From Candidatus Binataceae bacterium (GTDB lineage Bacteria > Desulfobacterota > Binatia > Binatales > Binataceae), in NCBI GenBank assembly GCA_035493515.1, contig DATJID010000070.1, positions 27,264-91,263 on the forward strand: a DNA stretch of 64,000 nucleotides, read 5' to 3'. Both the position numbers and the translations under genes were made by a program. Below the pieces are notes generated by a model that was given only the letters and a program-made list of their open reading frames with translations, did no database searches and had not been told where the DNA came from. This document shows, piece after piece, positions 1 through 64,000 of the stretch (positions are counted from its first letter, which is position 1; each line of letters begins with the position of its first letter).

Positions 1-155
1 GCGTGTGGGAAGAAGGCCAGCGCGTACTGCTCGAGATTTTCTCGCAAACCACGCTCAAAGAAATCGCCGCCTCGCGTCCCGCGCCAATACGCCTGGCGAG
101 AGTTCAGCTCGCGGCGGCTGCCGCCGACAAGCAAGCTGCGGCCGCCAAGGCCTGA
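1..155 (+). CDS. 3' end of an unidentified gene (start upstream of window)
   Basis: The frame is open from the window edge (codons from nt 3). It reads VWEEGQRVLLEIFSQTTLKEIAA...ADKQAAAAKA and ends at TGA 153-155. Third codon positions are GC-rich like the neighbouring genes. No family recognised. Confidence 0.3.
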   Translation, partial: VWEEGQRVLLEIFSQTTLKEIAASRPAPIRLARVQLAAAAADKQAAAAKA

Positions 156-221
156 CACCTCGCGGCCTCCGCCCATCACTTACCCACCGCGATCGCCGCT
201 GCCAGCCTCGATACCATCAAA

Positions 222-1403
222 TTGACCGCGGGCAAAGCATCGATGAACGAACCTCCGGACGAGTCGGTCGCGGGCGGGGCCGCACTGTTCGACGAGAAGT
301 CCTTCTACCTCGAGGAATTCTACGGCAAGAGCCTGCTCTTTGCGCTGATTCCGCCTGGCGGCGAGCGTTTGGGCGAACTCGACTCGCTGGTGCGCACGTT
401 GCGCGAGCTCGGGCGCCATCAGGCGCGGTGCATTGTGATCGTTTCTACCGACTCGCTCGCGCGGATGATACGCCGGCTCGGACGGCTCGCGCCCAGGACC
501 GAGCCTCCGGTGTTCAATCCGAGCGCGGGACTGCGTTCGCGGCCATATCCGCCGGATTCAGCGGTCTCTCAGATCTGGCGCGCGCTCAGCGCAGGGTCGA
601 TCGTGGTGGCGGCGGCCGACACCAGCAAGCCGGCTGATTTCACCGTCTTTGCGCAGGAGCTTGCGAGCCGGCTTCGGGTTTTCAAGCTCATCCTGCTCGA
701 CCGCCAAGGCGGCCTGAGCGGCAATGATGGCGCAAGGATGTCCTTCGTCGAGCTTGGCCGGATCGCGCGCGCGGTGCGCAAGCAGCGCACCGCGCGACGG
801 CGCGCGGAGTTACGCGCGGTCGCGCGCGCGCTTCGCGACGGGGTCGGATCGGTAAACCTGGTCGCGCCGCGCGAAGTATATGACGAGCTGTTCAGTTTCA
901 TCGGCACCGGTACGCTGTTCACCGAGCGCCAATACGGCTTCGTGCGGCCGATTTCGATCGACGACTTCGAGGAAGTCGAAGCGCTGATCGTGCGCGGCCA
1001 GCGCGAGGGCTATCTGCTGGCGCGCTCGCGCGAAGAAATCGCGCAACTGTTGCCATCATGCTTCGGCTATCGCGTCGGCGACGAGCATCTGGCCGGCGTC
1101 TGCTCACTGCTGACCGAGCGCTACCATCGCGAACGCGCCGGAGAAATCACCGCGCTTTACACGCTGACGCGCTTTGCCGGCGAGGGAGTCGCGGTAGAGC
1201 TGGTCAAACAAATTCTGAGCGAGGCGCGCGAGCGCCCGTTGCACTATGTCTTCGCCTGTACTGCCGAGGAACGGGCGGCGAAGTTTTTTTCCCGCCTCGG
1301 CTTTCGCCGGGTCGGCCCGCGCGACATCCCGCCGGCCAAATGGCGCGGCTACGATCGAGCGCGGATGTCGCGGCTTGAAATCTTCCGTTACGATCTCGGT
1401 TGA
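222..1403 (+). CDS. ArgA-like amino-acid N-acetyltransferase (kinase-like N-domain + GNAT)
   Basis: 393-codon ORF with an alternative ATG at 243. The N-terminal part resembles the amino-acid-kinase-like domain (FYLEEFYGKSLLFALIPPGG, VFKLILLDRQGGL). The C-terminal part is GNAT-like (YVFACTAEERAAKFFSRLGFRRV). Assigned by eye. Confidence 0.6.
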   Translation: MTAGKASMNEPPDESVAGGAALFDEKSFYLEEFYGKSLLFALIPPGGERLGELDSLVRTLRELGRHQARCIVIVSTDSLARMIRRLGRLAPRTEPPVFNPSAGLRSRPYPPDSAVSQIWRALSAGSIVVAAADTSKPADFTVFAQELASRLRVFKLILLDRQGGLSGNDGARMSFVELGRIARAVRKQRTARRRAELRAVARALRDGVGSVNLVAPREVYDELFSFIGTGTLFTERQYGFVRPISIDDFEEVEALIVRGQREGYLLARSREEIAQLLPSCFGYRVGDEHLAGVCSLLTERYHRERAGEITALYTLTRFAGEGVAVELVKQILSEARERPLHYVFACTAEERAAKFFSRLGFRRVGPRDIPPAKWRGYDRARMSRLEIFRYDLG

Positions 1404-1417
1404 ATCGCGGCCGCATC

Positions 1418-3124
1418 ATGGATTCCACCTCCGTTCCTCTCGATGCGACTACGCCCGTGGCGCGGCGTGGGAGAGCTCTCACCCGATGGCATGTATTTGC
1501 AGCCGCGGTCGTGCTCGCGACCGCGGCGCTGACGCTTCATCGTCTCGACGCGGCCAAAGTATGCGGCGCCAACGAGGCTATCGAAGGGGTCTTCGTGCAG
1601 CAGATGGTCGAGCACGGGGTGCTGCTTTTTCCGCTGGAGAACGGCAGCGCGCCGATGTACAAGCCGCCGCTGTTTCATTGGACCGCGACCGCGCTTGACC
1701 GGATTGCTCGCGTCAACCGGGTGACGGCGTTCAATTTGCGCCTGCCCTCGGCGTTTTACGCTGTTGCGGGCGTGGTGCTCACAATCCTGTTCGCCTGGAC
1801 GCCGCTCGGCGAGGGCGGCGCGATACTCGCCGGGCTGATTCTGGCCGCCTCATACCAGTACGTGAGCGAAGGACGGGTCGGGCGGGTCGATATGACGCTG
1901 ACTTTTTTCGAGACGCTCGCGATGATGAGCTGCCTTTGGATTTTGCCGCCCGGGTCCGCAGCTTCGACTTCCGCTGAGACGACATCCGCGCTCTCGGCTG
2001 GCGACATCGCGATGCGCTATTTGTTTGCGCTCGCCCTTGGTCTGGGCGTGCTGGCCAAGGGGCCAGTCGCGGTCATCCTGCCGCTCGGTACGATCTGCGT
2101 ATTCCTGCTTCGCGAGCGGCGGCTGACGGAGCTGCGCGACTTGTTTACGCCGGGCAGCCTGTTCGTCGCGACCGTGGTCAGTCTCGGATGGTACGTCGCG
2201 TGCGCGGTCGGCCAGCGCTACGGATTCCTCGGACGCCAACTGGGGAGCGAGAACTTCGGCCGCTTCTTCGGCGCGCTGGGATACATGGCGCCGTGGTATT
2301 ACCTCAAACCTCTGCTGTTGAATTCGATGCCGCTAAGCCTGCTGGTCCCGTTCGCCGCCGCCGCGGCGCTCCGCCGTCCCGGCGCGGGCTTGTGGGCCAC
2401 CGGCGCACCGGCCGAGGAGTCTCGTGCGCGCTTTGAGGCCCGCCTGTTCGCGACCTTCTGGCTGCTCACCGTGATCTTCTTCAGCGTCGCCGCGTATAAG
2501 CGGCGCGCCTATCTGCTTCCGCTGTGGCCAGCGTCCGCGTTCCTGTTGGCGTGGGGAGCGGGTGAGCTTGCGCAATGGAACCGATGGGGCCGCGCCGCCC
2601 GAAGCGGACTCGCCGCACTGTGTGCCGGGCTGGTAACGTTCAATTTCTTCTATTTGCCGCGCCATGAAGCCGCCGGATGCGGCGGCGGATCGATTCAGGC
2701 TGCGGCGGCGCAGATCAACCGCACGGTCGGCAACGACGAGCCGCTCTATCTCTATGGCTTCGGTGACGATCCGGCGCCGCTGCTGTTTTACCTCGACCGC
2801 GACGCGCCCCGGGTCGAAGGCAAACTGGGCGACGCGCCGCCCGGATATGTGATCGTGCCGCAAAGCGTATGGAATGAACACGAGAGCGAGGCGCTGGACT
2901 TGAAACCGGTGCTGAGTGTGGAAGCCGGCGGCGATAAACTGTTGCTGCTTCGGCGTGGCGGCGCAATCGGGATGATAGACCGGACGTTCCCGCGTACCGC
3001 AGCGATTTTAGCCGCGCGGAGCAAGCGTGCGAACAGCTGCATACCACCTCTTTGTTCTCGATGCGGCATCGTGCGTTGGAGGGCCCGCTGCCATATCTGT
3101 TCGAGAGCATTCACTACGAACTAA
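1418..3124 (+). CDS. Polytopic membrane glycosyltransferase, GT39/ArnT (PMT_2)-like
   Basis: Long ORF with probable ATG at 1418. It has many hydrophobic helices and the N-terminal loop motif YKPPLFHW typical of ArnT/PMT-type lipid-linked sugar transferases. Confidence 0.65.
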   Translation: MDSTSVPLDATTPVARRGRALTRWHVFAAAVVLATAALTLHRLDAAKVCGANEAIEGVFVQQMVEHGVLLFPLENGSAPMYKPPLFHWTATALDRIARVNRVTAFNLRLPSAFYAVAGVVLTILFAWTPLGEGGAILAGLILAASYQYVSEGRVGRVDMTLTFFETLAMMSCLWILPPGSAASTSAETTSALSAGDIAMRYLFALALGLGVLAKGPVAVILPLGTICVFLLRERRLTELRDLFTPGSLFVATVVSLGWYVACAVGQRYGFLGRQLGSENFGRFFGALGYMAPWYYLKPLLLNSMPLSLLVPFAAAAALRRPGAGLWATGAPAEESRARFEARLFATFWLLTVIFFSVAAYKRRAYLLPLWPASAFLLAWGAGELAQWNRWGRAARSGLAALCAGLVTFNFFYLPRHEAAGCGGGSIQAAAAQINRTVGNDEPLYLYGFGDDPAPLLFYLDRDAPRVEGKLGDAPPGYVIVPQSVWNEHESEALDLKPVLSVEAGGDKLLLLRRGGAIGMIDRTFPRTAAILAARSKRANSCIPPLCSRCGIVRWRARCHICSRAFTTN

Positions 3125-3149
3125 ACGCATAGCTGGCAGGGAACAGGTC

Positions 3150-3713
3150 ATGGACAAGATGCATTTCATCCGGATGGACCAGGGCAGCGACGAGGATTTC
3201 CAAATCCTCAAACGGGTCCATGAGACTACCCTAGCCGAACTGCCGGATCGCCTGATGGCGATGGTGAACGACCTCTCCGGCGACCAGGCCTACAACCTCG
3301 ACCGCCGCGGTCATAGCCTGCAGGCCGCGACGCGCGCGCTGCGTGATGGCGCCGGTGAGGAATTGATCGTCGTCGCGCTGTTTCATGACCTGGGCGAATC
3401 GCTCGGCCCGATGAATCACGGCGAGATCGCGGCTTCGATCCTGCGCCCTTTTATTTCAAGCGACCACTACAATCTGCTCAAGTATCACGGTCTGTTTCAG
3501 ACTTATTTTTACGCCCGCCACCTTGGGCTCGATCCCAACGCGCGCGACCAGTTCAAGCACGAGCCGTGGTATCAGCTCACCGTGGATTTCTGCGCGAAGT
3601 ATGACGAGGTCTCCTTCGACCCAGCCTATCCCAACGAACCGATGAGCACGTTCGCCCCGATGGTGCGGCGGGTGTTGAACAAGCCCTGGACTCCGCCGGG
3701 CAAGGCGGAATAA
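3150..3713 (+). CDS. HD-domain metal-dependent phosphohydrolase/oxygenase-like protein
   Basis: ATG 3150 lies in frame within track ORF 3027..3713. HD motif VVALFHDLGE, plus HSLQAATRALRDGA and HGEIAASIL spacing reminiscent of PhnZ-type HD proteins. Confidence 0.6.
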   Translation: MDKMHFIRMDQGSDEDFQILKRVHETTLAELPDRLMAMVNDLSGDQAYNLDRRGHSLQAATRALRDGAGEELIVVALFHDLGESLGPMNHGEIAASILRPFISSDHYNLLKYHGLFQTYFYARHLGLDPNARDQFKHEPWYQLTVDFCAKYDEVSFDPAYPNEPMSTFAPMVRRVLNKPWTPPGKAE

Positions 3714-3777
3714 ATCGCGGATACCGCAATGCTCGGGGGCAAAGTACCAATCTTGGCGTAATATCTAAAATACCGGC

Positions 3778-4857
3778 CTAAAATACGGGAATGATGTCGG
3801 CGGCCGTGATGTTACCTACGTCGACGCCTTCGATATCGAGTTCCGGTATCGCGGGGAATTTAATCCCCCAATCGCCCACCACCTTGCGCACCTTGGCGAT
3901 CGCCATCCGCCAGTTCTCGGCCTGGTCGTCATAGCTCAGCACGCCGAGGCCGGCCTGCCGCGCATATTGCATCAGCGCGCGATGATTGGGCAGGAAGTAC
4001 GGCGGCAGTTCCCAGAACATGTTGGGCGGCTCCCACAGGATCATCGAGAGGAACACGAAACCCGCGCGCAACTGCTTGGTAATGAGATTCTTGTAATCTT
4101 CGGTCAGTCCCGGCCAATCGTCCTCGAGCATCTTGAGGCAAATCGCCAGGTGGCGGCTCTCGTCCTGGCCGACCCGGGTGAACACGCCCTTGAAGACTGG
4201 CAGCGTGGTGCGCCGCGACATCCCGTAGAACAGGGTCGAAGCCGCGACCTCGCCCAGCAGGAATGAAGTGAACAGCACCGAGAGCGGGTACTTGTCGATT
4301 GAGTTCGAGTAGCCGCGCCAGTAGCGCGAGCCGTTGAAGGACAGCCACTGGATATTGTTGAGGGCCGCGCGCTCGACCTCGGTGCGCGCCTCGAAGCGCA
4401 GCGGGCCGCCCGGCACCAGCCGCTGAATCGCCCGCTGGCAGCACTCCTCATGATTCATCTCGTCGTGCGTGACACTGAAGAAACATTTGCGAATCGGATC
4501 TTCGGTGTGGAGCTCGTAGGAATGGATCATCGCCTTGGCGAAGACCGCCGGACCCGAGCCGTCAAAGACCGACAGCACCGCGTACCAGTACATGATGCCC
4601 ATGCGCTCTTCGGGCGTGAATTGCGCCGGATCGAGATCGTCCCAAGGCAGGTCGGAGGGGTTCCACGCCGAGCGTTTGGCCTTCTCGTAGAGCGCCGCCA
4701 GCGACTCGGTCTTGACCGGCCATTCCAGGGGGAAAATATTGTTGCGCTCGATCTCGGGGGCCGGCAGAAGGCCACCGGTGGGAATCATTAGAGGTGGAAT
4801 GACCAGATCCGATTTGCTCGAGCCGTTGCCCGACCGTGCTGGCGCTGTTTTGGCCAT
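3778..4857 (-). CDS. Ferritin-like di-iron carboxylate protein (putative oxygenase), family not recognised
   Basis: ATG at 4857 with GGAGA 9 nt upstream. Two E-x-x-H motifs (DEMNHEE and DESRHLA) sit in predicted helical segments. It lies directly downstream of, and co-oriented with, a TetR gene. Confidence 0.55.
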   Translation of the reverse strand: MAKTAPARSGNGSSKSDLVIPPLMIPTGGLLPAPEIERNNIFPLEWPVKTESLAALYEKAKRSAWNPSDLPWDDLDPAQFTPEERMGIMYWYAVLSVFDGSGPAVFAKAMIHSYELHTEDPIRKCFFSVTHDEMNHEECCQRAIQRLVPGGPLRFEARTEVERAALNNIQWLSFNGSRYWRGYSNSIDKYPLSVLFTSFLLGEVAASTLFYGMSRRTTLPVFKGVFTRVGQDESRHLAICLKMLEDDWPGLTEDYKNLITKQLRAGFVFLSMILWEPPNMFWELPPYFLPNHRALMQYARQAGLGVLSYDDQAENWRMAIAKVRKVVGDWGIKFPAIPELDIEGVDVGNITAADIIPVF

Positions 4858-5000
4858 GCTCGCGGTTCTCCAAGAAGACGCTGTAAAAAAGTAAACCGAC
4901 CGCACGGTCGATTTAATCAAACATCGCGCACCGCCGCGTACGTGTCAAGTTCCCAGGATTCGGCTGCGGCGAAATCCGGGGAATTCCGGGCGAGCCAGCC

Positions 5001-5693
5001 CTACCGCGGTCCGTGGCGCACGCTTTCCTCAACGATACCCTCGAAGATCAGCCGCGACATCGCTTCGGCTATTTGCTCGGGCCGCAAGCGCCCCTCGCGC
5101 CGGTACCATTGCGTGATCGAATTACCCATCCCGAAGATTAGCCGCGTGAGCAGGGCGGCATCGGCGCTGCGGTGAATCTGACCGCTCGCGGCGGCCTCCC
5201 TGACCAGAGCCGCGACCTCGCGATCGAAACGCCGCCGCCGCGCCATCGCCTGCCGCTCGGTCGGCGTATTGCCCTTGACCCGCTGCAAGAGCTCGACCTC
5301 ATGCGCGAATTCGAGGGTAATAATCACGCTGCGGTAAACGATATGGCGCAGGCGCTCAAGCGGCGAGCCGCTTCTCGCGCCCGGTTCCTCGAGCACGCCG
5401 AGCAGCCATTTGAACGCTCGCTTAAGCGCGCGCGCGAGCAATTCCTCCTTGCCCGAGACGTGATGGTAGAGGCTCGACTTGGTTATCCCGGTTTCGCGCG
5501 CGACGTCTTCCATTGACGCCGCTTCATAGCCGTGGCGGTTGAAGACGCGCACGGCGGCGTTGGTGACGGTTTCGATGTCGTAGGGCGCGCGATGGCTTTT
5601 CGAGGGGCGGCCGATTTTCCGCGCGCCGCGGGGCGGCGATTTGTAGGGACCGGCCGGCTTCGATCCTGAAGAGGGTCGCGCCGACCGCTTCAT
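5001..5693 (-). CDS. TetR/AcrR family transcriptional regulator
   Basis: N-terminal HTH signature: AAVRVFNRHGYEAASMEDVARETGITKSSLYHHVSGKEELL. Confidence 0.8.
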   Translation of the reverse strand: MKRSARPSSGSKPAGPYKSPPRGARKIGRPSKSHRAPYDIETVTNAAVRVFNRHGYEAASMEDVARETGITKSSLYHHVSGKEELLARALKRAFKWLLGVLEEPGARSGSPLERLRHIVYRSVIITLEFAHEVELLQRVKGNTPTERQAMARRRRFDREVAALVREAAASGQIHRSADAALLTRLIFGMGNSITQWYRREGRLRPEQIAEAMSRLIFEGIVEESVRHGPR

Positions 5694-5742
5694 GGAGTTG
5701 TCATCGCGTCAGCATCGCGGGGCGGGAGAGGACGCCACGGGC

Positions 5743-6690
5743 TTAAGCGAGCGCGGCGCGCGTGGCGGCGCCGAGCGTCGCCGCCAGCGCGTTCAGGTCG
5801 TCCATCCCGTAGAATTCGATTTCGATCCGGCCGGGCTTGCGCCCCCGTGCACGCACGATCCGGACTTTGCGCTTGAGCCCGCGCTGAATCCCATCGGCGA
5901 GCGCCGCCAGGTTGGGGTCCGTCCCGGGTCCGCCCGCCGCTGCGCCATGTGCCGCTCCGCCGCGCGCGCCGCGCCGCGCCGCTGCGGCCAGTTCCTCCGC
6001 GCCACGCGCCGAAATCCGGCCCTCGACGATTCGCCGCGCCGCCACCGTCTGCGCCTCGGCGGAGGCCATCGCGAGCAGCGGACGTGCCTGCCCGGCGCTC
6101 AACTCGCCACGCTCCAGCATTCCGAGCACCGCCGGCGGAAAGTCGAGCAGCCGGATCGCATTGCTCACGTAGGGGCGGCTCTTGCCGATACGCGCGGCAA
6201 CCTGGTCATGACTCATCGCAAAGCTGCGGGCCAGGCGCTCGAAGCCGCGCGCTTCGTCGATCGGATTCAAATCTTCGCGCATCAGGTTTTCGACCAGCGA
6301 CATCTCGAGCGCCGCATGGTCGTCGAGTTCGCGCACCACCACCGGCACCACGCCGAGGCCCGCGATACGCGCCGCGCGCCATCGCCGCTCGCCGGCCACC
6401 AGCTCGTATGGCGCGGCCGGGGGGGCCCCGCCGTCGGCCACAGGCGTCGGCCGGACCACCAGCGGTTCGATGATTCCCTGACTGCGGATCGCTTGCGCCA
6501 GCTCCTGGAGCCGCGCAGAATCGAAATGGCGACGCGGCTGCAGCGGGCTCGGCATGATCCGGTCAAGCTCGACGCTCGCGGCCCCGCTTCCATCGACTTC
6601 GGTTCGAGCCGGCGCGGCGTCGCCCGCCAGCGCGCCGTCGGTGCTTTCGATAAGTGCGTCGAGACCACGCCCCAATCCTCTCCGTATCAT
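5743..6690 (-). CDS. parB: Chromosome partitioning protein ParB
   Basis: MIRRGLGRGLDALI N-terminus, ParB box (GIIEPLVVRP, YELVAGERRWRAA) and an HTH. ATG 6690 overlaps the parA stop as ATGA. Confidence 0.9.
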   Translation of the reverse strand: MIRRGLGRGLDALIESTDGALAGDAAPARTEVDGSGAASVELDRIMPSPLQPRRHFDSARLQELAQAIRSQGIIEPLVVRPTPVADGGAPPAAPYELVAGERRWRAARIAGLGVVPVVVRELDDHAALEMSLVENLMREDLNPIDEARGFERLARSFAMSHDQVAARIGKSRPYVSNAIRLLDFPPAVLGMLERGELSAGQARPLLAMASAEAQTVAARRIVEGRISARGAEELAAAARRGARGGAAHGAAAGGPGTDPNLAALADGIQRGLKRKVRIVRARGRKPGRIEIEFYGMDDLNALAATLGAATRAALA

Positions 6691-7607
6691 CCGTTCCTCC
6701 TCTCCCGCTCCGCCGAACGCGCAAAAATGCTTCGCAAATTCCAAATGTTGCGCCTGGGCGATCCCCTGTTCGCGACTTCTTCCGGCTTGCCGTCGTTTGC
6801 GAGTTCACTCTCGGGCCGCGCAGTGGGCTGCGCCACGCCGACGCGCTCCAGCAATTCAAGCGCGAGCAGGCGATAGGCTTCTGCGCCGACCGATTTCGGA
6901 TCGTACTCGGTTACGGCGAGGCCATGGCTGGGGCTCTCGGAAATCCGCACGTTGCGCGGGATCACGGTTTGGAAGACACGCTCTGGAAAGTGCTTGTTGA
7001 CCTCGAGCGAGATCTCATGGCTCAGCCGATTGCGCGAGTCGAACATCGTCAGCACCACGCCCATCAATTCGAGTTGCGGATTCAGCACGGTGTTTACCCG
7101 GCGAATCGTGGCGAGGAGCGAACTCAAGCCTTCCAGGGCATAGTACTCGCACTGCATCGGTACCAGCACGGAATCCGCCGCGACCAGGGCGTTGAGCGTC
7201 AGCAGGCCGAGCGACGGCGGCGTATCAATTAGAACAAAGTTATATTTCTGAGCCTCTTCTGATAATTCGGACTTTAATCGGCGCTCTCGCCCTTCCATCG
7301 TTGCGAGTTCGATTTCAGCGCCGACCAGGTCTGTGCTCGCAGGTGCGAGATGGAGCGACGGCCGTGACTCGCGGATGATTTGCGCCAGCGGAATGCGATT
7401 GACGAGAGAGTCGTAGATCGTGCCCGACTTGATCGGATCGGCTGTGAGCCCTGAGGTCGCGTTACCCTGCGGGTCGAGGTCAACAAGGAGGACCTCCTGT
7501 CCCGATTGCGCCAGCGCGACGGCGAGATTGACGGCGGTGGTCGTCTTGCCGACACCACCCTTCTGATTGGCGATCGCTACGACGCGCCCCACAGCCGGCC
7601 CAACCAC
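6687..7607 (-). CDS. parA: Chromosome partitioning ATPase ParA/Soj
   Basis: Deviant Walker A motif VVAIANQKGGVGKTTTAVNLA. Translationally coupled to parB. Confidence 0.9.
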   Translation of the reverse strand: MVGPAVGRVVAIANQKGGVGKTTTAVNLAVALAQSGQEVLLVDLDPQGNATSGLTADPIKSGTIYDSLVNRIPLAQIIRESRPSLHLAPASTDLVGAEIELATMEGRERRLKSELSEEAQKYNFVLIDTPPSLGLLTLNALVAADSVLVPMQCEYYALEGLSSLLATIRRVNTVLNPQLELMGVVLTMFDSRNRLSHEISLEVNKHFPERVFQTVIPRNVRISESPSHGLAVTEYDPKSVGAEAYRLLALELLERVGVAQPTARPESELANDGKPEEVANRGSPRRNIWNLRSIFARSAERERRNG

Positions 7608-7717
7608 CTTGAGACGTCGGCGCCGGGTTACAGTCGTCGCGCCGCTCTCGACTCGATAATTGCACCGCGAAGATCATAATGCAAAAGCGGATCGCAGCGG
7701 ACGGTTAAATTGCTGAT

Positions 7718-8515
7718 TTAGCGGCGTTTCAGAGATCGATTGGAACCTACCAAAGATTTGTGCCAGAGCACGGCGGTGCGCGCCGCGACAAGCTCGCCAT
7801 GCGGCAAACGATAAGTCCATGTGATTCGATCGGCAAAGTTCTGCTTCGCCGCTCGTTCGGAGCCTTCGGCAAGGGCATCGGCAGAACCACTATCCGCCAC
7901 CTGCTCAGCGCTCGCGTACAAAAGAAGGATACCTGCGGGACGCAGCGCGGCGGCGGCGATTTCGTAGAGCTCGACCGAAGTGCCGAAGGCGCGCGCCGTC
8001 ACGAGGTCGAAGCCGCTTGCGATACTTTCCGCGCTGGCGCGGCGCCGTTCGATTTCAACGTTTGCGAGATCCATCTCCTGCGCCGTGACTTGCAGGTAGC
8101 TCGCCCGTTTGCGCCTGGCCTCGGCGAGCGTGAATCGCGCCGCAAAGGCGGCGGCGAGCACAAGACCGGGAAAGCCGCCGCCAGAACCGAGATCGAGAAC
8201 TGTCGCGTCCTTGGCCAGCGCCAGATTGAGCGCCTCGCGAGCGGCCCCAGCAGCGAACGCTACGGGCGCGAGGCTGTCTATTATATGGAAGGCAATCTCA
8301 GACGGGTCGGACGCGGCTGCGGTCAGGTTGGTATGCGCACCCCACAGGGCCAGGGCGGCAGCCATCTTTTCGATCCGTTCGAGAAAGCCGTCGCCCAGGC
8401 TCAGTGTTGTACCGTTCAACCATCGCGCCACAAGCTCGCGCACCTCGTTCGCGAGCTTCTCAATGTTGGTTTCACGTGAAACACGTGACGCTCGGCCGAT
8501 CTGCGATCGTTTCAC
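7718..8515 (-). CDS. rsmG: 16S rRNA (guanine527-N7)-methyltransferase RsmG (GidB)
   Basis: SAM motif VLDLGSGGGFPGLVLA and an N-terminal VSRET...W....NLT pattern. Position between mnmG and parA fits. The start (GTG 8515) is uncertain because it lies inside a parS site. Confidence 0.85.
   Translation of the reverse strand: MKRSQIGRASRVSRETNIEKLANEVRELVARWLNGTTLSLGDGFLERIEKMAAALALWGAHTNLTAAASDPSEIAFHIIDSLAPVAFAAGAAREALNLALAKDATVLDLGSGGGFPGLVLAAAFAARFTLAEARRKRASYLQVTAQEMDLANVEIERRRASAESIASGFDLVTARAFGTSVELYEIAAAALRPAGILLLYASAEQVADSGSADALAEGSERAAKQNFADRITWTYRLPHGELVAARTAVLWHKSLVGSNRSLKRR
8468..8483. promoter_or_regulatory. parS centromere-like site (ParB binding)
   Basis: GGTTTCACGTGAAACA matches the parS consensus TGTTTCACGTGAAACA at 15 of 16 positions and has a perfect 14-bp palindromic core. 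It lies in the 5' coding region of rsmG, next to parAB. Confidence 0.85.
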
Positions 8516-8523
8516 GTGAAACG
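8508..8523. promoter_or_regulatory. parS centromere-like site (second copy)
   Basis: CGTTTCACGTGAAACG has the same perfect 14-bp core, GTTTCACGTGAAAC. It lies 40 bp (centre to centre) from the first copy and overlaps the predicted rsmG start. Confidence 0.75.
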
Positions 8524-8524
8524 G

Positions 8525-10414
8525 TCAGGAACCGCTGGACGCTCCCGAGGCGGGGCCGTGGCGGCGGCTCTTCAGATGGAATGCGATGAGCGAAATCGCC
8601 GCCGGGGTCATCCCGGGCATCCGCGCCGCCTGTCCGAGCGACCGCGGTCGCACGCTGAGCAGGCGCTCGCGAACCTCGGTCGAAAGTCCGCTCACGGCCG
8701 AATAATCCACCCATTCGGGGATAACCGCGTCTTCGAGCCGTTTGAATCGGTCGACCATCTCAGCCTGCCGCCTGACGTAACCTTCATATTTGATGTCGAC
8801 TTCGAGTTGCGCGGCCTCGTCAACGTCGAGCCCTGGTCTCAGGCCTGCCATCGCCAGCACTGCGGCGTACGAGACCTCCGGCCGTTTCAAGAGCTCAAAG
8901 GCGCGTGTGGGATGCTCGATCGGTGTCGACCCGCAATCGAGCAGCATCGAATTGACTGCGTCATCCGCGGCAACGAGCGCTCCGGAAAGCCGCGCGACCT
9001 CGTCCTTGACGCGTTCGTCCTTGCTCCGCAACCGCTCGCCGGCAGCCGCATTGAGCAGGCCTATCCGCTCTCCGGCTGGCGTGAGTCGCCGATCCGCATT
9101 GTCTTCGCGCAACAGCAGGCGGTATTCGGCGCGCGACGTAAACATGCGATAGGGCTCGCCGCCGATACCGCGCGTTACCAGGTCATCGATCATGACACCG
9201 ATATAGGCCTCGTCGCGCCTCAGAATCAACGGAGATTCCTGGCGAATTCGCAACGCGGCATTGATTCCCGCCATCAACCCCTGCGCTCCCGCCTCTTCGT
9301 AGCCCGTAGTCCCGTTGATTTGGCCGGCGAAGAACAAGCCCTCGACCAGCTTGGTCTCAAGCGAAGGCTGTAACTGGGTGGGATCGGAAAAGTCATACTC
9401 GATAGCGTAACCGGGGCGCATGATTTCCGCGCGCTCAAGCCCTTTTATCGACCGCACCATCGCCAGTTGCACGTCGAGCGGCAGACTGGTCGAAAGTCCG
9501 TTGGGGTATACCTCCATCGTGTCGCGTCCCTCGGGTTCAAGAAAAATCTGGTGGCGTTCCTTATCACGAAAACGCATCACCTTGTCCTCGACCGACGGGC
9601 AATAGCGCGGCCCGCGGCTCTGGATCGCTCCGGAGTACATGGGCGACCGGTCGATCCCGCCGCGAATGATCTCGTGCGTCCGCGCATTGGTGTAGGTTAG
9701 ATGGCACGCGACCTGGTCCTGTTCGATCCGCTTGGTGCGAAACGAAAACGGCGGCGGCGGATCGTCGCCCGGCTGAATCTCGAGTTCGGAGTAGTCGATA
9801 CTGCGGCTGTCCAGGCGCGGGCAGGTGCCGGTCTTGAGCCGCCCGATACGGAAACCGAGTTGCGCGAGGTGCTCGCTAAGGCCCATCGCGGCAAAATCGC
9901 CCGCGCGGCCCGCCGAGTAATTGCGGAGCCCAATATGGACCAGGCCTTTTAAGAACGTCCCTGTAGTCAGGATGACGCATTCGGCTTCGAAAACCTCGCC
10001 GATTTGCGATTCCACGCCACGTACGTGTCCATCCTCGACCAGCAGGCGCTCCACACTCGCCTGGCGAATCGTCAGGTTGGGCGTGACCTCGAGCACACGC
10101 TTCATCCGCGCGCGGTAAGCGGCCTTGTCGGCCTGGGCGCGGCGCGCGCGCACGGCCGGTCCTTTGCGCGTGTTGAGGACGCGGAACTGGATTCCGGTTT
10201 CATCGATGGCGAGCGCCATTTCGCCGCCAAGCGCGTCGATCTCGCGCACCAGGTGCCCTTTGCCGATCCCGCCGATTGCCGGATTGCATGACATCTGGCC
10301 GATATGGTCGAGATTGAGCGTGAGCATCAGGGTGGGAACGCCCATCCGTGCCGCGGCCAGCGCGGCTTCGATACCTGCGTGACCGGCGCCGACAACGATT
10401 ACGCGAAAATTCAT
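8525..10414 (-). CDS. mnmG: tRNA uridine 5-carboxymethylaminomethyl modification enzyme MnmG (GidA)
   Basis: MNFRVIVVGAGHAGIEAA FAD motif and full-length GidA-like sequence (SCNPAIGGIGKGHLVREIDALGG). An alternative start lies at 10438. Confidence 0.95.
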   Translation of the reverse strand: MNFRVIVVGAGHAGIEAALAAARMGVPTLMLTLNLDHIGQMSCNPAIGGIGKGHLVREIDALGGEMALAIDETGIQFRVLNTRKGPAVRARRAQADKAAYRARMKRVLEVTPNLTIRQASVERLLVEDGHVRGVESQIGEVFEAECVILTTGTFLKGLVHIGLRNYSAGRAGDFAAMGLSEHLAQLGFRIGRLKTGTCPRLDSRSIDYSELEIQPGDDPPPPFSFRTKRIEQDQVACHLTYTNARTHEIIRGGIDRSPMYSGAIQSRGPRYCPSVEDKVMRFRDKERHQIFLEPEGRDTMEVYPNGLSTSLPLDVQLAMVRSIKGLERAEIMRPGYAIEYDFSDPTQLQPSLETKLVEGLFFAGQINGTTGYEEAGAQGLMAGINAALRIRQESPLILRRDEAYIGVMIDDLVTRGIGGEPYRMFTSRAEYRLLLREDNADRRLTPAGERIGLLNAAAGERLRSKDERVKDEVARLSGALVAADDAVNSMLLDCGSTPIEHPTRAFELLKRPEVSYAAVLAMAGLRPGLDVDEAAQLEVDIKYEGYVRRQAEMVDRFKRLEDAVIPEWVDYSAVSGLSTEVRERLLSVRPRSLGQAARMPGMTPAAISLIAFHLKSRRHGPASGASSGS

Positions 10415-10495
10415 AGAGGTGGGGATTATGGCGCGCATGACGCGTCAGGCCAAGCGCCATGAGGCGAGCGTTTATATACCAATAGTAGAGAAATA

Positions 10496-11878
10496 TTACT
10501 TTCCGATACAGAACTCGCGGAACACCGCGTCGAGCACATCCTCGGCGCCGACCTCGCCGGTGATCGCGCCCAGGGCCTCCGCCGCGGCCGCCGCGTCGAC
10601 CGCGACGATCTCGGGTGGCATGCCGGCGAGCGCGCTGGCTCGCGCGCGCTCGAGCGCTTCCAGAGCCGTCGCGAGTGCTTGACGATGACGCTCGCGGGAG
10701 ATCGCGACATCGTCACCCGGGCCCGAGGCGGCCAGCGCCTCGACCACGCGTCCCAGTTCGTCGCGCAGCGCCGGCGTGCCCTCGGCACTGAGCGCGGAGA
10801 AGCGCATTATCGGCATCCCCAGGCCCCGCTCCAAAAGGTCGGCGGGCGAGAGCGCCGGCGGCCGCAGGTCGGATTTATTGAGTAGCGCGACGCCGGCGCG
10901 CTCGCGGCAAAGTTCGAGCACTCGCGCGTCGTCGTCGTCGAAGGGGCGCGAAGAGTCAAAAACCGCAATCACGAGATCCGCCTCAGCGACACTGCTCAGC
11001 GTGCGCCCGATTCCGATACGCTCGACCTCGTCACCCGCCTCGCGGACCCCGGCGGTGTCCTGAAGCACGAGCGGCCAGGAGCCCAACGTAACCGATTCCT
11101 CGACAACGTCGCGGGTGGTTCCTGGAGTCGCGGTCACGATTGCGCGGTCGGCGCCGAGCATAAGGTTGAGCACGCTGGACTTGCCCGCGTTGGGCTTTCC
11201 CACAATGGTCGCGCGTGCGCCCTCGCGCGTGATACGCCCGCGCCGAAAGCTGTCATGGAGCAACGCAATGTCGTCGGCAAGGCGCGCGATTTCCGCAGCG
11301 ATTTCCTTGCGACCTGGCAGCTTGAGTCCCTCGTCCGCGAAGTCGATCTCAGTCTCCAGATGGGCTCGTATAGCAATTATGCCGCTGCGCAACTGCGTTA
11401 CTCGTTGCGTCAGCGCACCGCTAAGTTGCGCTAATGCTTGCTTAAGTGCGCTTTCGCTACGCACGTCTATCAAATCCGCAACCGCTTCTGCTTCGGTCAA
11501 ATCCATCCGCCCATTGAGGAAAGCGCGGCGGCTGAATTCGCCCGGATCGGCCATCCGGGCTCCGGCGGACATCGCGAGTCCCAGCACCCGGCGGACGATA
11601 AATGGCCCGCCATGACAGTGGAATTCCACGACATCCTCGCCCGTGAGGCTCGCCGGACCGGGCATCACGACGCACATCGCGCGGTCGATGATAGCGCCGG
11701 TTAGCGGGTCGAGAATCTCGCCGATACTGAGGCGGCGCGGTCGCAAGGGTGCCGAACGGAGCGATCGCCACAAAGTCGAGGCGATCTGCGTCGCATGGGC
11801 GCCCGAAAGTCGCACGATCGCAACGGCGCCTTTGCCCGCAGGCGTGGCCGGCGCGACGATAGTATCCTCGGCGTACAT
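10496..11878 (-). CDS. mnmE: tRNA modification GTPase MnmE (TrmE)
   Basis: DTIVAPATPAGKGAVAIVRLSG N-terminus, G-domain motifs (GKPNAGKSS, DTAG) and a C-terminal CIGK. ATG 11878 was chosen inside the longer track ORF. Confidence 0.93.
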   Translation of the reverse strand: MYAEDTIVAPATPAGKGAVAIVRLSGAHATQIASTLWRSLRSAPLRPRRLSIGEILDPLTGAIIDRAMCVVMPGPASLTGEDVVEFHCHGGPFIVRRVLGLAMSAGARMADPGEFSRRAFLNGRMDLTEAEAVADLIDVRSESALKQALAQLSGALTQRVTQLRSGIIAIRAHLETEIDFADEGLKLPGRKEIAAEIARLADDIALLHDSFRRGRITREGARATIVGKPNAGKSSVLNLMLGADRAIVTATPGTTRDVVEESVTLGSWPLVLQDTAGVREAGDEVERIGIGRTLSSVAEADLVIAVFDSSRPFDDDDARVLELCRERAGVALLNKSDLRPPALSPADLLERGLGMPIMRFSALSAEGTPALRDELGRVVEALAASGPGDDVAISRERHRQALATALEALERARASALAGMPPEIVAVDAAAAAEALGAITGEVGAEDVLDAVFREFCIGK

Positions 11879-12087
11879 CAGCGCATCGACTTCATTGGTG
11901 TGGGCCGCGCGCACGACGGACAATTCCCGCGCATCCAACCTGCCTTTTGATAGCACAATAGGCTTGCCCGCGCGGCGTCCGTATGGTTCGATGGCTTGTT
12001 CAGCGTGAGGCTCGCGCCTCGTCGTGAATAATCAAACATGGTGGGCTCGACACGAGCCGGCATTCGGCCTCGTTCTGGCTTCAGGCG

Positions 12088-12246
12088 ATGAAAAGGACTT
12101 ATCAACCGCACAACCGCCGCCGTTTACGAACGCACGGATTCATGGCGCGTATGGCCACGCCGGGGGGAAGAAACATTCTCAGACGCCGGCGCGCCAAAGG
12201 GCGCGTGCGCCTGGCGATCAGCATTCCTCCCAAGCAGCCCGGCTAG
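12088..12246 (+). CDS. rpmH: 50S ribosomal protein L34
   Basis: Not in the ORF track (52 aa). Hand translation gives [52 protein letters not shown], ending at TAG 12244-12246. It sits directly upstream of rnpA. Confidence 0.9.
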
Positions 12247-12265
12247 ACCGGCGGCGGTCGCCGTC

Positions 12266-12685
12266 TTGATCTCCAACTCGGCGGGGTTCGGCGCGGCCGA
12301 CCGGTTGCGCAAGTCCGGAGAATTTCTTGCGCTCCAGCGCCGAGGCGCGCGACACCAGAGCGGACATTTTGTGCTCTACGGTGATGTTGGCGACGCGGCC
12401 GGCGAGCGCTCGCGGCTGGGAATCACGGTCTCGCGCCGGATCGGCAACGCCGTGGTGCGCAACCGGGTCAAGCGCCGCGTGCGAGAGTGCTACCGGCTTA
12501 AACTGCGCGCGATGTTACCGGCGGGAGTGGCGATGGTGGTGATCGCGCGCAAGGGCGCCGGCGAGCTCGAATGGACGGCGATCGACGCCGAACTTCTCGG
12601 CGGGGTCGCCAAGCTCGGCTGCAAACTCAGCGGCAAGCTCAACCAATCCGTACCTATGCCGGGACCGGAGCGTCGCAGTGATTGA
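12266..12685 (+). CDS. rnpA: Ribonuclease P protein component
   Basis: TTG start. [14 protein letters not shown]...[24 protein letters not shown] (RNR motif). Position after rpmH fits. Confidence 0.85.
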
Positions 12686-12965
12686 ACCAGTCTGCAGGCG
12701 GCTTCGCGCCGCGCCTGTGGCGGCGGCACTGGGCGCCGTTACGGCCTACAGGCGCCTGATCTCGCCGGTGCTGACGGTAATGACCGGTCCCGTCTGCCGC
12801 TTCGAGCCGACCTGTTCCGAATACGCACATCAGGCCTTGGCTATTCACGGCCTTGGCCGCGGCCTTTACCTTAGCCTGCGCCGGCTTTTGCGCTGCCGTC
12901 CGTTGGGCGGATACGGTTACGACCCCGTGCCGGCGAATCCGGCCCGAAGCCCGCAACCTTCCTGA
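12678..12965 (+). CDS. yidD: Membrane protein insertion efficiency factor YidD
   Basis: YRRLISPVL...[17 protein letters not shown] signature. Overlaps the rnpA end and precedes yidC. Confidence 0.85.
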
Positions 12966-12974
12966 AGGAGCAAT

Positions 12975-14711
12975 TTGGACAGTACACGCCAGATCGTCAT
13001 CTTCGTCCTGCTGGTCGTCGCGGCGATCTTTTATGCCGATATCATCCGCTGGATTCGTCCGCCGAAGGCGCCAATCGGTCAACCGACGGCGCAGCGAACC
13101 GGCGCCACACCGGCCGTCCCGGCTCGGTCGGGTACAGCTCCGATACAGGCTTCGACGGAGCCGCCAGCGGCGTCCCCGATGGCGACCGCCGGCTCGACCG
13201 AGCAGCCGACGGGCGGCGTCCCGGAACCCGAATCGCTGACCCCGCCGACGCTGAGCACCGGCCCCTCGCGCACGATAGAAGCCGACACTGACCTTTACCA
13301 CGCCACCTTTACGGCCAAGGGCGCGCGTCTCCTGAGCTTCCGGCTGAAGCGCTATCGGGAAACGGTACGCAAGGATAGTCCGCAATACGACGTCGTCGTG
13401 CAGGGCGAGCGTCTGCCGCTCGGGCTGATTGTCAACCGCGACGGTAAAATCTTCGGCGATTCGGGCGTCGACTACACGACTGACGCGCCCGCGCAGGTCG
13501 TTATCGGACCGGGCAACGACACCGCGACGGTGACCTTCACCGCCGATACCCGGGAAGGGCTCAAGCTGACCAAGCGTTTCATCTTCCGCAATGGCCGATA
13601 CCTATACGACATCGAAGCGGAAGTTGGCGGTGCGACCCCTGACGTCAAGGCGATTGGGTTCACCATGACCCAGCCGCTGACCGAGCGTGCGCCGGAGCAG
13701 GGCTATCGGGATTATCCGGCGCTTGAGGCCGATATCGATGGCAAGGTCCTCAATGAATACCAGAAACAGCTCGAAAAGGGCCTTGCGCCGGTCTCTGGCG
13801 ACATCGCCTTCGCCGGCATTGGCGATCGCTATTTCCTTTCCGCCTTCATCCCCAAGGCGCCCACCAAGGGCGAGCTGCGGATGGAGTACAGCGGGGGCGA
13901 GGCGCGGGCCGAGGTGCTGTTTCCGGGAGCGCTGAAGGCTTCGACTGCGGTTTACATGGGGCCCAAGCAGCTCAATTTGCTGGAGGCTGCGAGTCCGACG
14001 CTGAGCAAGGCAATCAACTTCGGCTGGTTCGGGCTGCTGGCGGTGGTTTTTCTACGCGCGCTGCAACTCCTGCATACCATCGCGCCGAACTACGGCTGGG
14101 ACATCATATTACTGACGCTCGCGGTACGGCTGGCTACCCTGCCGGCGTCAATCAAGGCCCAGCGCTCGGCGCTGCGGATGCAACGGCTCGCCCCGCAGGT
14201 CGAGAAAATCCGCGCCAAATTCAAGGATGATTCGACGGCGCTCAATCGCGAGATGATGGAGCTGTACAAGCGTAACCACGTCAACCCGCTCGGAGGATGC
14301 CTCCCCACGGCTATCCAGTTTCCGATCCTTTATGGCTTGTACGAGGCGCTGCTCAATTCGGTAGAGCTTCGCCATGCCCCATTCATCTTCTGGATCAGGG
14401 ATTTGTCGGCGCCCGACTGCCTGCCCATCGCCTGGATGCCCAAGGTACCGGGGATTGACTGCCATGGCCTGCCGATCGTGGTTTTGCTGATGGGCATTAG
14501 CACGTTCGCCCAGCAATGGATGATGCCCAAGGCGGGCGACCCCAATCAGCAGAAGATGATGATGTGGATGCCTATCTTCTTCACCGTGCTGTTTATAGCT
14601 TTGCCAGCCGGGTTGTCCCTCTATTACTTTGCCTCCAACGTACTGGGTATAATTCAACAGTTTTTCCTGAATCGGGAATTCAAACAGTACACCCCAGTTG
14701 CCGCAGCATGA
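12975..14711 (+). CDS. yidC: Membrane protein insertase YidC
   Basis: N-terminal TM helix, a large periplasmic domain and a conserved C-terminal 60-kDa insertase core (NPLGGCLP, PIFFTVLFIALPAGLSLYYF). Confidence 0.93.
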   Translation: MDSTRQIVIFVLLVVAAIFYADIIRWIRPPKAPIGQPTAQRTGATPAVPARSGTAPIQASTEPPAASPMATAGSTEQPTGGVPEPESLTPPTLSTGPSRTIEADTDLYHATFTAKGARLLSFRLKRYRETVRKDSPQYDVVVQGERLPLGLIVNRDGKIFGDSGVDYTTDAPAQVVIGPGNDTATVTFTADTREGLKLTKRFIFRNGRYLYDIEAEVGGATPDVKAIGFTMTQPLTERAPEQGYRDYPALEADIDGKVLNEYQKQLEKGLAPVSGDIAFAGIGDRYFLSAFIPKAPTKGELRMEYSGGEARAEVLFPGALKASTAVYMGPKQLNLLEAASPTLSKAINFGWFGLLAVVFLRALQLLHTIAPNYGWDIILLTLAVRLATLPASIKAQRSALRMQRLAPQVEKIRAKFKDDSTALNREMMELYKRNHVNPLGGCLPTAIQFPILYGLYEALLNSVELRHAPFIFWIRDLSAPDCLPIAWMPKVPGIDCHGLPIVVLLMGISTFAQQWMMPKAGDPNQQKMMMWMPIFFTVLFIALPAGLSLYYFASNVLGIIQQFFLNREFKQYTPVAAA

Positions 14712-15877
14712 GCGAACCTAACGAAGCGATCGAGGTAACCGCCCCCAGCGTCGATGAAGCGATCAAGCAGGCGCTCGATCAGCTGGGAGCCTCCGAGGAC
14801 GATGTCATTATCCACGTGCTGAGCACCCCGCGCTCCGGCGTGCTCGGACTCGGCGCGCGCCAAGCCCGCGTGCGCGTGGAACGCCGAGCGCCACAAGGCG
14901 CGCGTAGCGGCGTCATGTCACCGCCGCCCGCGCCGCCGCCGCGTCCGCGCGCGCCCGCTCAGTCCACCGCCGCAAGCGCAGCCGGTACCGGCGAACCGCG
15001 GACCGCGCCGCCATTGCGCGCTCATAGCCAGCAACGCACTGCCGAACAGCCGCGCGAGCGTGAAGCACCGCGCGAACACGATCAACTTCGCGAGCGCAAT
15101 CAGGCGCCCGAACGCGACCGGCGCCGCGATCAGCCGCCGCCGTCGCGGTCAAGCGGCCCCGCACAGCGCCGCAACGACGCCGCCGCGCCGCGGCATGAGG
15201 AAGGCTCGAGCGGAGGCGACGAGGATGGAAGCGAAGCAGGGCGGAAAGCGGTCGGGCTTGATGAGCAGGCGCGCGAGGCAACTGCCATCCTGGCGCACGT
15301 GCTCGAACTGATGGGCGAGCGCGGAGAGATCACCGTCACTGAGGAAGACTCGGAGGGAATCGAGCTGGCCATCAAGGGCGACGGCTCCGGGCTGCTCATC
15401 GGACGCCATGGCCAGACCCTGGATTCGCTGGAATATCTCGTCAATCGCATCCTGGCGCGGCGGGTCAAGGACGCCGTGCCAATCACGGTCGACACGGAAT
15501 CTTACCGCGAGCGCCGCCGGCGCCAGCTTCATCGGATGGCGCTCTCGATGGCCGAGCAGACTAAGCGCGAGCATGCCTCTGTCACGCTTGATCCGATGCC
15601 GCCGCGCGACCGGCGCATCGTGCACCTCGCGCTCAAAGACGATCCGCTGATCACGACCCGCTCCACGGGCGACGGTTTCCTGCGCGCGGTCGAGATAATT
15701 CCTGTTGGCGAGCGCCGCGAAAGTGCTCGCGGCGACGGGCGGCCGCGAGGCGGCGGCGGTGGCAGTGGTGGCGGCCGCAATCGCGATCGCGAGCGAGAGT
15801 CCGAGCCGCAGCGCGAGCGCGATCAACCGGTCGGCCAGCAAGGTGGCTTCAAGCACGGTCAGAAACGGATGTTCTAG
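14708..15877 (+). CDS. jag: Jag/KhpB-type RNA-binding protein (Jag_N + KH + R3H) with long disordered insert and RGG-rich tail
   Basis: ATG 14708 overlaps the yidC stop (ATGA). Jag_N (IEVTAPSVDEAIKQALDQLG), a KH-like region (GIELAIKGDGSGLLIGRHGQTLDSLEYL) and R3H (RIVHLALKDDP) are present. Confidence 0.8.
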   Translation: MSEPNEAIEVTAPSVDEAIKQALDQLGASEDDVIIHVLSTPRSGVLGLGARQARVRVERRAPQGARSGVMSPPPAPPPRPRAPAQSTAASAAGTGEPRTAPPLRAHSQQRTAEQPREREAPREHDQLRERNQAPERDRRRDQPPPSRSSGPAQRRNDAAAPRHEEGSSGGDEDGSEAGRKAVGLDEQAREATAILAHVLELMGERGEITVTEEDSEGIELAIKGDGSGLLIGRHGQTLDSLEYLVNRILARRVKDAVPITVDTESYRERRRRQLHRMALSMAEQTKREHASVTLDPMPPRDRRIVHLALKDDPLITTRSTGDGFLRAVEIIPVGERRESARGDGRPRGGGGGSGGGRNRDRERESEPQRERDQPVGQQGGFKHGQKRMF

Positions 15878-15889
15878 CTCTAATAAAAC

Positions 15890-15912
15890 CCTCCCGACTG
15901 TCTTGCGGGAGG
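15890..15912 (+). terminator. Possible stem-loop terminator after jag
   Basis: CCTCCCG-actgtcttg-CGGGAGG, a 7-bp stem, 13 nt after the jag stop. There is no clear U-tract. Confidence 0.3.
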
Positions 15913-16038
15913 CGGTCAGTATCCTGTCCGACCGTTCAAAATGTCCGAATTTCTTCGGAAACCCCCGTCCAAGGCCTACGTATCGTTAGATGGAGGCTGA
16001 TGCGATGGTTGATGGGCTGAGCTCGGGAGGAGCTGAAG

Positions 16039-17625
16039 ATGAGGGCACTTAAGAGTCTTGTGGCAGCGGCCGTTGTGATGTTGATGCTGACGGCGCCGGC
16101 GCTCGCGCAATATGCCCCGTGGCCTGCACAAGCACCTCCCCCACCGGTATGGGGCGAATACGATCAGAGCCACACCTGGCACGACGCGTCATGGTGGTGG
16201 GCGAACCAGCCCGAGTGGGTTCAAGCCAATCATCCGGAATGGTGGGGCGATTTCGACGAAGACCACATGTGGCATCCCGCCGGGTGGTGGTGGCAGAACG
16301 AGCCAGCCTGGACGCAACTACATCATCCCGAGTGGTGGGGCGATTTTTACCAGGGCGTATGGTACCCCGCTTCCTGGTGGTGGCAGTATCAGCCCGCCTG
16401 GGCGCGCGCGAATCATCCCGAATGGTGGGGCTACCGCGACAATGGTGTCTGGTATCCGGCGTCGTGGTGGTGGCGGCATAAGCGCGAATGGATGCTCGAA
16501 CATCATCCTGACTGGTGGGGCAACGATTACCAGGGAACGTGGTATCCGGCGTCGTGGTGGTGGCAGAACGACCCCGTTTGGGTGCAGGAGAATCATCCCG
16601 ACTGGTGGGGCGACTACGATCAGGACCGATGGTACCCGGCCGATTGGTGGTGGGCGCATCGGCCCGACTACGCGCGCCAGAATCATCCCGACTGGTGGGG
16701 CGATTTCGACGACCATCACGTCTGGCACAACGACTCGTGGTGGCATCAGAACAATCCCACCTGGATTCCCCAGCATCATCCCGAATGGCAGGGCGACACC
16801 GACGCCCAGCATCAATGGCATGACCTGAACTGGTGGGCGGCCAGAGAGCCCCAGGTCGCGGTCGCGCGTCACCCGGACTGGCGCCAGCCGCTGCAACAGT
16901 CAATCGAGCGCCAGCACGTCGAGCAGCAGCACGCGATCGAGAATCATCACGATACTCAGGCGCAGGTGATCGCGCGCCAGCATACCGAGCAGCTTCAGGT
17001 GGTGGAGCGAAAAAGCCAGGCCCAGCTGCAAACGATCGAGCAACAGCACACCCGGCGGATGTCGGACCTCGAGCGCCAACACGAGCAACAGCAACTGCCG
17101 CAGCGCCAATTACGGCAACCACCCCAGCGGCTGGAACAGCAGCCGCCGCCGCCGCAACACCCGCCGCAGCAGCGAGGGCCGGCCGGCCCGCCCGCATCAG
17201 GAGCGGGACTGCAGGCCCTGCAACAGCACGAGCAGCAGGTGCAGGCGCTGGAGCGCCAGCATCAGCAGCAAGTGCTGGCGGCGACGCAACGGCAAATGCA
17301 GCAGGAGCAGGCCGCGGCCCAACAACACCTCGCGCAGCAGCAAGCGCTCGAGCGCACGCAGGCGGCGCGGGAGCAGGCCGTCGAGAGCCGGCACAATCAA
17401 CAGCTTCAGGCGTTGTCACATCCGAACCCCAAGCCGCCCCCGCCGCGGATCGCGCCTCCGCCCCCGCCGCAGTTTCACGGCAATCCGATTCCGCCGCATC
17501 GGGCGGCTGCGGCTTTGCCACCTTCGCACGGTCCCGCTCCCGGCGGCCCACCGCCGCAGCACGGTGCTCCGCCCCCTCAAGCGGCGCATGGCGGCGGACC
17601 CCAGGGGCCGCAGAAGCATCACTAG
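16039..17625 (+). CDS. Secreted Trp-rich tandem-repeat protein with Gln/His-rich coiled-coil and Pro-rich tail (function unknown)
   Basis: ATG 16039 is preceded by GGGAGGAG. Signal peptide MRALKSLVAAAVVMLMLTAPALA|Q. Eight 30-31-aa repeats of the form HP[ED]WWGD.D...W[YH]PA.WWW.N.P.W...N, followed by ERQH/QQ-rich segments and PPPP stretches. Confidence 0.7.
   Translation: MRALKSLVAAAVVMLMLTAPALAQYAPWPAQAPPPPVWGEYDQSHTWHDASWWWANQPEWVQANHPEWWGDFDEDHMWHPAGWWWQNEPAWTQLHHPEWWGDFYQGVWYPASWWWQYQPAWARANHPEWWGYRDNGVWYPASWWWRHKREWMLEHHPDWWGNDYQGTWYPASWWWQNDPVWVQENHPDWWGDYDQDRWYPADWWWAHRPDYARQNHPDWWGDFDDHHVWHNDSWWHQNNPTWIPQHHPEWQGDTDAQHQWHDLNWWAAREPQVAVARHPDWRQPLQQSIERQHVEQQHAIENHHDTQAQVIARQHTEQLQVVERKSQAQLQTIEQQHTRRMSDLERQHEQQQLPQRQLRQPPQRLEQQPPPPQHPPQQRGPAGPPASGAGLQALQQHEQQVQALERQHQQQVLAATQRQMQQEQAAAQQHLAQQQALERTQAAREQAVESRHNQQLQALSHPNPKPPPPRIAPPPPPQFHGNPIPPHRAAAALPPSHGPAPGGPPPQHGAPPPQAAHGGGPQGPQKHH
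16111..16890 (+). repeat. Intragenic tandem repeat, about 8 units of 90-93 bp
   Basis: The unit start recurs as (c/a)atcatcc(c/t)ga(g/a/c)tggtggggc at about 16231, 16324, 16414, 16504, 16594, 16684 and 16777. The repeats are in frame and encode the Trp-rich units. Confidence 0.85.
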
Positions 17626-17681
17626 CGCGGACGCAACAGACCGGCCCCAGGGTGCGGCGGTCATCGGGAAGGAACGTGACG

Positions 17682-17720
17682 GCGGCGCCGGATACGCGAG
17701 GATCGCGAATCCGGCGCCGC
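17682..17720. terminator. Long GC hairpin between convergent genes (probable bidirectional terminator)
   Basis: GCGGCGCCGGAT-a-CGCGA-gga-TCGCG-a-ATCCGGCGCCGC gives 12+5 bp of perfect pairing. It lies between the repeat-protein stop (17625) and the ferredoxin stop (17784). There is no U-tract. Confidence 0.5.
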
Positions 17721-17783
17721 TGGTCGATTCGGGCCGTTAGCTTATCTGGCTCAGTCGCCTGCGATTAGCTGGGCGCACCACCG

Positions 17784-18143
17784 CTAGGCGTTCGGGTCGA
17801 GCCCCCACTTGCGTTTGTTCTCCGCGATCTGGTCGGAGGTGGGATGTTCGGTCTGGGTGAAGGTCTTCACTTTGAACTGGTCGGCTAGTTCCAGCGTGGC
17901 ATGGTTAAGCGCGATGTCGTCCTTAAAGACCTCGGGGGTCGCCGGTTCCTCGAAGATCGCCTGCCATGGGCACTCCGGTTCGCAGGCGCCGCAGTCGATA
18001 CATTCGTCGGGGTTGATATAGAGCATGTTGGGGAAGCGCTGTTTGTCCTCGCCCACATACTCGTAGATGCAATCGACCGGACACACGCTGACGCATCCGG
18101 TGTCAACGCAGTCAATGCACAGTCGGGTTATGGTCCAGGGCAT
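17784..18143 (-). CDS. fdxA: 7Fe (3Fe-4S/4Fe-4S) ferredoxin, Azotobacter FdI type
   Basis: [21 protein letters not shown]...[19 protein letters not shown] cysteine pattern, as in FdxA-type ferredoxins. Confidence 0.85.
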
Positions 18144-18373
18144 GTTCCGTCATCCTCTCCTGTCGGGCAGCGGCGCCTTCCAAATTATAACGGCCGAACG
18201 GATGGGCTGAGAAGCGCCGCGCCCGGGGCCTTGGCTTTCGTTCAGGCGCAACTTCTATAGCATAGATTGGCCGGCGGCAAGAAAGAACCGCCCCTATCCG
18301 CTGCCGCCGCGTCAGAGGCTTGTCGGGGCTGTAACCGGCGGCACATGTTGCCGATGTGTAAGGAGCAAAAACG

Positions 18374-18793
18374 ATGGAGATCAACGGCGTCGCTCACGTA
18401 ATGCTGACGGTCGGCGACTACGAGGCCTGCCTGCCGTTTTACGAGAAGCTGCTGCCGTTTCTGGGCTTGACCTTCGTGGTGCGCAAGACCGGATCGCAGT
18501 TCTACTGCATTGGCGGGCGCACCGGGATGGGTATCCACAAGGCAGCGGAGCAATATCGCGGCGAGCGTTTCGTGCAGGGCCGCGCGGGGCTGCATCACGT
18601 ATGCCTGCGTGCGCGCGAGCGCAGCGACGTCGACGCGGCTTACCAGTTCCTGCTCGGAATCGGCGCAACGATCATCCATCCGCCCGACGAGGGCACCTGG
18701 GCCAAGGGCTATTACTCGGTGCTGTTCGAGGACCCCGACGGCATCCGGTTGGAAGTCAATCACATCCCGGGCAAGGGCCTGCTGGCCGACTAG
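18374..18793 (+). CDS. VOC/glyoxalase-bleomycin resistance family protein
   Basis: MEINGVAHVMLTVGDYEACLPFYEKLLPFLGL...GLHHVCLRA...DPDGIRLEV is typical of paired beta-alpha-beta-beta-beta modules. Confidence 0.7.
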   Translation: MEINGVAHVMLTVGDYEACLPFYEKLLPFLGLTFVVRKTGSQFYCIGGRTGMGIHKAAEQYRGERFVQGRAGLHHVCLRARERSDVDAAYQFLLGIGATIIHPPDEGTWAKGYYSVLFEDPDGIRLEVNHIPGKGLLAD

Positions 18794-19135
18794 TGGCGCG
18801 GACTCCCTGGGGTCATCCTGAGCGGGCGCGGTGCGAGTCGAGGGATCTCGCGCCTCGGCGAGTCGGTCAGGCCGTTGACGGTTGGCCTATCGCCGTCGGC
18901 GTCGAAGAAAGGCTCGCCCGCCAGGATTGGTCGCGTTGGGATAGGTGGTGAAATAATGGTCGAACGAGACGTTCTCCTGGAAAATCAACTCCACATGCTC
19001 GATCGGAGTGGCAGTGTCAGAATCGTGGCCGTGGGCGAGCGCAAGACGCGCTCCCGCAGCGTCCGTCGCCATGCTGACCGCCGCGGCCATCGCCACTGCG
19101 CTTGCCGTTTTTCTCAGCTTCCATAGCTGCCGCAT
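18790..19135 (-). pseudogene. Remnant (N-terminal about 110 codons, frameshifted) of an AcpA/PlcN-type phosphoesterase gene
   Basis: Signal peptide followed by IEHVELIFQENVSFDHYFTTYPNATNPGG. The frame breaks near 18915-18925. The adjacent frame continues GEPFFDADGDRPTVNGLTD and then runs into a stop at 18790. The remaining about 400 codons expected for the family are absent. Confidence 0.55.
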
Positions 19136-19315
19136 GGCCTTTGGTTAACTCCTTGGTTTGCGAAGGTTGAGGTCGCGTGCAGCGTAGGAGACGATCATTG
19201 ACGGCATGTGAATCGTGCCTGATTTCGGATGAAGCGAGGAAGGGCCGCGCGCGGCTGGCGGGCGCGCGCCGTCCTTGGCGCGCAATCTCAAACTTGATTA
19301 CAATCGCCGCTCAAA

Positions 19316-20638
19316 ATGCGAGACAGGTTAATAAAAACGCCGGTCGGAATCCCGGCGCGCCGGCGCGGCCGGCGCGATGTGCTGGAAAGCCGCCGTTTCG
19401 AAGAGCTCGCCCTGGGTCTGGCCGCGGCCTTCGCGCGGGTGGCGGTAGAAGAGATCGATGAGGAAATCGAGCGCTGGATGGAACGCATCGTGCTGACCTT
19501 GGAGCTGGATCGCAGCACGCTCGCGCAAATCGACGCCTCGACCGGATTGCCCTATTTCAGCCATCAATGGGTGCGTCCGGGGTTCCCGCCGACGCCGCGG
19601 ATTCCCAATACCTTCGAAGCTTATCCGTGGGCTTCAAATAAAGTGATCTTGCAGGGCGAGACGATGGTTTTTTCAAGCGTCGATGAGCTTCCGCCCGAAG
19701 CCGCTCGCGACCGTGCGAACATCCGAGAGCACGGGCCCAAATCCAACGTTACGGTGCCAATCAAGGTCGGCGGAAGGGTCATCGGCGCAGCGATGTTCGG
19801 GGCGTTCAAGAGCGAGCGCGCGTGGCCGGCCGAAATTGTGCGGCGCTTGCAAATGATAACCGAGATTTTCGGCTACGCCCTGGAACGCAAGCGCGCCGCG
19901 GCCGAGGTGCTCCGGCTGCGCAGCGATTTGAACCACGTCTCTCGGGTCAACACGCTGGGAGAGCTGGCGGCTTCATTTGCGCACGAGCTCAATCAGCCGC
20001 TGGCCGCCATCCTGAGCAACGCGGAAGCGATCCGGAGCATCCTCGAATCGCCTGGTCCCGACCTCATGGAGATAGGCGCTGCCATCGACGACGTCATCGA
20101 AGACAACAATCGCGCCGGCGAGACGATTCGACGGCTGCGCGCCCTGTTTCGGCGCGAAGACTCGGTCAAATCCACCCTCCAGCTAACCGAGATCTTAAGC
20201 GAGATCAGCCGTATCGTCCGCGGCGACGCGATGCTGCGCAGCATCTCTTTCGCGCTCGACATGCCGCAATCGCTTCCGCAGGTTCTGGCCGACCGCGTCC
20301 AGTTGCAGCAGGCCATCATCAACCTCGTGCTTAACGCGTTCGACGCGGTCACCTCAGCCGACCGCGAACCGCGCGAGGTGAAAGTGCGGGCTCTCCCGGG
20401 CGCCGCGGGCTGGGTGAAAATACTGGTCATCGACTCGGGCGCGGGAATTGAACCCGACGTGCTGCCCCGGATTTTCGAGACCTTCTTCACCACCAAGCGC
20501 GATGGAATGGGTATCGGGCTCTCGATTGCGCGATCTATCGTCGAGGCGCACGGAGGTTCTCTGACGGCTTCGTCGGTGCCGAAACGGGGCGCCACATTCG
20601 AAATCGCCCTGCCCGCGATCGCGGACCGCGAGGCTTAG
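19316..20638 (+). CDS. Cytoplasmic GAF-domain sensor histidine kinase (orphan)
   Basis: H-box LGELAASFAHELNQPLAAI, N-box QQAIINLVLNAFDA and G-boxes DSGAGI / GMGIGLSIARSIVEAHGG. No TM segment and no adjacent response regulator. The start is uncertain. Confidence 0.8.
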   Translation: MRDRLIKTPVGIPARRRGRRDVLESRRFEELALGLAAAFARVAVEEIDEEIERWMERIVLTLELDRSTLAQIDASTGLPYFSHQWVRPGFPPTPRIPNTFEAYPWASNKVILQGETMVFSSVDELPPEAARDRANIREHGPKSNVTVPIKVGGRVIGAAMFGAFKSERAWPAEIVRRLQMITEIFGYALERKRAAAEVLRLRSDLNHVSRVNTLGELAASFAHELNQPLAAILSNAEAIRSILESPGPDLMEIGAAIDDVIEDNNRAGETIRRLRALFRREDSVKSTLQLTEILSEISRIVRGDAMLRSISFALDMPQSLPQVLADRVQLQQAIINLVLNAFDAVTSADREPREVKVRALPGAAGWVKILVIDSGAGIEPDVLPRIFETFFTTKRDGMGIGLSIARSIVEAHGGSLTASSVPKRGATFEIALPAIADREA

Positions 20639-20710
20639 ACCTCCAGTTCCTGGCCGCCGTACATTAAGATCAGAATCCGTCAGCAAAGTTTTCCGAGGAA
20701 AGGTTCTGCC

Positions 20711-22114
<1,404 letters not shown>

Positions 22115-22180
22115 GCGAGCGACGATCGAAGTCGCCCCGCCAGCCGCCGCCAATTCGCAATCGCATCGGAGGAATCATCG

Positions 22181-22726
22181 ATGGAAAAGCTGCCGTCCGC
22201 CTATAAACAGGTCGCACCTAACCGCTATCGCGAGGCCTACGGGCTCTTTTACGAGGACTTCACGCCAGGCGACGTTTTCGAGCATCGCCCCGGCCGCACG
22301 CTCACCGAAACCGACAACATCTACATGACGCTGCTGGCGATGAACACGCACCCGCTGCACTTCGACTCGGCCTACGCGAATGCGACGCAATGGAAACGGC
22401 CGCTGATGAATTCGCTGGTCACGATTTCGGTGGTCACCGGAATGAGCGTGCACAGCACCAGCCAAAACGCCGTCGCCAACCTGGGATGGGACAAGGTGCG
22501 GCTGGTCAATCCGGTCTTCGCCGGCGACACGCTCTACGCGGAGACCGCGGTGGTCGCCAAGCGCGAGTCCGCAAGCCGCCCCACCCAGGGATTGGTCACT
22601 GTGCACACGGTCGGCATGAAAACCGACGGCGAGAACGGACAATCGGGAATTGTGGTGATCGAATTCGATCGCACTTTCCTGGTCTACAAGCGCGAGCATT
22701 CGCCGCTGGGCAAGGCCAACTACTAG
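22181..22726 (+). CDS. MaoC-like (R)-hydratase / hot-dog fold dehydratase
   Basis: FTPGDVFEHRPGRTLTETDNIYMTLLAMNTHPLHFD is a typical MaoC dehydratase N-terminal pattern. Confidence 0.75.
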   Translation: MEKLPSAYKQVAPNRYREAYGLFYEDFTPGDVFEHRPGRTLTETDNIYMTLLAMNTHPLHFDSAYANATQWKRPLMNSLVTISVVTGMSVHSTSQNAVANLGWDKVRLVNPVFAGDTLYAETAVVAKRESASRPTQGLVTVHTVGMKTDGENGQSGIVVIEFDRTFLVYKREHSPLGKANY

Positions 22727-22752
22727 ACGCAGCCTTATCGGCGAGAAGACCG

Positions 22753-23871
22753 GTGACGGCGGCGATCAAGCGCGAGCCATCGCGGCGTCGCGCGCGCGGT
22801 GTTCTCGTGCCGCTCGCGCTAGCGGCAATTCTGATCGCGAGCCTCGCGGCCTGCGCGGCGGCTGCGGCGCCGCCGCCGCTCGCCGCGTTTCCCGCCGGAC
22901 TCGATCCCAATTCGATGCTGTTGCCGCCGCCGGCCGAAGGCGGACGCGTCAAGGTGAGCGTTGCGCTGCACGTGCTCAACCTCTCGGGCATCGACGAGGT
23001 CACCGAGCGCTTTGAGCTAACCGGCTATCTGCTGGCGCAGTGGAACGATCCGCGCCTCAACTATAAGGCCTCCGGCAATGGCGACAAATATCGAACGCTC
23101 GCGCCGGATTCGGTGTGGCGGCCACAGCTGGTCATAATCAACGCGGTCAAGCCGCGCCAGGTTCTTGAAGAGTCGCTGCACGTCGCTCCGGACGGGACCG
23201 CGTCCTACGTCGAACGCTTCGACGCGCTCGTGACCTCGACTTTTTATCTTAGGCCCTTCCCCTTCGATGCGCAGAAGCTCGAGGTCCTGGTCCATCCGTT
23301 CACCGACCAGCAGCTGTCCGTCGCCTTCGTCACCAGTCGGTTGCCAGTGTGGACCGCGACCGAGTTCAGCACCTATTCCTCGCTGGAGTCGTGGGAATTC
23401 AAGTCGCTGACCGCCAAGCTCGGAACGGCGGCGAGCCAATTCGGCGAACATGCGATTGCCGAAGCGCGGTTCGAGATCGCGGTTGAGCGACGCTACGAGT
23501 TTTACCTGTGGAAGGTGTTTCTGCCGCTGCTGCTGATGGTGGTCGTGTCGTGGTCGGTGTTCTGGTTCGACCCGTCCGAAGTTTCGAGCCAGGTGACCAT
23601 AGCTGTGACTACGATTCTGACGATCATCGCGTTCGCGCTCGCGATCTCATTGACCCTCCCGCGAGTGCCATATCTGACTTTCGCCGACGCTTTTTTTCTG
23701 GCCTGTTACATCTTCGCTTTCCTGGCCATGCTCGAACTGACCACCGTGCATATCGCCTATCGCAACGAGCGGCGCGACCTGGCCAGGGGAATCCGCCGCA
23801 CCGCCCGCTGGTTGGTGCCGGCGGCGTTCGTCGTGGTCAATTCAATCCTGATTCTGCATTTTCTGACCTAA
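22753..23871 (+). CDS. Prokaryotic pentameric ligand-gated ion channel (GLIC/ELIC-type)
   Basis: GTG 22753 is the first start after the MaoC stop in the 22390..23871 frame. Signal/lipobox-like LIASLAAC. Beta-rich ectodomain (VSVALHVLNLSGIDEVTERFELTGYLLAQWNDPRLNY; WRPQLVIINA). Four TM helices with a short M3-M4 loop. Confidence 0.75.
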   Translation: MTAAIKREPSRRRARGVLVPLALAAILIASLAACAAAAAPPPLAAFPAGLDPNSMLLPPPAEGGRVKVSVALHVLNLSGIDEVTERFELTGYLLAQWNDPRLNYKASGNGDKYRTLAPDSVWRPQLVIINAVKPRQVLEESLHVAPDGTASYVERFDALVTSTFYLRPFPFDAQKLEVLVHPFTDQQLSVAFVTSRLPVWTATEFSTYSSLESWEFKSLTAKLGTAASQFGEHAIAEARFEIAVERRYEFYLWKVFLPLLLMVVVSWSVFWFDPSEVSSQVTIAVTTILTIIAFALAISLTLPRVPYLTFADAFFLACYIFAFLAMLELTTVHIAYRNERRDLARGIRRTARWLVPAAFVVVNSILILHFLT

Positions 23872-23895
23872 TCAAGCCCGATCGGCAAAGGTAAA

Positions 23896-25350
23896 ATGGA
23901 CAAGCACATCACGCGGCGCGAATTGCTCAAGCGGGGCGCCATAGCAGGCGCCGCCGCGCTATCCGCCCCCTTCATCCATCACCGCCACGCGCAGGCCGCA
24001 GGAGTGATCGATCCGGCCGCGGCCAGGAGCTTCGGCGCGAGCCTTAAAGGACGCCTGATCGTTCCCGGCGACGCGGAGTATGATGCCGCCCGCCGCGTCT
24101 GGAATCGACGCTATGACAAGCACCCTGCGATGATCGCGCGATGCGCCGGCGCCGACGATGTGCGGCGGTCGGTGGAATTCGGCCGCCGATGGAATCTGCC
24201 CGCCGCGATTCGCAGCGGAGGCCATAGTTTCGCGGGCTATTCGACCTGCGACGGCGGACTGGTTATCGATCTGTCGCAGATGAAGCGCGTACAGGTCGAT
24301 TCGGCCAAGCGCCTCGCCCGCGCCGAGCCTGGCATTCTTATCGCGGACTTCGACAACACGGTCGCGCCTTTTGGTCTCGCGGCGTCGCTGGGCGCCTGCC
24401 CCGACGTTGGCGTGGGCGGTCTCACGCTCGGCGGCGGCAATGGATGGCTGGAGAGTGTTTACGGCACCGCCTGCGACAACCTGGTCGCGGTCGAACTGGT
24501 GACCGCTGACGGAGATTTGCGGCGCGCCAATGCCGATGAGCGCCCCGATCTTTACTGGGCGATGCGCGGGGCCGGGGCAAACTTCGGCGTCGCGACCGCG
24601 CTCGAGTACAAGCTCCATCCGGTGACCACGATCATGTTCGGCTCATTGGAATACCGGCCCGCGCAGGTTCGCGACGTCCTGCGCTTCCTGCGCGGCTACG
24701 CGCCCCACGTTCCCGACCAGCTCGTTTTGATCCTGGATGTCCCGGGCCAATTCGGTGAATCAGGTCTCGAGCTAAGCGTCGCCTATGTGGGCGACCCGAA
24801 GAACGGGGAGCCGATCATCAAGCAACTGCGGGATGCCACCCGGCCCATCTCAGGCGTAATCCAGCCGACACCATACAAGGATACGGTCGGCAGCGAAGCG
24901 CCGCCGGGCGGACCGTTTGCGAGTTACCGCAGGGCCGGCTTCTTTGCGACTATTGGCGACCCGATGATCGAGGCCGTGATTGAATCCGTCGCCACCCGGC
25001 CCTCGAAGTGGAGCAAGCTCACGTTTTTCTTCGCCCATGGCGCGCGATGCCGAATCGCGCCCACGGCGACCGCGTACAGTCTTCGGCAGGTGGGCTTCGA
25101 ATGCTGGATCCAGACGTATTGGACCGCGCCGGCGGCGGCGGCGAAATCGATCGAGTGGGTAAACCAGTTCTGGGAGCGGACCGGCGCCTTCGCCACCGGA
25201 CGAGTTTATGTCAATTACCTGGAGGACGAAGGCGCCGAGCGTGTGCGCGCCGCCTACGGCCTGAATTACGATCGTCTGGTCGCGCTTAAGAACAAGTACG
25301 ATCCGACCGACTTCTTTCGCATCAATCAGAACATCAGGCCGACCGTGTAG
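23896..25350 (+). CDS. Tat-exported FAD-linked oxidase with C-terminal BBE domain
   Basis: Twin-arginine leader MDKHITRRELLKRGAIAGAAALSAP, FAD_binding_4 region (IRSGGHSFAGYS) and a BBE-like end (YVNYLEDEG...YDPTDFFRINQNI). Confidence 0.8.
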   Translation: MDKHITRRELLKRGAIAGAAALSAPFIHHRHAQAAGVIDPAAARSFGASLKGRLIVPGDAEYDAARRVWNRRYDKHPAMIARCAGADDVRRSVEFGRRWNLPAAIRSGGHSFAGYSTCDGGLVIDLSQMKRVQVDSAKRLARAEPGILIADFDNTVAPFGLAASLGACPDVGVGGLTLGGGNGWLESVYGTACDNLVAVELVTADGDLRRANADERPDLYWAMRGAGANFGVATALEYKLHPVTTIMFGSLEYRPAQVRDVLRFLRGYAPHVPDQLVLILDVPGQFGESGLELSVAYVGDPKNGEPIIKQLRDATRPISGVIQPTPYKDTVGSEAPPGGPFASYRRAGFFATIGDPMIEAVIESVATRPSKWSKLTFFFAHGARCRIAPTATAYSLRQVGFECWIQTYWTAPAAAAKSIEWVNQFWERTGAFATGRVYVNYLEDEGAERVRAAYGLNYDRLVALKNKYDPTDFFRINQNIRPTV

Positions 25351-25530
25351 CGTTCTCCATCCCAGCGCAGCCATGCTTTGCTATGTTTCAGTTTCAAGCG
25401 GCTGATAATTACATAATATGTACTACGCTTTTCTAAAAAGATTCAGCATGCTCTGATATTGGTTCAACTAATGAATATTAGTCTATTGTCTTTCCCCGAG
25501 TTCGCGGGAGAGGGCTTGAAACGAGAATAC

Positions 25531-27147
25531 TCACATCCTGAACACGCCGAAACTGGTGGCCGGCGGGATTCCCGCGTTAAGCGACGCGGCGATCCCGAGT
25601 GCCAGCATCGCACGCGTCTCGAGCGGATCGATTACTCCGTCGTCCCATAGCCGCGCGCTCGAGAAATAGCAACTCGATTCGTGCTCGTATTTCGCCAGCG
25701 TCGGCCGAGTAAACTCAGCCTGCTCCGCGGGCGTCATGGTCTGACTCTGGCCTTTCAATTGGTCGAGCTTGACCGTGAGCAACGTGTTGGCCGCCTGCTC
25801 TCCGCCCATCACCGAGATGCGGGAGTTGGGCCACATGAAAAGCATCCGCGGCGAATACGCTCTCCCGCACATCCCGTAATTTCCCGCGCCATTCGACGCA
25901 CCGATTATCACGGTGAACTTGGGCACCTGCGCGTTGGCCACCGCGTTGACCATCTTGGCCCCGTCCTTGGCGATTCCGCCCTGCTCGTAACGTTTGCCGA
26001 CCATGAAGCCGGTGATGTTCTGCAAAAAGACTAGCGGGATACGGCGCGCGCAGCAGAGCGCGATGAAGTGCGTCGCCTTGAGCGCCGATTCGCTGAACAG
26101 CACGCCGTTGTTCGCGATGATGCCGACCGGGTAGCCGTAGATGCGCGCGAAGCCGGTCACCAGGGTTGCGCCGTAGCGCGGCTTGAACTCGTGCATTCGG
26201 CTGCCGTCGACCAGCCGCGCGATTAATTCGCGCACCTCGTAGGGCCGGCGCGTGTCGCCCGAGACCACGCCGTAGATCTCGCGCGGATCGTAATACGGAT
26301 CCTCGGGATCCGCCTGCTGCAGCGCGTACTCGAGGCCGGTGCGCGGGCCGAGGCTTTCGAAGATCGAGCGCGCGATCGCGAGCGCATGTTCGTCGTCATC
26401 CGCCAGATAATCGCTCACGCCGCTAAGCCGCGTGTGCACGTCGCCGCCGCCCAGTTCCTCGGCGCTGACTTCCTCGCCGGTGGCCGCGCGCACCAGTGGC
26501 GGCCCGGCGAGGAAAATCGTCCCCTGCTCGCGCACGATGATATTTTCGTCGCACATCGCCGGCACGTAGGCGCCGCCCGCCGTGCACGAACCCATCACCG
26601 CTGCCACCTGCGGAATCCCAGCGGCCGACATCCGCGCCATGTTGTAGAAGATGCGCCCGAAGTGCTCGCGGTCGGGAAAGACCTCCGATTGCAGCGGCAG
26701 GAACGCGCCGCCCGAGTCGACCAGGTACACACACGGAAGATGGTTCTGCAGCGCGATCTCCTGCGCGCGCAGATGCTTCTTGACCGTCATCGGATAATAG
26801 GTGCCGCCCTTGACCGTAGCGTCATTGGCCACCACCACGACCTCCCGGCCCTGCAACCGCCCGACGCCCGTGACAATTCCGGCCCCCGGCGCCTCGTCTT
26901 CGTACATCCCCCACGCCGCGAGCGGCGAGAGCTCCATGAACGCGCTCTCGGGATCGAGCAGCTTCCGGATGCGATCGCGCACCAGTAGTTTGCCGCGTTC
27001 CAGATGGCGGCGGCGCGATTGCTCGGGGCCGCCTTGGCGCACGCGCTCGACCGCCTCGCGTAATTGTTTGACCGCCGCCTCCATCAGCGCGAAATTCTGC
27101 CGGTACTCCGGGCTCGAGGTGTTGATGCGGCTCTCGATTCGTTCCAT
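25531..27147 (-). CDS. Acyl-CoA carboxylase carboxyltransferase (beta) subunit, methylcrotonyl-CoA carboxylase-like
   Basis: Full-length carboxyltransferase pattern ([22 protein letters not shown]...[11 protein letters not shown]...SVMGGEQAA). No biotin-carboxylase partner is adjacent. Confidence 0.85.
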
Positions 27148-27310
27148 CGGCGTCCTCTCTGTATCGCTCTCGCGGTTCGATCCCTCGCACGGGTGCGGGC
27201 CTGATGCCAGCCGCGCTCGGTTGGGCTAGATATTAGCTTGACCAAACGGCAGACCGCGAAGCGGTAATGACGGAACCGCAACGTGGTTCGGGGGATAAAA
27301 GACAGCGCCG

Positions 27311-29659
27311 ATGCGTGACCGCGACCTGCGAGTGCTCGAGTTCCATAAAGTGATCGGACTGGTCGCCGCGATAGCGGCCTCCGAGCCCGGCCGCCGCGCC
27401 GTGGAAATGCTGCGACCCTCGGGCGACGCGGCCGAAGTCGCGGTCCGGCTCCGCGTCACGGCCGAGATGGTGTCGCTGCGGGCGCATGCCGGCGCGTTGC
27501 CGATGCAGGAGTTCGCCGACCAGCGCGAAATCCTGCTCGCCGCCGCACGCGAGGGCGCCGTGCTCGATGGCGTCTCGCTGCTGAGCGTGCGTGACTTCGT
27601 GCTCGCGGCGCGCCATGTCGCGGCCTTCATGCGTTCGCGCGTCGAGCCCTATCCGCATCTCGCCGCCGCAGCCCAGAATCTGGCCGCGCCCAAGGAGTTG
27701 GCCGACGCGCTGCTCGGCGCGCTGGCGGATGACGGAAGCCTGCTGGATGAGGCGAGTCCGCAGCTTTTGCGCCTGCGCAATCGGCTCCGCGCAGAACGGG
27801 TCGAGTTGGAGGCGCGGCTCGCTCGCTCGCTCAACGCCTCGGGAATGGAAGCATTTGTCTCCGACTACCTGGTCACTGTGCGCAATCATCGCTTCGTCCT
27901 GCCGCTCAAGCTCAACTACTCCGAGCGGCTGGAGGGAATCGTGCAGGACCGCTCGGTCTCGGGCGAGACGCTGTTCGTTGAACCGATGTGGGCGGTCGAG
28001 CTCAACAACCGCCTGCTGATGCTCGAACGCGAGGTCGAGGCCGAAGAGCGGCGCATCCTGGCCCATCTGACCGCGATGATCCGCGGCTACGGCGTCGAGC
28101 TGCGGCTGACCTTCGACGCGATGGTGGCGCTCGACGCGCTCAACGCGCGCGCGATTTTCGCCGAGCGCCTGCGCTGCATCGAGCCTCTGCTCGGCGGCTT
28201 CGGCGAGAGCGGCCTCGAACTCGTCGAGGCGCGCCATCCGCTGCTGATTGCTGGTGGCCGGGAGGTCGTACCAATCGACGTGCGGATTGGCGCCGGCCTG
28301 CATGGCATCGTGATTTCCGGCCCCAACACGGGCGGCAAAACCGTCGCGCTCAAGACTATCGGGTTGCTCGCCCTGATGGCGCAGGCCGGACTGCTCATCC
28401 CGGCGCGCGAGGGTAGCCGCGTCATCGTCTTTCGCAGCATCTTTGCCGACATCGGCGATGAGCAATCGATCGAGGCAAGTCTCTCGAGCTTCGCCGCGCA
28501 TATCGCCAACCTGAGCGCGATGGCGGCCGCGCTCGAAGAGCCGGCGCTGGTCATTCTGGATGAGCCTGGCGAGGGTACCGATCCGGTCGAAGGCGCGGCA
28601 CTCGCGATTGGCCTGATGACTTACCTGGGTCAGCGACGCTGCCTGGTCGCGATTGCTACTCACTCGGCCGCGATCAAGCTTCACGCATATTCGCGCGCCG
28701 GCTTCGAGGCCTCGGCCGTCGATTTTGACGCCGAGAACCTTCAGCCGCTCTATCGCCTCAAGCCGCACACGATCGGCCAAAGCTACGGCCTCGCCGTTGC
28801 CGAGCGCCTGGGCCTGCCGGGCGAAATCGTGAGCGCCGCTCGTGAGGCGATGCCGGCCGGCGCGGCGGAGGTCGAGCGCGTGCTGGGACTGCTCGAAGCG
28901 GAGCGCGCCGCGGTTCGCGCCGAGGCCGAACACCTTCGGGCGGAGCAGCGGCGCGCGGTCGAACTCGCAGCCGAGGCCGAGGAGACGACTCGACGCGGAC
29001 GCGCGCATATCGAGACCGAGCGCGAACGAGTGGTGGCGGAAGGCAAATCGCTGATTGCCGACCTGCGGCGGGAAAGCGCGGCGATCGCCGAAGAAGTAAG
29101 GGCGGGGCGCAAAATGCAGCGCGAGCTTGGCTCGATGCTCGGGCGGGCGGCGCAACGGGTCGCACAGATGGCGCCCAGCGCCGGCACTGACGAGGGCGGT
29201 GCGGCGCGCGAACCGCTCAAAGTAGGCGACCGGGTCGAGTTCGGCGACATCCAGGGCGAACTTATCGCGCTGGAACCGGGGCGCGCGGTCGTGAGCCGCG
29301 GCGGACTCCGAATCGAAGTCGCGCCGGAGCGATTACGCCGCGCTCAGAGCCGAGGTGCGGCGCACGATCGCGTACCCAAGGTGACGGTCAGCGCGGGGCC
29401 CACACCGGACGGCGCCGAGAGCGAGCTTAATCTCATCGGGATGCGTACGGCAGACGCGCTTCGGCGGCTGGAAGAGTTCCTCGATCAGGCTTACCTGACC
29501 AGCCGCACCGAGGTGCGAATCGTACACGGGATTGGATCGGGCGCGCTCAAGAAGGCGGTCCACGAATATCTCGCCGACTCGCCGTATTGCGCGGGGTTTC
29601 ATCAGGCCGACCCGCATCGCGGCGGCGCCGGCGCCACGGTCGTGCGGCTCAATTTATGA
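27311..29659 (+). CDS. mutS2: Endonuclease MutS2 (MutS domain + C-terminal Smr)
   Basis: Walker A ISGPNTGGKTVALKT, DEPGEGTDP, and a C-terminal Smr domain (LNLIGMRTADAL...VRIVHGIGSGALK). Confidence 0.9.
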   Translation: MRDRDLRVLEFHKVIGLVAAIAASEPGRRAVEMLRPSGDAAEVAVRLRVTAEMVSLRAHAGALPMQEFADQREILLAAAREGAVLDGVSLLSVRDFVLAARHVAAFMRSRVEPYPHLAAAAQNLAAPKELADALLGALADDGSLLDEASPQLLRLRNRLRAERVELEARLARSLNASGMEAFVSDYLVTVRNHRFVLPLKLNYSERLEGIVQDRSVSGETLFVEPMWAVELNNRLLMLEREVEAEERRILAHLTAMIRGYGVELRLTFDAMVALDALNARAIFAERLRCIEPLLGGFGESGLELVEARHPLLIAGGREVVPIDVRIGAGLHGIVISGPNTGGKTVALKTIGLLALMAQAGLLIPAREGSRVIVFRSIFADIGDEQSIEASLSSFAAHIANLSAMAAALEEPALVILDEPGEGTDPVEGAALAIGLMTYLGQRRCLVAIATHSAAIKLHAYSRAGFEASAVDFDAENLQPLYRLKPHTIGQSYGLAVAERLGLPGEIVSAAREAMPAGAAEVERVLGLLEAERAAVRAEAEHLRAEQRRAVELAAEAEETTRRGRAHIETERERVVAEGKSLIADLRRESAAIAEEVRAGRKMQRELGSMLGRAAQRVAQMAPSAGTDEGGAAREPLKVGDRVEFGDIQGELIALEPGRAVVSRGGLRIEVAPERLRRAQSRGAAHDRVPKVTVSAGPTPDGAESELNLIGMRTADALRRLEEFLDQAYLTSRTEVRIVHGIGSGALKKAVHEYLADSPYCAGFHQADPHRGGAGATVVRLNL

Positions 29660-29723
29660 CCCTTGTGTCAGCCGGCTACATGACCGCTAAGAACGCGCCG
29701 GCATTTCCGCGTTATCCATTTAA

Positions 29724-29797
29724 TGAAACAACTTGCTGGCAAAACACTTGCCAGTAAAACACTTGCCAGCAAGACGACTTGCTAGTGAAACAACTTG
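29724..29797. repeat. Cluster of short direct and inverted repeats in the mutS2/asmA convergent spacer
   Basis: TGAAACAACTTG occurs at 29724-29735 and 29786-29797. A tandem 15-mer AAAACACTTGCCAG(T/C) occurs at 29741-29755 and 29756-29770. Small hairpins are CTGGCAA-aacac-TTGCCAG and AGCAAG-acga-CTTGCT. Confidence 0.4.
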
Positions 29798-32271
29798 TTC
29801 AGCGCGCCGCCCAGCGGGTTGTTGCCCGACGAGCCGTTCTTGGAATTGCCGCCCAGGTATTTATCCAGCAGTTTGCCCGCCTGCTTCTGCACCAAATGCC
29901 CGGCCGCGCGCTGCGCCAAGAACTGGATATCCGGCTGCACCGAGGGTTTGGGCAACTGACCGCTGATGCGCACCGGAATGTCAACCTGCTTTTGCGCGTT
30001 AGCCAGGTAAACCACGTTCTTCTTCTCGGACATCAGCTCGCGGCTCAACTCCTGTGACAGCAGGATATGCGCGTTCATGTCGATGTTCTTGTTCAGATCG
30101 AACCATCCGTCGGCGAGCGCGCTGTAATCGGGTGTCACGGCCTTGACGTCGTGCGAGGTAATTTTGGGGCCTTGGATAACGAACGTGAGGCCGAGCTCGG
30201 TCAGATTGGTGTCGGGCGAATTGAACAGCGCCGGATGGCGCGCGACGATCGATGGCGTGATTAGTGTGTCGATGCCGGGGACGCCCTGCACCTTGCGCAT
30301 CGCTTGCGCGCCGATGTTGACGCCGATTAGCTTGGCGTTGGCGACCGACATCTGGCCGTTGCCGTTAAGCGTCGGTTTGATCTTATCGAATGTGTCGCCG
30401 CGCCCCGCCACTCGCACCTGTCCCGTTAACTGGCCGCGCACCGTATCGGCCGCTTTGGATTTCTGCGACACCAATGCCTGCTGCAACTCGATGCCATGGA
30501 GATTCAGCCCCACGTTGAAGGCTGGTGCGGCGCCGAGCGTAGTCCGCGCGTTGCCGTCGAGCGTGCCGTTGAAAGCGGCGAGCTTGAGCGAGCTTACCGT
30601 GACCGCCTGCCCATCGTAGACGGCGTCCATCGCGAGGTTGCGATACGCTACATTTTGCGCCATCCCGGACGGCGACGCCGCAACCGCGGTCACAGTCGGT
30701 GCCGACATCGCGCCGCGGACCGTGCCCTTGACCGCTAGTTGATCGAGGTGGTCGGCGGCGGCTTCGGGCTTCGGATTGGCGGTCAACTCGGCCGGCTTTA
30801 CCACGTCGGCGCTAAAGTCGTAGTTCGCGTTTATCGGCTGAATCGATTGCGCGTTGACCGTCAGCCGGGCGTGGCCCGATCCGAGGTTGAACGCGAGCGG
30901 GCCGGCCGTGGCGCTCTTGCCCGCCATCTTGATATCGCCGCTCAGTCCGCTCACGATCGAGCGCTTGCCGGGCGGCGTGACCGTGACCGAAGCCAGCGTC
31001 ACGACCCCATCGACCTCGGGCTGCTTCTGGATCATTTTGACTGTGGCATGAATCTCGGCTTTACCCGAGGCGTTGTACTTGCTGAGCGCGACCAGCATCT
31101 TGCCCATCGAGGCGAGGTCGAACCGGTTGCTGTCGAGCCGCGCGCTGAGATTCTGGCCGAGCTTAATCTGGCCGGCCTTCAGATTCAGATCGCCAAGCAC
31201 CAGCGTCGCACTCTGCACTTCGACCTGCGCCGACCCTCCGACGTCCTTTCGCGTTCCAGCTGCCGTCAGCTTGAGCGGCACGCCCGCCGCCTTGTCGAGC
31301 AGGCCGGTGTACATGACCTGGTTGCCGGTCAGATCGGTCACGAGATTGAACGCGAGGGCCTCAAGAGTGCCGTTGACCTTGACCGTGGCCGTGACCGGGT
31401 TGGTGAGCCTCAGCTGGGGCGGCAATGCCGTGGCGATTTGCGGCACCACCTTTAGCTGGTCGACGGTGAGCGGCCCGGCGTCCAGGTCAAACGCGAGCGG
31501 TATGGAGGTAAGGTCGATCGCGCCGTTAGTCATCAAGGGTCCGACCTTGCCGGTCAGCGCGAGATTTCTCTCCTTACCAAATGCCGCCAGGCTCAGCTTG
31601 ATGTCGATCGGCGTGCTGATAGCGAGGTTCTCTACGTCGAGGTCAACCGAACGCAGCATGAGCGCCGAGCCGCTCGGGTCCTGGTAAACCAGCGTCGCAT
31701 TCTCGGCCGTGAAGCTTGAGACCGATACCTCGCCCAGCGCTCCCGCACCCGCGGGCGTTTGCCCGGCGGGTTGCGCTCCGGTCAGGGGCGCGCTCGTGAG
31801 CGGCTGTCCGCCCGCGGGCGGCGCCGTCGGCGTTGGGGCCGCGGCCCCGCCGGCCGACGGGTTCCGCCCTATCGAGCTTAAGTTCAATTCGCCGCGCTTG
31901 TTTTTGATGATGTGCACGACGGGCTGCTTGAGCGAGATCTGCTTGATTTCGACCCGACGGCTCAGCAGCGGCATCAGCGCAACCCGCGCATATACGTCGG
32001 CGGCCTGCACGAACGGTTGCTGGGAGAAAGCCGGATCGTCGGCGATCGTGACGCCGTGAAGGTCCGCGATTACCCCCCATCCGAGGCTCGCGCGGATGTC
32101 CTGGACGTCGACCTTGCGGCCGACCGCGGCGCTGGCCTTCGACAGGATAAGGCCGCGCTGCCGCTGGATGATCGCGTTGAGGTTGAGCACGGCATAAAAC
32201 CCGGCCGCGACCACCAGCACCACGATGACGCCGAGCACGATGATGACTGTCCGGATGAGCTTGCGCATCAC
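29782..32271 (-). CDS. AsmA family outer-membrane biogenesis protein
   Basis: N-terminal TM anchor (IRTVIIVLGVIVVLVVAAGFYAVL), an AsmA N-domain pattern (VDVQDIRASLGWG...VEIKQISLKQPVVHIIKNKRGELNL), a long beta-rich body and an AsmA_2-like C-terminus. Confidence 0.8.
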   Translation of the reverse strand: MMRKLIRTVIIVLGVIVVLVVAAGFYAVLNLNAIIQRQRGLILSKASAAVGRKVDVQDIRASLGWGVIADLHGVTIADDPAFSQQPFVQAADVYARVALMPLLSRRVEIKQISLKQPVVHIIKNKRGELNLSSIGRNPSAGGAAAPTPTAPPAGGQPLTSAPLTGAQPAGQTPAGAGALGEVSVSSFTAENATLVYQDPSGSALMLRSVDLDVENLAISTPIDIKLSLAAFGKERNLALTGKVGPLMTNGAIDLTSIPLAFDLDAGPLTVDQLKVVPQIATALPPQLRLTNPVTATVKVNGTLEALAFNLVTDLTGNQVMYTGLLDKAAGVPLKLTAAGTRKDVGGSAQVEVQSATLVLGDLNLKAGQIKLGQNLSARLDSNRFDLASMGKMLVALSKYNASGKAEIHATVKMIQKQPEVDGVVTLASVTVTPPGKRSIVSGLSGDIKMAGKSATAGPLAFNLGSGHARLTVNAQSIQPINANYDFSADVVKPAELTANPKPEAAADHLDQLAVKGTVRGAMSAPTVTAVAASPSGMAQNVAYRNLAMDAVYDGQAVTVSSLKLAAFNGTLDGNARTTLGAAPAFNVGLNLHGIELQQALVSQKSKAADTVRGQLTGQVRVAGRGDTFDKIKPTLNGNGQMSVANAKLIGVNIGAQAMRKVQGVPGIDTLITPSIVARHPALFNSPDTNLTELGLTFVIQGPKITSHDVKAVTPDYSALADGWFDLNKNIDMNAHILLSQELSRELMSEKKNVVYLANAQKQVDIPVRISGQLPKPSVQPDIQFLAQRAAGHLVQKQAGKLLDKYLGGNSKNGSSGNNPLGGALNKLFH

Positions 32272-32427
32272 AGCATCCTTTTTCCCGCCCCGAATAGCCG
32301 AAGAGATTCATTCTCCACCGAAGCGGGCGGCTATGACAACGTCGCCGCGCCTCAATCTGCGTCGCGTTACTGTCGCCGCGTCGCTGTGATGCGCGAGGCG
32401 GGAACAATCGGTAGGCTTTAACCTCAG

Positions 32428-33273
32428 ATGGCCAAGAGGCGAAAGACTCATCCGCCGCGCGAGACCCCGCCGCCCAGGCCCAAGGCGGAAAAGCCGGCCT
32501 TCGGTTCGCCGTTCAAAGACTTGAAGAAGCTGCTGAACGATCGGCCGCAGCCTGAACGCACTGGCCAACCGTCAAGCCAGGCTTTCGGCCAAGCTCTCGG
32601 CAAAGCCTCCGCTAAAACACCGGCCGCCGCAGCGGAGGCAAACGCTGCAGCCGCAGCGAGCACCTTGGCGGAGTCGGAGTCCGAGCCAATGCTCGATGAC
32701 GCCACGATGTTTCGTCAGGCCGTCGACGGAGTGCGCCGGTTGGGCGACCAACGTCCGGTCCGCGTCGTTCCCAGGCCGGAGGTGACGCGCGAAGTCGTGA
32801 GCGAGGATGCCGAAGTGCTCGCGCAGCTATCAGATCTCGTCTCGGGAGCGGGCACGTTCGAGCTTAACGAGACCGAGGAATACACCGAGGGCACGCGGCT
32901 CGGACTCGACCCGCGGCTGGTGACGCGGCTTCGCCGCGGTGAGTTCGCGGTGCAGGCGCATATTGATCTTCACGGGAAGATTCAGGCCGACGCCAAGCTG
33001 GCGCTGGAAGGATTCGTCGTGGACTCGGTGCGCAAGGGATTGCGCACGGTGCTGGTCGTGCACGGACGCGGCCTGCGCTCGCCGGGCGGGATGCCGGTGC
33101 TCAAGCATGCCGCGGCGCAGTGGCTTTCGCATGGGCATATGGGCGGGTACGTGCTGGCGTTCGCGACCGCGCGGCCGGCCGACGGCGGCGCGGGTGCGAT
33201 GTACGTGCTGTTGAGACGTGATCGCCGCCGGGCCAAATTCGACGTGCTTCAGGGGGCCAAGCGCCGCGACTGA
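32428..33273 (+). CDS. Smr domain protein (small MutS-related)
   Basis: C-terminal Smr domain: DLHGKIQADAKLALEGFVVDSVRKGLRTVLVVHGRGLRSPGG...LK. The N-terminus is disordered and Ala/Pro-rich. Confidence 0.75.
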   Translation: MAKRRKTHPPRETPPPRPKAEKPAFGSPFKDLKKLLNDRPQPERTGQPSSQAFGQALGKASAKTPAAAAEANAAAAASTLAESESEPMLDDATMFRQAVDGVRRLGDQRPVRVVPRPEVTREVVSEDAEVLAQLSDLVSGAGTFELNETEEYTEGTRLGLDPRLVTRLRRGEFAVQAHIDLHGKIQADAKLALEGFVVDSVRKGLRTVLVVHGRGLRSPGGMPVLKHAAAQWLSHGHMGGYVLAFATARPADGGAGAMYVLLRRDRRRAKFDVLQGAKRRD

Positions 33274-33595
33274 TTCGTGCGCAGTCGCGCGAAGTTTGTT
33301 TGGCTGTCAGCTACCCTAAACCCCCGGCTGTCGAATAGACCTTCATCCCCTCGTCGCGCTCGACTTGAAAATAGTATTGCTCGCAGAATTTCCAGCGTAA
33401 CAATTGCAGCCCTCAATGGTTCCCCTTCCTGCTAGCAAAAAATTGTTAGAGGATTTTGGCGCGAATCCGAGGCGGCACATTCGTTGCTCGATTCTCGGCT
33501 ATAGATTCGTTGCGCTGACCGGAGATTCCGCAAGAAATTCACCGGGCCGGCGGCCGCATTTCCCATTTCCTTCAACTGCCGGCTTGAATCAGGCT

Positions 33596-36500
33596 ATGGA
33601 TGAACTCGCCATATCGCGTAATAACGTTGAAACGCCGCACCTTATTCGGCTAAGCAGAGACGATTCGCGGACGACGATTAGCGCCGAAAATGTAGCTTCA
33701 CTTCAGGCTTCGCTGAAACAGGATATAGAGGGCGAGGTCCGATTCGATAAGGGTTCACGCGCGCTTTACGCCACCGACGGATCGAACTATCGGCAGGTTC
33801 CGATAGGCGTGGTGATTCCTCGCCACGTGCAGGACGTCGAAACCACCGTGCGACTGGCGCGAGCCCATAGTGCGCCGGTGCTCTCTCGCGGCGCGGGGAC
33901 GAGTTTGGCCGGCCAGTGCTGCAATGTCGCGGTGGTTATGGACTTTTCTAAGTACATGCACCGCGTCCTCGATATCGACGCCGACCGCCGCCTCGGCCGG
34001 GTGCAGCCGGGCTGTGTTCTGGATCATTTTCGTGAGACCGCGAAGCAACGAGCCGGCTTGTTCTTCGGGCCCGATCCCTCAACTCACAGCCGGTGTACGA
34101 TCGGCGGAATGCTGGGTAATAACTCCTGCGGCAGTCATTCGCTGTTGAGCAAAAAAAACGGCTTCGGAGTCCGCACGAGCGACAATACGCACTCCCTCGG
34201 TGTCCTGCTTTACGACGGCACCCGACTGCACGTGGGCGAAACGCCGCCACAAGAGTTAGAGGCTATCATCCGGGGTGGTGGTCGTCGTGGCGAAATTTAT
34301 TCAGCTCTTCAGTCGCTGGTGGATCGCTACGGTCCGATCATCCGCAAGAGATTCCCAAAACTCGAGCGTCGGGTTTCGGGTTACAACTTGGACGATTTGC
34401 TTCCTGAAAATGGCTTCAATGTCGCGCGGGCGCTGGTCGGCTCGGAATCTACCCTGGTAACGATTCTCGAGGCGACCCTGCATTTGGTCCCGTCGCCCAA
34501 GGCGCGAACCGTTACAATGCTCGGCTTTACGGATCTCTACCTCGCCGCCGAGTGCGCACTCGAGGTGCTGAACTTCAATCCGATTGCGTGCGAGGGAATC
34601 GACGAGTTGCTATTCGATTACGTCAAACAGAAGGGCTATGAGAGCGCGAACCTCGCGATACTGCCCAAGGGACCGGCATTCCTGCTCGTCGAATTCGGCG
34701 GAGACTCGAAAGCCGACAGTGACGATCAAGCCCGCCAAATGATGGACCATGTCAAAGGTCTGCAAAGTCGGGCGCCGGTGGACATGAAGCTATACGACGA
34801 TCCCCGACACGAGAAAATGATCTGGGACGTTCGCGAAGGCGCGTTGGCGAGCACAGCGTGGATCCCCAACCATCCCGACAACTGGCCCGGATGGGAAGAC
34901 TCAGCGGTGCCGGTCGAGGCGACTCCGCAATATCTACGCGATTTGCGCCAGCTGTTTAATAAATTTGGCTACCATCCCTCTCTTTATGGCCACATTGGTC
35001 AAGGCTGTATTCACTGCCGCGCATCGTTCGACCTTTACACCGCGCAGGGCATCGAGAAGTACAAGCGCTTTATGAATGAAGCCGTCGGGCTGGTTGTGAA
35101 GCATGGTGGAGTCGCTTCCGGTGAGCATGGCGATGGCCAGGCTCGCGGCCAGTTTCTGCCGCAGATGTTCGGCGACGAGATATTTGAGGCGTTCAAGGAA
35201 TTCAAACGAATTTGGGATCCGTCCAACCGGATGAACACCGGCAAGGTAATCAGTCTGGATGCCCCCGCCTACGGCATCACCGAAAACCTCCGGATTGGGC
35301 GCGATTACAATCCTCCTCAGCCCCCAACGCACTTTGCCTATCAATCCGATCGTCACAGCTTTGCCCGCGCCTCACTGCGTTGCGTCGGCGTCGGTGTCTG
35401 CCGCCGCGAAGGCGGAGGCACTATGTGTCCTTCTTATATGGTGACGCGGGAGGAGAAGGACTCCACTCGCGGTCGAGCACGAATGCTCTTCGAAATGATG
35501 AACGGGGAAGTGCTCAAGGATGGTTGGAGAAGTGAGGAAGTAAAGGATGCACTGGATTTGTGCTTTTCATGCAAAGGATGCAAGGGCGATTGTCCAGTTA
35601 ACGTGGACATGGCCACCTATAAAGCCGAATTCATGAGTCATTACTATGAAGGCCGACTGCGGCCGCGACATGCATATGCATTCGGCTGGATACATATCTG
35701 GGCCACGCTGGCATCGGTCGCTCCGTCAATTGCTAATCTGTTGACGCAGCTCCCGGGCCTCAGCTCGATAGCTAAACTCACAGCGGGAGTCCATCCGAAA
35801 CGCAAGCTACCATCGTTCGCGCCACAGACGTTCATCCAATGGTTTCGTACGCACCGGCAGAAACACCCGGATCGGCCGCCGGTCGTATTATTTGCAGATA
35901 CCTTCAATAACTATTTTCATCCTGATGTTGCGATAGCCGCGACAGAGGTGCTGGAGGATGCCGGGTTTCGAGTAATAGTGCCAGCGGATAACGTTTGCTG
36001 TGGCAGGCCCTTATATGACTTTGGGTTTCTCGAAATGGCCAAGCGATGGTGGGCCGACCTTTTACAAAAGCTCCGGCCCTACTACCAGGCGGGAGTCCCG
36101 ATGGTCGTGCTCGAGCCGAGTTGCTGGGCGGCTTTCCACGACGAATTGGCAAATCTGCTGCCCAACAGTCAGGACGCTCAGCGGCTCGGGGAGGTAACCT
36201 TTACGTTAAGCGAGTTTTTGCGTTCGAAGGCGCCTCAGTATCTCATTCCGAAGTTGGAACGAAGAGCTCTGGTCCATGGACACTGTTAGCAGAAGGCGCT
36301 CGAAAAGCTCAACGACAAAGAATTCGGCGTGCTCTTCGCGGAGAAAGAAATCTTCGACAAGATGGGCCTTGAGCATAGGCAGCCCGAAACCGGCTGCTGC
36401 GGGATGGCTGGCGCGTTTGGCTATGAGAAGGCAAATAATCATTACGAGGTCGGCGTGGCCGCAGGCGAGCGGGTGCTGCTGCCGCAAGTCCGCAAAGCGA

Positions 36501-36790
36501 GTGAGCATGATCTGATCATTGCCGACGGGTTCAGTTGTCAAGAGCAGGTGCTCCAGCAGACCGGCCGAGCACCTTTACACACAGCGCAGGTTCTTCAACT
36601 CGCAATTCATGGCCGCAGCGCTCTGCCTGCGGGAAGGCCGGAAGCACGGATCGTTTCAGAGCGCGAGCGGGGGATGCGCGCTTCGATGCTGAAGAGCGCA
36701 GCGATCGTTGGGTTCGGCGTCGTCACGGTCCTGGCACTCGCGGCGTCCTCTTCTCGCGGTAGCTTTCGTATTCCGCTCTGGAGGCGATAA
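33596..36790 (+). pseudogene. FAD-binding (GlcD-like) + Fe-S/CCG-domain (GlcF-like) fusion oxidoreductase interrupted by a single in-frame TAG at 36287-36289
   Basis: FAD_binding_4 (SRGAGTSLAGQ), a 4Fe-4S motif (CFSCKGCKGDCP) and CCG-type motifs are present. Track ORFs 33404..36289 and 36329..36790 are in the same frame, and the sequence after the TAG continues the family pattern (QKAL...ETGCCGMAGAFGYE...ADGFSCQEQ). The preferred start is ATG 33596. Confidence 0.7.
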
Positions 36791-37798
36791 ATGGTCGTTG
36801 GAAGAAACACAGTAGTCGTGGTCACGGGGGCTTCAGGAGGTGTAGGGCGCGCCACGGCGCGGCTGCTGGCGACACGGGGCGCCAAAATCGCCCTGCTGGC
36901 AAGAGGAACGGAAGGGCTTGAAGGTGCTCGGCGCGAGGTGGAAGCGCGGGGCGGACAGGCGCTGGCGATACCCACCGACGTCAGTCAATTCGATCAGGTG
37001 CAGGCGGCGGCCGATGCGATCGAACGCAAGTTTGGGTGCGTCGACCTGTGGATCAATAACGCCATGGTCTCGATGTACAGCCCTTTCATGAAAATGACGC
37101 CGACCGAGTTTCGGCACATCGTCGAAGTGACTTTTCTCGGACAAGTGTACGGTACGCATTGCGCGTTGCAGCAAATGATGAGCCGCGACCGCGGCGTGAT
37201 CATCCAAGTTGGTTCCGCACTGGCATTTCGTTCCATCCCGCTGCAGAGCGCCTATTGCGCAAGCAAACACGCTATCCAGGGATTCACCGAGTCGGTCCGC
37301 AGCGAGTTGATACACGAGAAGAGCAACGTGCGAATCACGCTTGTCAATATGCCGGCAATGAACACCACCCAATTTACCTGGACCAAGAATAAGATGCCAC
37401 ATAAGGCACGACCAACCGGAACGATCTTTCAGCCAGAGATTGCCGCTGACGCAATTTTGTTCGCCGCCGAAAATGATCGACGCGAAGTCATGGTCGGTTA
37501 CACCACGGTCGAAGCCACTCTGGGTGAAAAGATGATCCCGGGCGTGCTCGACCGTTACCTGGCCAAAGCGGCCTGGGATGGAGCAATGCTTCCGCAACGG
37601 ACCGATCCGAATCAGCTCGACAATTTTTGGAAACCCGTGTCAGTCGATCTCGGCGCGCACGGCGAATTCGACAAAATTGCCTGGAATTTCAGTCCGCAGC
37701 TATGGGCTACGAAAAATCGCTCGGCCCTTCTTAGCGGCCTCGCGCTTGCGGGCGTGGGCCTCGCTGCATCGTTACTCGGGCGGAGAACTCGAGTGTAA
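36791..37798 (+). CDS. Short-chain dehydrogenase/reductase with C-terminal membrane anchor
   Basis: VVVVTGASGGVGRATA (TGxxxGxG), the YCASKHA catalytic motif and a C-terminal hydrophobic helix LLSGLALAGVGLAASLLG. Confidence 0.8.
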   Translation: MVVGRNTVVVVTGASGGVGRATARLLATRGAKIALLARGTEGLEGARREVEARGGQALAIPTDVSQFDQVQAAADAIERKFGCVDLWINNAMVSMYSPFMKMTPTEFRHIVEVTFLGQVYGTHCALQQMMSRDRGVIIQVGSALAFRSIPLQSAYCASKHAIQGFTESVRSELIHEKSNVRITLVNMPAMNTTQFTWTKNKMPHKARPTGTIFQPEIAADAILFAAENDRREVMVGYTTVEATLGEKMIPGVLDRYLAKAAWDGAMLPQRTDPNQLDNFWKPVSVDLGAHGEFDKIAWNFSPQLWATKNRSALLSGLALAGVGLAASLLGRRTRV

Positions 37799-37895
37799 GC
37801 GCGAGCTGGTCGTGGAACTTAATGAAAATGGCATTTAAATGAACGCGCATCGATCACTGGCTGGACCGAGTCATCTCGGTCAAAGGAATTGAGTT

Positions 37896-38618
37896 ATGTC
37901 TACCAGCGTTGGCGAATATGTCATGCAACGCATGCAAGGTTGGAATGTCGACAGAATATATGGATACCCGGGCGACGGAATAAATGGATTGATTGCCGGT
38001 CTCCGGAGAAACGACGACCGCCCGCGATTCATTCAGGCGCGTCACGAAGAGCTCGCGGCCTTCATGGCCACGGCCCATGCGAAGTTCACGGGCACCGTGG
38101 GCGTCTGCATGGCAACCAGCGGTCCCGGCGCCGTCCATCTGCTCAATGGACTGTATGACGCCAAGATGGATCACCAACCGGTCGTTGCCATTGTTGGGCA
38201 ATCCGCCACAACGGCGATCGGCAGCCAATATCAGCAGGAAGTCGATCTGCAGTCCCTGTTTAAGGACGTCGCCAGCGAATATTGCGTCACGGTGATGAGC
38301 CCGGCTGCGGTGCGGCACTGCGTCGATCGCGCATTTCGCATCGCGCTCGATCAACGGACTGTGACATGTTTGATATTTCCGAAAGACATTCAGGAGGAGG
38401 CGGCGGTGCCCAATCCGCCGCAACGGCACGATCACGCATTTACGGGCATCGGCTCTCCAGTGCCATACATGGTGCCGCACAAGAGCGATCTCAATGCGGC
38501 GGCGAAGATTCTCAATGAGGGCAAGAGAGTCGCAATGCTCGTCGGTGCCGGAGCCATGAATGCGCAGAACGAGGTCCAACGGGTCGCCGACCTCCTGGCG
38601 CCGGGTCAATGGCCATAG
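37896..38618 (+). pseudogene. 5' fragment (about 240 codons) of a thiamine-diphosphate enzyme gene (PoxB/acetolactate synthase-like)
   Basis: TPP_N domain (RIYGYPGDGINGL...ARHEELAAFMATAHAKFTG..GVCMATSGPGAVHLLNGLYDA) and the start of the central domain are present. The ORF then stops (…ADLLAPGQWP*). The about 330 codons carrying the PP-binding domain are missing. Confidence 0.7.
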
Positions 38619-39412
38619 CAGCAGTTGATATTGCGATGTGGGATCTCAAGGCTAAACTGCTCGACCTCTCGTTGCTCGATCTCTTCGGCGCATTTAGAGA
38701 AGGTGTCGAGCTTTATGGCAGTGGCGGGTTCACCAGTTACAGCGAAGAACGATTGGCCGACCAACTTGGGAGCTGGGCTGCCCAAGGAATGGGAAGGGTG
38801 AAAATGAAAGTCGGCCGCGATCCGGCAGCCGACCCTCGCCGCGTGCATGTCGCACGTAAAGCCATCGGAGAATCAGTGGAGCTCTTTGTCGACGCCAACG
38901 GAGCCTATTCGCGCAAAGAGGCGCTGGCGCTAGCCGGCCGCTTCGCTGTTGAGTCCAATGTTTCATGGTTCGAGGAACCGCGCCCCTCAGATGACTTGGA
39001 GGGTCTGCGGCTGGTACGCGATCGCGGACCGGTCGGGATGGATATTGCCGCGGGGGAGTATGGAGACCTTCCTGGCTATTTTCTTCGAATGCTGCAACTC
39101 GGGGCAGTAGATTGCCTTCAGGCTGACGCGACGCGTTGCGGAGGCTATACCGGCTTTCTCAAAGTGGCCGCACTGTGCGAGTCGTTTCAGATGCCGTTGT
39201 CGGCGCATTGTGCGCCGCAATTGCACGCCCATATCGGATGCGCCGTTCCCAGGTTGCGGCACGTTGAATTTTTTCACGACCACAATCGCATCGACCGGAT
39301 TCTTTTTGAAGGCGCGCTCGAACCGCAAAAAGGCAGGCTATATCCCGATCGCAGCCGGCCAGGACACGGAATGGCATTAAAGGCGGTGGACGCGCGCCAT
39401 TATCGTATCTAA
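38609..39412 (+). pseudogene. 3' fragment of an enolase-superfamily (mandelate racemase/muconate lactonizing enzyme) gene lacking the N-terminal capping domain
   Basis: It begins at AIAAVDIAMWDLKAKL, a motif normally about 90-100 residues into the protein. The barrel-domain metal ligands are present (VDANGAY, EEP). It is in a different frame from the preceding TPP fragment and overlaps it by 10 nt. Confidence 0.65.
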
Positions 39413-39708
39413 AACGGTGCGCGCTCCAAATTCACACGGCCTTAAAAAGAACGATGATTCTTCCGTTGATTAGTTTACGTCCTTGCTACGACACTCTTGT
39501 TCTGAATCATGACTCTGAGGTGCGCCGCGACTGATGTTCTCATTGCCCGCTCCTTCGTGTTTCAAGATGAGCTTGAAATCACGATGCGCTCAAAATTCAC
39601 GAAGGCACGGGAAGTACTCGACGTGATGCGAGTGGACTGATCCGCAAGCATAGCGGCCATAGCGCGTGACGCGGATTTCGAGACGCCAGACCTGCAAGAC
39701 GCCAGGTC

Positions 39709-41202
39709 TCAGTGATAGCTGCTGCCAGAAGCATCGGTGATCTGTCGCAGCACGGCGTCGAGATTAAACGCTGCCGGCTTCTGGCGCGGCGGAAATTTCG
39801 TGAAATTCTCTATTTGCTGAGCCACCAGGCCCTGCATCTCGTAAAGCAGATACGCATGCGAGATTACCCAGTCCCAGTAAGTATTGGAGTTTTCGTCCGC
39901 TCGCTCGAAAGGGTCGCGGCGCAGGTTGAACATCTTTGGCGCCCGCAGCTTCACGAACGGCTCGAACCAGCACATCAGTTGTTTCGCGCGCTGCTCCATG
40001 AGCACCAGCTTCCAGTCGCCCATGCGAAGCGCCAGAATGTCGCCATCATCGCTGATGTAGAAGAAGAATTTTCGCGGGCCGTCTTTCGTTTCGCCGGTGA
40101 GATAAGGCAGCAGATTGTATCCGTCGAGGTGCACCCGGTAGGTCTTATCGCCGATCTTGTGGCCCTTGAGGAGCTTGTCCGCGATGTCTCCCTCGCCCGC
40201 GGCAGCGAGAAACGTCGGCAGCCAGTCCTGGTGTGAGGCGACGCCGTTGAACACCGAACCCGGCTTGACCACACTGGGCCATCGCAAAAAAAATGGCACC
40301 CGCCAGCCGCCCTCCCAGTTGGTGTTCTTTTCGCTCCGAAACGGGCTAATCGCGGCGTCGGGCCAGCTGTTGTAGTGCGGTCCGTTGTCGGTCGAATATA
40401 CCACGATGGTGTTGTTGGCTATGCCGAGTTCGTCAATTTTGGACAGCATCGTCCCGATCTTCTCGTCATGGGCGACCATGACGTCGTTATAGTCCCCCTG
40501 TCCGCTTTTGCCCTTGTGTTTTTCCGGGCAGTGGGTCCTGAAATGCATCGCGGTGGTATTGTACCAAAGGAAAAAGGGCTTTCCCTCCGCATGAGTCTTA
40601 TCGATGAAGCCGAGGGCGCGTTCGGTGACCTCGTCATCGATGGTTTCCATCCGCTTCTTGGTGAGCGGCCCCGTATCCTCGACCTTTTGTCCGCCTTTGC
40701 CATCTGACCAGCTATGGAGCACGCCTCTGGGTCCAAAGCGTTTCTTGAATGCTGGATCTTTAGGGTAGTCCGGGTCTTCCGGTTCTTCCTCGGCATTCAA
40801 GTGATATAGGTTGCCAAAAAACTCGTCGAAGCCGTGCGCCGTGGGAAGGAACTGATCCTTGTCGCCCAAGTGGTTTTTGCCGAACTGTCCGGTTGCATAG
40901 CCTAGCGGCTTGAGCAGTTCGGCGATGGTCGGATCCTCCGCCCGAATACCCACGTCGGCGCCGGGCATTCCCACCTTGGTCAGTCCGGTGCGGATCGGAT
41001 TCTGTCCGGTGATGAAGGCGGCGCGGCCGGCAGTACAGCTTTGCTGACCATAGTAGTCGGTGAAACTCGCTCCCTCGTTGCCGATTCGGTCGATGTTGGG
41101 CGTTCGGTAGCCCATCTGGCCCCGGTTGTTATAGCTAATGTTCCACCAGCCGATATCGTCTCCCCATAGGACAAGGACGTTAGGTTTACTTGATGTAGGC
41201 AT
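39709..41202 (-). CDS. Arylsulfatase (formylglycine-dependent sulfatase family)
   Basis: PNVLVLWGDDIGW...SCTAGRAAFITGQNP (C-x-A-x-R variant of the FGly motif), GKNHLGD. ATG 41202 has GGAGA upstream. No signal peptide is evident. Confidence 0.85.
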   Translation of the reverse strand: MPTSSKPNVLVLWGDDIGWWNISYNNRGQMGYRTPNIDRIGNEGASFTDYYGQQSCTAGRAAFITGQNPIRTGLTKVGMPGADVGIRAEDPTIAELLKPLGYATGQFGKNHLGDKDQFLPTAHGFDEFFGNLYHLNAEEEPEDPDYPKDPAFKKRFGPRGVLHSWSDGKGGQKVEDTGPLTKKRMETIDDEVTERALGFIDKTHAEGKPFFLWYNTTAMHFRTHCPEKHKGKSGQGDYNDVMVAHDEKIGTMLSKIDELGIANNTIVVYSTDNGPHYNSWPDAAISPFRSEKNTNWEGGWRVPFFLRWPSVVKPGSVFNGVASHQDWLPTFLAAAGEGDIADKLLKGHKIGDKTYRVHLDGYNLLPYLTGETKDGPRKFFFYISDDGDILALRMGDWKLVLMEQRAKQLMCWFEPFVKLRAPKMFNLRRDPFERADENSNTYWDWVISHAYLLYEMQGLVAQQIENFTKFPPRQKPAAFNLDAVLRQITDASGSSYH

Positions 41203-41437
41203 TGGCCAATCTCCGATTACGTGATTAGTGTTGAGCACTCTTTTTGGTCGCAGCGGCTCGCCGCCCGAATCGAGTATACGTAAACCGTCAATTCGGGCTT
41301 TGCTCGAGACCGTGGGCCACGCGCTCTTGAGGAAGGAGCTAACAAACTTCGCGCCGAATTCGACAGTCGGACTTTAGTCCTGTATGAACGCATCAGGGCC
41401 GCGCATGCTAGGCATATTAAATTAGAGGGACCCTGCC

Positions 41438-42316
41438 ATGAACACCGGACGGCGTGAGCGCATCATCGACGAGCAGCAGGCCGCGGCCTGGATCGAAGAC
41501 GGGATGACCGTCGCGATCGGCGAACCGGCGCCGATGGCGCTGGTGCGCGGGATCATCAAACGTGGCGTGCGCAATCTGACCGTCGTCACCAGCGGCTTCG
41601 CGCTCGACATGCTGATCGCGGCCGGATGCGTACGCAAGACCGTGAGCTACTACGCCGGCGGCGGGCCGGGCGTTCCCGTGATGCCGTCGTTCCGCCGCGC
41701 AGCCGAGCGTGGTGAAATCGAGGTCTGGGAATGCGAAGAGGGTATCCTGTGCGCCGGCCTGCAGGCGGCGGCACAGCTGCTGCCGTTTATGCCCTGGCGC
41801 GGGGGACTCGGCACTTCGCTGCCGCGGATAAATCCCGACCTCAAGCTGTTCTGCGACCCGATAGCCGGCGAGGAATTGATCGCGGTGCCTCCAATCAAGC
41901 CCGACCTGGCGCTGCTGCATGCCGCCGCTGCCGACGCTTACGGCAATGTGCGCCATCTCGGCGGCCCAGGATGGCTCGACCTGTTCCAGCACCGCGCCGC
42001 CGACCGCACCATCGTCCAAATCGAGCAGGTGATCTCCAACGAAGAAATCCGCTCCGACCCGTGGGCGACCACTATCGCCGCCGCCGACGCGATCGTGCGC
42101 GCACCCTTTGGCGCTCATCCATTTTATAGCCGCGGGTATTACATCACCGACGGCCCGCATCTGCACGCCTACGTTCAGGCGGCCGAGAAAGCCGCCGGCG
42201 GCGATCGTGCGGCGCTCGAAGAATATCTGGACCGCCATTGCCACAAACCAGAGGGCCTGGCGGGCTATCTTGAGACGATCGGCATGAAGCGGCTGCTCGA
42301 GTTGCACGAATACTGA
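41438..42316 (+). CDS. Class I CoA-transferase, subunit A (glutaconate/3-oxoacid CoA-transferase-like)
   Basis: N-terminus IDEQQAAAWIEDGMTVAIGE and overall alpha-subunit pattern (CEEGIL, LLHAAAADAYGN). Confidence 0.8.
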   Translation: MNTGRRERIIDEQQAAAWIEDGMTVAIGEPAPMALVRGIIKRGVRNLTVVTSGFALDMLIAAGCVRKTVSYYAGGGPGVPVMPSFRRAAERGEIEVWECEEGILCAGLQAAAQLLPFMPWRGGLGTSLPRINPDLKLFCDPIAGEELIAVPPIKPDLALLHAAAADAYGNVRHLGGPGWLDLFQHRAADRTIVQIEQVISNEEIRSDPWATTIAAADAIVRAPFGAHPFYSRGYYITDGPHLHAYVQAAEKAAGGDRAALEEYLDRHCHKPEGLAGYLETIGMKRLLELHEY

Positions 42317-42352
42317 GCGCGAATTCCGCTTTCACTCCAGGAGGTCCACGAG

Positions 42353-42976
42353 GTGACGGAAGAAAAAAAATACTCGAGCAAAGTGATGGCGCTGTTCGCG
42401 TTCCTGCCGTGGCTGGTCTACATCCTTGCTTCCGCCGGCAACCACTGGCAGCTCGCGACCGCGGGCGGCGCGATCATGTGCCTGGTTTATCTCGCGGTGC
42501 CGGGGCGGCAGGCGACGATCAAACTGATGGACTGGACGACACTCGCTTTCTTCATCAGCGCGATGGTCCTGACGATTGGCCTGCGCTCGACCGTCCTGAC
42601 TACTTATCAGGTGATGATCATCTGGTCGTTTTACGCGGTGGCGGGATGGGCGTCGCTCGCCCTGGGCCTGCCCTTCACGGCTGCCTATGCGCGCGAGGAG
42701 CAGCCGCCCGAGGTTTGGGATCTGCCAATCTTTCATCGGCTCAACCGGATCATGACGCTGTTCTGGTGCGGTCTGTTCAGCGTCAACGTCGGCTTCGGCG
42801 CGATCGCGGTAATGGTCGGGGGTAACCTCGGCAAGCTGGTGCCGGGATTTTTGATTCCTACCGGATTGCTGATCTACGGATTCATCTTTAGCGCGCGTTT
42901 CCCGATGCGTTACGTGGCGCGGGTCAATGCCAGCGGCGCGGCGGCCGAGAACACCGACAGCGCATCGATCGCGTAG
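42353..42976 (+). CDS. Integral membrane protein of unknown function (5-6 TM) encoded between CoA-transferase subunits
   Basis: 207 codons with hydrophobic segments (VMALFAFLPWLVYILA, AIMCLVYLAV, LAFFISAMVLTIGL, IIWSFYAVAGWASLALGL, LFWCGLFSVNVGFGAIAVMV, LVPGFLIPTGLLIYGFIF). No family recognised. Confidence 0.55.
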   Translation: MTEEKKYSSKVMALFAFLPWLVYILASAGNHWQLATAGGAIMCLVYLAVPGRQATIKLMDWTTLAFFISAMVLTIGLRSTVLTTYQVMIIWSFYAVAGWASLALGLPFTAAYAREEQPPEVWDLPIFHRLNRIMTLFWCGLFSVNVGFGAIAVMVGGNLGKLVPGFLIPTGLLIYGFIFSARFPMRYVARVNASGAAAENTDSASIA

Positions 42977-43014
42977 TGCGCACTTGAAAGTTGCGCACTT
43001 CGAACGGAGCCCAG

Positions 43015-43824
43015 ATGATAAGCCGCGACGACAGCAGTGCGAGTGGATATGGCGTCCAGGAATTGATGGCGGTGTTTCTCGCGCGCGACCTCAACGATGG
43101 CGAGTTGTTGCGCGTCGGAGTCGCGATGCCGGTGGCGGAGGCGGCAGTGCGCCTTGCCCATCTGACGCACGGACCCAACATGGAACTGGTCTTTCTCGGC
43201 GGGCGGATGAACGTTGCCGACCTTGAAACCATCCCGATGCCCGCGTTCGGATGGGACCGGCGGGTGGTGCGCTGGACCGAGTCGTACAGCGACACCGGCC
43301 ATCGTTTCGACCGGCTCAAGGACTGGAACAACCACGTCTTCTTCATCGGCGGCATCCAGGTCGACCGTTTCGGCAATACCAACCTTATCGGGATCGGCAC
43401 CGATTACCGGCGTCTGAAGTTCCGCGGACCCGGCTCGGTGGGCACGCCCACGCTCAGCACCCACGTCGGTCGCTACTACATCGTGCTCAACAGTCATAGT
43501 CCGCGCCTGCTGGTCGAGCGCTGCGACTATATCAGCGCCTACGGATGGGGCAGCGGCGGACCCGACGCGCGCCGCAAGCTGGGACTTCCGGGCGGCGGCC
43601 CCAAGTACGTCGTCACGCCACTCTGCGTGATGGACTTCGAGGAGGAAACGCGGCGGATGCGCCTGTGCTCGCTCCATCCGGGAGTCAGCGTCGCGACAGT
43701 GCGTGAGAGCACGGGATTCGAGTTGGTGATTCCGCCGTCGGTGCCGACGACCGAGCCGCCGACGGCCGCGGAGTTGCACGCCCTGCGCACGCGCGTCGAC
43801 CTCGCCGGGCGTCTTCGCCGTTAG
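43015..43824 (+). CDS. Class I CoA-transferase, subunit B
   Basis: ATG 43015 has GGAG 5 nt upstream. Beta-subunit-like pattern: ELMAVFLARDLNDGELLRVGVAMPVAEAA...GGIQVDRFGNTNL. Confidence 0.75.
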   Translation: MISRDDSSASGYGVQELMAVFLARDLNDGELLRVGVAMPVAEAAVRLAHLTHGPNMELVFLGGRMNVADLETIPMPAFGWDRRVVRWTESYSDTGHRFDRLKDWNNHVFFIGGIQVDRFGNTNLIGIGTDYRRLKFRGPGSVGTPTLSTHVGRYYIVLNSHSPRLLVERCDYISAYGWGSGGPDARRKLGLPGGGPKYVVTPLCVMDFEEETRRMRLCSLHPGVSVATVRESTGFELVIPPSVPTTEPPTAAELHALRTRVDLAGRLRR

Positions 43825-43829
43825 CGTCC

Positions 43830-44645
43830 CTATTCCGGCAAGCCGCGGACGCGCGAGAACACCGCGTGCCAGCTCGCGCGAAACCACGGACTGCCGTCGC
43901 GCCGGCCGAATACCTGCCCCCGCACCGTCATCGCGCCGCTGCCCTGGATGGCGCAATCCAAAATTGTCTCTTCATCAACCGCGAACGTTCGTCCGCCAAA
44001 GTGGCGGTGCACGTAAAATTCATCGAAATGCAGCTCCGAGCGCATCCGCGCCGCGTTGCGGCCGTCGGTCGAAATTAGATCCATCCGCCCCGTCGGATTG
44101 ATGACCTTCGAATGGGGGTCCATCCCGAACTGGCTGAAAGTCAGTTCGAACGGTCCATTCCCGACACGCTGATAGCAGATGCGATAAGTCTTCGGTGTCC
44201 ACACACCGACATTGGGAGCGCCGGGCATCCGCGCGATGGAATCCAGGAACTCCACGCGGCCGTCCCAGCATCCACGGAATATTGCCGGCAGGATCGGCTG
44301 CGCATGCAGCATGGAGGCGGGCGGCGGTGGCGGCGGCGGAGGAGGTGGTGGTGGAAGCGGAAACGGCGGCGGCATCTGTGGCGGCGGTAACTGCGGCGCG
44401 GGGGGCGGCAACGGCGCCGGCGTCGGAGTAATCGCAGAGGGGATTTCCTGGAGTTGATTGGAGGGCGGCAATGGCGACCGCGTGGTGGGCACGGGCCGCG
44501 GGCGGAAACTTGGCTGCGACTGTGGCGCCGGCGGCGCCACCTCAAGCGACTGCTGCGCGCGCGACGCACGCGGCGCCCACATCAGCGCCATTGCCGCGAG
44601 CAGTACCAGCCCGACCCTCCGCCCCGTCAACTTTACCGCTTCCAC
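43830..44645 (-). CDS. Secreted protein: signal peptide, about 80-aa Pro-rich linker incl. a run of 12 Pro, C-terminal about 160-aa domain of unknown function
   Basis: MEAVKLTGRRVGLVLLAAMALMWAPRASRA|QQ, then PxP-rich sequence with LPPPPPPPPPPPPAS (about 44319-44354), then a globular-looking domain (FRGCWDGRVEFLD...WTPKTYRICYQRVG...DCAIQGSG). No family recognised. Confidence 0.55.
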   Translation of the reverse strand: MEAVKLTGRRVGLVLLAAMALMWAPRASRAQQSLEVAPPAPQSQPSFRPRPVPTTRSPLPPSNQLQEIPSAITPTPAPLPPPAPQLPPPQMPPPFPLPPPPPPPPPPPPASMLHAQPILPAIFRGCWDGRVEFLDSIARMPGAPNVGVWTPKTYRICYQRVGNGPFELTFSQFGMDPHSKVINPTGRMDLISTDGRNAARMRSELHFDEFYVHRHFGGRTFAVDEETILDCAIQGSGAMTVRGQVFGRRDGSPWFRASWHAVFSRVRGLPE

Positions 44646-44778
44646 GAGACTTTCCCGACCTCAATTATCAATGGTACAGCCATGCTTGGGTAGAGGCTCG
44701 CTGCGAGCCCTTTCGAATGTCACGCGGACCGGCGTTTGGTTAAAAGGCCGGCCGCGATCGCAAGGAGGATCGACATAG

Positions 44779-45534
44779 ATGAAACTCAAAGGAAAAGTTG
44801 CTCTCATCACCGGGGCCGGATCGGGAATGGGCAAGGCGACCGCGCTCCTGTTCGCGAGCGAGGGAGCGAAAGTCGCGGCGGCCGACATCAGCGAGGCCGC
44901 GGTCGAGGATGTCGCGCGCGAAATTCGCAAGTCCGGCGGCGAAGCGATAGCAATCGGCGCCGACGTCGCGAAAGCCGAGGACGTGCAGCGGATGGCCGCG
45001 GTAACGGTCGAGCGCCTGGGGCCGCCCAACGTGCTCTACAACAACGCCGGTATCGAGGGCGAAACAAATTTTATCGCCCAGACCAGCGAGGCAGCCTTCG
45101 ACAAGGTCATCGCGATCAACCTGCGCGGCGTCTTTCTCGGGATGAAGTACGTGCTGCCGCACATGGTTCAGCTCGGCGCCGGATCGGTCATCAACCAGGC
45201 TTCGATCGCCGGGATGGTCGCTATCCGCGGCAGCGCGGCCTACTGCGCCTCCAAGGCCGGCGTGATCGCGCTGACGCGTGTGGCGGCGTTCGAGTACGCG
45301 CGCTACAACATCCGCGTGAATTGCATTTGCCCGGGTGCGATCGAAACTCCGATGGCCGAGCGCATCAGGCAAGGCGAGCCGCCACGGCCGAGTTCGGTCA
45401 AACGGATTTCCCTGTTCAACCGGATGGGTCTGCCCGATGAGATCGCGAAGGTCGCGCTGTTCCTGGCGAGCGACGACGCTTCTTTCGCAACCGGCGCGCC
45501 GTTCGTGATCGATGCGGGCTGGACGGTTACCTGA
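44779..45534 (+). CDS. SDR family oxidoreductase (FabG-like)
   Basis: KGKVALITGAGSGMGKA, NNAG and YCASKAG motifs. Confidence 0.85.
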   Translation: MKLKGKVALITGAGSGMGKATALLFASEGAKVAAADISEAAVEDVAREIRKSGGEAIAIGADVAKAEDVQRMAAVTVERLGPPNVLYNNAGIEGETNFIAQTSEAAFDKVIAINLRGVFLGMKYVLPHMVQLGAGSVINQASIAGMVAIRGSAAYCASKAGVIALTRVAAFEYARYNIRVNCICPGAIETPMAERIRQGEPPRPSSVKRISLFNRMGLPDEIAKVALFLASDDASFATGAPFVIDAGWTVT

Positions 45535-45566
45535 GCGCCGTCGCGCAGTCGCATAGCCGCGATCGC

Positions 45567-47243
45567 TCAGGACTGTCCCGAGCGTAGTACCTGCCCCGGC
45601 ATCGCGCCGCTTGCGCGGCCGCCCTCGTAGAGCACGCGCCCGTTGACGATCGTATATTCGATGCCCTCGGCCGGCATCACCAGGCGCCGTCCGCCGCCTG
45701 GGAGATCGTATTGCATGCGCGCGCGTTTGGCCGATCCCACGGTATCGTAGTCGAAGATTGTTACGTCGGCGGCGAGTCCGGGGCGCAGACGTCCGCGGCG
45801 CTGGATGCCGAAGAAGTCGGCCGGCTCCGACGTGATGCGTTTGACGGCGTGCTCGAGCGTCAGCGCCTGGCGCTCGCGCACCCACTTGCCAAGCAGGTAG
45901 GTGCAGTAGCCGGCGTCGCACAGCATATCGACGTGTGCGCCGCCGTCGGAAAGTCCGAGCATCGTGCGCGGGTCGCCGATCAGCCGCCCGATTCCTTCCT
46001 CGTGATACTGCGCCATCGTGTACTGGATGTTGAGGTCGTCCTCCAGCGCGAGGTCGAGGAAGGTGTCGAGCGGGTCGCGCCCGCGCTCGGCGGCGATGTC
46101 GCCCACGGTCTTGCGCTCCAGCGCCTTGAGCGCCGGGCTCCCGACCTCCAGCACTTCGACCCGATGCCATTTGCCGTTGAACAGATGCGGCCGCGTCAGC
46201 TCCTTGCGGAAGGAATCGCGAAACGCCGGGTCGGCGTAGATCCGTTTCTGCGCCTCGGCCGGCTGGTTGAAGACCGGGTTCCACGTCTCCATGTCGGCGA
46301 AGCTGAATGGGTTGCGCAGGTCGATTTGCACCACGAACGGCTTGCACAGGACCTGCGGCACGCCGCCGCGCTTGATTAGCGGCTCCAGGCGCTTGAGCGT
46401 CTCCTGCGCGTACTCGGGCTTATCCGGCCGCGACGCCATCGCGAGCCAGGTTACCGGGCGCGCGCTTTCCGCGAGCAGGAAGTCGAGCAGTTGATATTCG
46501 TCGTCGAGCACCTGTCCGGCGCGCCGCGTGAGTGCGATTTCGATCGCCCCCTTGCCCAGTTCCTTGAGCACGTTGGAGCACGCCTTCAGCTCGTCGCGGC
46601 TGGCGAGCCGGCAGGCGAGCGGCTGGCCGCGAAAGCCGATGTGCTGCGCGAGCGTGGTGGTGGAAAACCCCATGGCGCCCGCCGCCATCGCCTCGTGCAG
46701 CAAAGCCGCGATGCGCTGGGTCTCGTTGGGCGTCGCCGCCCGCTCCATCGATTCCTCGCCCATCACGAAATGGCGAAACGGCGTGAGCGGCGCGAGAAAG
46801 CCGACGTTGATTCCGACTCCGCGGCGCTCGGCCGCGTCCATGAACTCGGGAAAGCTCACCCAGTCCCAGGTGATGCCCTTGCTCAGCGCGTCGAAGGGGA
46901 TCGCTTCGACGTTGACCAGGTCCCACGCCGCGACCTCGTGAACCTCGGGCTTGCACGGTGCGATACCCACTCCACAGTTGCCCATCACGACCGAGGTCAC
47001 GCCGTGCCATGAGGTGCAGCTCAGCAGGGGGTCCCAGCAAATTTGCGCATCGTAGTGGGTATGCGGGTCGACGAAGCCCGGCGCGACGATCAGCTCGCCG
47101 GCATCGATGGTGCGCTGTGCGCCGCCGCTGACTTTGCCGATTTCCGCGATCGTTCCATCCTTGATCGCGACGTCCGCACGCACTCGCGGAGTGCCGGTGC
47201 CGTCGACCACTGTGCCGTTTTTGATTATGAGATCGTATGCCAT
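45567..47243 (-). CDS. N-acyl-D-amino-acid deacylase (D-aminoacylase) family amidohydrolase
   Basis: ATG 47243 has GGAGGGA upstream. YDLIIKNGTVVDGTG...APGFVDPHTHYD...GVTSVVMGNCG is typical of D-aminoacylases. Confidence 0.8.
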   Translation of the reverse strand: MAYDLIIKNGTVVDGTGTPRVRADVAIKDGTIAEIGKVSGGAQRTIDAGELIVAPGFVDPHTHYDAQICWDPLLSCTSWHGVTSVVMGNCGVGIAPCKPEVHEVAAWDLVNVEAIPFDALSKGITWDWVSFPEFMDAAERRGVGINVGFLAPLTPFRHFVMGEESMERAATPNETQRIAALLHEAMAAGAMGFSTTTLAQHIGFRGQPLACRLASRDELKACSNVLKELGKGAIEIALTRRAGQVLDDEYQLLDFLLAESARPVTWLAMASRPDKPEYAQETLKRLEPLIKRGGVPQVLCKPFVVQIDLRNPFSFADMETWNPVFNQPAEAQKRIYADPAFRDSFRKELTRPHLFNGKWHRVEVLEVGSPALKALERKTVGDIAAERGRDPLDTFLDLALEDDLNIQYTMAQYHEEGIGRLIGDPRTMLGLSDGGAHVDMLCDAGYCTYLLGKWVRERQALTLEHAVKRITSEPADFFGIQRRGRLRPGLAADVTIFDYDTVGSAKRARMQYDLPGGGRRLVMPAEGIEYTIVNGRVLYEGGRASGAMPGQVLRSGQS

Positions 47244-47435
47244 CGGGGAAAGTCCCTCCCTCGCGCGAAGTGAAGGCCTCTCTTCTTGTACCCAGCCCGG
47301 CCCTTTGCGGGCAAGCCGCGGCGCCCGGCACGGGGCGGGACCGGTTTGGTTCCCTTGGGTGAGCGAGTGCGACCGTGGTATTCGATCTAGGTCGCTCACG
47401 CGCGACGTAATCAGCACCTGTCAGCGGAGGCCACG

Positions 47436-48290
47436 ATGGCGACGACTTTTGGCGCGATGATGTTCCCGACCGACTACGCGATTCAGCCGATCGAGCTGGC
47501 GCGTGCGGTCGAGGAGCGCGGACTCGATTCGCTCTATTTTCCCGAACATACGCACATTCCCACCAGCCGGCGCAGCCCGTGGCCCGGCGGCGGCGATTTG
47601 CCCCAGGAGTACTGGCATACGCATGATCCGTTCGTGGCTCTGGGCGCGGCCGCCGCGGCGACCAAGCGCATCAAACTTGGCACCGGTGTGTGCCTGGTGA
47701 TCGAACGCGATCCGATCGTGCTGGCCAAGGAATGCGCCTCGCTCGACCTGATTTCGAGCGGGCGGCTGGTGCTCGGAATCGGCGGCGGATGGAACGCTGA
47801 AGAGATGGAAGATCACGGCACCGACTTTCGCAAGCGATGGGCGCTATTGCGCGAGCGAATTTTGGCGATGCGTGCGATCTGGACCAAGGATCCGGCGGAG
47901 TTCCATGGTGAATTCGTGAACTTTCCGCCGATGCTGGCGTTTCCCAAACCCGTGCAAAAGGGCGGACCACCCGTGCTTCTGGGCTCGGAGGCCAAGCGAT
48001 GCTTCGAGCGGGTGGCCGACTACTGCGATGGATGGATGCCGATCTATCGGCGCAACCATACGCTGGCCGAAGGCGTGAAACAGTTACGCGAGGCGGCGAG
48101 CCGCGCCGGCCGGCGCTTCGAATCGTTGACACTGTCGGTCTTTGGCGTGCCGCCGCGCGAGGAAGAAGCGAAAAAGCTGGTCGAGATCGGATTTCACGAA
48201 CTTATTTTCGCCTTGCCGCCGGCGCCCGCCGACAAGGTGCAGCCGATGCTCGACAGTTACGCGGCGATTAAGCGCAAGCTCGGCGCCTGA
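47436..48290 (+). CDS. Luciferase-like monooxygenase (LLM) family oxidoreductase, F420-dependent-type
   Basis: FGAMMFPTDYAIQPIELARAVEERGLDSLYFPEHTHIP...GGGWNAEE resembles the TIGR03619-type LLM class. Cofactor assignment is an inference. Confidence 0.75.
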   Translation: MATTFGAMMFPTDYAIQPIELARAVEERGLDSLYFPEHTHIPTSRRSPWPGGGDLPQEYWHTHDPFVALGAAAAATKRIKLGTGVCLVIERDPIVLAKECASLDLISSGRLVLGIGGGWNAEEMEDHGTDFRKRWALLRERILAMRAIWTKDPAEFHGEFVNFPPMLAFPKPVQKGGPPVLLGSEAKRCFERVADYCDGWMPIYRRNHTLAEGVKQLREAASRAGRRFESLTLSVFGVPPREEEAKKLVEIGFHELIFALPPAPADKVQPMLDSYAAIKRKLGA

Positions 48291-48342
48291 CGGGTGTCGC
48301 CGTAGCCCGATCGCGCTCGGCGCGTGACGGAGGTTCCTTGCG

Positions 48343-49122
48343 ATGGGACGTCTTGATGGAAAAGTCGCCCTGATCGTCGGCGGAGGCGCCGACGGACCGC
48401 CCAATGCGGGCGAGACGCTCTCGATTGGCAATGGCCGCGCCACCGCGATCCTGTGCGCGCGTGAGGGCGCCGCGGTGATGGTCGCCGATCGCGCCGAGAC
48501 GCTGGCCGGCGAAACCGCCGCGGCGATTCGCGCCGAGGGTGGCCGAGCCGGCTCGGTTGCCGCCGACGTCACGCTCGAGGACGACTGTCGCCGCGCCTGC
48601 GAGGCCGCGGTGCGCGCTTTCGGCAAGCTCGATCTGCTGGTCAACAACGTCGGGATAGCGATCGGCGGCCGCCTGCTCGAAACCACCATCGAGCAGTTCG
48701 ATACGATGTCCAAGGTCAACGTCCGGGGCCAGTTCCTGATGATGAAGTACGCGGTGCCCGAGATGGCCAAGGCCGGCGGCGGGGCGATCGTCAACGTCTC
48801 CTCGCTGGCCGCGATTCGCACCGGCTCGGGCCTGCCTTACGAAACCACCAAGGCCGCGCTGCTCGGGCTCACCCGCTCGGTCGCGGTCACGCACGCACGC
48901 GACAAGATTCGCGTCAACACGATTTTGCCGGGATTGATCAACTCTTCGATGGTGCGCCGGCTGGTCGGCGACCGCGAGGAGCGGGTCGCGCCGCGTATCC
49001 CGATGCGCCGTCAGGGCACGCCGTGGGAAATCGCCAAGGCGATCGTTTTTCTGCTTTCCGACGAGGCTTCGTACATCACCGGCACTGAATTAATCGTCGA
49101 TGGCGGCTTGAGCGCGCGTTAA
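48343..49122 (+). CDS. SDR family oxidoreductase
   Basis: GKVALIVGGG..., NNVG and Y..TKAA motifs. Confidence 0.8.
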   Translation: MGRLDGKVALIVGGGADGPPNAGETLSIGNGRATAILCAREGAAVMVADRAETLAGETAAAIRAEGGRAGSVAADVTLEDDCRRACEAAVRAFGKLDLLVNNVGIAIGGRLLETTIEQFDTMSKVNVRGQFLMMKYAVPEMAKAGGGAIVNVSSLAAIRTGSGLPYETTKAALLGLTRSVAVTHARDKIRVNTILPGLINSSMVRRLVGDREERVAPRIPMRRQGTPWEIAKAIVFLLSDEASYITGTELIVDGGLSAR

Positions 49123-49142
49123 CCGCCAAAGCGAGGTATCCG

Positions 49143-49913
49143 ATGAGACTTTTCACTTTTGCGACCAGCCCATACGCGCGCAAGGTCCGGATGATGCTCG
49201 AGTTCAAGGCGATCGAGTGCGAAATGGTCGAACGATGCTACTCGCTCGATCGCAAGCCGGACCTGCGCGAGGCGAGCGAGCGCGCCGAGGTGCCGGTACT
49301 GGTGCTCGACGATGGTCGCGTGATCGCGGACTCCACGATCATCTGTGAGTATCTCGAAGACGTGCATCCCCAGCCGCCGGTTTTTCCCCTCGATCCTTTC
49401 GAGCGTGCGCGGATGCGCGCGATCGATGATTTGTGCGACCGCACGTTCGACGCGACGGTCTTTGGCTATTTCCTTGGCGTCGTGCGGTCGGCGGCGCCCG
49501 AGTCCAGGGCGATGCAAGACGCGGGGCGCGCCGAGTTCAAGGCGCTGCTCGCGCGGCTGGAGCGCGAACTCGAAGGCCGGGACTATTTCTGCGGCGCCGC
49601 GCTCTCGCTCGCCGATCTTGCCGTCATCTGCCATCTGCCGGTGGCCCACGCGATGCGGCTTCCGATGCACGAATTCCCGCGCCTGGCGGTCTGGGAGAAG
49701 CGGATGCGTGCAATTCCGCTGGTCGCTGCCGACCTCGAGCGCGCGCGCAAGGCGATGGCCGGGGGCAACCTGGCCGACGAGTTCGCGGGCCCCGATGGCC
49801 GTGTCCATTGGCGCGATAGCCGGCTCGAATGGCCCGTGCGCCATGGCTTTGTCGACTTCATTGCGCGCGAATTCCATGCAGGTAAGATGATGTTTCCGCC
49901 CGACGCGTCCTAG
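49143..49913 (+). CDS. Glutathione S-transferase family protein
   Basis: MRLFTFATSPYARKVRMMLEFKAIECE...EVPVLVLDDGRVIADSTIICEYLED matches the thioredoxin-like GST N-domain. Confidence 0.8.
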   Translation: MRLFTFATSPYARKVRMMLEFKAIECEMVERCYSLDRKPDLREASERAEVPVLVLDDGRVIADSTIICEYLEDVHPQPPVFPLDPFERARMRAIDDLCDRTFDATVFGYFLGVVRSAAPESRAMQDAGRAEFKALLARLERELEGRDYFCGAALSLADLAVICHLPVAHAMRLPMHEFPRLAVWEKRMRAIPLVAADLERARKAMAGGNLADEFAGPDGRVHWRDSRLEWPVRHGFVDFIAREFHAGKMMFPPDAS

Positions 49914-49955
49914 GACACGCCGCGTCCGGAATGCGAGCCCACGAGGAGCGAATCG

Positions 49956-50816
49956 ATGCCCGTCGCCTATATCCCGCGCACGCGCGAGTTGTACAACGCC
50001 TACACGCCCTATCGATGGGTCATGAACGATGAACCACCGCCCTGGACGCCGCTCAGGAAACCGCTTGCCGAGTGCAAGGTCGCACTGATGAGTTCGGGCG
50101 GCATGCTCTACCGCGATCAGCCGCGCTTTCATCGCGAGGACACGAGCTACCGTCTCATCCCGAAAAATGCGCGGCGCGACGAGCTTACCGTCTGGCATTT
50201 CGGCTACCCGACCGGGGATGCCGAAAAAGATCCGAACTGCGTTTTCCCGCTCGAGCGGATGCGCGAGTTCGAGGCCGCGGGCCGGATCGGGGAGCTATGC
50301 GATCCGGCGTTCACTTTCATGGGTGGGATCTACTCGGCGCGCAAGGTGCGCGAGGAACTGGCGCCGAAAATCGTCGAAGAACTTCGCAGCCGCAACGTGG
50401 AAGCATTTTACCTGGTGCCCGCTTGACCCGTGTGCCATCAGTCCGTTGGACTGATTGCCCGCGAAGTCGAGGCCGCCGGAATCCCGACCTTGTGCATGAC
50501 TTCGGCATACGACATCACGCAAGCCGTCAATCCGCCGCGCGCGGCATTCGTCAACTACCCGCTCGGCCATCAGACGGGCAAACCGAACGATGCGGAAAAC
50601 CAGCGCGCAATCATTCGCGACGCGCTGGCTGCGTTCGAAACGATAAGCAAGCCCGGCACGATCGTCGAGTTGCCCTATGTATGGGACGCGAATGATCGCC
50701 GCTGGGAGGAGACCGATTACACGCCCGGATTCCTGCCGCCACGGCCCAGGAAGGCCGATGCCGATCTGGCCGAGCAGGAGCGCCGCCGCCGCTACACGAC
50801 GGGCAATCCGGGGTAA
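49956..50816 (+). CDS. GrdB/PrdB-family (glycine/sarcosine/betaine/D-proline reductase component B-like) protein, probable selenoprotein with TGA(Sec) at 50424-50426
   Basis: Track ORFs 49956..50426 and 50430..50816 are in frame and separated only by TGA-CCC. The joined sequence reads ...EAFYLVPA-U-PVCHQSVGLIAREVEAAGIPT... (a U-x-x-C motif). A SECIS-like hairpin follows. Confidence 0.7.
50437..50455 (+). promoter_or_regulatory. Candidate bacterial SECIS hairpin
   Basis: ATCAGTCC-GTT-GGACTGAT is a perfect 8-bp stem with a G/U-containing apical loop. It starts after a 10-nt spacer downstream of the in-frame TGA. Confidence 0.55.
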
Positions 50817-50879
50817 ACCGTAGCGCCGCCGCCGCACTGGTTCGCCGCGGTGGGTAAATCTGACCAGGGAGAATTGACG

Positions 50880-51401
50880 ATGGCTGAAGAACGCAAAGGC
50901 GCGGTCACGATGCGCGGAAACCCGATGACGCTGGTGGGGCCGGAACTCAAACCCGGCCAGAAGGCGCCCGCCTTCACCGCCGTGGGCAAAGGGCTCGCGC
51001 CGGTAACCCTCGACCAGTTTAAAGGCAAAGTGAAAATAATCGCCGCGATTCCGTCGATCGACACGCCCGTGTGCGACGCAGAGACCCGCCGCTTCAATGA
51101 GGAAGCCTCCAAGCTGCCCGGCGACGTGCAGATATTGACCATCTCGATGGACCTGCCGTTTGCGCAGGCGCGCTGGTGCGGAGCGGCCGGCGTCGACAAG
51201 GTCACCGCGATCAGCGACTGGCGCGCGGCCGAGTTCGGCCAGAAATACGGCGCGCTTATCAAGGAGCTGCATCTGCTCGCCCGCGCGGTCTTCGTGCTCG
51301 ACAAGAACGACAACGTCGTTTATGCCGAGTACGTCAAGGAGGTGGCCGATCAGCCCAACTTCGAAGCCGCTCTCGCAGCGGCGCGCAAGGCCGCGGCCTA
51401 A
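50880..51401 (+). CDS. tpx: Thiol peroxidase (atypical 2-Cys peroxiredoxin Tpx)
   Basis: ATG 50880 follows GGGAGA. GNPMTLVGPELKPGQKAPAF...IPSIDTPVCDAETRRFNEEA...FAQARWCGA matches the Tpx pattern. Confidence 0.88.
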   Translation: MAEERKGAVTMRGNPMTLVGPELKPGQKAPAFTAVGKGLAPVTLDQFKGKVKIIAAIPSIDTPVCDAETRRFNEEASKLPGDVQILTISMDLPFAQARWCGAAGVDKVTAISDWRAAEFGQKYGALIKELHLLARAVFVLDKNDNVVYAEYVKEVADQPNFEAALAAARKAAA

Positions 51402-51426
51402 GAGTACCCGGACGGCGCGGCGGCTC

Positions 51427-52143
51427 GTGCGACCGTCGATCCCGACGGCGGCCGGCCGCCGCGCGCGCGACGCGAAGAGCGGCGCTTCGCCGTGGCGATG
51501 GCGGATCGGCGCGCGGACGCTATGGGTCGTTCCAGACCAAGCGTGTCGCGTGCTCAGTTGGGCGCCGCTCGGCGGCGGCGTTCGCATCGCCCACCTGCTC
51601 GCAAATCACCAAATTGAGCTCGACGATCGCGAGGCGATGCGTAGGCCACGCGCATGCCTGGCAGCCGTCGTGCGGGCTGCGGGATATGACCCGCAGCGGA
51701 CCGTCGCGCTGATGACCGGCGCGGAAGTCGCGCGCGCCGGCTATGCGCTCGCCGCTCGCGCGGGCGTAATCGCGGGAGCATGGTGTACGGTAGGATTCTC
51801 CAACGCGCTTCGTGTCGGAGATCGCGCGACCGTGCTCTCCAGCCATGCCGGTACGATCAATATTATCGTCGTCGTGAACCGCCCCCTGATTCGTGCCGCA
51901 ATGGTCGAGGCGGTCGCGATCGCCACCGAGGCCCGCGCGCTTGCCGTGCTCGAAGCGGGAATCGAAAGCGTGCGCTCGGGTGCGCCGGCGACCGGCACTG
52001 GCACTGACTGTATCGCGATCGCGGCACCGCTTCGCGCTGACGCGCGTGCTGGGCGATATTGCGGTAAGCATACGCTGCTGGGCGAGCTAATCGGCCGCGC
52101 GGTGCTCGAAAGCTGCATGCGGGCGATCCGTCGCATGCGTTGA
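51427..52143 (+). CDS. cbiZ: Adenosylcobinamide amidohydrolase CbiZ
   Basis: VLSWAPLGGGV...TGAEVA...GTINIIVVVN...ATEARALAVLEAG...ATGTGTDCIAIA matches the CbiZ pattern. The start is uncertain; GTG 51427 is the first start after the tpx stop in this frame. Confidence 0.7.
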   Translation: MRPSIPTAAGRRARDAKSGASPWRWRIGARTLWVVPDQACRVLSWAPLGGGVRIAHLLANHQIELDDREAMRRPRACLAAVVRAAGYDPQRTVALMTGAEVARAGYALAARAGVIAGAWCTVGFSNALRVGDRATVLSSHAGTINIIVVVNRPLIRAAMVEAVAIATEARALAVLEAGIESVRSGAPATGTGTDCIAIAAPLRADARAGRYCGKHTLLGELIGRAVLESCMRAIRRMR

Positions 52144-52158
52144 AGCCGCATTCCAGAA

Positions 52159-53127
52159 GTGGGAAACGGATTCTACATTTCGACTGCGGCGATCGCGGCG
52201 GCGCTCGCCCTCGACCTGCTGCTCGGCGATCCGGCGTGGATGCCCCATCCGGTGCGCTTTATCGGGCGTGCCGTTGCCTTTGGCGAAGCCCGGCTGCGCA
52301 CTGGCGAGTCGCGCGCGGATCTTTGGCGCGGCGCACTGCTCGCCTCGGCGGTCGTGATTCTCACCGCGGTCGCGGCCTGGATCGTCATCGCCATCGCTTC
52401 GTCAGTGACGCACTGGCTCGGCCTCACGGCCGCGGTGCTGATTGCGTGGACGACGCTCGCGCTGAACGGCCTTGATCGTGCCGCCGGCGAGGTTGAGAGG
52501 GCGCTTGATCGAGGGTGCGACGATCTTGCGCGCGAGGCAATGCCGGCGCTGGTCGGACGCGATCCCGCCACCCTCGACCGAGACGCGATGGTACGCGCCA
52601 CGGTCGAGTCGGTCGCCGAGAACTGCTCCGATGGCGTGCTGGCGCCGCTGTGCTTTCTTTTTGTCGGCGGCCCCGTCATTGCTCTCGCCTACAAGGCTGT
52701 CAACACGCTCGACTCGATGATTGGCTACCGCGACGCTCGTTACCTTTACTTCGGGCGCGCGGCGGCGCGGTTGGACGATGCCGCCAATTTCGTGCCCGCG
52801 CGTTTAACCGCCCTTTGCCTCGCGGCAGCGGCGGGACTGACGCTTGGGCGCGGCGGCGCAGCGGTCCGCGCGTGTCGCGCCGATGGGCGCAAGCACGCGA
52901 GTCCTAACGCGGGCTTTCCGGAAGCCACGATGGCGGGCGCGCTCGGAATCGAGTTGGGTGGCGATGCGATTTATGCAGGAGAAATCGAGCATCGCGCGCG
53001 CCTCGGAGGAGCGCAACGCGCGGTTAAAGTAGCGGATATCAGGGCGGCGCGCCGTCTGATGCGTATCGCGACAGCAATCGGCTTTGGCCTGCTCGCACTT
53101 CTGCGCTATGTGGTCTCCAGCTACTGA
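52159..53127 (+). CDS. cbiB: Adenosylcobinamide-phosphate synthase CbiB
   Basis: LLLGDPAWMPHPVRFIGRAV...NTLDSMIGYR...HASPNAGFPEATMAGALG matches the CbiB/CobD membrane protein pattern. Confidence 0.88.
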   Translation: MGNGFYISTAAIAAALALDLLLGDPAWMPHPVRFIGRAVAFGEARLRTGESRADLWRGALLASAVVILTAVAAWIVIAIASSVTHWLGLTAAVLIAWTTLALNGLDRAAGEVERALDRGCDDLAREAMPALVGRDPATLDRDAMVRATVESVAENCSDGVLAPLCFLFVGGPVIALAYKAVNTLDSMIGYRDARYLYFGRAAARLDDAANFVPARLTALCLAAAAGLTLGRGGAAVRACRADGRKHASPNAGFPEATMAGALGIELGGDAIYAGEIEHRARLGGAQRAVKVADIRAARRLMRIATAIGFGLLALLRYVVSSY

Positions 53128-53158
53128 CATACGATGAGTCCGCGCGCTAAACCCGCTG

Positions 53159-54235
53159 ATGATGAAATTCGAACCGATAGAACTCCAGCTGGACCGGACT
53201 CACGGCGGCGCCGCGTCGCCCGGTGTGGTGGACTTCAGTGCCAGTCTAAATCCGCTGGGCCCGCCGCCACAGGCGCTAGCCGCATATCATGACGCGGCTG
53301 CGTTCATCGCACGCTATCCGTCTCCTGACGCCAGCGATCTGGCTCGCCGCCTTGCCCGGCGCCATCGCGTGGCGCCCGACAATGTTGTGGTCGGTAATGG
53401 CTCGACCCAGCTGATCCATCTGCTCGCTCGCACGCTGCGCCCGCGCTGCCCGTTCGTCGCGATACCGACCTTCAGCGAAATTGCCAACGCGATGATAGTT
53501 GCGGGCGGAGCGGCGTACGCGATGCTGGCGCGCCGTGAGCGCGGCTTTGCGATCGAAATCGGGCAAGTTGAGCAGGCGCTGGAGCGAGGCGCTGACGCGC
53601 TGTTCATCGGAAGGCCCAACAGCCCCACTGGCGCGATGCTGAGTATCGGTGACGCCATCGAAATCGGCGCGCGATGTTCCAGTCGCGGCTGCTGGTGCGT
53701 CTTCGACGAGGCCTTTATCGACTTCGTGGGCGAAGAGCATTCGGCGATCCGCCGGGCCGCCGAAGATTCGCACGTCATTGTGCTGCGCTCGATGACCAAA
53801 ATGTTTGCGATCGCCGGCTTGCGGCTGGGCTACCTGGTTGCTGGCCGCGATACTGCGCGCCGCCTGCGTGAAGCGATTGAACCCTGGTCGGTCAATGTGG
53901 TGGCCGAGCGCGTCGGCAACGCCTGTCTCGACGTGGCCGACGATTTCGCCGTGCGAAGCCGCACTCTGATAGCCTCCGAGCGTACGCACCTGGTTGGCGC
54001 ACTCAACTCGATCGAGGGTATTCGCGTATATAAATCGTCCGTCAACTTCCTGATGCTTGAAGTGGCGGAGCACGGGCACGCTACGCGATTCGCGCAACAT
54101 GCGCTCTCGCGCGGTATGGCGGTGCGCGATTTGGGCGACTTGCCTGGATGCAGTCCCGGAATGTATCGCGTAGCAGTCCGACTGCGCGAAGAGAACGAGC
54201 AGTTGATTGCGGCTGCGCGCGCGTATTTCGACTAA
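53159..54235 (+). CDS. cobD: L-threonine-O-3-phosphate decarboxylase (CobD, aminotransferase class I/II)
   Basis: DFSASLNPLGPP, NPNSPTG-like (RPNSPTG) and SMTKMFAIAGLRLGY (PLP lysine). Context between cbiB and cobT fits. Confidence 0.8.
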   Translation: MMKFEPIELQLDRTHGGAASPGVVDFSASLNPLGPPPQALAAYHDAAAFIARYPSPDASDLARRLARRHRVAPDNVVVGNGSTQLIHLLARTLRPRCPFVAIPTFSEIANAMIVAGGAAYAMLARRERGFAIEIGQVEQALERGADALFIGRPNSPTGAMLSIGDAIEIGARCSSRGCWCVFDEAFIDFVGEEHSAIRRAAEDSHVIVLRSMTKMFAIAGLRLGYLVAGRDTARRLREAIEPWSVNVVAERVGNACLDVADDFAVRSRTLIASERTHLVGALNSIEGIRVYKSSVNFLMLEVAEHGHATRFAQHALSRGMAVRDLGDLPGCSPGMYRVAVRLREENEQLIAAARAYFD

Positions 54236-54279
54236 TCAATTTGAACAACAGTCAATCGACGACGAAAACGGCATCGGAT

Positions 54280-55347
54280 ATGGATGTGCTCGAAAAAACG
54301 CTCGCGGCGATAGTCTCGCCCGATGAAATGGCGGCCGAGGAAGCGGGCCGCCGGCTCGATTCGTTGACCAAGCCACGCGGCAGCCTCGGGTATCTGGAGG
54401 ATATTGTGCGGCGTTACGCCGCTATCCGCCGCGACCCGACGGCTCGAATGGGCGGCGGCGCATGCTGCGTTTTCGTCGCCGATCACGGGGTCACGGAGGA
54501 AGGCGTGAGCGCCTACCCGCAAGCGGTCACGGTCGAGATGCTGCGCAATATTGCTGGTGGCGGAGCGGCGATAAGCGTGCTCGCGCAGCGCTTGGGTTAT
54601 CGGTTGTGGATCGCCGACCTTGGTGTGGTGACCGGCAGCAGCGCCGATGCGCTGCCTGGCGTGCTTTATCGGCGTATCGGAGCGGGCACGCGCAATCTGG
54701 CGCATGAGGCCGCGATGTCCGTCGCACAGGTGCGTGCCGCGCTGGAAATTGGTGTGGACGTCGCGCGTTGTGCGGTCGCGGGCGGCGCCACGCTGATCGG
54801 AATCGGCGAGATGGGAATCGGCAACAGCACCTCGGCAGCGGCATTGCTTGCGGCATTCACGCGGGTTCGTCCGGCGCGCCTGGCCGGACGCGGCACCGGC
54901 ATGGACGATGCCGGGTTGCAGCGCAAGGTCGCGGTTATCGATCGCGCGCTCAAGCTCCATCGCGCAGCGCTCACAGACCCGCTCGCCACGCTCGCGGCGT
55001 TAGGCGGCTTCGAGATCGCCGCGATGGCCGGCGTATGCCTGGGCGGCGCGGCGCTGAACGTTCCGGTGGTGGTTGACGGCTTCATCGCTACAGCGGCCGC
55101 GGTGAGCGCCGAGCGCTTGAGCCCCGGCCTGTCCGCTCACTTGTTTTTTGGCCATCGCTCGTCCGAGGGGGGCCACGCGATCGCGCTCGATAAACTAGGC
55201 GTGCGTCCGATCCTTGACCTTGGGATGCGCTTGGGCGAGGGCACGGGCGCGGCGCTCGCGATGAGCGTGGTCGAATCCGCGCTGGCTCTGTTCCACCAGA
55301 TGGCGACGTTCGAGAGCGCCGGAGTTTCGGAGAAATTGGATGGCTGA
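54280..55347 (+). CDS. cobT: Nicotinate-nucleotide--dimethylbenzimidazole phosphoribosyltransferase
   Basis: LDSLTKPRGSLGYLED...GIGEMGIGNSTSAAAL...GMRLGEGTGAALA. ATG 54280 lies inside the longer track ORF. Confidence 0.9.
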   Translation: MDVLEKTLAAIVSPDEMAAEEAGRRLDSLTKPRGSLGYLEDIVRRYAAIRRDPTARMGGGACCVFVADHGVTEEGVSAYPQAVTVEMLRNIAGGGAAISVLAQRLGYRLWIADLGVVTGSSADALPGVLYRRIGAGTRNLAHEAAMSVAQVRAALEIGVDVARCAVAGGATLIGIGEMGIGNSTSAAALLAAFTRVRPARLAGRGTGMDDAGLQRKVAVIDRALKLHRAALTDPLATLAALGGFEIAAMAGVCLGGAALNVPVVVDGFIATAAAVSAERLSPGLSAHLFFGHRSSEGGHAIALDKLGVRPILDLGMRLGEGTGAALAMSVVESALALFHQMATFESAGVSEKLDG

Positions 55348-56149
55348 GGAGTCCGAGAGCGCGCCCAATCGCGAAAATCGAGCGCAAACGCCAAACGGCA
55401 CCGCGCGCGGTGGAACGCTCGCGGAAATTCGCCTTGCCGCGGGCTTCCTGACCATCCTGCCGGTACTTCCGCGTGCCGACGTAGCACCCGAGACGCTCGC
55501 GGCGTCGTTCGGATGGTTCCCGCTCGTGGGGTTTGCGCTCGGCGCGTTGCTAGCGGCCGAGAAACTGTTGCTGACGCCACTTTTTGGCGACGCGCTCGCC
55601 GCGGTAGTGCTGGTGCTGACTTTGACCGTGCTGACCGGCGCAGTCCATCTCGACGGGCTTGCCGATAGCGCCGATGCGTTGGGTGCGGGCACGGATCGGC
55701 GCCGCGCGCTGGAGATCATGCGCGACAGCCGGATCGGCAGCTTTGGCACGGCCGCGATTTTCTTTTTTCTCGCGCTCGAAATCGTAGCGCTGGCGACGAT
55801 GGACGAAGCACGCCGCACCGCGGCGCTTTGGCTTGCCCCGGGGCTGGCCCGCTGGGCGATGGTGGCGGTTGGATGGCGCATCGACTATTTGCGCGCAGCG
55901 GGCGCAGGAACGTTGCTGGTTGCGCCCGGCGGCGATCGCAATCTCGTACTCGCCAGCGCGATTGCCGCGCTCGCCGCATTGCCAATATTCTCGTGGCGCG
56001 TGTTGTTGGTCTATGCTGCGGCAGCAGTGCTGGCAGCCCTGCTGCGCGCGGCGTACCGGCGATGGCTCGGCGGCGTGACGGGAGACCTTCTCGGTGCGGC
56101 GGGTGAACTGGTGGAAGTGGCGGTGCTGCTCGCGATCGCGGCTATTTAA
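55340..56149 (+). CDS. cobS: Adenosylcobinamide-GDP ribazoletransferase (cobalamin synthase)
   Basis: FLTILPV...HLDGLADSADAL...GVTGDLLGA motifs. Overlaps the cobT stop. Confidence 0.88.
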   Translation: MAEESESAPNRENRAQTPNGTARGGTLAEIRLAAGFLTILPVLPRADVAPETLAASFGWFPLVGFALGALLAAEKLLLTPLFGDALAAVVLVLTLTVLTGAVHLDGLADSADALGAGTDRRRALEIMRDSRIGSFGTAAIFFFLALEIVALATMDEARRTAALWLAPGLARWAMVAVGWRIDYLRAAGAGTLLVAPGGDRNLVLASAIAALAALPIFSWRVLLVYAAAAVLAALLRAAYRRWLGGVTGDLLGAAGELVEVAVLLAIAAI

Positions 56150-56663
56150 CCCGCATCGGGTAGCCCGCGACCATCAGCAACACGTGTTCGGCGGTCTGTG
56201 CGAGCGCCTGGTTAGTCCATCCCAGGAGGTCACGGAAGCGACGCGCCATCGCGTTGTCCGGCACGATTCCCGCTCCCACCTCATCAGTCACCACGAAGCT
56301 GGCAAATGGCGCGGCGGCCATCACGCCGGCAAGGCCACGAGCCTCGGCCAGAATCTCTTCATCGCTGCGCTGGGCCATCAGCAGATTCGAAATCCAAAGC
56401 GTCAGGCAATCGACGACCATGACATCGGCGCGGCCCGCCAGCGCTGAGAGCGCGGCGGCGATAGCGATCGGTTCTTCGACCGTCACAAAGTCGGCGGAGC
56501 GATTGGCGCGATGATGCGCGATCCGTTCGCGCATCTCATCGTCGAGCGCTTCAGCCGTGGCGACAAAGAAGCGCCGCGCGCCCGGCGCCTGCAGTGCCAG
56601 TGCGAGCGCGTGGGCGCTTTTACCGCTGCGCGCTCCTCCGGTTATCAGCGTTACGGTACCCAT
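56142..56663 (-). CDS. cobU: Bifunctional adenosylcobinamide kinase / cobinamide-phosphate guanylyltransferase
   Basis: VTLITGGARSGKSAHAL P-loop plus ATAEALDDEMRERIAHHRANR. Convergent with cobS, with 8 nt of overlap. Confidence 0.88.
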   Translation of the reverse strand: MGTVTLITGGARSGKSAHALALALQAPGARRFFVATAEALDDEMRERIAHHRANRSADFVTVEEPIAIAAALSALAGRADVMVVDCLTLWISNLLMAQRSDEEILAEARGLAGVMAAAPFASFVVTDEVGAGIVPDNAMARRFRDLLGWTNQALAQTAEHVLLMVAGYPMRVK

Positions 56664-56729
56664 CCGGCGTTCCTGTCCGCTTGTTTCGCGGCCCGACGAT
56701 TGACTTGTCTGGCGTGAAAATCATATCAG

Positions 56730-56880
56730 TCTTGTGCACTCGGTGTACGGGAAGCCGGTTAAAGTCCGGCGCTGCCCCGCAACTGTATGGGGGGACAACG
56801 GCCCATCCAAGCCACCGCTAACGAGCGGGAAGGCGGGCCCGCGGATGATCCCCAAGCCAGGAGACCGGCCGAGTGACTAT
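56730..56880 (+). promoter_or_regulatory. Cobalamin (B12) riboswitch
   Basis: GGGAAGCCGGTTAAAGTCCGGCGCTGCCCCGCAACTGTA core and B12 box AAGCCAGGAGACCGGCC (56854-56870). P1 pairing is CACTCGG/CCGAGTG. The downstream leader contains CCCTC, complementary to the RBS GAGGGAGG just before ATG 57002. Confidence 0.88.
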
Positions 56881-57001
56881 TAAGCCGTCTGCCTTCCGTG
56901 GGGAAGGAGGCTTAGGCTACTCGCCACTTCCCTCTCTGGGAGCCTGCCCGAGCGCCTGAGTCGGTCGACCCGCGAGGCCGACGCATAGCTCGAGGGAGGC
57001 T

Positions 57002-59047
57002 ATGAAAAAATCGGTTGCGGTTGTTTCCGTTCTGACATTTTTTCTTTTCGTTGAATGGCCAATCGCCTCGCGCGGCGCGCACGCCCAAACCATGTCCCAA
57101 CCGGCCGCGACGGGAGCCGCGCAGGTCAGAGCTAACGCGCAGGCTAAACCCAAAAAAACCACAACTGCCGCCAAGTCCCATCGCAAGCTGCCGAAGATGG
57201 TCTTTGTGGTCACGGCGACGCGGATGGAGCAGCCGCTCGATACGGTCGGCACCACGGTGAGCGTGGTCGAGTCACATCAGATTCAGGAGCAGCATATCCA
57301 TGCCGCAGGCGAGGTTTTGCGCCAGGTGCCCGGTGTCTTGGTCGAGCAAAGCGGATCGGCGGGCACGCAGACCGACGTCTCCATTCGTGGCTCGACCGCG
57401 GCCCAGACGCTAATCCTCATGGATGGCGTTAACGTCGACAGCGGTGCGACCGGTGGCTTCGACATGGCCGGCGTGACCAGCGACGATCTCGACCGAATCG
57501 AGGTGGTGCGCGGCGCAGGCGGCGCGCTTTACGGTTCGTCGGCCATCGGGGGTGTCGTCAACCTCATCACTCGCGAAGGCAGCGGTCCGCTCAAGCTCAG
57601 CTACGATGGCGAGGGCGGGAATCGCGCCACCCAGCGCCAATCGTTGGTGTTCGACGGCGCCAAGGGCCGGCTCGCCTACTCGGGCGCGTTGTCCTATTTT
57701 TCGACCACCGCGTTTCGTCCGCGCAACGCGAGCTTCGACAATCTGTCGGGCGTCGCACGCGTGGACTATCATCTCACTCCCGATACCAAATTCACCGGCT
57801 TCGCGCGTTACATCCGCTCCAACGTGAGCCTGGTCAACTTTTCCAACTTTATTACGCCGGTCGACCCGAACGCCCATCAACGTAACGAGTTCATGCTTTA
57901 CAACGGCGTCGTCACGCATCAGTTCAGCGACCGGCTGGACGGACGACTGAGCGCCTTCTTCGTGCGCAACGATCTCCGCATCAACGACACGCCGTTCCCA
58001 GCCAATCTCACCGCCCAGCGCGACCGCGTTCCGGACGAGACTCGCGGCACCAACATGGAATTGCACTACAAATGGGGCGAGGGCATTCGCTCTCTGGCCG
58101 GGTTCGATTTCAAGGACCGATGGGTGCGCTCGGCGGATCTGTTCGAGACCATCGACCCACCCGCGCAATTTTTCACCAGCTTCGACGCGCGCCGTCAGGA
58201 GTACGCCGGCTACCTCGAGCAGGAGTGGCGGTTGTTTAAGGGCCTGATGCTACTGACCGGCGGAGTTCGGGTCGACGGTAACAGCGATTTTGGCATCGAG
58301 GTGAGCCCATCATGGACGGTCGCGATACCGCTTGAGCAGTGGGGCCTGACGTTGCGCGGCAGCTACAGCGAAGGCTTTCGTGCGCCGAGCTTCAACGAGC
58401 TGTTTTTTCCCGATTTCGGCAATCCGAAGCTTAACCCCGAGATCTCCAGCGAATACGACGGCGGCATCACCAAGACCTTCGGTGAGACGGCGTCGTTTAC
58501 CGCCACTTACTTTTCGCGCCGCGTGCACAGCCTGATCGTGGCCGAGCCCTGTACGGCCTTTCCGGGATGTGTCGAGGCGGCCAACGCCGGCCGGGTCGAT
58601 ACCCAGGGCGTCGAACTGGTACCGGCGGTCCAGTTGATGCGCGGGCTTGCGTTCAGCGGCAACCTGACCGTGATCGACGAAACTCACATCTCATCGTCGC
58701 CCGAAATCCGGCCGTTGCGCGTACCCAAGTATGCTGCCTTCGCGCTCCTGACGTACGCGCACAAGTCGCTTTGGAAAATGGACGACGCGGTTTCGGCCAA
58801 CCTCGCCTACTACTTCGTCGGCGACCGCGACGACATCGACCAGACTACCGCGACGATTCAGAACAATGCCGCCTACAATCGGTTCGACCTGACGGTGGCC
58901 TACGACGCGGGGATTCGCTACGGACGGATTCGCGGCGAAGAGGTTTACGTGCGGGTGCAGAACTTGCTCGACCGCCATTACAACGAGGTGATTGGATTTC
59001 CCTCGCCGCAGGTCAACTTCGTCGCCGGGGTCAAAGTGGATTTCTAG
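57002..59047 (+). CDS. btuB: TonB-dependent outer-membrane receptor, BtuB-like corrinoid transporter
   Basis: Signal peptide, TonB-box-like MVFVVTATR, plug domain (DVSIRGS...LILMDGV), a beta-barrel with terminal ...GVKVDF, and a B12 riboswitch immediately upstream. Confidence 0.85.
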   Translation: MKKSVAVVSVLTFFLFVEWPIASRGAHAQTMSQPAATGAAQVRANAQAKPKKTTTAAKSHRKLPKMVFVVTATRMEQPLDTVGTTVSVVESHQIQEQHIHAAGEVLRQVPGVLVEQSGSAGTQTDVSIRGSTAAQTLILMDGVNVDSGATGGFDMAGVTSDDLDRIEVVRGAGGALYGSSAIGGVVNLITREGSGPLKLSYDGEGGNRATQRQSLVFDGAKGRLAYSGALSYFSTTAFRPRNASFDNLSGVARVDYHLTPDTKFTGFARYIRSNVSLVNFSNFITPVDPNAHQRNEFMLYNGVVTHQFSDRLDGRLSAFFVRNDLRINDTPFPANLTAQRDRVPDETRGTNMELHYKWGEGIRSLAGFDFKDRWVRSADLFETIDPPAQFFTSFDARRQEYAGYLEQEWRLFKGLMLLTGGVRVDGNSDFGIEVSPSWTVAIPLEQWGLTLRGSYSEGFRAPSFNELFFPDFGNPKLNPEISSEYDGGITKTFGETASFTATYFSRRVHSLIVAEPCTAFPGCVEAANAGRVDTQGVELVPAVQLMRGLAFSGNLTVIDETHISSSPEIRPLRVPKYAAFALLTYAHKSLWKMDDAVSANLAYYFVGDRDDIDQTTATIQNNAAYNRFDLTVAYDAGIRYGRIRGEEVYVRVQNLLDRHYNEVIGFPSPQVNFVAGVKVDF

Positions 59048-59060
59048 GACCTGTGCGCGC

Positions 59061-62030
59061 TCACCCGTCACGCGACATTTCGATACGGAAGCATTCATCG
59101 AAGGTCCCGCGAATACGGGAGCGGCAGACGTTGACCTCGGCCAGCAGGCGAGCCGCGCCGTCGGTGTCGCGATAGCCCATCCGGCGCGCCAACGGACCCA
59201 GGCTCTCGGGCCCGGTGGAGAGCGCCCAGGCGGCCTGGTCGGTTTCGATGCGCAACCGATTTTCCAGCCGCGACAGGAACCGATAATCGCTTTCCAATTG
59301 CGCGGCTGCGCCGGGCTCGAGCAATCCGCACTGTCCAATCCCGCGCACCAGCGCGACGGTCGCCCGGCTGGTCAGTTCCGGATGCGCGTGGCCATAACGC
59401 AGCGCCATCATCTGGGTCAGGAATTCGACATCGAGCAGGCCGCCGCGGCCCTGTTTGATGTTGAGCCGGCCGCGTTCGTCGCCGCCAAGCTCACGCTCGA
59501 TACGCAGACGCATGGCCGCAATCTCGGCGACCTCCTCGCGGCGCAGGCCGCGGCCGAAGACGAATTCGCGGCGCGCCGCTTCTACCTCCGCGGCCAGTGA
59601 GGACTCGCCCGCGATGACGCGTGCCCGCACCAGTGCCTGGCGCTCCCATACGGCTGAAGAGCTGGTGCGATGGTAGTCGCGAAAACCGTCGAGCGAGGCC
59701 ACCAGCGGCCCCGCGTTGCCCGAGGGGCGAAGCCGCAGATCGATCTTGTACGCGTAACCCTCACGCGTGCGCGCTTCGAGCCCAACGATGAATTTCTGCA
59801 CAATCCTGGAGGCGGCCACGCGGCTATCCCCGGCCACTTCGCCCCGGTCGTGGTAGACAAAAATGAGATCGAGGTCCGAGTTATAGGACATCTCGGCCGC
59901 GCCCAAACGGCCCATCGCCAGCGCCACCAGCTCCAGCGACGGCGGAATCGGGATGCGCGTGGCGATGTCGGCCCGTGCCAGCTCCAGCGCGCGGCGCAGC
60001 ACGACCTCGGCAAGCAGACTAAGCTCCGAATGTACCGCATCGGCGTCGAGGTCGCCCGCAAGATCGGCGATCGCGATTCGCAGAAACTCCTGGTGGCGGA
60101 AAGCGCGAATCGCGTCGAGCCGGCTTTCCAGGTCCGGACTCGCCACGATCAGCGCGAGTAGTTCCTCGTCGAGATCGGCCAGTGAGCGCCGCGGCCGCGC
60201 CAGGTCGGAGCGCACCAGGGTATCGATCATGTCGGGATGGCGAATGAAAATCGTCGAAAGATATGCGCTGGAAGCGAACAGGCTCAGCATCACCCGACGG
60301 GTTGCGGGATGCTGTTCGAGCAATTCGAGAAAAGAGGTATGCGCACCGATCGCCGTTATGAATGAGGCGAGGTTCATCAGCGCGAGATCGGGGTCGGCGA
60401 GCTCCCGAATCTCGTCGAGCAGCAGTGGGCCGAGACGTTCCAGCAGCTCGCGCCGGCGCGGCGCAACCGCCGCGATCGCGTGTTCGGGACCGCGCGCCAG
60501 GGACCGCAGATGTCCCGCGCTCTCCTGCGGCCGCGCGAAGCCGAGCGCCTGCAGTATCAGTCCGGACTGGCGCGGATCGAGCGCTGCGCGCCACGCGTGT
60601 TCGGCGCCGTCGGAGGCCGCACGGCCGCCGCGATCCTCGGCGGCGCCCAGCATCTCGCGAAACTGCGCTGCGACCAGCGCACGATGGCTTATGATTTCGG
60701 CCTCGAAGCGAGCGTTCGCCGCCGCGCCCTTGCCGCGACGCATCCGCGCCGTCAGCGCCCGTCGTCCCGCGTCGCCAGCGGGCAACACGTGAGTCTGCAG
60801 CGCGGCGACGACTTGCAGCTTGTGTTCGACGTCGCGCAAGAAGAGGTAGGCGGCCGCGAGTTCGCTCGCACGGCCGGGATTGAGGTAGCCCAATGCGCCG
60901 AGACGCTCGAGCGCCGCGAGCGTGCGGGCGGTGCGCAGGCGCGGATCGCGCCCGCCATATACCAGGATGAGCGCCTGCACGATAAATTCCAGTTCGCGAA
61001 TTCCGCCGTAACCGAGCTTGATGTTGCGGGCGACCAGGTCGGGCGAGCGCAGCTCGCGCTCGATCTGAAGTTTCATCGCGCGCAACTGGCGCAGCGTGTC
61101 GAAGTCGAGGTAGCGGCGATAGACGAAGTGGCTGAGTTCGCCGAGCAGGCGTTCGCCGACCTCGAGCACGCCGGCTACCGCACGCGCGCGGAGCAGCGCG
61201 GCCCGTTCCCAGGTCTCGCCGAAGCTCTGGTAGAAGCCGAGCGCGCCCTCAAACGGAGCCACCAGCGGCGCGTTTCTGCCGCCTGGACGCAATCGCATGT
61301 CCACCCGAAAACATCCCGGCGACAGAAGTTCGGTCAGCGTTTCGCCCAGGCGCGCCACCGCTTCGGCGTCGGTATCCGGCCCGTCGAAGACGTAAATCAA
61401 ATCGATATCCGAGCTGAGGTTGAGTTCCTGCGCGCCGAGCTTGCCCAGTCCAAGTACGCAGAACCCTTCGGCCGCGGGCGCCTTACGCCCCACGATGAGC
61501 CGCGCGCACTCGAGCGCCGCGGCGATACATTCGTCTGCAAGCCGCGACATCGCGCCCATTGTCGCCGCTACGTCGAGCCGGCCGATCAGGTCGGCAATCG
61601 CAATTTGCAGAAACAGGCGCTGTTTAAATTCGCCGAGCCGGCGCGCGGCTTCCGTCCGGTCCGCGCTAGGGCCGGCGCTGAAGCGGATGGCGTTATCGAT
61701 CGATTCGGCGTTTGCCCCCCGGGCGGTGCGGAAGAATTCGAGCCACCGCGAACCCATCGCGCCGAGCCCTTGCGCGACGATTTCGGAGCCGCCGACGCAG
61801 AGCGCGAGATCGCCCGCAAGCGCTTCATCGGCCAGCGCCGCTCCAAGCTCTCGCGGCGATTCCTCGCCGAGCTTGAGCAGGGTCGCCAGCGCCAGCCGCT
61901 CGTCGGGGGCGCGATCGGCCACCGCCGCCGTGGCGGTGGCGGCAAGGCGCGGATCGCCGAGCAGGCGCGCAAGCTGCGCCGCCAGATCGCGAAGCTCAGG
62001 CGCGAGCACCATCGTTTCCGGCATCGACAA
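59061..62030 (-). CDS. glnE: Bifunctional glutamine synthetase adenylyltransferase/adenylyl-removing enzyme
   Basis: 989 codons with two nucleotidyltransferase modules (LGKLGAQELNLSSDIDLIYV and MGRLGAAEMSYNSDLDLIFV) and GlnE-type C-terminal domains. Confidence 0.92.
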   Translation of the reverse strand: MSMPETMVLAPELRDLAAQLARLLGDPRLAATATAAVADRAPDERLALATLLKLGEESPRELGAALADEALAGDLALCVGGSEIVAQGLGAMGSRWLEFFRTARGANAESIDNAIRFSAGPSADRTEAARRLGEFKQRLFLQIAIADLIGRLDVAATMGAMSRLADECIAAALECARLIVGRKAPAAEGFCVLGLGKLGAQELNLSSDIDLIYVFDGPDTDAEAVARLGETLTELLSPGCFRVDMRLRPGGRNAPLVAPFEGALGFYQSFGETWERAALLRARAVAGVLEVGERLLGELSHFVYRRYLDFDTLRQLRAMKLQIERELRSPDLVARNIKLGYGGIRELEFIVQALILVYGGRDPRLRTARTLAALERLGALGYLNPGRASELAAAYLFLRDVEHKLQVVAALQTHVLPAGDAGRRALTARMRRGKGAAANARFEAEIISHRALVAAQFREMLGAAEDRGGRAASDGAEHAWRAALDPRQSGLILQALGFARPQESAGHLRSLARGPEHAIAAVAPRRRELLERLGPLLLDEIRELADPDLALMNLASFITAIGAHTSFLELLEQHPATRRVMLSLFASSAYLSTIFIRHPDMIDTLVRSDLARPRRSLADLDEELLALIVASPDLESRLDAIRAFRHQEFLRIAIADLAGDLDADAVHSELSLLAEVVLRRALELARADIATRIPIPPSLELVALAMGRLGAAEMSYNSDLDLIFVYHDRGEVAGDSRVAASRIVQKFIVGLEARTREGYAYKIDLRLRPSGNAGPLVASLDGFRDYHRTSSSAVWERQALVRARVIAGESSLAAEVEAARREFVFGRGLRREEVAEIAAMRLRIERELGGDERGRLNIKQGRGGLLDVEFLTQMMALRYGHAHPELTSRATVALVRGIGQCGLLEPGAAAQLESDYRFLSRLENRLRIETDQAAWALSTGPESLGPLARRMGYRDTDGAARLLAEVNVCRSRIRGTFDECFRIEMSRDG

Positions 62031-62188
62031 TCACAATAGCAGAGCGGCGCCGGAGCGCGCGCGATGGCCAGCCCACGATGGCCAGCCGTGGTTCGACTGA
62101 CCGCCCCCCTTTCGCCGCCTGCGGGGCGATGGCAGCCCGGATTGAGGCGATGCTAGACTTCGGTAGAATCCGCCGGGAGGTTCTTCCG

Positions 62189-62863
62189 ATGATCGTTTTG
62201 TATACAACCGAGCGTGATTATCCGTGGGGTACGCTTCGCTCCACGCATGCGAGTAAGAGCAAGGTAGTGCTCGAGGAAAAGCGCATCCGCTACCGAATTG
62301 AAAATCTGCGCCCCGGCGACCTCTGGAAAAAACCGCCCGCGATGCTGGCGCACCATCCGCTCGGCAAGGTTCCGTATATCGAAGACGAGGGCGTGACCGT
62401 CTTCGACTCGACCGTGATCGATGAATATCTCGACGACCGTTACGGGCCGCCCCGCCTGCTGCCCGACGAGCCGTTGGCGCGCGCGCAAGTGCGTGAGTTC
62501 GAGCAATTTGCCGACGAGGCGCTGCTGGGCGGAAACCTGCCGCTCATCTGGATGGCCTATTGGAGCGATCCCGACAAGCGCGACGTCGAGCGCATGGAGA
62601 AAGGGCGCGAGGGACTGCGCCAGCGCGATCTGCCGTTTATCGAAAAGGTGCTCGGCGCAGCGCCGTCTGGCGGCAGTCTGCGCGGCGGCTTTTCGATGGC
62701 GGACGTGCCCATGATGGTGCTGGCGATGGTGCTCGAAGTAGACCAGTTAGCACTGGATGAATTTCCCCGGGTCGAGCGTTACCTCAGAGAATTGCGCCTG
62801 CGGCCGAGCTATCGCGCGATAAGTCCACGCACCAGGGTCGCGGAGGCGAGCGAGTTGCGCTGA
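62189..62863 (+). CDS. Glutathione S-transferase family protein
   Basis: ATG 62189 follows GGGAGG. N-domain ...HHPLGKVPYIEDEGVTVFDSTVIDEYLDDRY and a helical C-domain. Confidence 0.75.
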   Translation: MIVLYTTERDYPWGTLRSTHASKSKVVLEEKRIRYRIENLRPGDLWKKPPAMLAHHPLGKVPYIEDEGVTVFDSTVIDEYLDDRYGPPRLLPDEPLARAQVREFEQFADEALLGGNLPLIWMAYWSDPDKRDVERMEKGREGLRQRDLPFIEKVLGAAPSGGSLRGGFSMADVPMMVLAMVLEVDQLALDEFPRVERYLRELRLRPSYRAISPRTRVAEASELR

Positions 62864-62881
62864 GCGCGCGTCGCCGCCGCG

Positions 62882-64000
62882 TCAGGAGTCGTTGCGGCTG
62901 GGTGAGTCGGCCGCTGCGTCGCGATTATGTGCGTCGCCCGATGCATGGCTACTATGCCTGGCGGCTGCCGCGTGACGGTGATGGGTGGCGGTCGATGCGT
63001 CGCGGCGATGCGTGGCGGATACCTGTTTAATATGGGCGTGATGATGGCGCGAGCGGAAGCGATGGATGATGCGCCGGACCCGCAGAATTGGAGATGAGGC
63101 CGGCGGCGGCGGCGCTTCTTCACTTTGGATTCCGGGAAAGTACTTGTCCTCGTAGCGATGGACCTGGTCGGCGGCCAGGAATTCGGCATAATAATTCTTG
63201 ACCGCAAATCCGAAATGCGCGCCGTTATAGTTCTGTAAGATTTTCATGTAGTCGCTGCCGCACTCAGCGGCTGCGCGTTCCATCCCTCCCGTTCCATAAT
63301 TGTAGGCGGTGATGGCGAGCGGCCAGCTTCCCAGCGCCTGATAATTCGATTGCAACAGCTCCGCCGCGGCCTCGGTGGAACGCACCGGGTCGAGCCGATC
63401 GTCGCGGTAGCGGGTGATCTTCAGGAACTCGCGGCCGGTGGAACGGGTGAATTGCCAAATCCCCAAGGCGCCGGCGCTCGAGCGTACGCGCGCCGAGAAG
63501 CCCGACTCGACCGAAGCGAGCGCCACCAGATCGCGCGGCAACCCCGCCCTCACGAACACCTGCTCCATCCTCGGCCGGTAATAGCGGCTACGCAGGAGCG
63601 AATCATGGAATTGCTCGCTCAAACCCTGCTGCACGCGTAAATTCTGCGCCGCGCGCGCATAGGCCGATACTGGTTGCCCCTTGAACATCGCCGCGACTCG
63701 CTGTTCTTCCCATCCGATCGCCTGCTGTCCCGTGGCGAGCCGGTTCAGGATGTCGCCGTACTTGGCCTTCAGGTAGGCGTTGGCCCACTCGACCTCTTCG
63801 CCGGTCGGAGCGCCGTCGCCCGGAACATGAAATTTCTGGTAGATCAGCGAAACGTTGTCGCGATCGTGGACGACGAAATCGCGCTCGCTCCAGTAAGTGA
63901 AAGCCTTGATCCAGAAATTTATGCTGGGCTCAAGCGCCGCGGGACGCGGAAAGGGCGATGCATCGGTGTTGACATGTGCGACCGCAACTTCTTCGGCCGC
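62882..64000 (-). CDS. MltD-like membrane-bound lytic murein transglycosylase (5' end beyond window) with His/Arg-rich C-terminal tail
   Basis: The frame is open to the window edge (…INFWIKAFTYWSERDFVVHD…), so the M-start at 63688 in the track is internal. SLT catalytic region LVALASVESGFSARVRSSAGALGIWQF and AYNYG. The C-terminal about 85 aa are low-complexity and H/R/A-rich. Confidence 0.8.
   Translation of the reverse strand, partial: AAEEVAVAHVNTDASPFPRPAALEPSINFWIKAFTYWSERDFVVHDRDNVSLIYQKFHVPGDGAPTGEEVEWANAYLKAKYGDILNRLATGQQAIGWEEQRVAAMFKGQPVSAYARAAQNLRVQQGLSEQFHDSLLRSRYYRPRMEQVFVRAGLPRDLVALASVESGFSARVRSSAGALGIWQFTRSTGREFLKITRYRDDRLDPVRSTEAAAELLQSNYQALGSWPLAITAYNYGTGGMERAAAECGSDYMKILQNYNGAHFGFAVKNYYAEFLAADQVHRYEDKYFPGIQSEEAPPPPASSPILRVRRIIHRFRSRHHHAHIKQVSATHRRDASTATHHRHAAAARHSSHASGDAHNRDAAADSPSRNDS

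Follow-up and report, generated by a model that had tools for sequence, protein, structure and literature searches.

A family of secreted tryptophan-repeat proteins of the Binataceae with a possible role in periplasmic metal binding

The ORF at positions 16039-17625 (plus strand) of the window, which is the whole 64-kb stretch of DNA analysed here from an uncultured soil member of the Binataceae (Binatota), starts with ATG and encodes a product of 528 residues. As judged from its sequence, this W-repeat protein belongs to an undescribed family as its multi-unit member; a signal peptide precedes tandem tryptophan-rich units, followed by two blocks of eleven-residue repeats and a tail rich in Pro, Gly, and His. 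The novelty that we claim covers the family and the fold only.

The gene, its surroundings, and the export signal

The low dN/dS, the 46 loci found in the reference genomes, all of them in Binataceae or "delta proteobacterium" MAGs, and the constant architecture across the Binataceae-type loci identify the ORF as a real protein-coding gene. Compared with five orthologues, with dS reaching 1.7, dN/dS is 0.11-0.20 for the repeat domain and 0.21-0.40 for the C-terminal part. The indels keep the frame and have the size of a unit, and the signal peptide, the unit register, and the C-terminal HH have been kept in about 40 genomes. A GC-rich DNA repeat might generate a spurious ORF from which no protein is made, and this would be in line with a long shadow ORF on the minus strand (16049-17551, 500 residues), a second shadow ORF in another frame (16112-16828, 238 residues), and the lack of a sigma-70-like promoter in the upstream scan. 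Given the selection in the frame of the gene, the conservation, the nature of the indels, and the Shine-Dalgarno-like sequence GGGAGGAG (16025-16032, plus strand; found by reading the sequence) six nucleotides before the ATG, it is hardly conceivable that the ORF is such an artefact. An earlier annotation made without database searches (the sequence-only reading) had called the ORF well initiated and a spurious ORF unlikely; the first statement agrees with the start region, and the spurious ORF is now effectively refuted by dN/dS and conservation.

Residues 1-23 (16039-16107, plus strand) comprise a Sec (SPase I) signal peptide, MRALKSLVAAAVVMLMLTAPALA, cleaved before Q, which by sequence rules consists of a basic n-region, a hydrophobic core of 14 residues, and a c-region with an A-x-A site. 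The same layout recurs in 38 relatives, and the classical signal peptide of the sequence-only reading agrees with these features. Reading of the sequence revealed neither a lipobox Cys nor a twin-Arg motif in the signal peptide region, and no further hydrophobic segment in the mature protein. By these features, the protein is Sec-exported and does not carry a membrane anchor. The mature protein starts with a Pro-rich stretch, QYAPWPAQAPPPPV (residues 24-37; 16108-16149, plus strand), for which the family consensus is QYxPWPxPxPxAP. The neighbouring YidC contains the YidC_periplas domain (PF14849), and this periplasmic domain is typical of diderm bacteria.

The genes upstream are rnpA-yidD-yidC-jag, which places the W-repeat gene directly after yidC-jag, as had been noted before. 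The yidC-jag-ferredoxin synteny is common only to the three nearest relatives (L004, L006, and L007) while other members have unrelated neighbourhoods, and the yidC-jag context is therefore without functional meaning. Thus, of the two properties proposed for comparison among relatives, conserved synteny is restricted to these three, and the variation in repeat number is real (7 to 11 units). The neighbourhoods of ten relatives are heterogeneous and offer no common functional clue, and those of the shorter relatives are unrelated to metals. Downstream, between the W-repeat gene and the convergent ferredoxin gene (17784-18143, minus strand), RNA folding predicts the strong hairpin described earlier (17681-17721), which has a 13-bp GC stem and an inner 5-bp stem. 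It has no U-tract, the terminator scan makes no call there, and scans for canonical terminators and promoters at the W-repeat gene found neither.

Tryptophan units and their predicted fold

The unit HMM finds eight tandem units in residues 38-281 (16150-16881, plus strand), which are 31, 31, 30, 30, 30, 30, 31, and 31 residues long in this order, and the HP[ED]W motif likewise recurs eight times (residues 65, 96, 126, 156, 186, 216, 247, and 278). Both the eight units of 30-31 residues and the hand count of about 50 Trp in about 260 residues (roughly 20%) given in the sequence-only reading are confirmed, the latter by 52 Trp among the 266 residues from 25 to 290 (19.5%). The unit profile, W G D [FY] [DY] x x (H) x W [YRH] P A x W W W x Q x x P x W [VA] R x [HN] H P [ED] W, was built from 378 units of 39 proteins. 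Across these units W10, W15, W16, and W34 are conserved at 95-100%, H31 at 97%, P32 at 99%, [ED]33 at 90%, G2 at 99%, and D3 at 82%. The most conserved stretch, H-H-P-[ED]-W-W-G-D-[FY]-D-x-x-H, straddles every unit junction. Trp amounts to 20.9% of the repeat domain in the 39 proteins (range 19.6-22.6%) and ILVMF together to 8.2%; in the family the domain contains 9.0% His and 15.2% Asp+Glu, and has a pI of about 5.2. Cys is absent from the W-repeat protein and accounts for about 0.3% of the residues across the family.

Divergence is greatest in units 7 and 8, which share 29-45% identity with the other units, in line with their earlier description as degenerating. At the DNA level, Tandem Repeats Finder detects the period of 90 bp in 16284-16710 only (4.7 copies, 70% matches); further out, the units have diverged too much for the program. 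The DNA-level periodicity proposed for 16111-16890 is therefore supported for this part and not for the outer units. The nearest relative, L007, lacks exactly one 90-bp unit, the indel being located at 16523. No second W-repeat copy was found in the window.

AlphaFold2 predicts each unit to consist of a β-hairpin, two helices of seven residues, and a one-turn helix, with a pLDDT of 79.9 for the repeat domain. For the mature part of a two-unit relative (P0036), AlphaFold reaches a pLDDT above 90 based on a 65-sequence alignment, and the secondary structure elements follow each other in the same order as in the units of the eight-unit protein. The H-P-E-W and P-x-W motifs are located at predicted helix N-termini. 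Because Trp is near-invariant at its positions and aliphatic residues make up only about 8% of the domain, we infer that Trp substitutes for aliphatic residues in the hydrophobic core. In each unit, seven near-invariant Trp would build this core together with three Pro, so that the surface would be acidic and dotted with His. The near-invariance of Trp and the scarcity of aliphatic residues also argue against the earlier idea that the Trp stack on glycans or peptidoglycan, because they point to side chains in the core and not on a ligand-facing surface. Foldseek searches found nothing significant with the 267-residue model against the PDB (best E 0.8), nor with the two-unit model against the PDB (best E 7.7) or BFVD (best E 4.5). 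The structure prediction and fold comparison that the sequence-only reading had proposed thus yielded a predicted fold for the unit and no structural relative in PDB and BFVD.

Hendecad repeats and comparison with known families

The C-terminal part contains two blocks of eleven-residue repeats, as seen from the 11/22/33 periodicity and the consensus layout. Block 1 (residues 289-354; 16903-17100, plus strand) has six repeats, IERQHVEQQHA, IENHHDTQAQV, IARQHTEQLQV, VERKSQAQLQT, IEQQHTRRMSD, and LERQHEQQQLP. A Gln/Pro-rich linker containing PPPPQHPPQQ (residues 355-392; 17101-17214, plus strand) connects it to block 2 (residues 393-459; 17215-17415, plus strand), which has about six, among them LERQHQQQVLA, ATQRQMQQEQA, AAQQHLAQQQA, LERTQAAREQA, and VESRHNQQLQA. 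The consensus is [LFV][EQ]RQHxxQxQA. In 44 family members the autocorrelation peaks at lags of 11, 22, and 33 residues (0.24, 0.14, and 0.12) for hydrophobic residues and His alike, and the anchor spacing is 11 residues in 64 cases, 33 in 21, and 44 in 11. The segments are therefore hendecads and not heptad-like, as they had been called. Of the coiled-coil and Pro-rich spacer proposed before, the spacer and a helical repeat region remain, the latter built from hendecads instead of heptads. The hendecads would form a helical rod that is extended and probably oligomeric, and that carries one conserved His per repeat on its hydrophobic stripe.

The protein ends with a Pro/Gly/His-rich tail (residues 460-528 and the stop codon; 17416-17625, plus strand), and the polyproline stretches and the GPQKHH end can be read in the translation as they were described. 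In the last 30 residues, the family means are 24% for Gly, 14% for His, and 13% for Pro, and 23 of 39 family proteins end with HH or HR. Tails such as HGGGGGGGHPEAPHGGGG..HH are seen in relatives, and the C-terminal part of the family contains 7.4% His. Shorter relatives have two to three W units after N-terminal helical modules. Those with two units contain His-rich helical repeats of 7 or 11 residues, 21.7% His, 19.7% Asp+Glu, and HDHDHDHH-type ends.

Profile searches support the earlier statement that the units belong to no described repeat family. The W-repeat protein has no match in Pfam at E<=10, and none of 38 family members has a Pfam match at E<=0.01. In all of the profile searches a single line appeared, Menin (E 1.7), which is low-complexity noise. 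NCBIfam profiles do not match either, and neither do PHROGs and PADLOC profiles, which gives the protein no place among phage or anti-phage defence proteins. Searching the PDB sequences with the single sequence resulted only in the Pro-rich EspB (E 0.17), with the repeat-domain profile in no match, and with a two-unit profile only in designed consensus TPRs (E 0.18-1.9). The full-text literature search did not reveal any description of the family. As far as profiles can tell, the sequence-only reading was also right in excluding choline-binding, SLH, Sel1, TPR, and WD repeats; for WD40 and SLH there is no match in Pfam and NCBIfam.

Several known systems share single features with the protein. 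TPR and Sel1 units have about 30-34 residues and two short helices, and the consensus TPR contains "GDYD", but the W units in addition have a β-hairpin. Together with the absence of Pfam and of Foldseek TPR matches and the poor E-values of the designed TPRs, this excludes them. The choline-binding CW_binding_1 repeats and the clostridial CROPs are also short, aromatic-rich tandem repeats with a β-hairpin in secreted proteins, and vary in number. However, they have a period of about 20 residues and are all-β, whereas the W units have 30-31 residues and combine the hairpin with helices, and their aromatic residues form ligand sites while those of the W units appear to belong to the core. The choline-binding repeat was rejected based on the period and the missing Pfam match. 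The top Foldseek matches of both models, although non-significant, are to LDL-receptor class A modules (LRP2/megalin, E 0.8-5; ApoER2 LA12, E 8.8). These are beads-on-a-string modules of about 40 residues that contain a Trp and an acidic cluster for Ca2+, and resemble the W units as small tandem modules with a hairpin, turns, and acidic clusters. They are stabilised by six Cys in three disulfides, so that the assignment fails because of the lack of Cys in the W-repeat protein and because of Foldseek E-values of at least 0.8. The strict hydrophobic periodicity of 11/22/33 is shared with right-handed coiled coils and with the 11-mers of apolipoprotein, LEA, and synuclein type. The hendecads differ from these in their narrow stripe (about two of eleven residues), the invariant His, and the Gln-rich flanks, and match neither the LEA_4 nor the apolipoprotein models of Pfam, so that these repeats were rejected. 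The LTXXQ motif of CpxP/ZraP was rejected as well, as its register does not fit and Pfam gives no match.

Possible functions

Parallels in general character exist to the His-rich periplasmic metal-binding proteins (such as SilE/PcoE, CopI, PA4063, and ZrgA). These are Sec-exported, soluble, and free of Cys, are enriched in His and acidic residues, have His-rich loops or tails, and are often encoded by single genes. The W-repeat protein agrees with them in having an export signal and, by sequence rules, no membrane anchor, and in its 43 His among 528 residues, which together with Asp/Glu are enriched at conserved positions. In contrast, there is no similarity in sequence or fold: the known proteins are disordered or consist of one small domain, whereas the W-repeat protein is a repeat array with 21% Trp plus hendecads, for which metal binding is a prediction. 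Because of the 8-9% His, the acidic repeat domain, the conserved HHP[ED]WWGDxDxxH, and the Gly/His tail, our tentative best guess is the multivalent binding of divalent transition metals in the periplasm or envelope. The HHP[ED]WWGD[FY]DxxH stretch at the unit junctions would bring the side chains of His and of carboxylates close to each other, the candidate ions include Cu(II), Zn(II), and Ni(II), and the protein could act as a metal buffer or sink or in the metal-dependent cross-linking of an envelope scaffold. The metal binding considered in the sequence-only reading is thus in agreement with the composition (9% His, 15% Asp+Glu, pI about 5, Gly/His tail).

Other observations point away from metals. 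The H-P-E-W and P-x-W motifs could be purely structural helix caps, and half of the units are of the YQG short-loop type and have neither the second Asp nor the loop His. The high His content would also be compatible with a role in sensing pH, in haem binding, or in contacts between proteins. Neighbour clustering of the 46 loci revealed no operon partner and no metal transporter or regulator that is consistently adjacent. A gene for a NicO-like transporter is found one to three genes away in 16 of the 46 loci, which would speak for metals. Its score of 26.0 bits is below the Pfam cut-off of 27.7, it is encoded on the opposite strand, and it belongs to the synteny block of one lineage, so that its proximity may reflect shared ancestry only.

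Instead of binding metals, the protein might be a scaffold or spacer of the envelope, a structural rod that is ligand-free or associated with peptidoglycan or glycans and sets the spacing or mechanics of the periplasm or surface. In essence this is what the sequence-only reading had suggested. The elongated modular build, in which polyproline linkers accompany long helical repeats, would suit such a role, and unit numbers of 7 to 11 are what a length-tunable spacer would show. In three Binatus-type contigs shorter paralogues adjoin OmpA-like, peptidoglycan-binding lipoproteins with poly-Pro linkers, and one orthologue is oriented divergently to mraZ and the dcw cluster; the neighbourhoods are, however, lineage-specific and not operonic. 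Pfam does not recognise any peptidoglycan- or glycan-binding domain, no membrane, lipid, or β-barrel anchor is left after cleavage of the signal peptide, and the Trp appear to form a core instead of a binding surface. We consider this role rather unlikely. It is still less probable that haem, another tetrapyrrole, or a planar aromatic compound is bound, with His as ligand of the metal centre and Trp stacking on the macrocycle. By analogy with haemophores and with haem-binding proteins rich in His, the richness in His and aromatic residues would allow this, and Binatota have many genes for bacteriochlorophyll synthesis but no known pigment-binding partners (PMC8262859). The small secreted helical modules N-terminal to the W units in shorter relatives are borderline matches to the mycobacterial haemophore Rv0203 family (PF16525 MHB/TIGR04529), all below the curated cut-offs: the module of P0239 reaches 26.0 instead of 27.4 bits with PF16525, and that of P0082 19.9 bits with PF16525 and 24.6 instead of 32 bits with TIGR04529. 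Membership in this family was rejected, as the W-repeat protein itself has no such module in Pfam and NCBIfam searches. Genes for haem uptake, TonB receptors, or pigments are not adjacent, and the invariant Trp pattern is consistent with a structural core. Of the tetrapyrrole binding suggested before, there remains this faint hint in shorter relatives, from a module that is absent here.

It is very improbable that the packed Trp, seven per 30 residues and 52 in total, are functional in themselves as an aromatic ladder in the envelope with excitonic or electronic coupling. Such a ladder would be an intrinsic UV-B chromophore or screen, for which the Trp clusters of plant UVR8 provide a likeness, or a conduit for extracytoplasmic charge transfer by hole hopping between Trp and Tyr, with the His and Asp sites serving to tune it or to couple it to metals. 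Short paralogues are located beside uvrB in three contigs, which is a weak echo of this idea.

If the predicted fold is right, the family represents a repeat architecture in which Trp serves as core instead of aliphatic residues (about 21% versus about 8%). It is possibly a new fold, with no detectable relative in Pfam, NCBIfam, PDB, and BFVD, and would be useful for fold cataloguing and the design of repeat proteins. The family is specific to and conserved in the Binataceae, which are abundant uncultured soil bacteria, and could thus mark the envelope biology of this lineage. Binataceae depend on C1 enzymes that require copper and lanthanides. Should metals indeed be bound by the unit junctions lined with His/Asp, by the hendecads with their His, and by the Gly/His tail, the family would add a new class, one of high capacity, to the metal buffers of the periplasm.

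A conserved gene of a defined lineage

The W-repeat gene (16039-17625, + strand; 528 aa in the ORF listing) is preceded by GGGAGGAG at 16025-16032, six nucleotides 5' of the ATG as read from the sequence. Read in the same way, the N-terminus of its product, MRALKSLVAAAVVMLMLTAPALA followed by Q, combines a basic n-region with a hydrophobic core and an A-x-A site and contains neither Cys nor a twin-Arg motif. The relatives keep this layout and, by sequence rules and this conservation, the protein is predicted to be exported. Comparison with five orthologues gave dN/dS values of 0.11-0.20 for the signal peptide and repeat part and of 0.21-0.40 for the C-terminal part, at dS of up to 1.7. The W-repeat ORF is a real gene of a defined lineage, and it is exceedingly improbable that it is spurious; the long ORFs in other frames (16049-17551, -; 16112-16828, +) are shadows of the GC-rich repeat. 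The metagenome "proteins" P0001, P0004, and P0006 are chimeras, derived from the true frame by frameshifts. Frameshifts at the GC-rich repeat in long-read metagenome assemblies, which also affect the reference-genome loci L019, L048, and L050, therefore lead to chimeric "proteins" in the databases, one example being the false Jag-W-repeat fusion P0001.

One scan of species-representative genomes yielded 46 loci; the MAGs that contain them all bear the title Candidatus Binataceae, Candidatus Binatus, or uncultured delta/proteobacterium. The nearest, L007, shares 94.7% DNA identity across the gene. Six relatives of the full-length query were found among 5.8 billion clustered proteins, 102 relatives at E<=1e-3 (many fragmentary) when 1.84 billion representatives were searched exhaustively with an HMM, and 174 with the repeat-domain profile. 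The hairpin that the sequence-only reading had seen downstream is real: RNA folding gives a nested GC-rich structure at 17681-17721 with a 13-bp outer and a 5-bp inner stem, within the 158-bp gap on which the W-repeat gene and the ferredoxin gene converge. It has a U-tract on neither side, the terminator scan makes no call, and its z-score is only -2.0 within the surrounding 165 nt.

Repeat units, hendecads, and predicted fold

HP[ED]W recurs once per 30-31 residues (aa 65, 96, 126, 156, 186, 216, 247, and 278), and 52 of the 266 residues 25-290 are Trp (19.5%), confirming the eight Trp-rich units described earlier; a unit HMM recovers the same number. Their mean identity is 49%, units 7 and 8 being the most divergent, and in the DNA Tandem Repeats Finder detects the 90-bp period only at 16284-16710 (the central 4.7 units, 70% matches). 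Relatives have 7 to 11 units, most frequently 11, and precisely one unit, in the form of a single clean 90-bp indel at 16523, separates L007 from the window. Over 378 units, W16 and W34 are 100% conserved, followed by G2 and P32 (99%), W10 (98%), H31 (97%), W15 (95%), [ED]33 (90%), W1 and W26 (88%), D3 (82%), and P23 (81%). In the unit profile every junction forms the contiguous conserved stretch H-H-P-[ED]-W-W-G-D-[FY]-D-x-x-H, in which His and carboxylates are near one another in sequence.

The AlphaFold2 model of residues 24-290, based on a five-sequence alignment (pLDDT 79.9, pTM 0.58), strictly repeats a beta-hairpin, two 7-residue helices, and a one-turn helix in each unit. As an independent check a model of the two-unit metagenome protein P0036 was built from a 65-sequence alignment, and it has the same order of elements with pLDDT >90 across the mature part. 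In terms of the unit profile, strand 1 corresponds to G-D-[FY], the hairpin loop to D-x-x-H-x or, in its shorter version, to Y-Q-G, strand 2 to W-[YRH]-P, helix 1 to A-x-W-W-W-x-Q, helix 2 to P-x-W-[VA]-R-x-[HN], and the one-turn helix to H-P-[ED]-W. The repeat domains of 39 proteins contain 20.9% Trp (range 19.6-22.6), 9.0% His, 15.2% Asp+Glu, 5.8% Lys+Arg, 8.2% ILVMF, and about no Cys (pI about 5.2). Because aliphatic residues are so few, the core of the units most plausibly consists of the Trp residues together with Pro.

In the C-terminal half, autocorrelation over 44 proteins is 0.24, 0.14, and 0.12 for hydrophobic residues and 0.26, 0.13, and 0.16 for His at lags 11, 22, and 33, with no signal at lag 7; the segments formerly taken as heptad-like are thus hendecads. 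Their consensus is [LFV][EQ]RQHx[QA][QE]xQA, and the anchors are spaced by 11 (64 times), 33 (21 times), or 44 residues (11 times). The window protein has two hendecad blocks, one of six repeats (aa 289-354) and one of about six (aa 393-459), separated by a Gln/Pro linker and followed by a Pro/Gly/His tail. On a helix with 3.67 residues per turn, His5 falls on one stripe with the hydrophobic positions 1 and 9, which suggests a narrow seam carrying His. In the 39 proteins the C-terminal part contains 21% Gln and 7.4% His, and the last 30 residues contain 24% Gly, 14% His, and 13% Pro; 23 of these proteins end in HH or HR, and HGGGGGGGHPEAPHGGGG-type tails are found in several family members.

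The claim that the family could not be placed was borne out in all searches. For the window protein, Pfam gave only noise (Menin, E 1.7), NCBIfam, PADLOC, and PHROGs gave no match, and the PDB sequences only low-complexity EspB (E 0.17). Pfam had no match at E<=0.01 to any of 38 family members. Against the PDB sequences the repeat-domain profile matched nothing and the two-unit profile only designed consensus TPRs (E 0.18-1.9). In the literature searched, too, the family is nowhere described. Foldseek with the two models found nothing significant in the PDB (best E 0.8 and 7.7) or in BFVD (best E 4.5). The top, non-significant PDB matches were LDL-receptor class A arrays, whose modules are defined by Cys, unlike the W-repeat family, which has none. 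Neither for the family nor for its predicted fold did these searches reveal a known relative.

Wider family and genomic context

Weaker matches delimit a wider family sharing the W unit, in which every relative is named "hypothetical protein" at its source. One type comprises 124 secreted proteins of about 95 aa with two units (GDYDxxHxWH..WW..HHPDW..HHPEW), the mature parts of which contain 21.7% His, 16.8% Trp, and 19.7% Asp+Glu (65 proteins). The other type (170-450 aa) combines N-terminal NPxLLYxPxY..HPxLxxFL helical modules with two or three units, and also has His-rich helical repeats of 7 or 11 residues and ends of the HDHDHH type; some of these carry Binataceae or Binatus annotation. 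In some paralogues the C-terminal module is swapped, and Arg/Glu or Gln/Ala repeats replace the ERQH hendecads. The substitutes are Arg/Glu-rich RAEERRxxETHRAEA repeats at loci L044 and L049 and long AQQAAQERARQQAL Gln/Ala repeats at L039, L042, L043, and L047. Three genomes have two paralogues each. In the metagenome proteins P0241 and P0034 two W units stand behind a distinct long Gln/Pro/Gly-rich repeat (AAPQLTPQGFNFGQFAQHVAPIAGQVIQHALPLIFSLLAAQPQ...). Several unrelated repeat modules can thus accompany the W unit.

The window contains an origin-proximal gene set with parB (5743-6744), parA (6687-7607), rsmG (7718-8515), mnmG (8525-10438), and mnmE (10496-11956) on the - strand, and rnpA (12266-12685), yidD (12678-12965), yidC (12975-14711), and jag (14708-15877), whose start overlaps the yidC stop, on the + strand. 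The periplasmic domain of YidC (PF14849) implies a diderm-type envelope. Between its Jag_N (aa 10-58) and KH (aa 196-254) domains, Jag/KhpB has a Pro-, Arg-, and Glu-rich insert of low complexity, about 135 aa long. At L007, too, the W-repeat gene is preceded by rnpA-yidD-yidC-jag and followed by the ferredoxin, glyoxalase, histidine kinase, and fumC genes. This position is common only to the three nearest relatives, so that the yidC-jag context is incidental.

Neighbour clustering of the 46 loci revealed no conserved partner gene, and the W-repeat gene is usually flanked by genes on the opposite strand. The most frequent neighbours, a pobA-like FAD monooxygenase, GST, epoxide hydrolase, and a NicO-like transporter, all belong to one synteny block. 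The NicO-like gene is present at 16 of the 46 loci (within L009-L038), on the opposite strand one to three genes downstream (e.g. L018, 13050-13883, -). The membrane protein that it encodes has a loop rich in His (HSHAHAHDGATHSHPHVH...) and scores 26.0 bits against Pfam NicO, just below the cut-off of 27.7. The gene of the metagenome relative P0002 is divergent from mraZ and the dcw cluster. On three contigs (L052, 6001-10944; L056, 7001-9688; L057, 7001-11297) short W-unit paralogues are divergent from uvrB, with one to five genes for OmpA-like lipoproteins with poly-Pro linkers downstream. A conserved protein of about 200 aa (HQSKDGYSIGK) is also encoded downstream, and L057 has a tandem pair of W-unit genes. 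The remaining contexts examined are unrelated. Gene context therefore lends at most an "envelope" flavour.

Possible functions

The window protein is conserved and modular, abounds in His and acidic residues, shows hendecad periodicity, and has a unit fold that is predicted consistently. The best single hypothesis, a tentative one drawn from sequence features, is multivalent periplasmic binding of divalent transition metals, with the protein serving as their buffer or sink or with the metals mediating cross-linking. The units would have a Trp/Pro core, their junctions would bear clusters of His and carboxylates, the coiled-coil seam would bear His, and the C-terminal tail might chelate metal. 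Of the sequence-only reading, the unplaceable family is confirmed and metal binding stays plausible as a putative function, while glycan stacking is unsupported because the Trp residues most plausibly belong to the core. A role as scaffold or spacer in the envelope, whether or not in contact with peptidoglycan or glycan, is rather unlikely. Binding of haem or a tetrapyrrole is improbable, the sole hint being haemophore-like modules below the cut-off in shorter relatives. The remaining probability lies with something else. The Binatota have copper monooxygenases, XoxF, and orphan bacteriochlorophyll genes (PMC8262859), a biology that would suit several of these functions without discriminating among them. 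No long-standing question yet depends on the W-repeat family; its composition and fold are unusual, and it is conserved in an important uncultured soil lineage.

Follow-up and report, generated by a model that had tools for sequence, protein, structure and literature searches.

A PrdB-like gene with an in-frame UGA in a Binataceae bacterium very probably encodes a stand-alone selenoprotein of the GRDB superfamily

A stretch of 64,000 nucleotides (64 kb) from a Candidatus Binataceae genome, referred to here as the window, contains two ORFs (49956..50426 and 50430..50816) that share one frame and are separated only by a TGA and one further codon. Is this TGA a stop, or are the two ORFs a single gene in which UGA is read as selenocysteine (Sec)? 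An initial annotation of the window proposed the latter, describing a stand-alone, "GrdB-like" selenoprotein in a thiol-redox neighbourhood. The analysis presented here indicates that 49956..50816 is very probably one gene encoding a 286-residue selenoprotein of the GRDB/PrdB superfamily. This protein belongs to a stand-alone "PrdB-like" subfamily, in which read-through of the UGA would yield a putative U-x-x-C redox enzyme.

Proteins of this kind have been found in surveys of marine DNA. The family has been catalogued as the selenoprotein "proline reductase PrdB, UxxC" since 2005/2008 (Zhang, Fomenko & Gladyshev 2005, PMC1088965; Zhang & Gladyshev 2008, PMC2398784), and "Proline reductase PrdB" is among the most abundant selenoprotein families of the ocean (PMC1088965, PMC2398784). 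Sec forms of the family relate to Cys forms as 42 to 1 in the Sargasso Sea (PMC1088965) and as 235 to 110 in GOS (PMC2398784). Anaeromyxobacter dehalogenans and Geobacter uraniireducens are named in PMC1794560 as cultured carriers of a "proline reductase" selenoprotein that lack Stickland metabolism. A literature search returned no paper on what the stand-alone homologues do or on the use of Sec by Binatota.

One reading frame across an in-frame UGA

The TGA at 50424-50426 closes the first ORF and is followed by CCC and then by GTG 50430, which opens the second. As initially proposed, reading through the TGA produces a single protein of 286 residues with the sequence ...YLVPA-U-PVC-HQSVGLIAREVEAAGIPT..., in which U157-P-V-C160 falls at the U-x-x-C column of the GRDB family. 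The expectation that standard annotation would split the gene also holds. Gene callers give a product of 156 residues (PF07355) and an ORF of 106-128 residues with no Pfam match, NCBI holds truncated products of 158 residues for close homologues, and every pipeline output in this analysis splits or truncates the gene. The features of the locus are collected in Table 1.

Table 1. Features of the PrdB-like locus and its flanking genes (window coordinates)
Feature	Position	Strand	Description
PrdB-like gene, very probably for a selenoprotein; complete	49956..50816	+	286 aa; Pfam GRDB; Sec at residue 157
In-frame UGA, very probably read as Sec (U157)	50424..50426	+	Conservation and alignment with Cys
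Cys160 codon, putative partner (resolving) cysteine of U-x-x-C	50433..50435	+	Invariant in alignments A1 and A4
SECIS upper stem-loop	50437..50455	+	8-bp stem ATCAGTCC/GGACTGAT, loop GUU
Extended SECIS	50434..50458	+	Lower pairs G50434-C50458 and C50435-G50457; 1x1 mismatch below upper stem
Shine-Dalgarno-like GAGGAG	49943..49948	+	7 nt 5' of ATG 49956; read from sequence
Glutathione S-transferase (GST), upstream	49143..49913	+	42 nt from the PrdB-like gene; GST_N_3, GST_N_2, GST_C_2, GST_C
Thiol peroxidase Tpx, downstream	50880..51401	+	63 nt from the PrdB-like gene; NF001808 213.9 bits, cut-off 123

The half of the gene that follows the TGA has neither a conserved start codon among 76 orthologues nor a Shine-Dalgarno sequence in the window. 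GTG occupies the position of 50430 in 26 of the 76, the remainder having GTC, GTA or GTT, and nothing before GTG 50430 is comparable to the GAGGAG that precedes the first ORF. TGA is the commonest ordinary stop in the window (19 of 40 Pfam-supported genes), and thus, the signal is one of local recoding rather than of an altered genetic code. The locus is also the sole pair of TGA-bridged, coding-like ORFs in the window with a strong downstream fold; the further TGA-bridged coding pairs are ordinary adjacent genes.

An alignment check places the TGA, as the initial annotation had supposed, in the Sec/Cys column of the family, at the first Cys of the CxxC present in full-length homologues and in true PrdB. 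In the bona fide PrdB P0159, U157 falls on C151, the first residue of the CGTCHR motif (C151-G-T-C154). Cys160 is kept in P0159, and the H161 and Q162 that follow it are, like Cys160 itself, invariant in both alignments. The Sec of clostridial PrdB, residue 151, matches C151 of P0159. Most close homologues are 157-158 residues long and end ...LVPA; the full-length ones read VPxCPVCHQ. Among 1.84 billion representatives, a profile of the family matched 3445 clusters at 50% identity, many of which end at, or begin just past, the Sec column, and the family is present in at least 596 species-level genomes. Cys fills the U157 column in 37 of 46 full-length representatives. The locus therefore has the Sec/Cys pair of a bacterial selenoprotein: an in-frame UGA that is aligned with the Cys of homologues.

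Read-through is conserved as well. The TGA and an in-frame, protein-constrained C-terminal half are found in all 85 close relatives (L001-L085). Of 120 diverse loci from metagenomes, retrieved by a pattern blind to the hairpin described below, 119 have the TGA and an in-frame C-terminal half, at N-terminal identities down to 33%. Median identity is 72% for the half after the TGA versus 74% for the half before it. Within the C-terminal half, substitutions per site amount to 0.435 at codon position 3 and to 0.16 and 0.13 at the other two positions, a concentration that represents the divergence pattern of coding sequence.

A conserved hairpin and the Sec-insertion machinery

Bacterial SECIS hairpins are spaced about 11 nt from the UGA. 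The hairpin of the window, which starts 10 nt past the TGA, is present exactly as first described. Its 61-nt segment folds with -27.3 kcal/mol, compared with -15.6 +/- 2.5 for 200 dinucleotide shuffles (z = -4.8), none of which is equally stable. Synonymous variation is absent over the hairpin among Binataceae genomes: codons +4 to +9 show zero or near-zero synonymous entropy (78 genomes) versus 0.6-1.9 bits in the flanks. With the stem nearly invariant in Binataceae, all covariation stems from more distant orthologues.

This covariation is extensive. Across 114 distinct orthologous segments, 94.4% of the stem cells are paired, versus no more than 38% in controls with slid partners, and 58 cells carry a double change, a number that is reached by 0 of 500 shuffles (20 +/- 3). 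Compensatory changes are found at pair 15-31 (50438/50454; UA85/CG17), at pair 18-28 (50441/50451; GC108/AU5), and at pair 19-27 (50442/50450; UA63/AU36/UG9), some of them coupled to amino-acid changes (Ser/Thr, Ile/Val). The G and the U of the loop are each at least 90% conserved, and the closing pair, 21-25, does not form in 37 of the 114 sequences. Both the MFE fold and the centroid fold contain the lower pairs of the extended SECIS. Of the 114 sequences, 112 have GC at pair 11-35; at pair 12-34, 72 have CG and 37 have UG. Because these bases are largely set by the Cys and Ala codons, they say little in favor of the extended element. Rfam contained no matching SECIS family for 50300-50600 at E <= 10, and its matches to dauA and mir-3135 in this interval are chance ones on the opposite strand. 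In a bacterial SECIS the apical loop is small and contains a conserved G (PMC1088965), and the locus has just such a structurally conserved, small-loop G hairpin immediately 3' of the UGA. By analogy with such elements, the hairpin would be bound by SelB-GTP-Sec-tRNA(Sec) during translation, and the UGA would be decoded as Sec rather than as a stop.

Part of the machinery for this process is seen in related genomes. ARAGORN and Rfam RF01852 identify tRNA-Sec in three Binataceae loci (L054, L057, and L071), with RF01852 scores of 71-76 bits versus a gathering score of 47, and in each of these genomes the tRNA-Sec gene lies a few kb from the PrdB-like orthologue. The 64-kb window contains no tRNA genes, selC included; Pfam scans of its ~45 ORFs, together with the labels of an identical metagenome contig, revealed no SelA, SelB, or SelD, and tblastn with the E. 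coli SelA, SelB, and SelD proteins found no selA, selB, or selD in 2.1 Mb of related loci. An ORF labeled "SelA" by Pfam, located 4 kb from the orthologue in locus L214, is a DgaE-family lyase and not SelA (TIGR01437 228 bits versus only 47 bits for TIGR00474 selA). Together, the Sec column, the conservation of the TGA and of the C-terminal half, the SECIS evidence, and the tRNA-Sec of related genomes, four independent lines, argue strongly for a genuine selenoprotein gene that callers split, and thus for the central proposal of the initial annotation, a Sec-containing, stand-alone redox protein of the GRDB family.

Family placement, neighbours and possible function

The description "GrdB-like" is right as to the family and wrong as to the nearest relative. 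PF07355 matches residues 33-153 to positions 219-344 of its 347 with 43.7 bits (cut-off 22; E = 2.8e-11), placing the protein within the GRDB superfamily, and PF07355 is also the precomputed label of the identical metagenome protein. The match stops four residues before the TGA, as would be expected if the model was built on Sec-truncated sequences. However, the protein is closer to PrdB (TIGR04483, 178.5 bits, with a match that extends across the TGA) than to the Grd models (52-66 bits). Its scores with the glycine reductase protein B models TIGR01917/TIGR01918 (52.2 versus 602 and 56.2 versus 65.45 bits) fall below the cut-offs, and it spans just positions ~219-429 of the Grd models, having 286 residues versus the ~430 of the two-domain GrdB. 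The UxxC Sec motif is given for both GrdB and PrdB in the literature. As noted initially, no grdA, grdC, grdD, grdE, or prdA gene is present in the window, according to Pfam scans of the ~45 ORFs and the labels of the identical contig.

The thiol-redox neighbourhood is present at this locus, where GST and Tpx genes (Pfam, NF001808) flank the PrdB-like gene on either side as first reported; this setting characterizes the Binataceae lineage rather than the family. No terminator-like site was found between the PrdB-like gene and Tpx, and the GST and Tpx genes are probably co-transcribed with it. Of the 33 lineage loci that have a GST homologue, 32 carry it upstream and on the same strand. When flanks are adequate (73 loci), Tpx is downstream on the same strand in 57, and GST, MAPEG and/or Tpx adjoin the gene in 66, nearly always on the same strand. 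In other lineages (109 loci in 58 groups), a GST neighbour was not found, Tpx occurs at only 3 loci, and the GST/MAPEG/Tpx context is missing from all 58 groups save 3 loci. The neighbours there include MFS transporters, LLM oxidoreductases, SDRs, a CoA-transferase, and a nitroreductase, with MFS and LLM genes recurring in a few lineages only. No neighbour qualifies as a family-wide partner, since the neighbour clusters of these 109 loci never span more than 4 groups, and neither PrdA nor a Grd partner was found close by in any lineage. Given that the context is largely confined to Binataceae, a link to glutathione or peroxide may be local or coincidental.

An AF2 model of a Cys form, P0002, which is 57% identical to the window protein, has a pLDDT of 84.9 and places the U-equivalent Cys155 between a strand (148-152) and a helix (156-171). 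A PDB sequence search returned nothing relevant, and Foldseek with the P0002 model found no PDB match of E < 1e-3 (TM <=0.31). Its weak likeness to Rossmann domains of the flavodoxin-like or B12-binding type was taken as non-specific, even though cobalamin genes lie downstream.

From the homologue, Sec157 would close a beta-strand and Cys160 would fall within the initial turn of the helix that follows, the two forming a U-x-x-C redox pair. The selenolate may then act as the nucleophile on a substrate, by analogy with PrdB and GrdB; Cys160 would resolve the adduct to an Se-S bond that a cellular thiol system would re-reduce, and the protein would operate without a pyruvoyl PrdA or a GrdE partner. 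The clustering of the Binataceae gene with genes for GST, frequently for a membrane GST of the MAPEG type, and for Tpx points to a reductive or detoxifying role linked to glutathione or peroxide. A broader idea can be put forward tentatively: that stand-alone PrdB-like proteins, rather than being subunits of a proline reductase or simple redoxins, are autonomous, very widespread Sec/Cys reductases that perform PrdB-type chemistry without a pyruvoyl partner, and that GST - PrdB-like - (MAPEG) - Tpx forms a unit for glutathione-linked detoxification in Binataceae. Here the selenolate would attack a carbon or a heteroatom, with resolution as Se-S; possible examples are the reductive release of glutathione from S-conjugates and the re-reduction of Tpx.

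The protein could instead be a real selenoprotein that serves as a general thiol-disulfide redoxin, an electron carrier such as a dedicated reductant of Tpx, with no small-molecule substrate of its own. In the model, the location of U-x-x-C where a strand passes into a helix is reminiscent of redoxin active sites, Tpx lies downstream in most lineage loci, and the Sargasso survey places the family among thiol-dependent redox proteins (PMC1088965). We regard this as rather unlikely. Dozens of invariant polar residues distant from the motif are common to PrdB (Y126, S127, R66, H81, D92, R195, and Q216 among them), which suggests a substrate pocket; the Tpx linkage is absent in nearly all other lineages; and the modeled fold is not thioredoxin-like and has no PDB neighbour.

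It is far less probable that the gene encodes a true D-proline reductase PrdB subunit, converting D-proline to 5-aminovalerate with a PrdA proprotein (pyruvoyl) and PrdC encoded elsewhere in the genome. TIGR04483 is indeed the best NCBIfam match of the protein, JGI pipelines label such proteins "D-proline reductase (dithiol) PrdB", and P0159 is 35% identical over 220 residues, sharing the U/C-x-x-C-H motif and the polar residues SYR, H81, D92, FMGG, R169, E172, PPR, and Q216. However, the score of 178.5 bits is far under the equivalog cut-off of 300, which the true PrdB P0159 exceeds with 453.2, and the window protein is not a PrdB equivalog. The genomic association with prdA or other prd genes that is expected of PrdB was found neither in the window nor in >200 related loci, there being no PrdA or Prd gene beside the orthologue in 80 Binataceae genomes, 120 metagenome loci, and 7 other contigs, whereas prdB and prdC are arranged as operons (2026 review). 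In addition, the N-terminal segment PVxYIxRTRExY..PYRW and the C-terminal tail are specific to the subfamily, and the subfamily is carried by bacteria of soil and ocean, many of them presumably aerobes, rather than by Stickland fermenters (PMC2398784).

Finally, it is scarcely credible that the TGA is a genuine stop within a split gene for two polypeptides or a decaying pseudogene, the hairpin being incidental or a translational or transcriptional pause: the two called ORFs, the GTG two codons past the TGA, and a window without Sec machinery would fit, but that GTG is a minority codon after CCN with no Shine-Dalgarno sequence, frame, TGA, and hairpin are kept in >200 loci at identities down to 33%, a pseudogene would not retain position-3-biased substitutions downstream of the TGA, Cys fills the column in full-length homologues, and tRNA-Sec exists in the lineage.

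Significance and comparison with known systems

Joining the two ORFs restores a 286-residue selenoprotein, very probably a genuine one, and with it the Sec decoding of UGA in Binataceae, an uncultured soil phylum. The protein is not new in kind, and the finding does not overturn current knowledge. The family still bears the name of a clostridial enzyme whose partner subunits the PrdB-like loci lack; its SECIS alignment shows clean compensatory changes and is a ready model for finding and correcting these genes, and the grouping with GST, MAPEG, and Tpx that is specific to Binataceae is a first testable lead on function. If true, the tentative proposal of an autonomous reductase would give a function to a top orphan selenoprotein family of ocean and soil.

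Like the surveyed PrdB selenoproteins, the window protein belongs to pfam07355 and has the same UxxC Sec motif. L141, an orthologue on an AACY (Sargasso Sea/GOS) contig, has the sequence UPVCHQSVGLIAR and matches the two halves of the window protein with identities of 52% and 59%. The surveyed proteins are marine, whereas the window copy comes from a soil Binataceae genome, and the GST/MAPEG/Tpx cluster is absent from the descriptions in the marine surveys, which take over the name PrdB and do not separate the stand-alone homologues from the Stickland enzyme.

With the clostridial D-proline reductase PrdB (Kabisch et al. 1999, as cited in PMC1088965), the protein shares the domain, about 35% identity, a similar core size, and Sec/Cys in the same column followed by x-x-C-H. 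Its motif is U-P-V-C-H-Q rather than the C/U-G-T-C-H-R of PrdB, it has the additional N-terminal segment and C-terminal tail, and its gene lies without PrdA, PrdC, PrdD, or PrdE nearby. GrdB, GrdF, and GrdH have a homologous C-terminal domain (52-66 bits; Pfam GRDB 219-344) with Sec in UxxC(xxC). Unlike the window protein, however, GrdB is ~435 residues long, with an extra N-terminal half, and works with GrdA, GrdE, GrdC, and GrdD, none of which is present around the window gene.

The hairpin resembles the SECIS of the E. coli fdhF type in lying within the coding region soon after the UGA, with ~10-11 nt to the upper stem, and in its small apical loop, where a G (and a U) is conserved. In contrast to the fdhF type, its sequence is unrelated and lacks the bulged U, and the hairpin of the family consists of a perfect stem of 7-8 bp with a loop of 3-5 nt.

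Reading frame and orthologues of the gene

The open reading frame 49956..50426 ends in TGA (50424-50426) and is followed in the same frame, after the single codon CCC, by a second one, 50430..50816. As the initial annotation had proposed, the two join into one product of 286 residues, which contains YLVPA-U-PVC-HQSVGLIAR and with it a U-x-x-C motif. On reading the sequence, a GAGGAG Shine-Dalgarno motif is seen 5' of ATG 49956, and no comparable motif upstream of GTG 50430. Among ordinary stops TGA is the commonest (19 of the window's 40 genes), so the genome uses the standard code.

A scan with one genome per species reveals relatives in at least 596 genomes. The best 80, nearly all soil MAGs of Candidatus Binataceae or "uncultured delta proteobacterium", are 70-97% identical and thereby identify where the window comes from; all of them, plus five contigs with an identical N-terminal half, have TGA at the Sec codon and an in-frame second half. 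Among orthologues, median identity is 72% in the second half versus 74% in the first, and second-half divergence falls mostly at codon position 3 (0.435 differences per site versus 0.16 and 0.13). Because the second frame starts with GTG in just 26 of 76 orthologues, independent initiation of this half is not conserved.

Most of the 120 best database homologues are 157-158 residues long, end in LVPA and are cut at the same codon as the window gene; the full-length minority reads VPxCPVCHQ. Searching 1.84 billion cluster representatives with a profile gave 3445 related clusters, 1469 of them at E <= 1e-10. Many representatives are single halves of split genes, terminating at profile position 164-165 or beginning at 168-173, and the Sec column is Cys in 37 of the 46 full-length representatives with the motif. 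Some database proteins (P0064, P0132, P0188 and P0239) have Trp in this column and keep the SECIS-encoded peptide PVCHQSVGLIA; these are likely TGA codons read as Trp by a code-4 gene caller, or single-base TGG mutants. Other homologues have Ser, Arg or Phe. P0001, P0071 and P0116 are near-identical, frameshifted versions of the window gene, read through the TGA region in another frame; the frameshifts are probably metagenome assembly errors and swell the apparent "full-length" matches.

The SECIS hairpin and the selenocysteine machinery

The perfect 8-bp hairpin noticed earlier, ATCAGTCC-GTT-GGACTGAT, is present at 50437-50455, spaced 10 nt from the TGA. Its local fold is -27.3 kcal/mol versus -15.6 +/- 2.5 in shuffled controls (z = -4.8). 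Among 78 Binataceae-type sequences, synonymous variation is zero or near-zero at codons +4 to +9 (CAT CAG TCC GTT GGA CTG) and 0.6-1.9 bits at the adjoining codons; these codons change in only two ways, at loop base 3 and by a GGA-to-GGG substitution that makes a U-A pair U-G.

A metagenome scan used a pattern of MGG[IV]Y followed some 30 codons later by TGA-CCN-NTN-TGY, the hairpin being left out to avoid bias towards it. Read-through PrdB-like genes make up 119 of the 120 resulting loci, which come from marine, freshwater and soil sources with N-terminal-half identity down to 33%. When 114 distinct 48-nt segments are aligned without gaps, the proposed pairing holds in 94.4% of cells, versus at most 38% with the partners slid. 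Compensatory double changes are seen at three stem pairs (UA85/CG17; GC108/AU5/GU1; UA63/AU36/UG9), and double-change cells number 58 versus 20 +/- 3 after shuffling, a count reached in 0 of 500 shuffles. Loop bases 1 and 2 (G, U) are at least 90% conserved, and the loop-closing pair is frequently open, giving a loop of 3-5 nt. This pattern of variation marks the hairpin as a conserved RNA element.

No tRNA gene, selA, selB or selD lies in the 64-kb window. Three related Binataceae loci carry a tRNA-Sec gene at a distance of 2.5-7 kb from the orthologue (see table; 71-76 bits with the Rfam model, gathering score 47), and thus the lineage has at least selC. The chance expectation in the DNA examined is about 0.4, versus three seen near the PrdB-like gene; this proximity could be inherited synteny rather than functional linkage, and the three genomes may share ancestry. 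A Pfam "SelA" frame at L214:9055-10197(-), which has a PrdB-like selenoprotein gene 4 kb away, is not a selenocysteine synthase: it encodes a DgaE-family PLP ammonia-lyase (TIGR01437, 228.6 bits; selA model, just 47 bits). Such frames could mislead Pfam-based calls of Sec machinery.

Together, the Sec/Cys column, the constrained read-through half, the hairpin covariation and the tRNA-Sec of the lineage bear out the initial reading of a Sec-containing GRDB-family protein, and support 49956..50816 being one gene whose UGA is recoded via a conserved SECIS, with Sec-x-x-Cys at the PrdB/GrdB position.

Coordinates of tRNA-Sec genes in related loci and of other features of the window
Feature	Position	Strand	Basis or content
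tRNA-Sec (selC)	L054:946-1039	-	ARAGORN + Rfam RF01852
tRNA-Sec (selC)	L057:3089-3184	-	ARAGORN + Rfam RF01852
tRNA-Sec (selC)	L071:1249-1344	-	ARAGORN + Rfam RF01852
Origin-proximal type gene set	window 5743-14711		parB, parA, mnmG (gidA), mnmE (trmE), rnpA, yidC
Prokaryotic pentameric ligand-gated ion channel homologue	window 22390-23871	+	493 aa; Neur_chan_LBD + Neur_chan_memb; ~170-aa N-terminal extension
Cobalamin salvage/lower-ligand cluster, immediately 3' of tpx, with the riboswitch and receptor gene that follow it	window 51427-56663 and 56724-59047		cbiZ, cbiB, cobD-like aminotransferase, cobT, cobS, cobU
Cobalamin riboswitch, after the cluster and ahead of a TonB-dependent receptor	window 56724-56887		107.9 bits
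Second GST-like gene, 11 kb 3' of the selenoprotein gene	window 62078-62863	+	only GST_N domains above threshold

Gene neighbourhood

The gene lies in a one-strand run from 47436 to 56149 (LLM oxidoreductase, SDR, GST, selenoprotein gene, Tpx, cobalamin salvage genes), with GST before it and Tpx after it as first described; the flanking gaps of 42 and 63 nt contain no terminator-like site. Adjacency to the cobalamin cluster is kept in only about 20 of 80 related genomes. The window as a whole is probably near the chromosomal replication origin.

Among 73 Binataceae-lineage loci with adequate flanks, Tpx is downstream in 57, a MAPEG membrane GST separates the PrdB-like gene from tpx in 37, a soluble GST is upstream in 29, and only 7 have none of these neighbours. 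The MAPEG-family gene (130 aa, PF01124 70.6 bits) lies about 90 nt past the PrdB-like stop in, for example, L080; the insertion recurs in many Binataceae genomes (45 lineage loci), and the window itself has no MAPEG gene.

The 109 non-Binataceae loci examined fall into 58 lineage groups. Any one neighbour family recurs in at most four of these groups and none is a Prd or Grd component, which extends the earlier remark that such partners are missing from the window. Individual contigs carry MFS transporters and LLM oxidoreductases, a divergent GST, or a CoA-transferase with a SagB-type nitroreductase. In the last (L211/L212:3880-6684), there is a 4-nt overlap between the gene for the Cys-form homologue P0027 and the stop of a family-III CoA-transferase gene, and a SagB-type nitroreductase-fold dehydrogenase comes next, a context unlike that in Binataceae. 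The thiol-redox neighbourhood originally claimed thus holds within Binataceae (66 of 73 loci with Tpx, MAPEG or GST) and fails as a family-wide feature; since it is not conserved outside Binataceae, it is a lineage trait and a lead rather than a family signature.

Proposed function and relation to PrdB

The joined protein matches Pfam GRDB at 43.7 bits (cut-off 22), the match ending four residues short of the TGA, and NCBIfam PrdB TIGR04483 at 178.5 bits across it; GrdB, GrdF and GrdH models match more weakly. The original label "GrdB-like" therefore stands for the family, but the nearest member is PrdB. A genuine PrdB that the profile search returned (P0159; TIGR04483 score 453 bits) is 35% identical over 220 aligned residues and places the first Cys of C-G-T-C-H-R opposite U157, so that the TGA coincides with a Cys column here as in the full-length homologues. 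Reviews give the Sec motif as UxxC for GrdB and PrdB alike. The structure predicted for the Cys form P0002, 57% identical to the window protein, consists of an alpha/beta domain and a C-terminal tail that is disordered (pLDDT 84.9, pTM 0.85); Cys155, the Sec equivalent, lies between strand 148-152 and helix 156-171, with Cys158 in the first helical turn. Neither sequence search nor fold comparison found a solved structure resembling the model.

By analogy with PrdB and GrdB, the selenolate of Sec157 would attack the substrate, the Cys would resolve the adduct to a selenenylsulfide, and a thiol system would re-reduce it. Many polar residues far from the motif are invariant and common to PrdB; this sequence pattern speaks more for an enzyme that has a small substrate of its own than for a protein that only carries electrons. 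That such an enzyme is a true D-proline reductase is unlikely, since its PrdB score falls short of the equivalog cut-off (300 bits) and PrdA is absent from anywhere nearby. The significance of the gene grows only if the function of this very abundant orphan family proves tied to glutathione- or peroxide-linked chemistry.

"Proline reductase PrdB (pfam07355, UxxC)" ranked third in abundance among Sargasso Sea selenoprotein families, where 42 forms had Sec and 1 had Cys (PMC1088965), and the GOS survey counted 235 and 110, respectively (PMC2398784); Anaeromyxobacter and Geobacter uraniireducens, too, have entries for "proline reductase" selenoproteins (PMC1794560). One retrieved orthologue (L141) is itself an AACY contig. 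The gene was thus correctly detected as a further member of a known selenoprotein family, to which the present work adds a quantified SECIS covariation set, the demonstrated absence of Prd/Grd partners across lineages, the gene's assignment to Binataceae, a lineage that has tRNA-Sec, and a GST/MAPEG/Tpx cluster specific to Binataceae.
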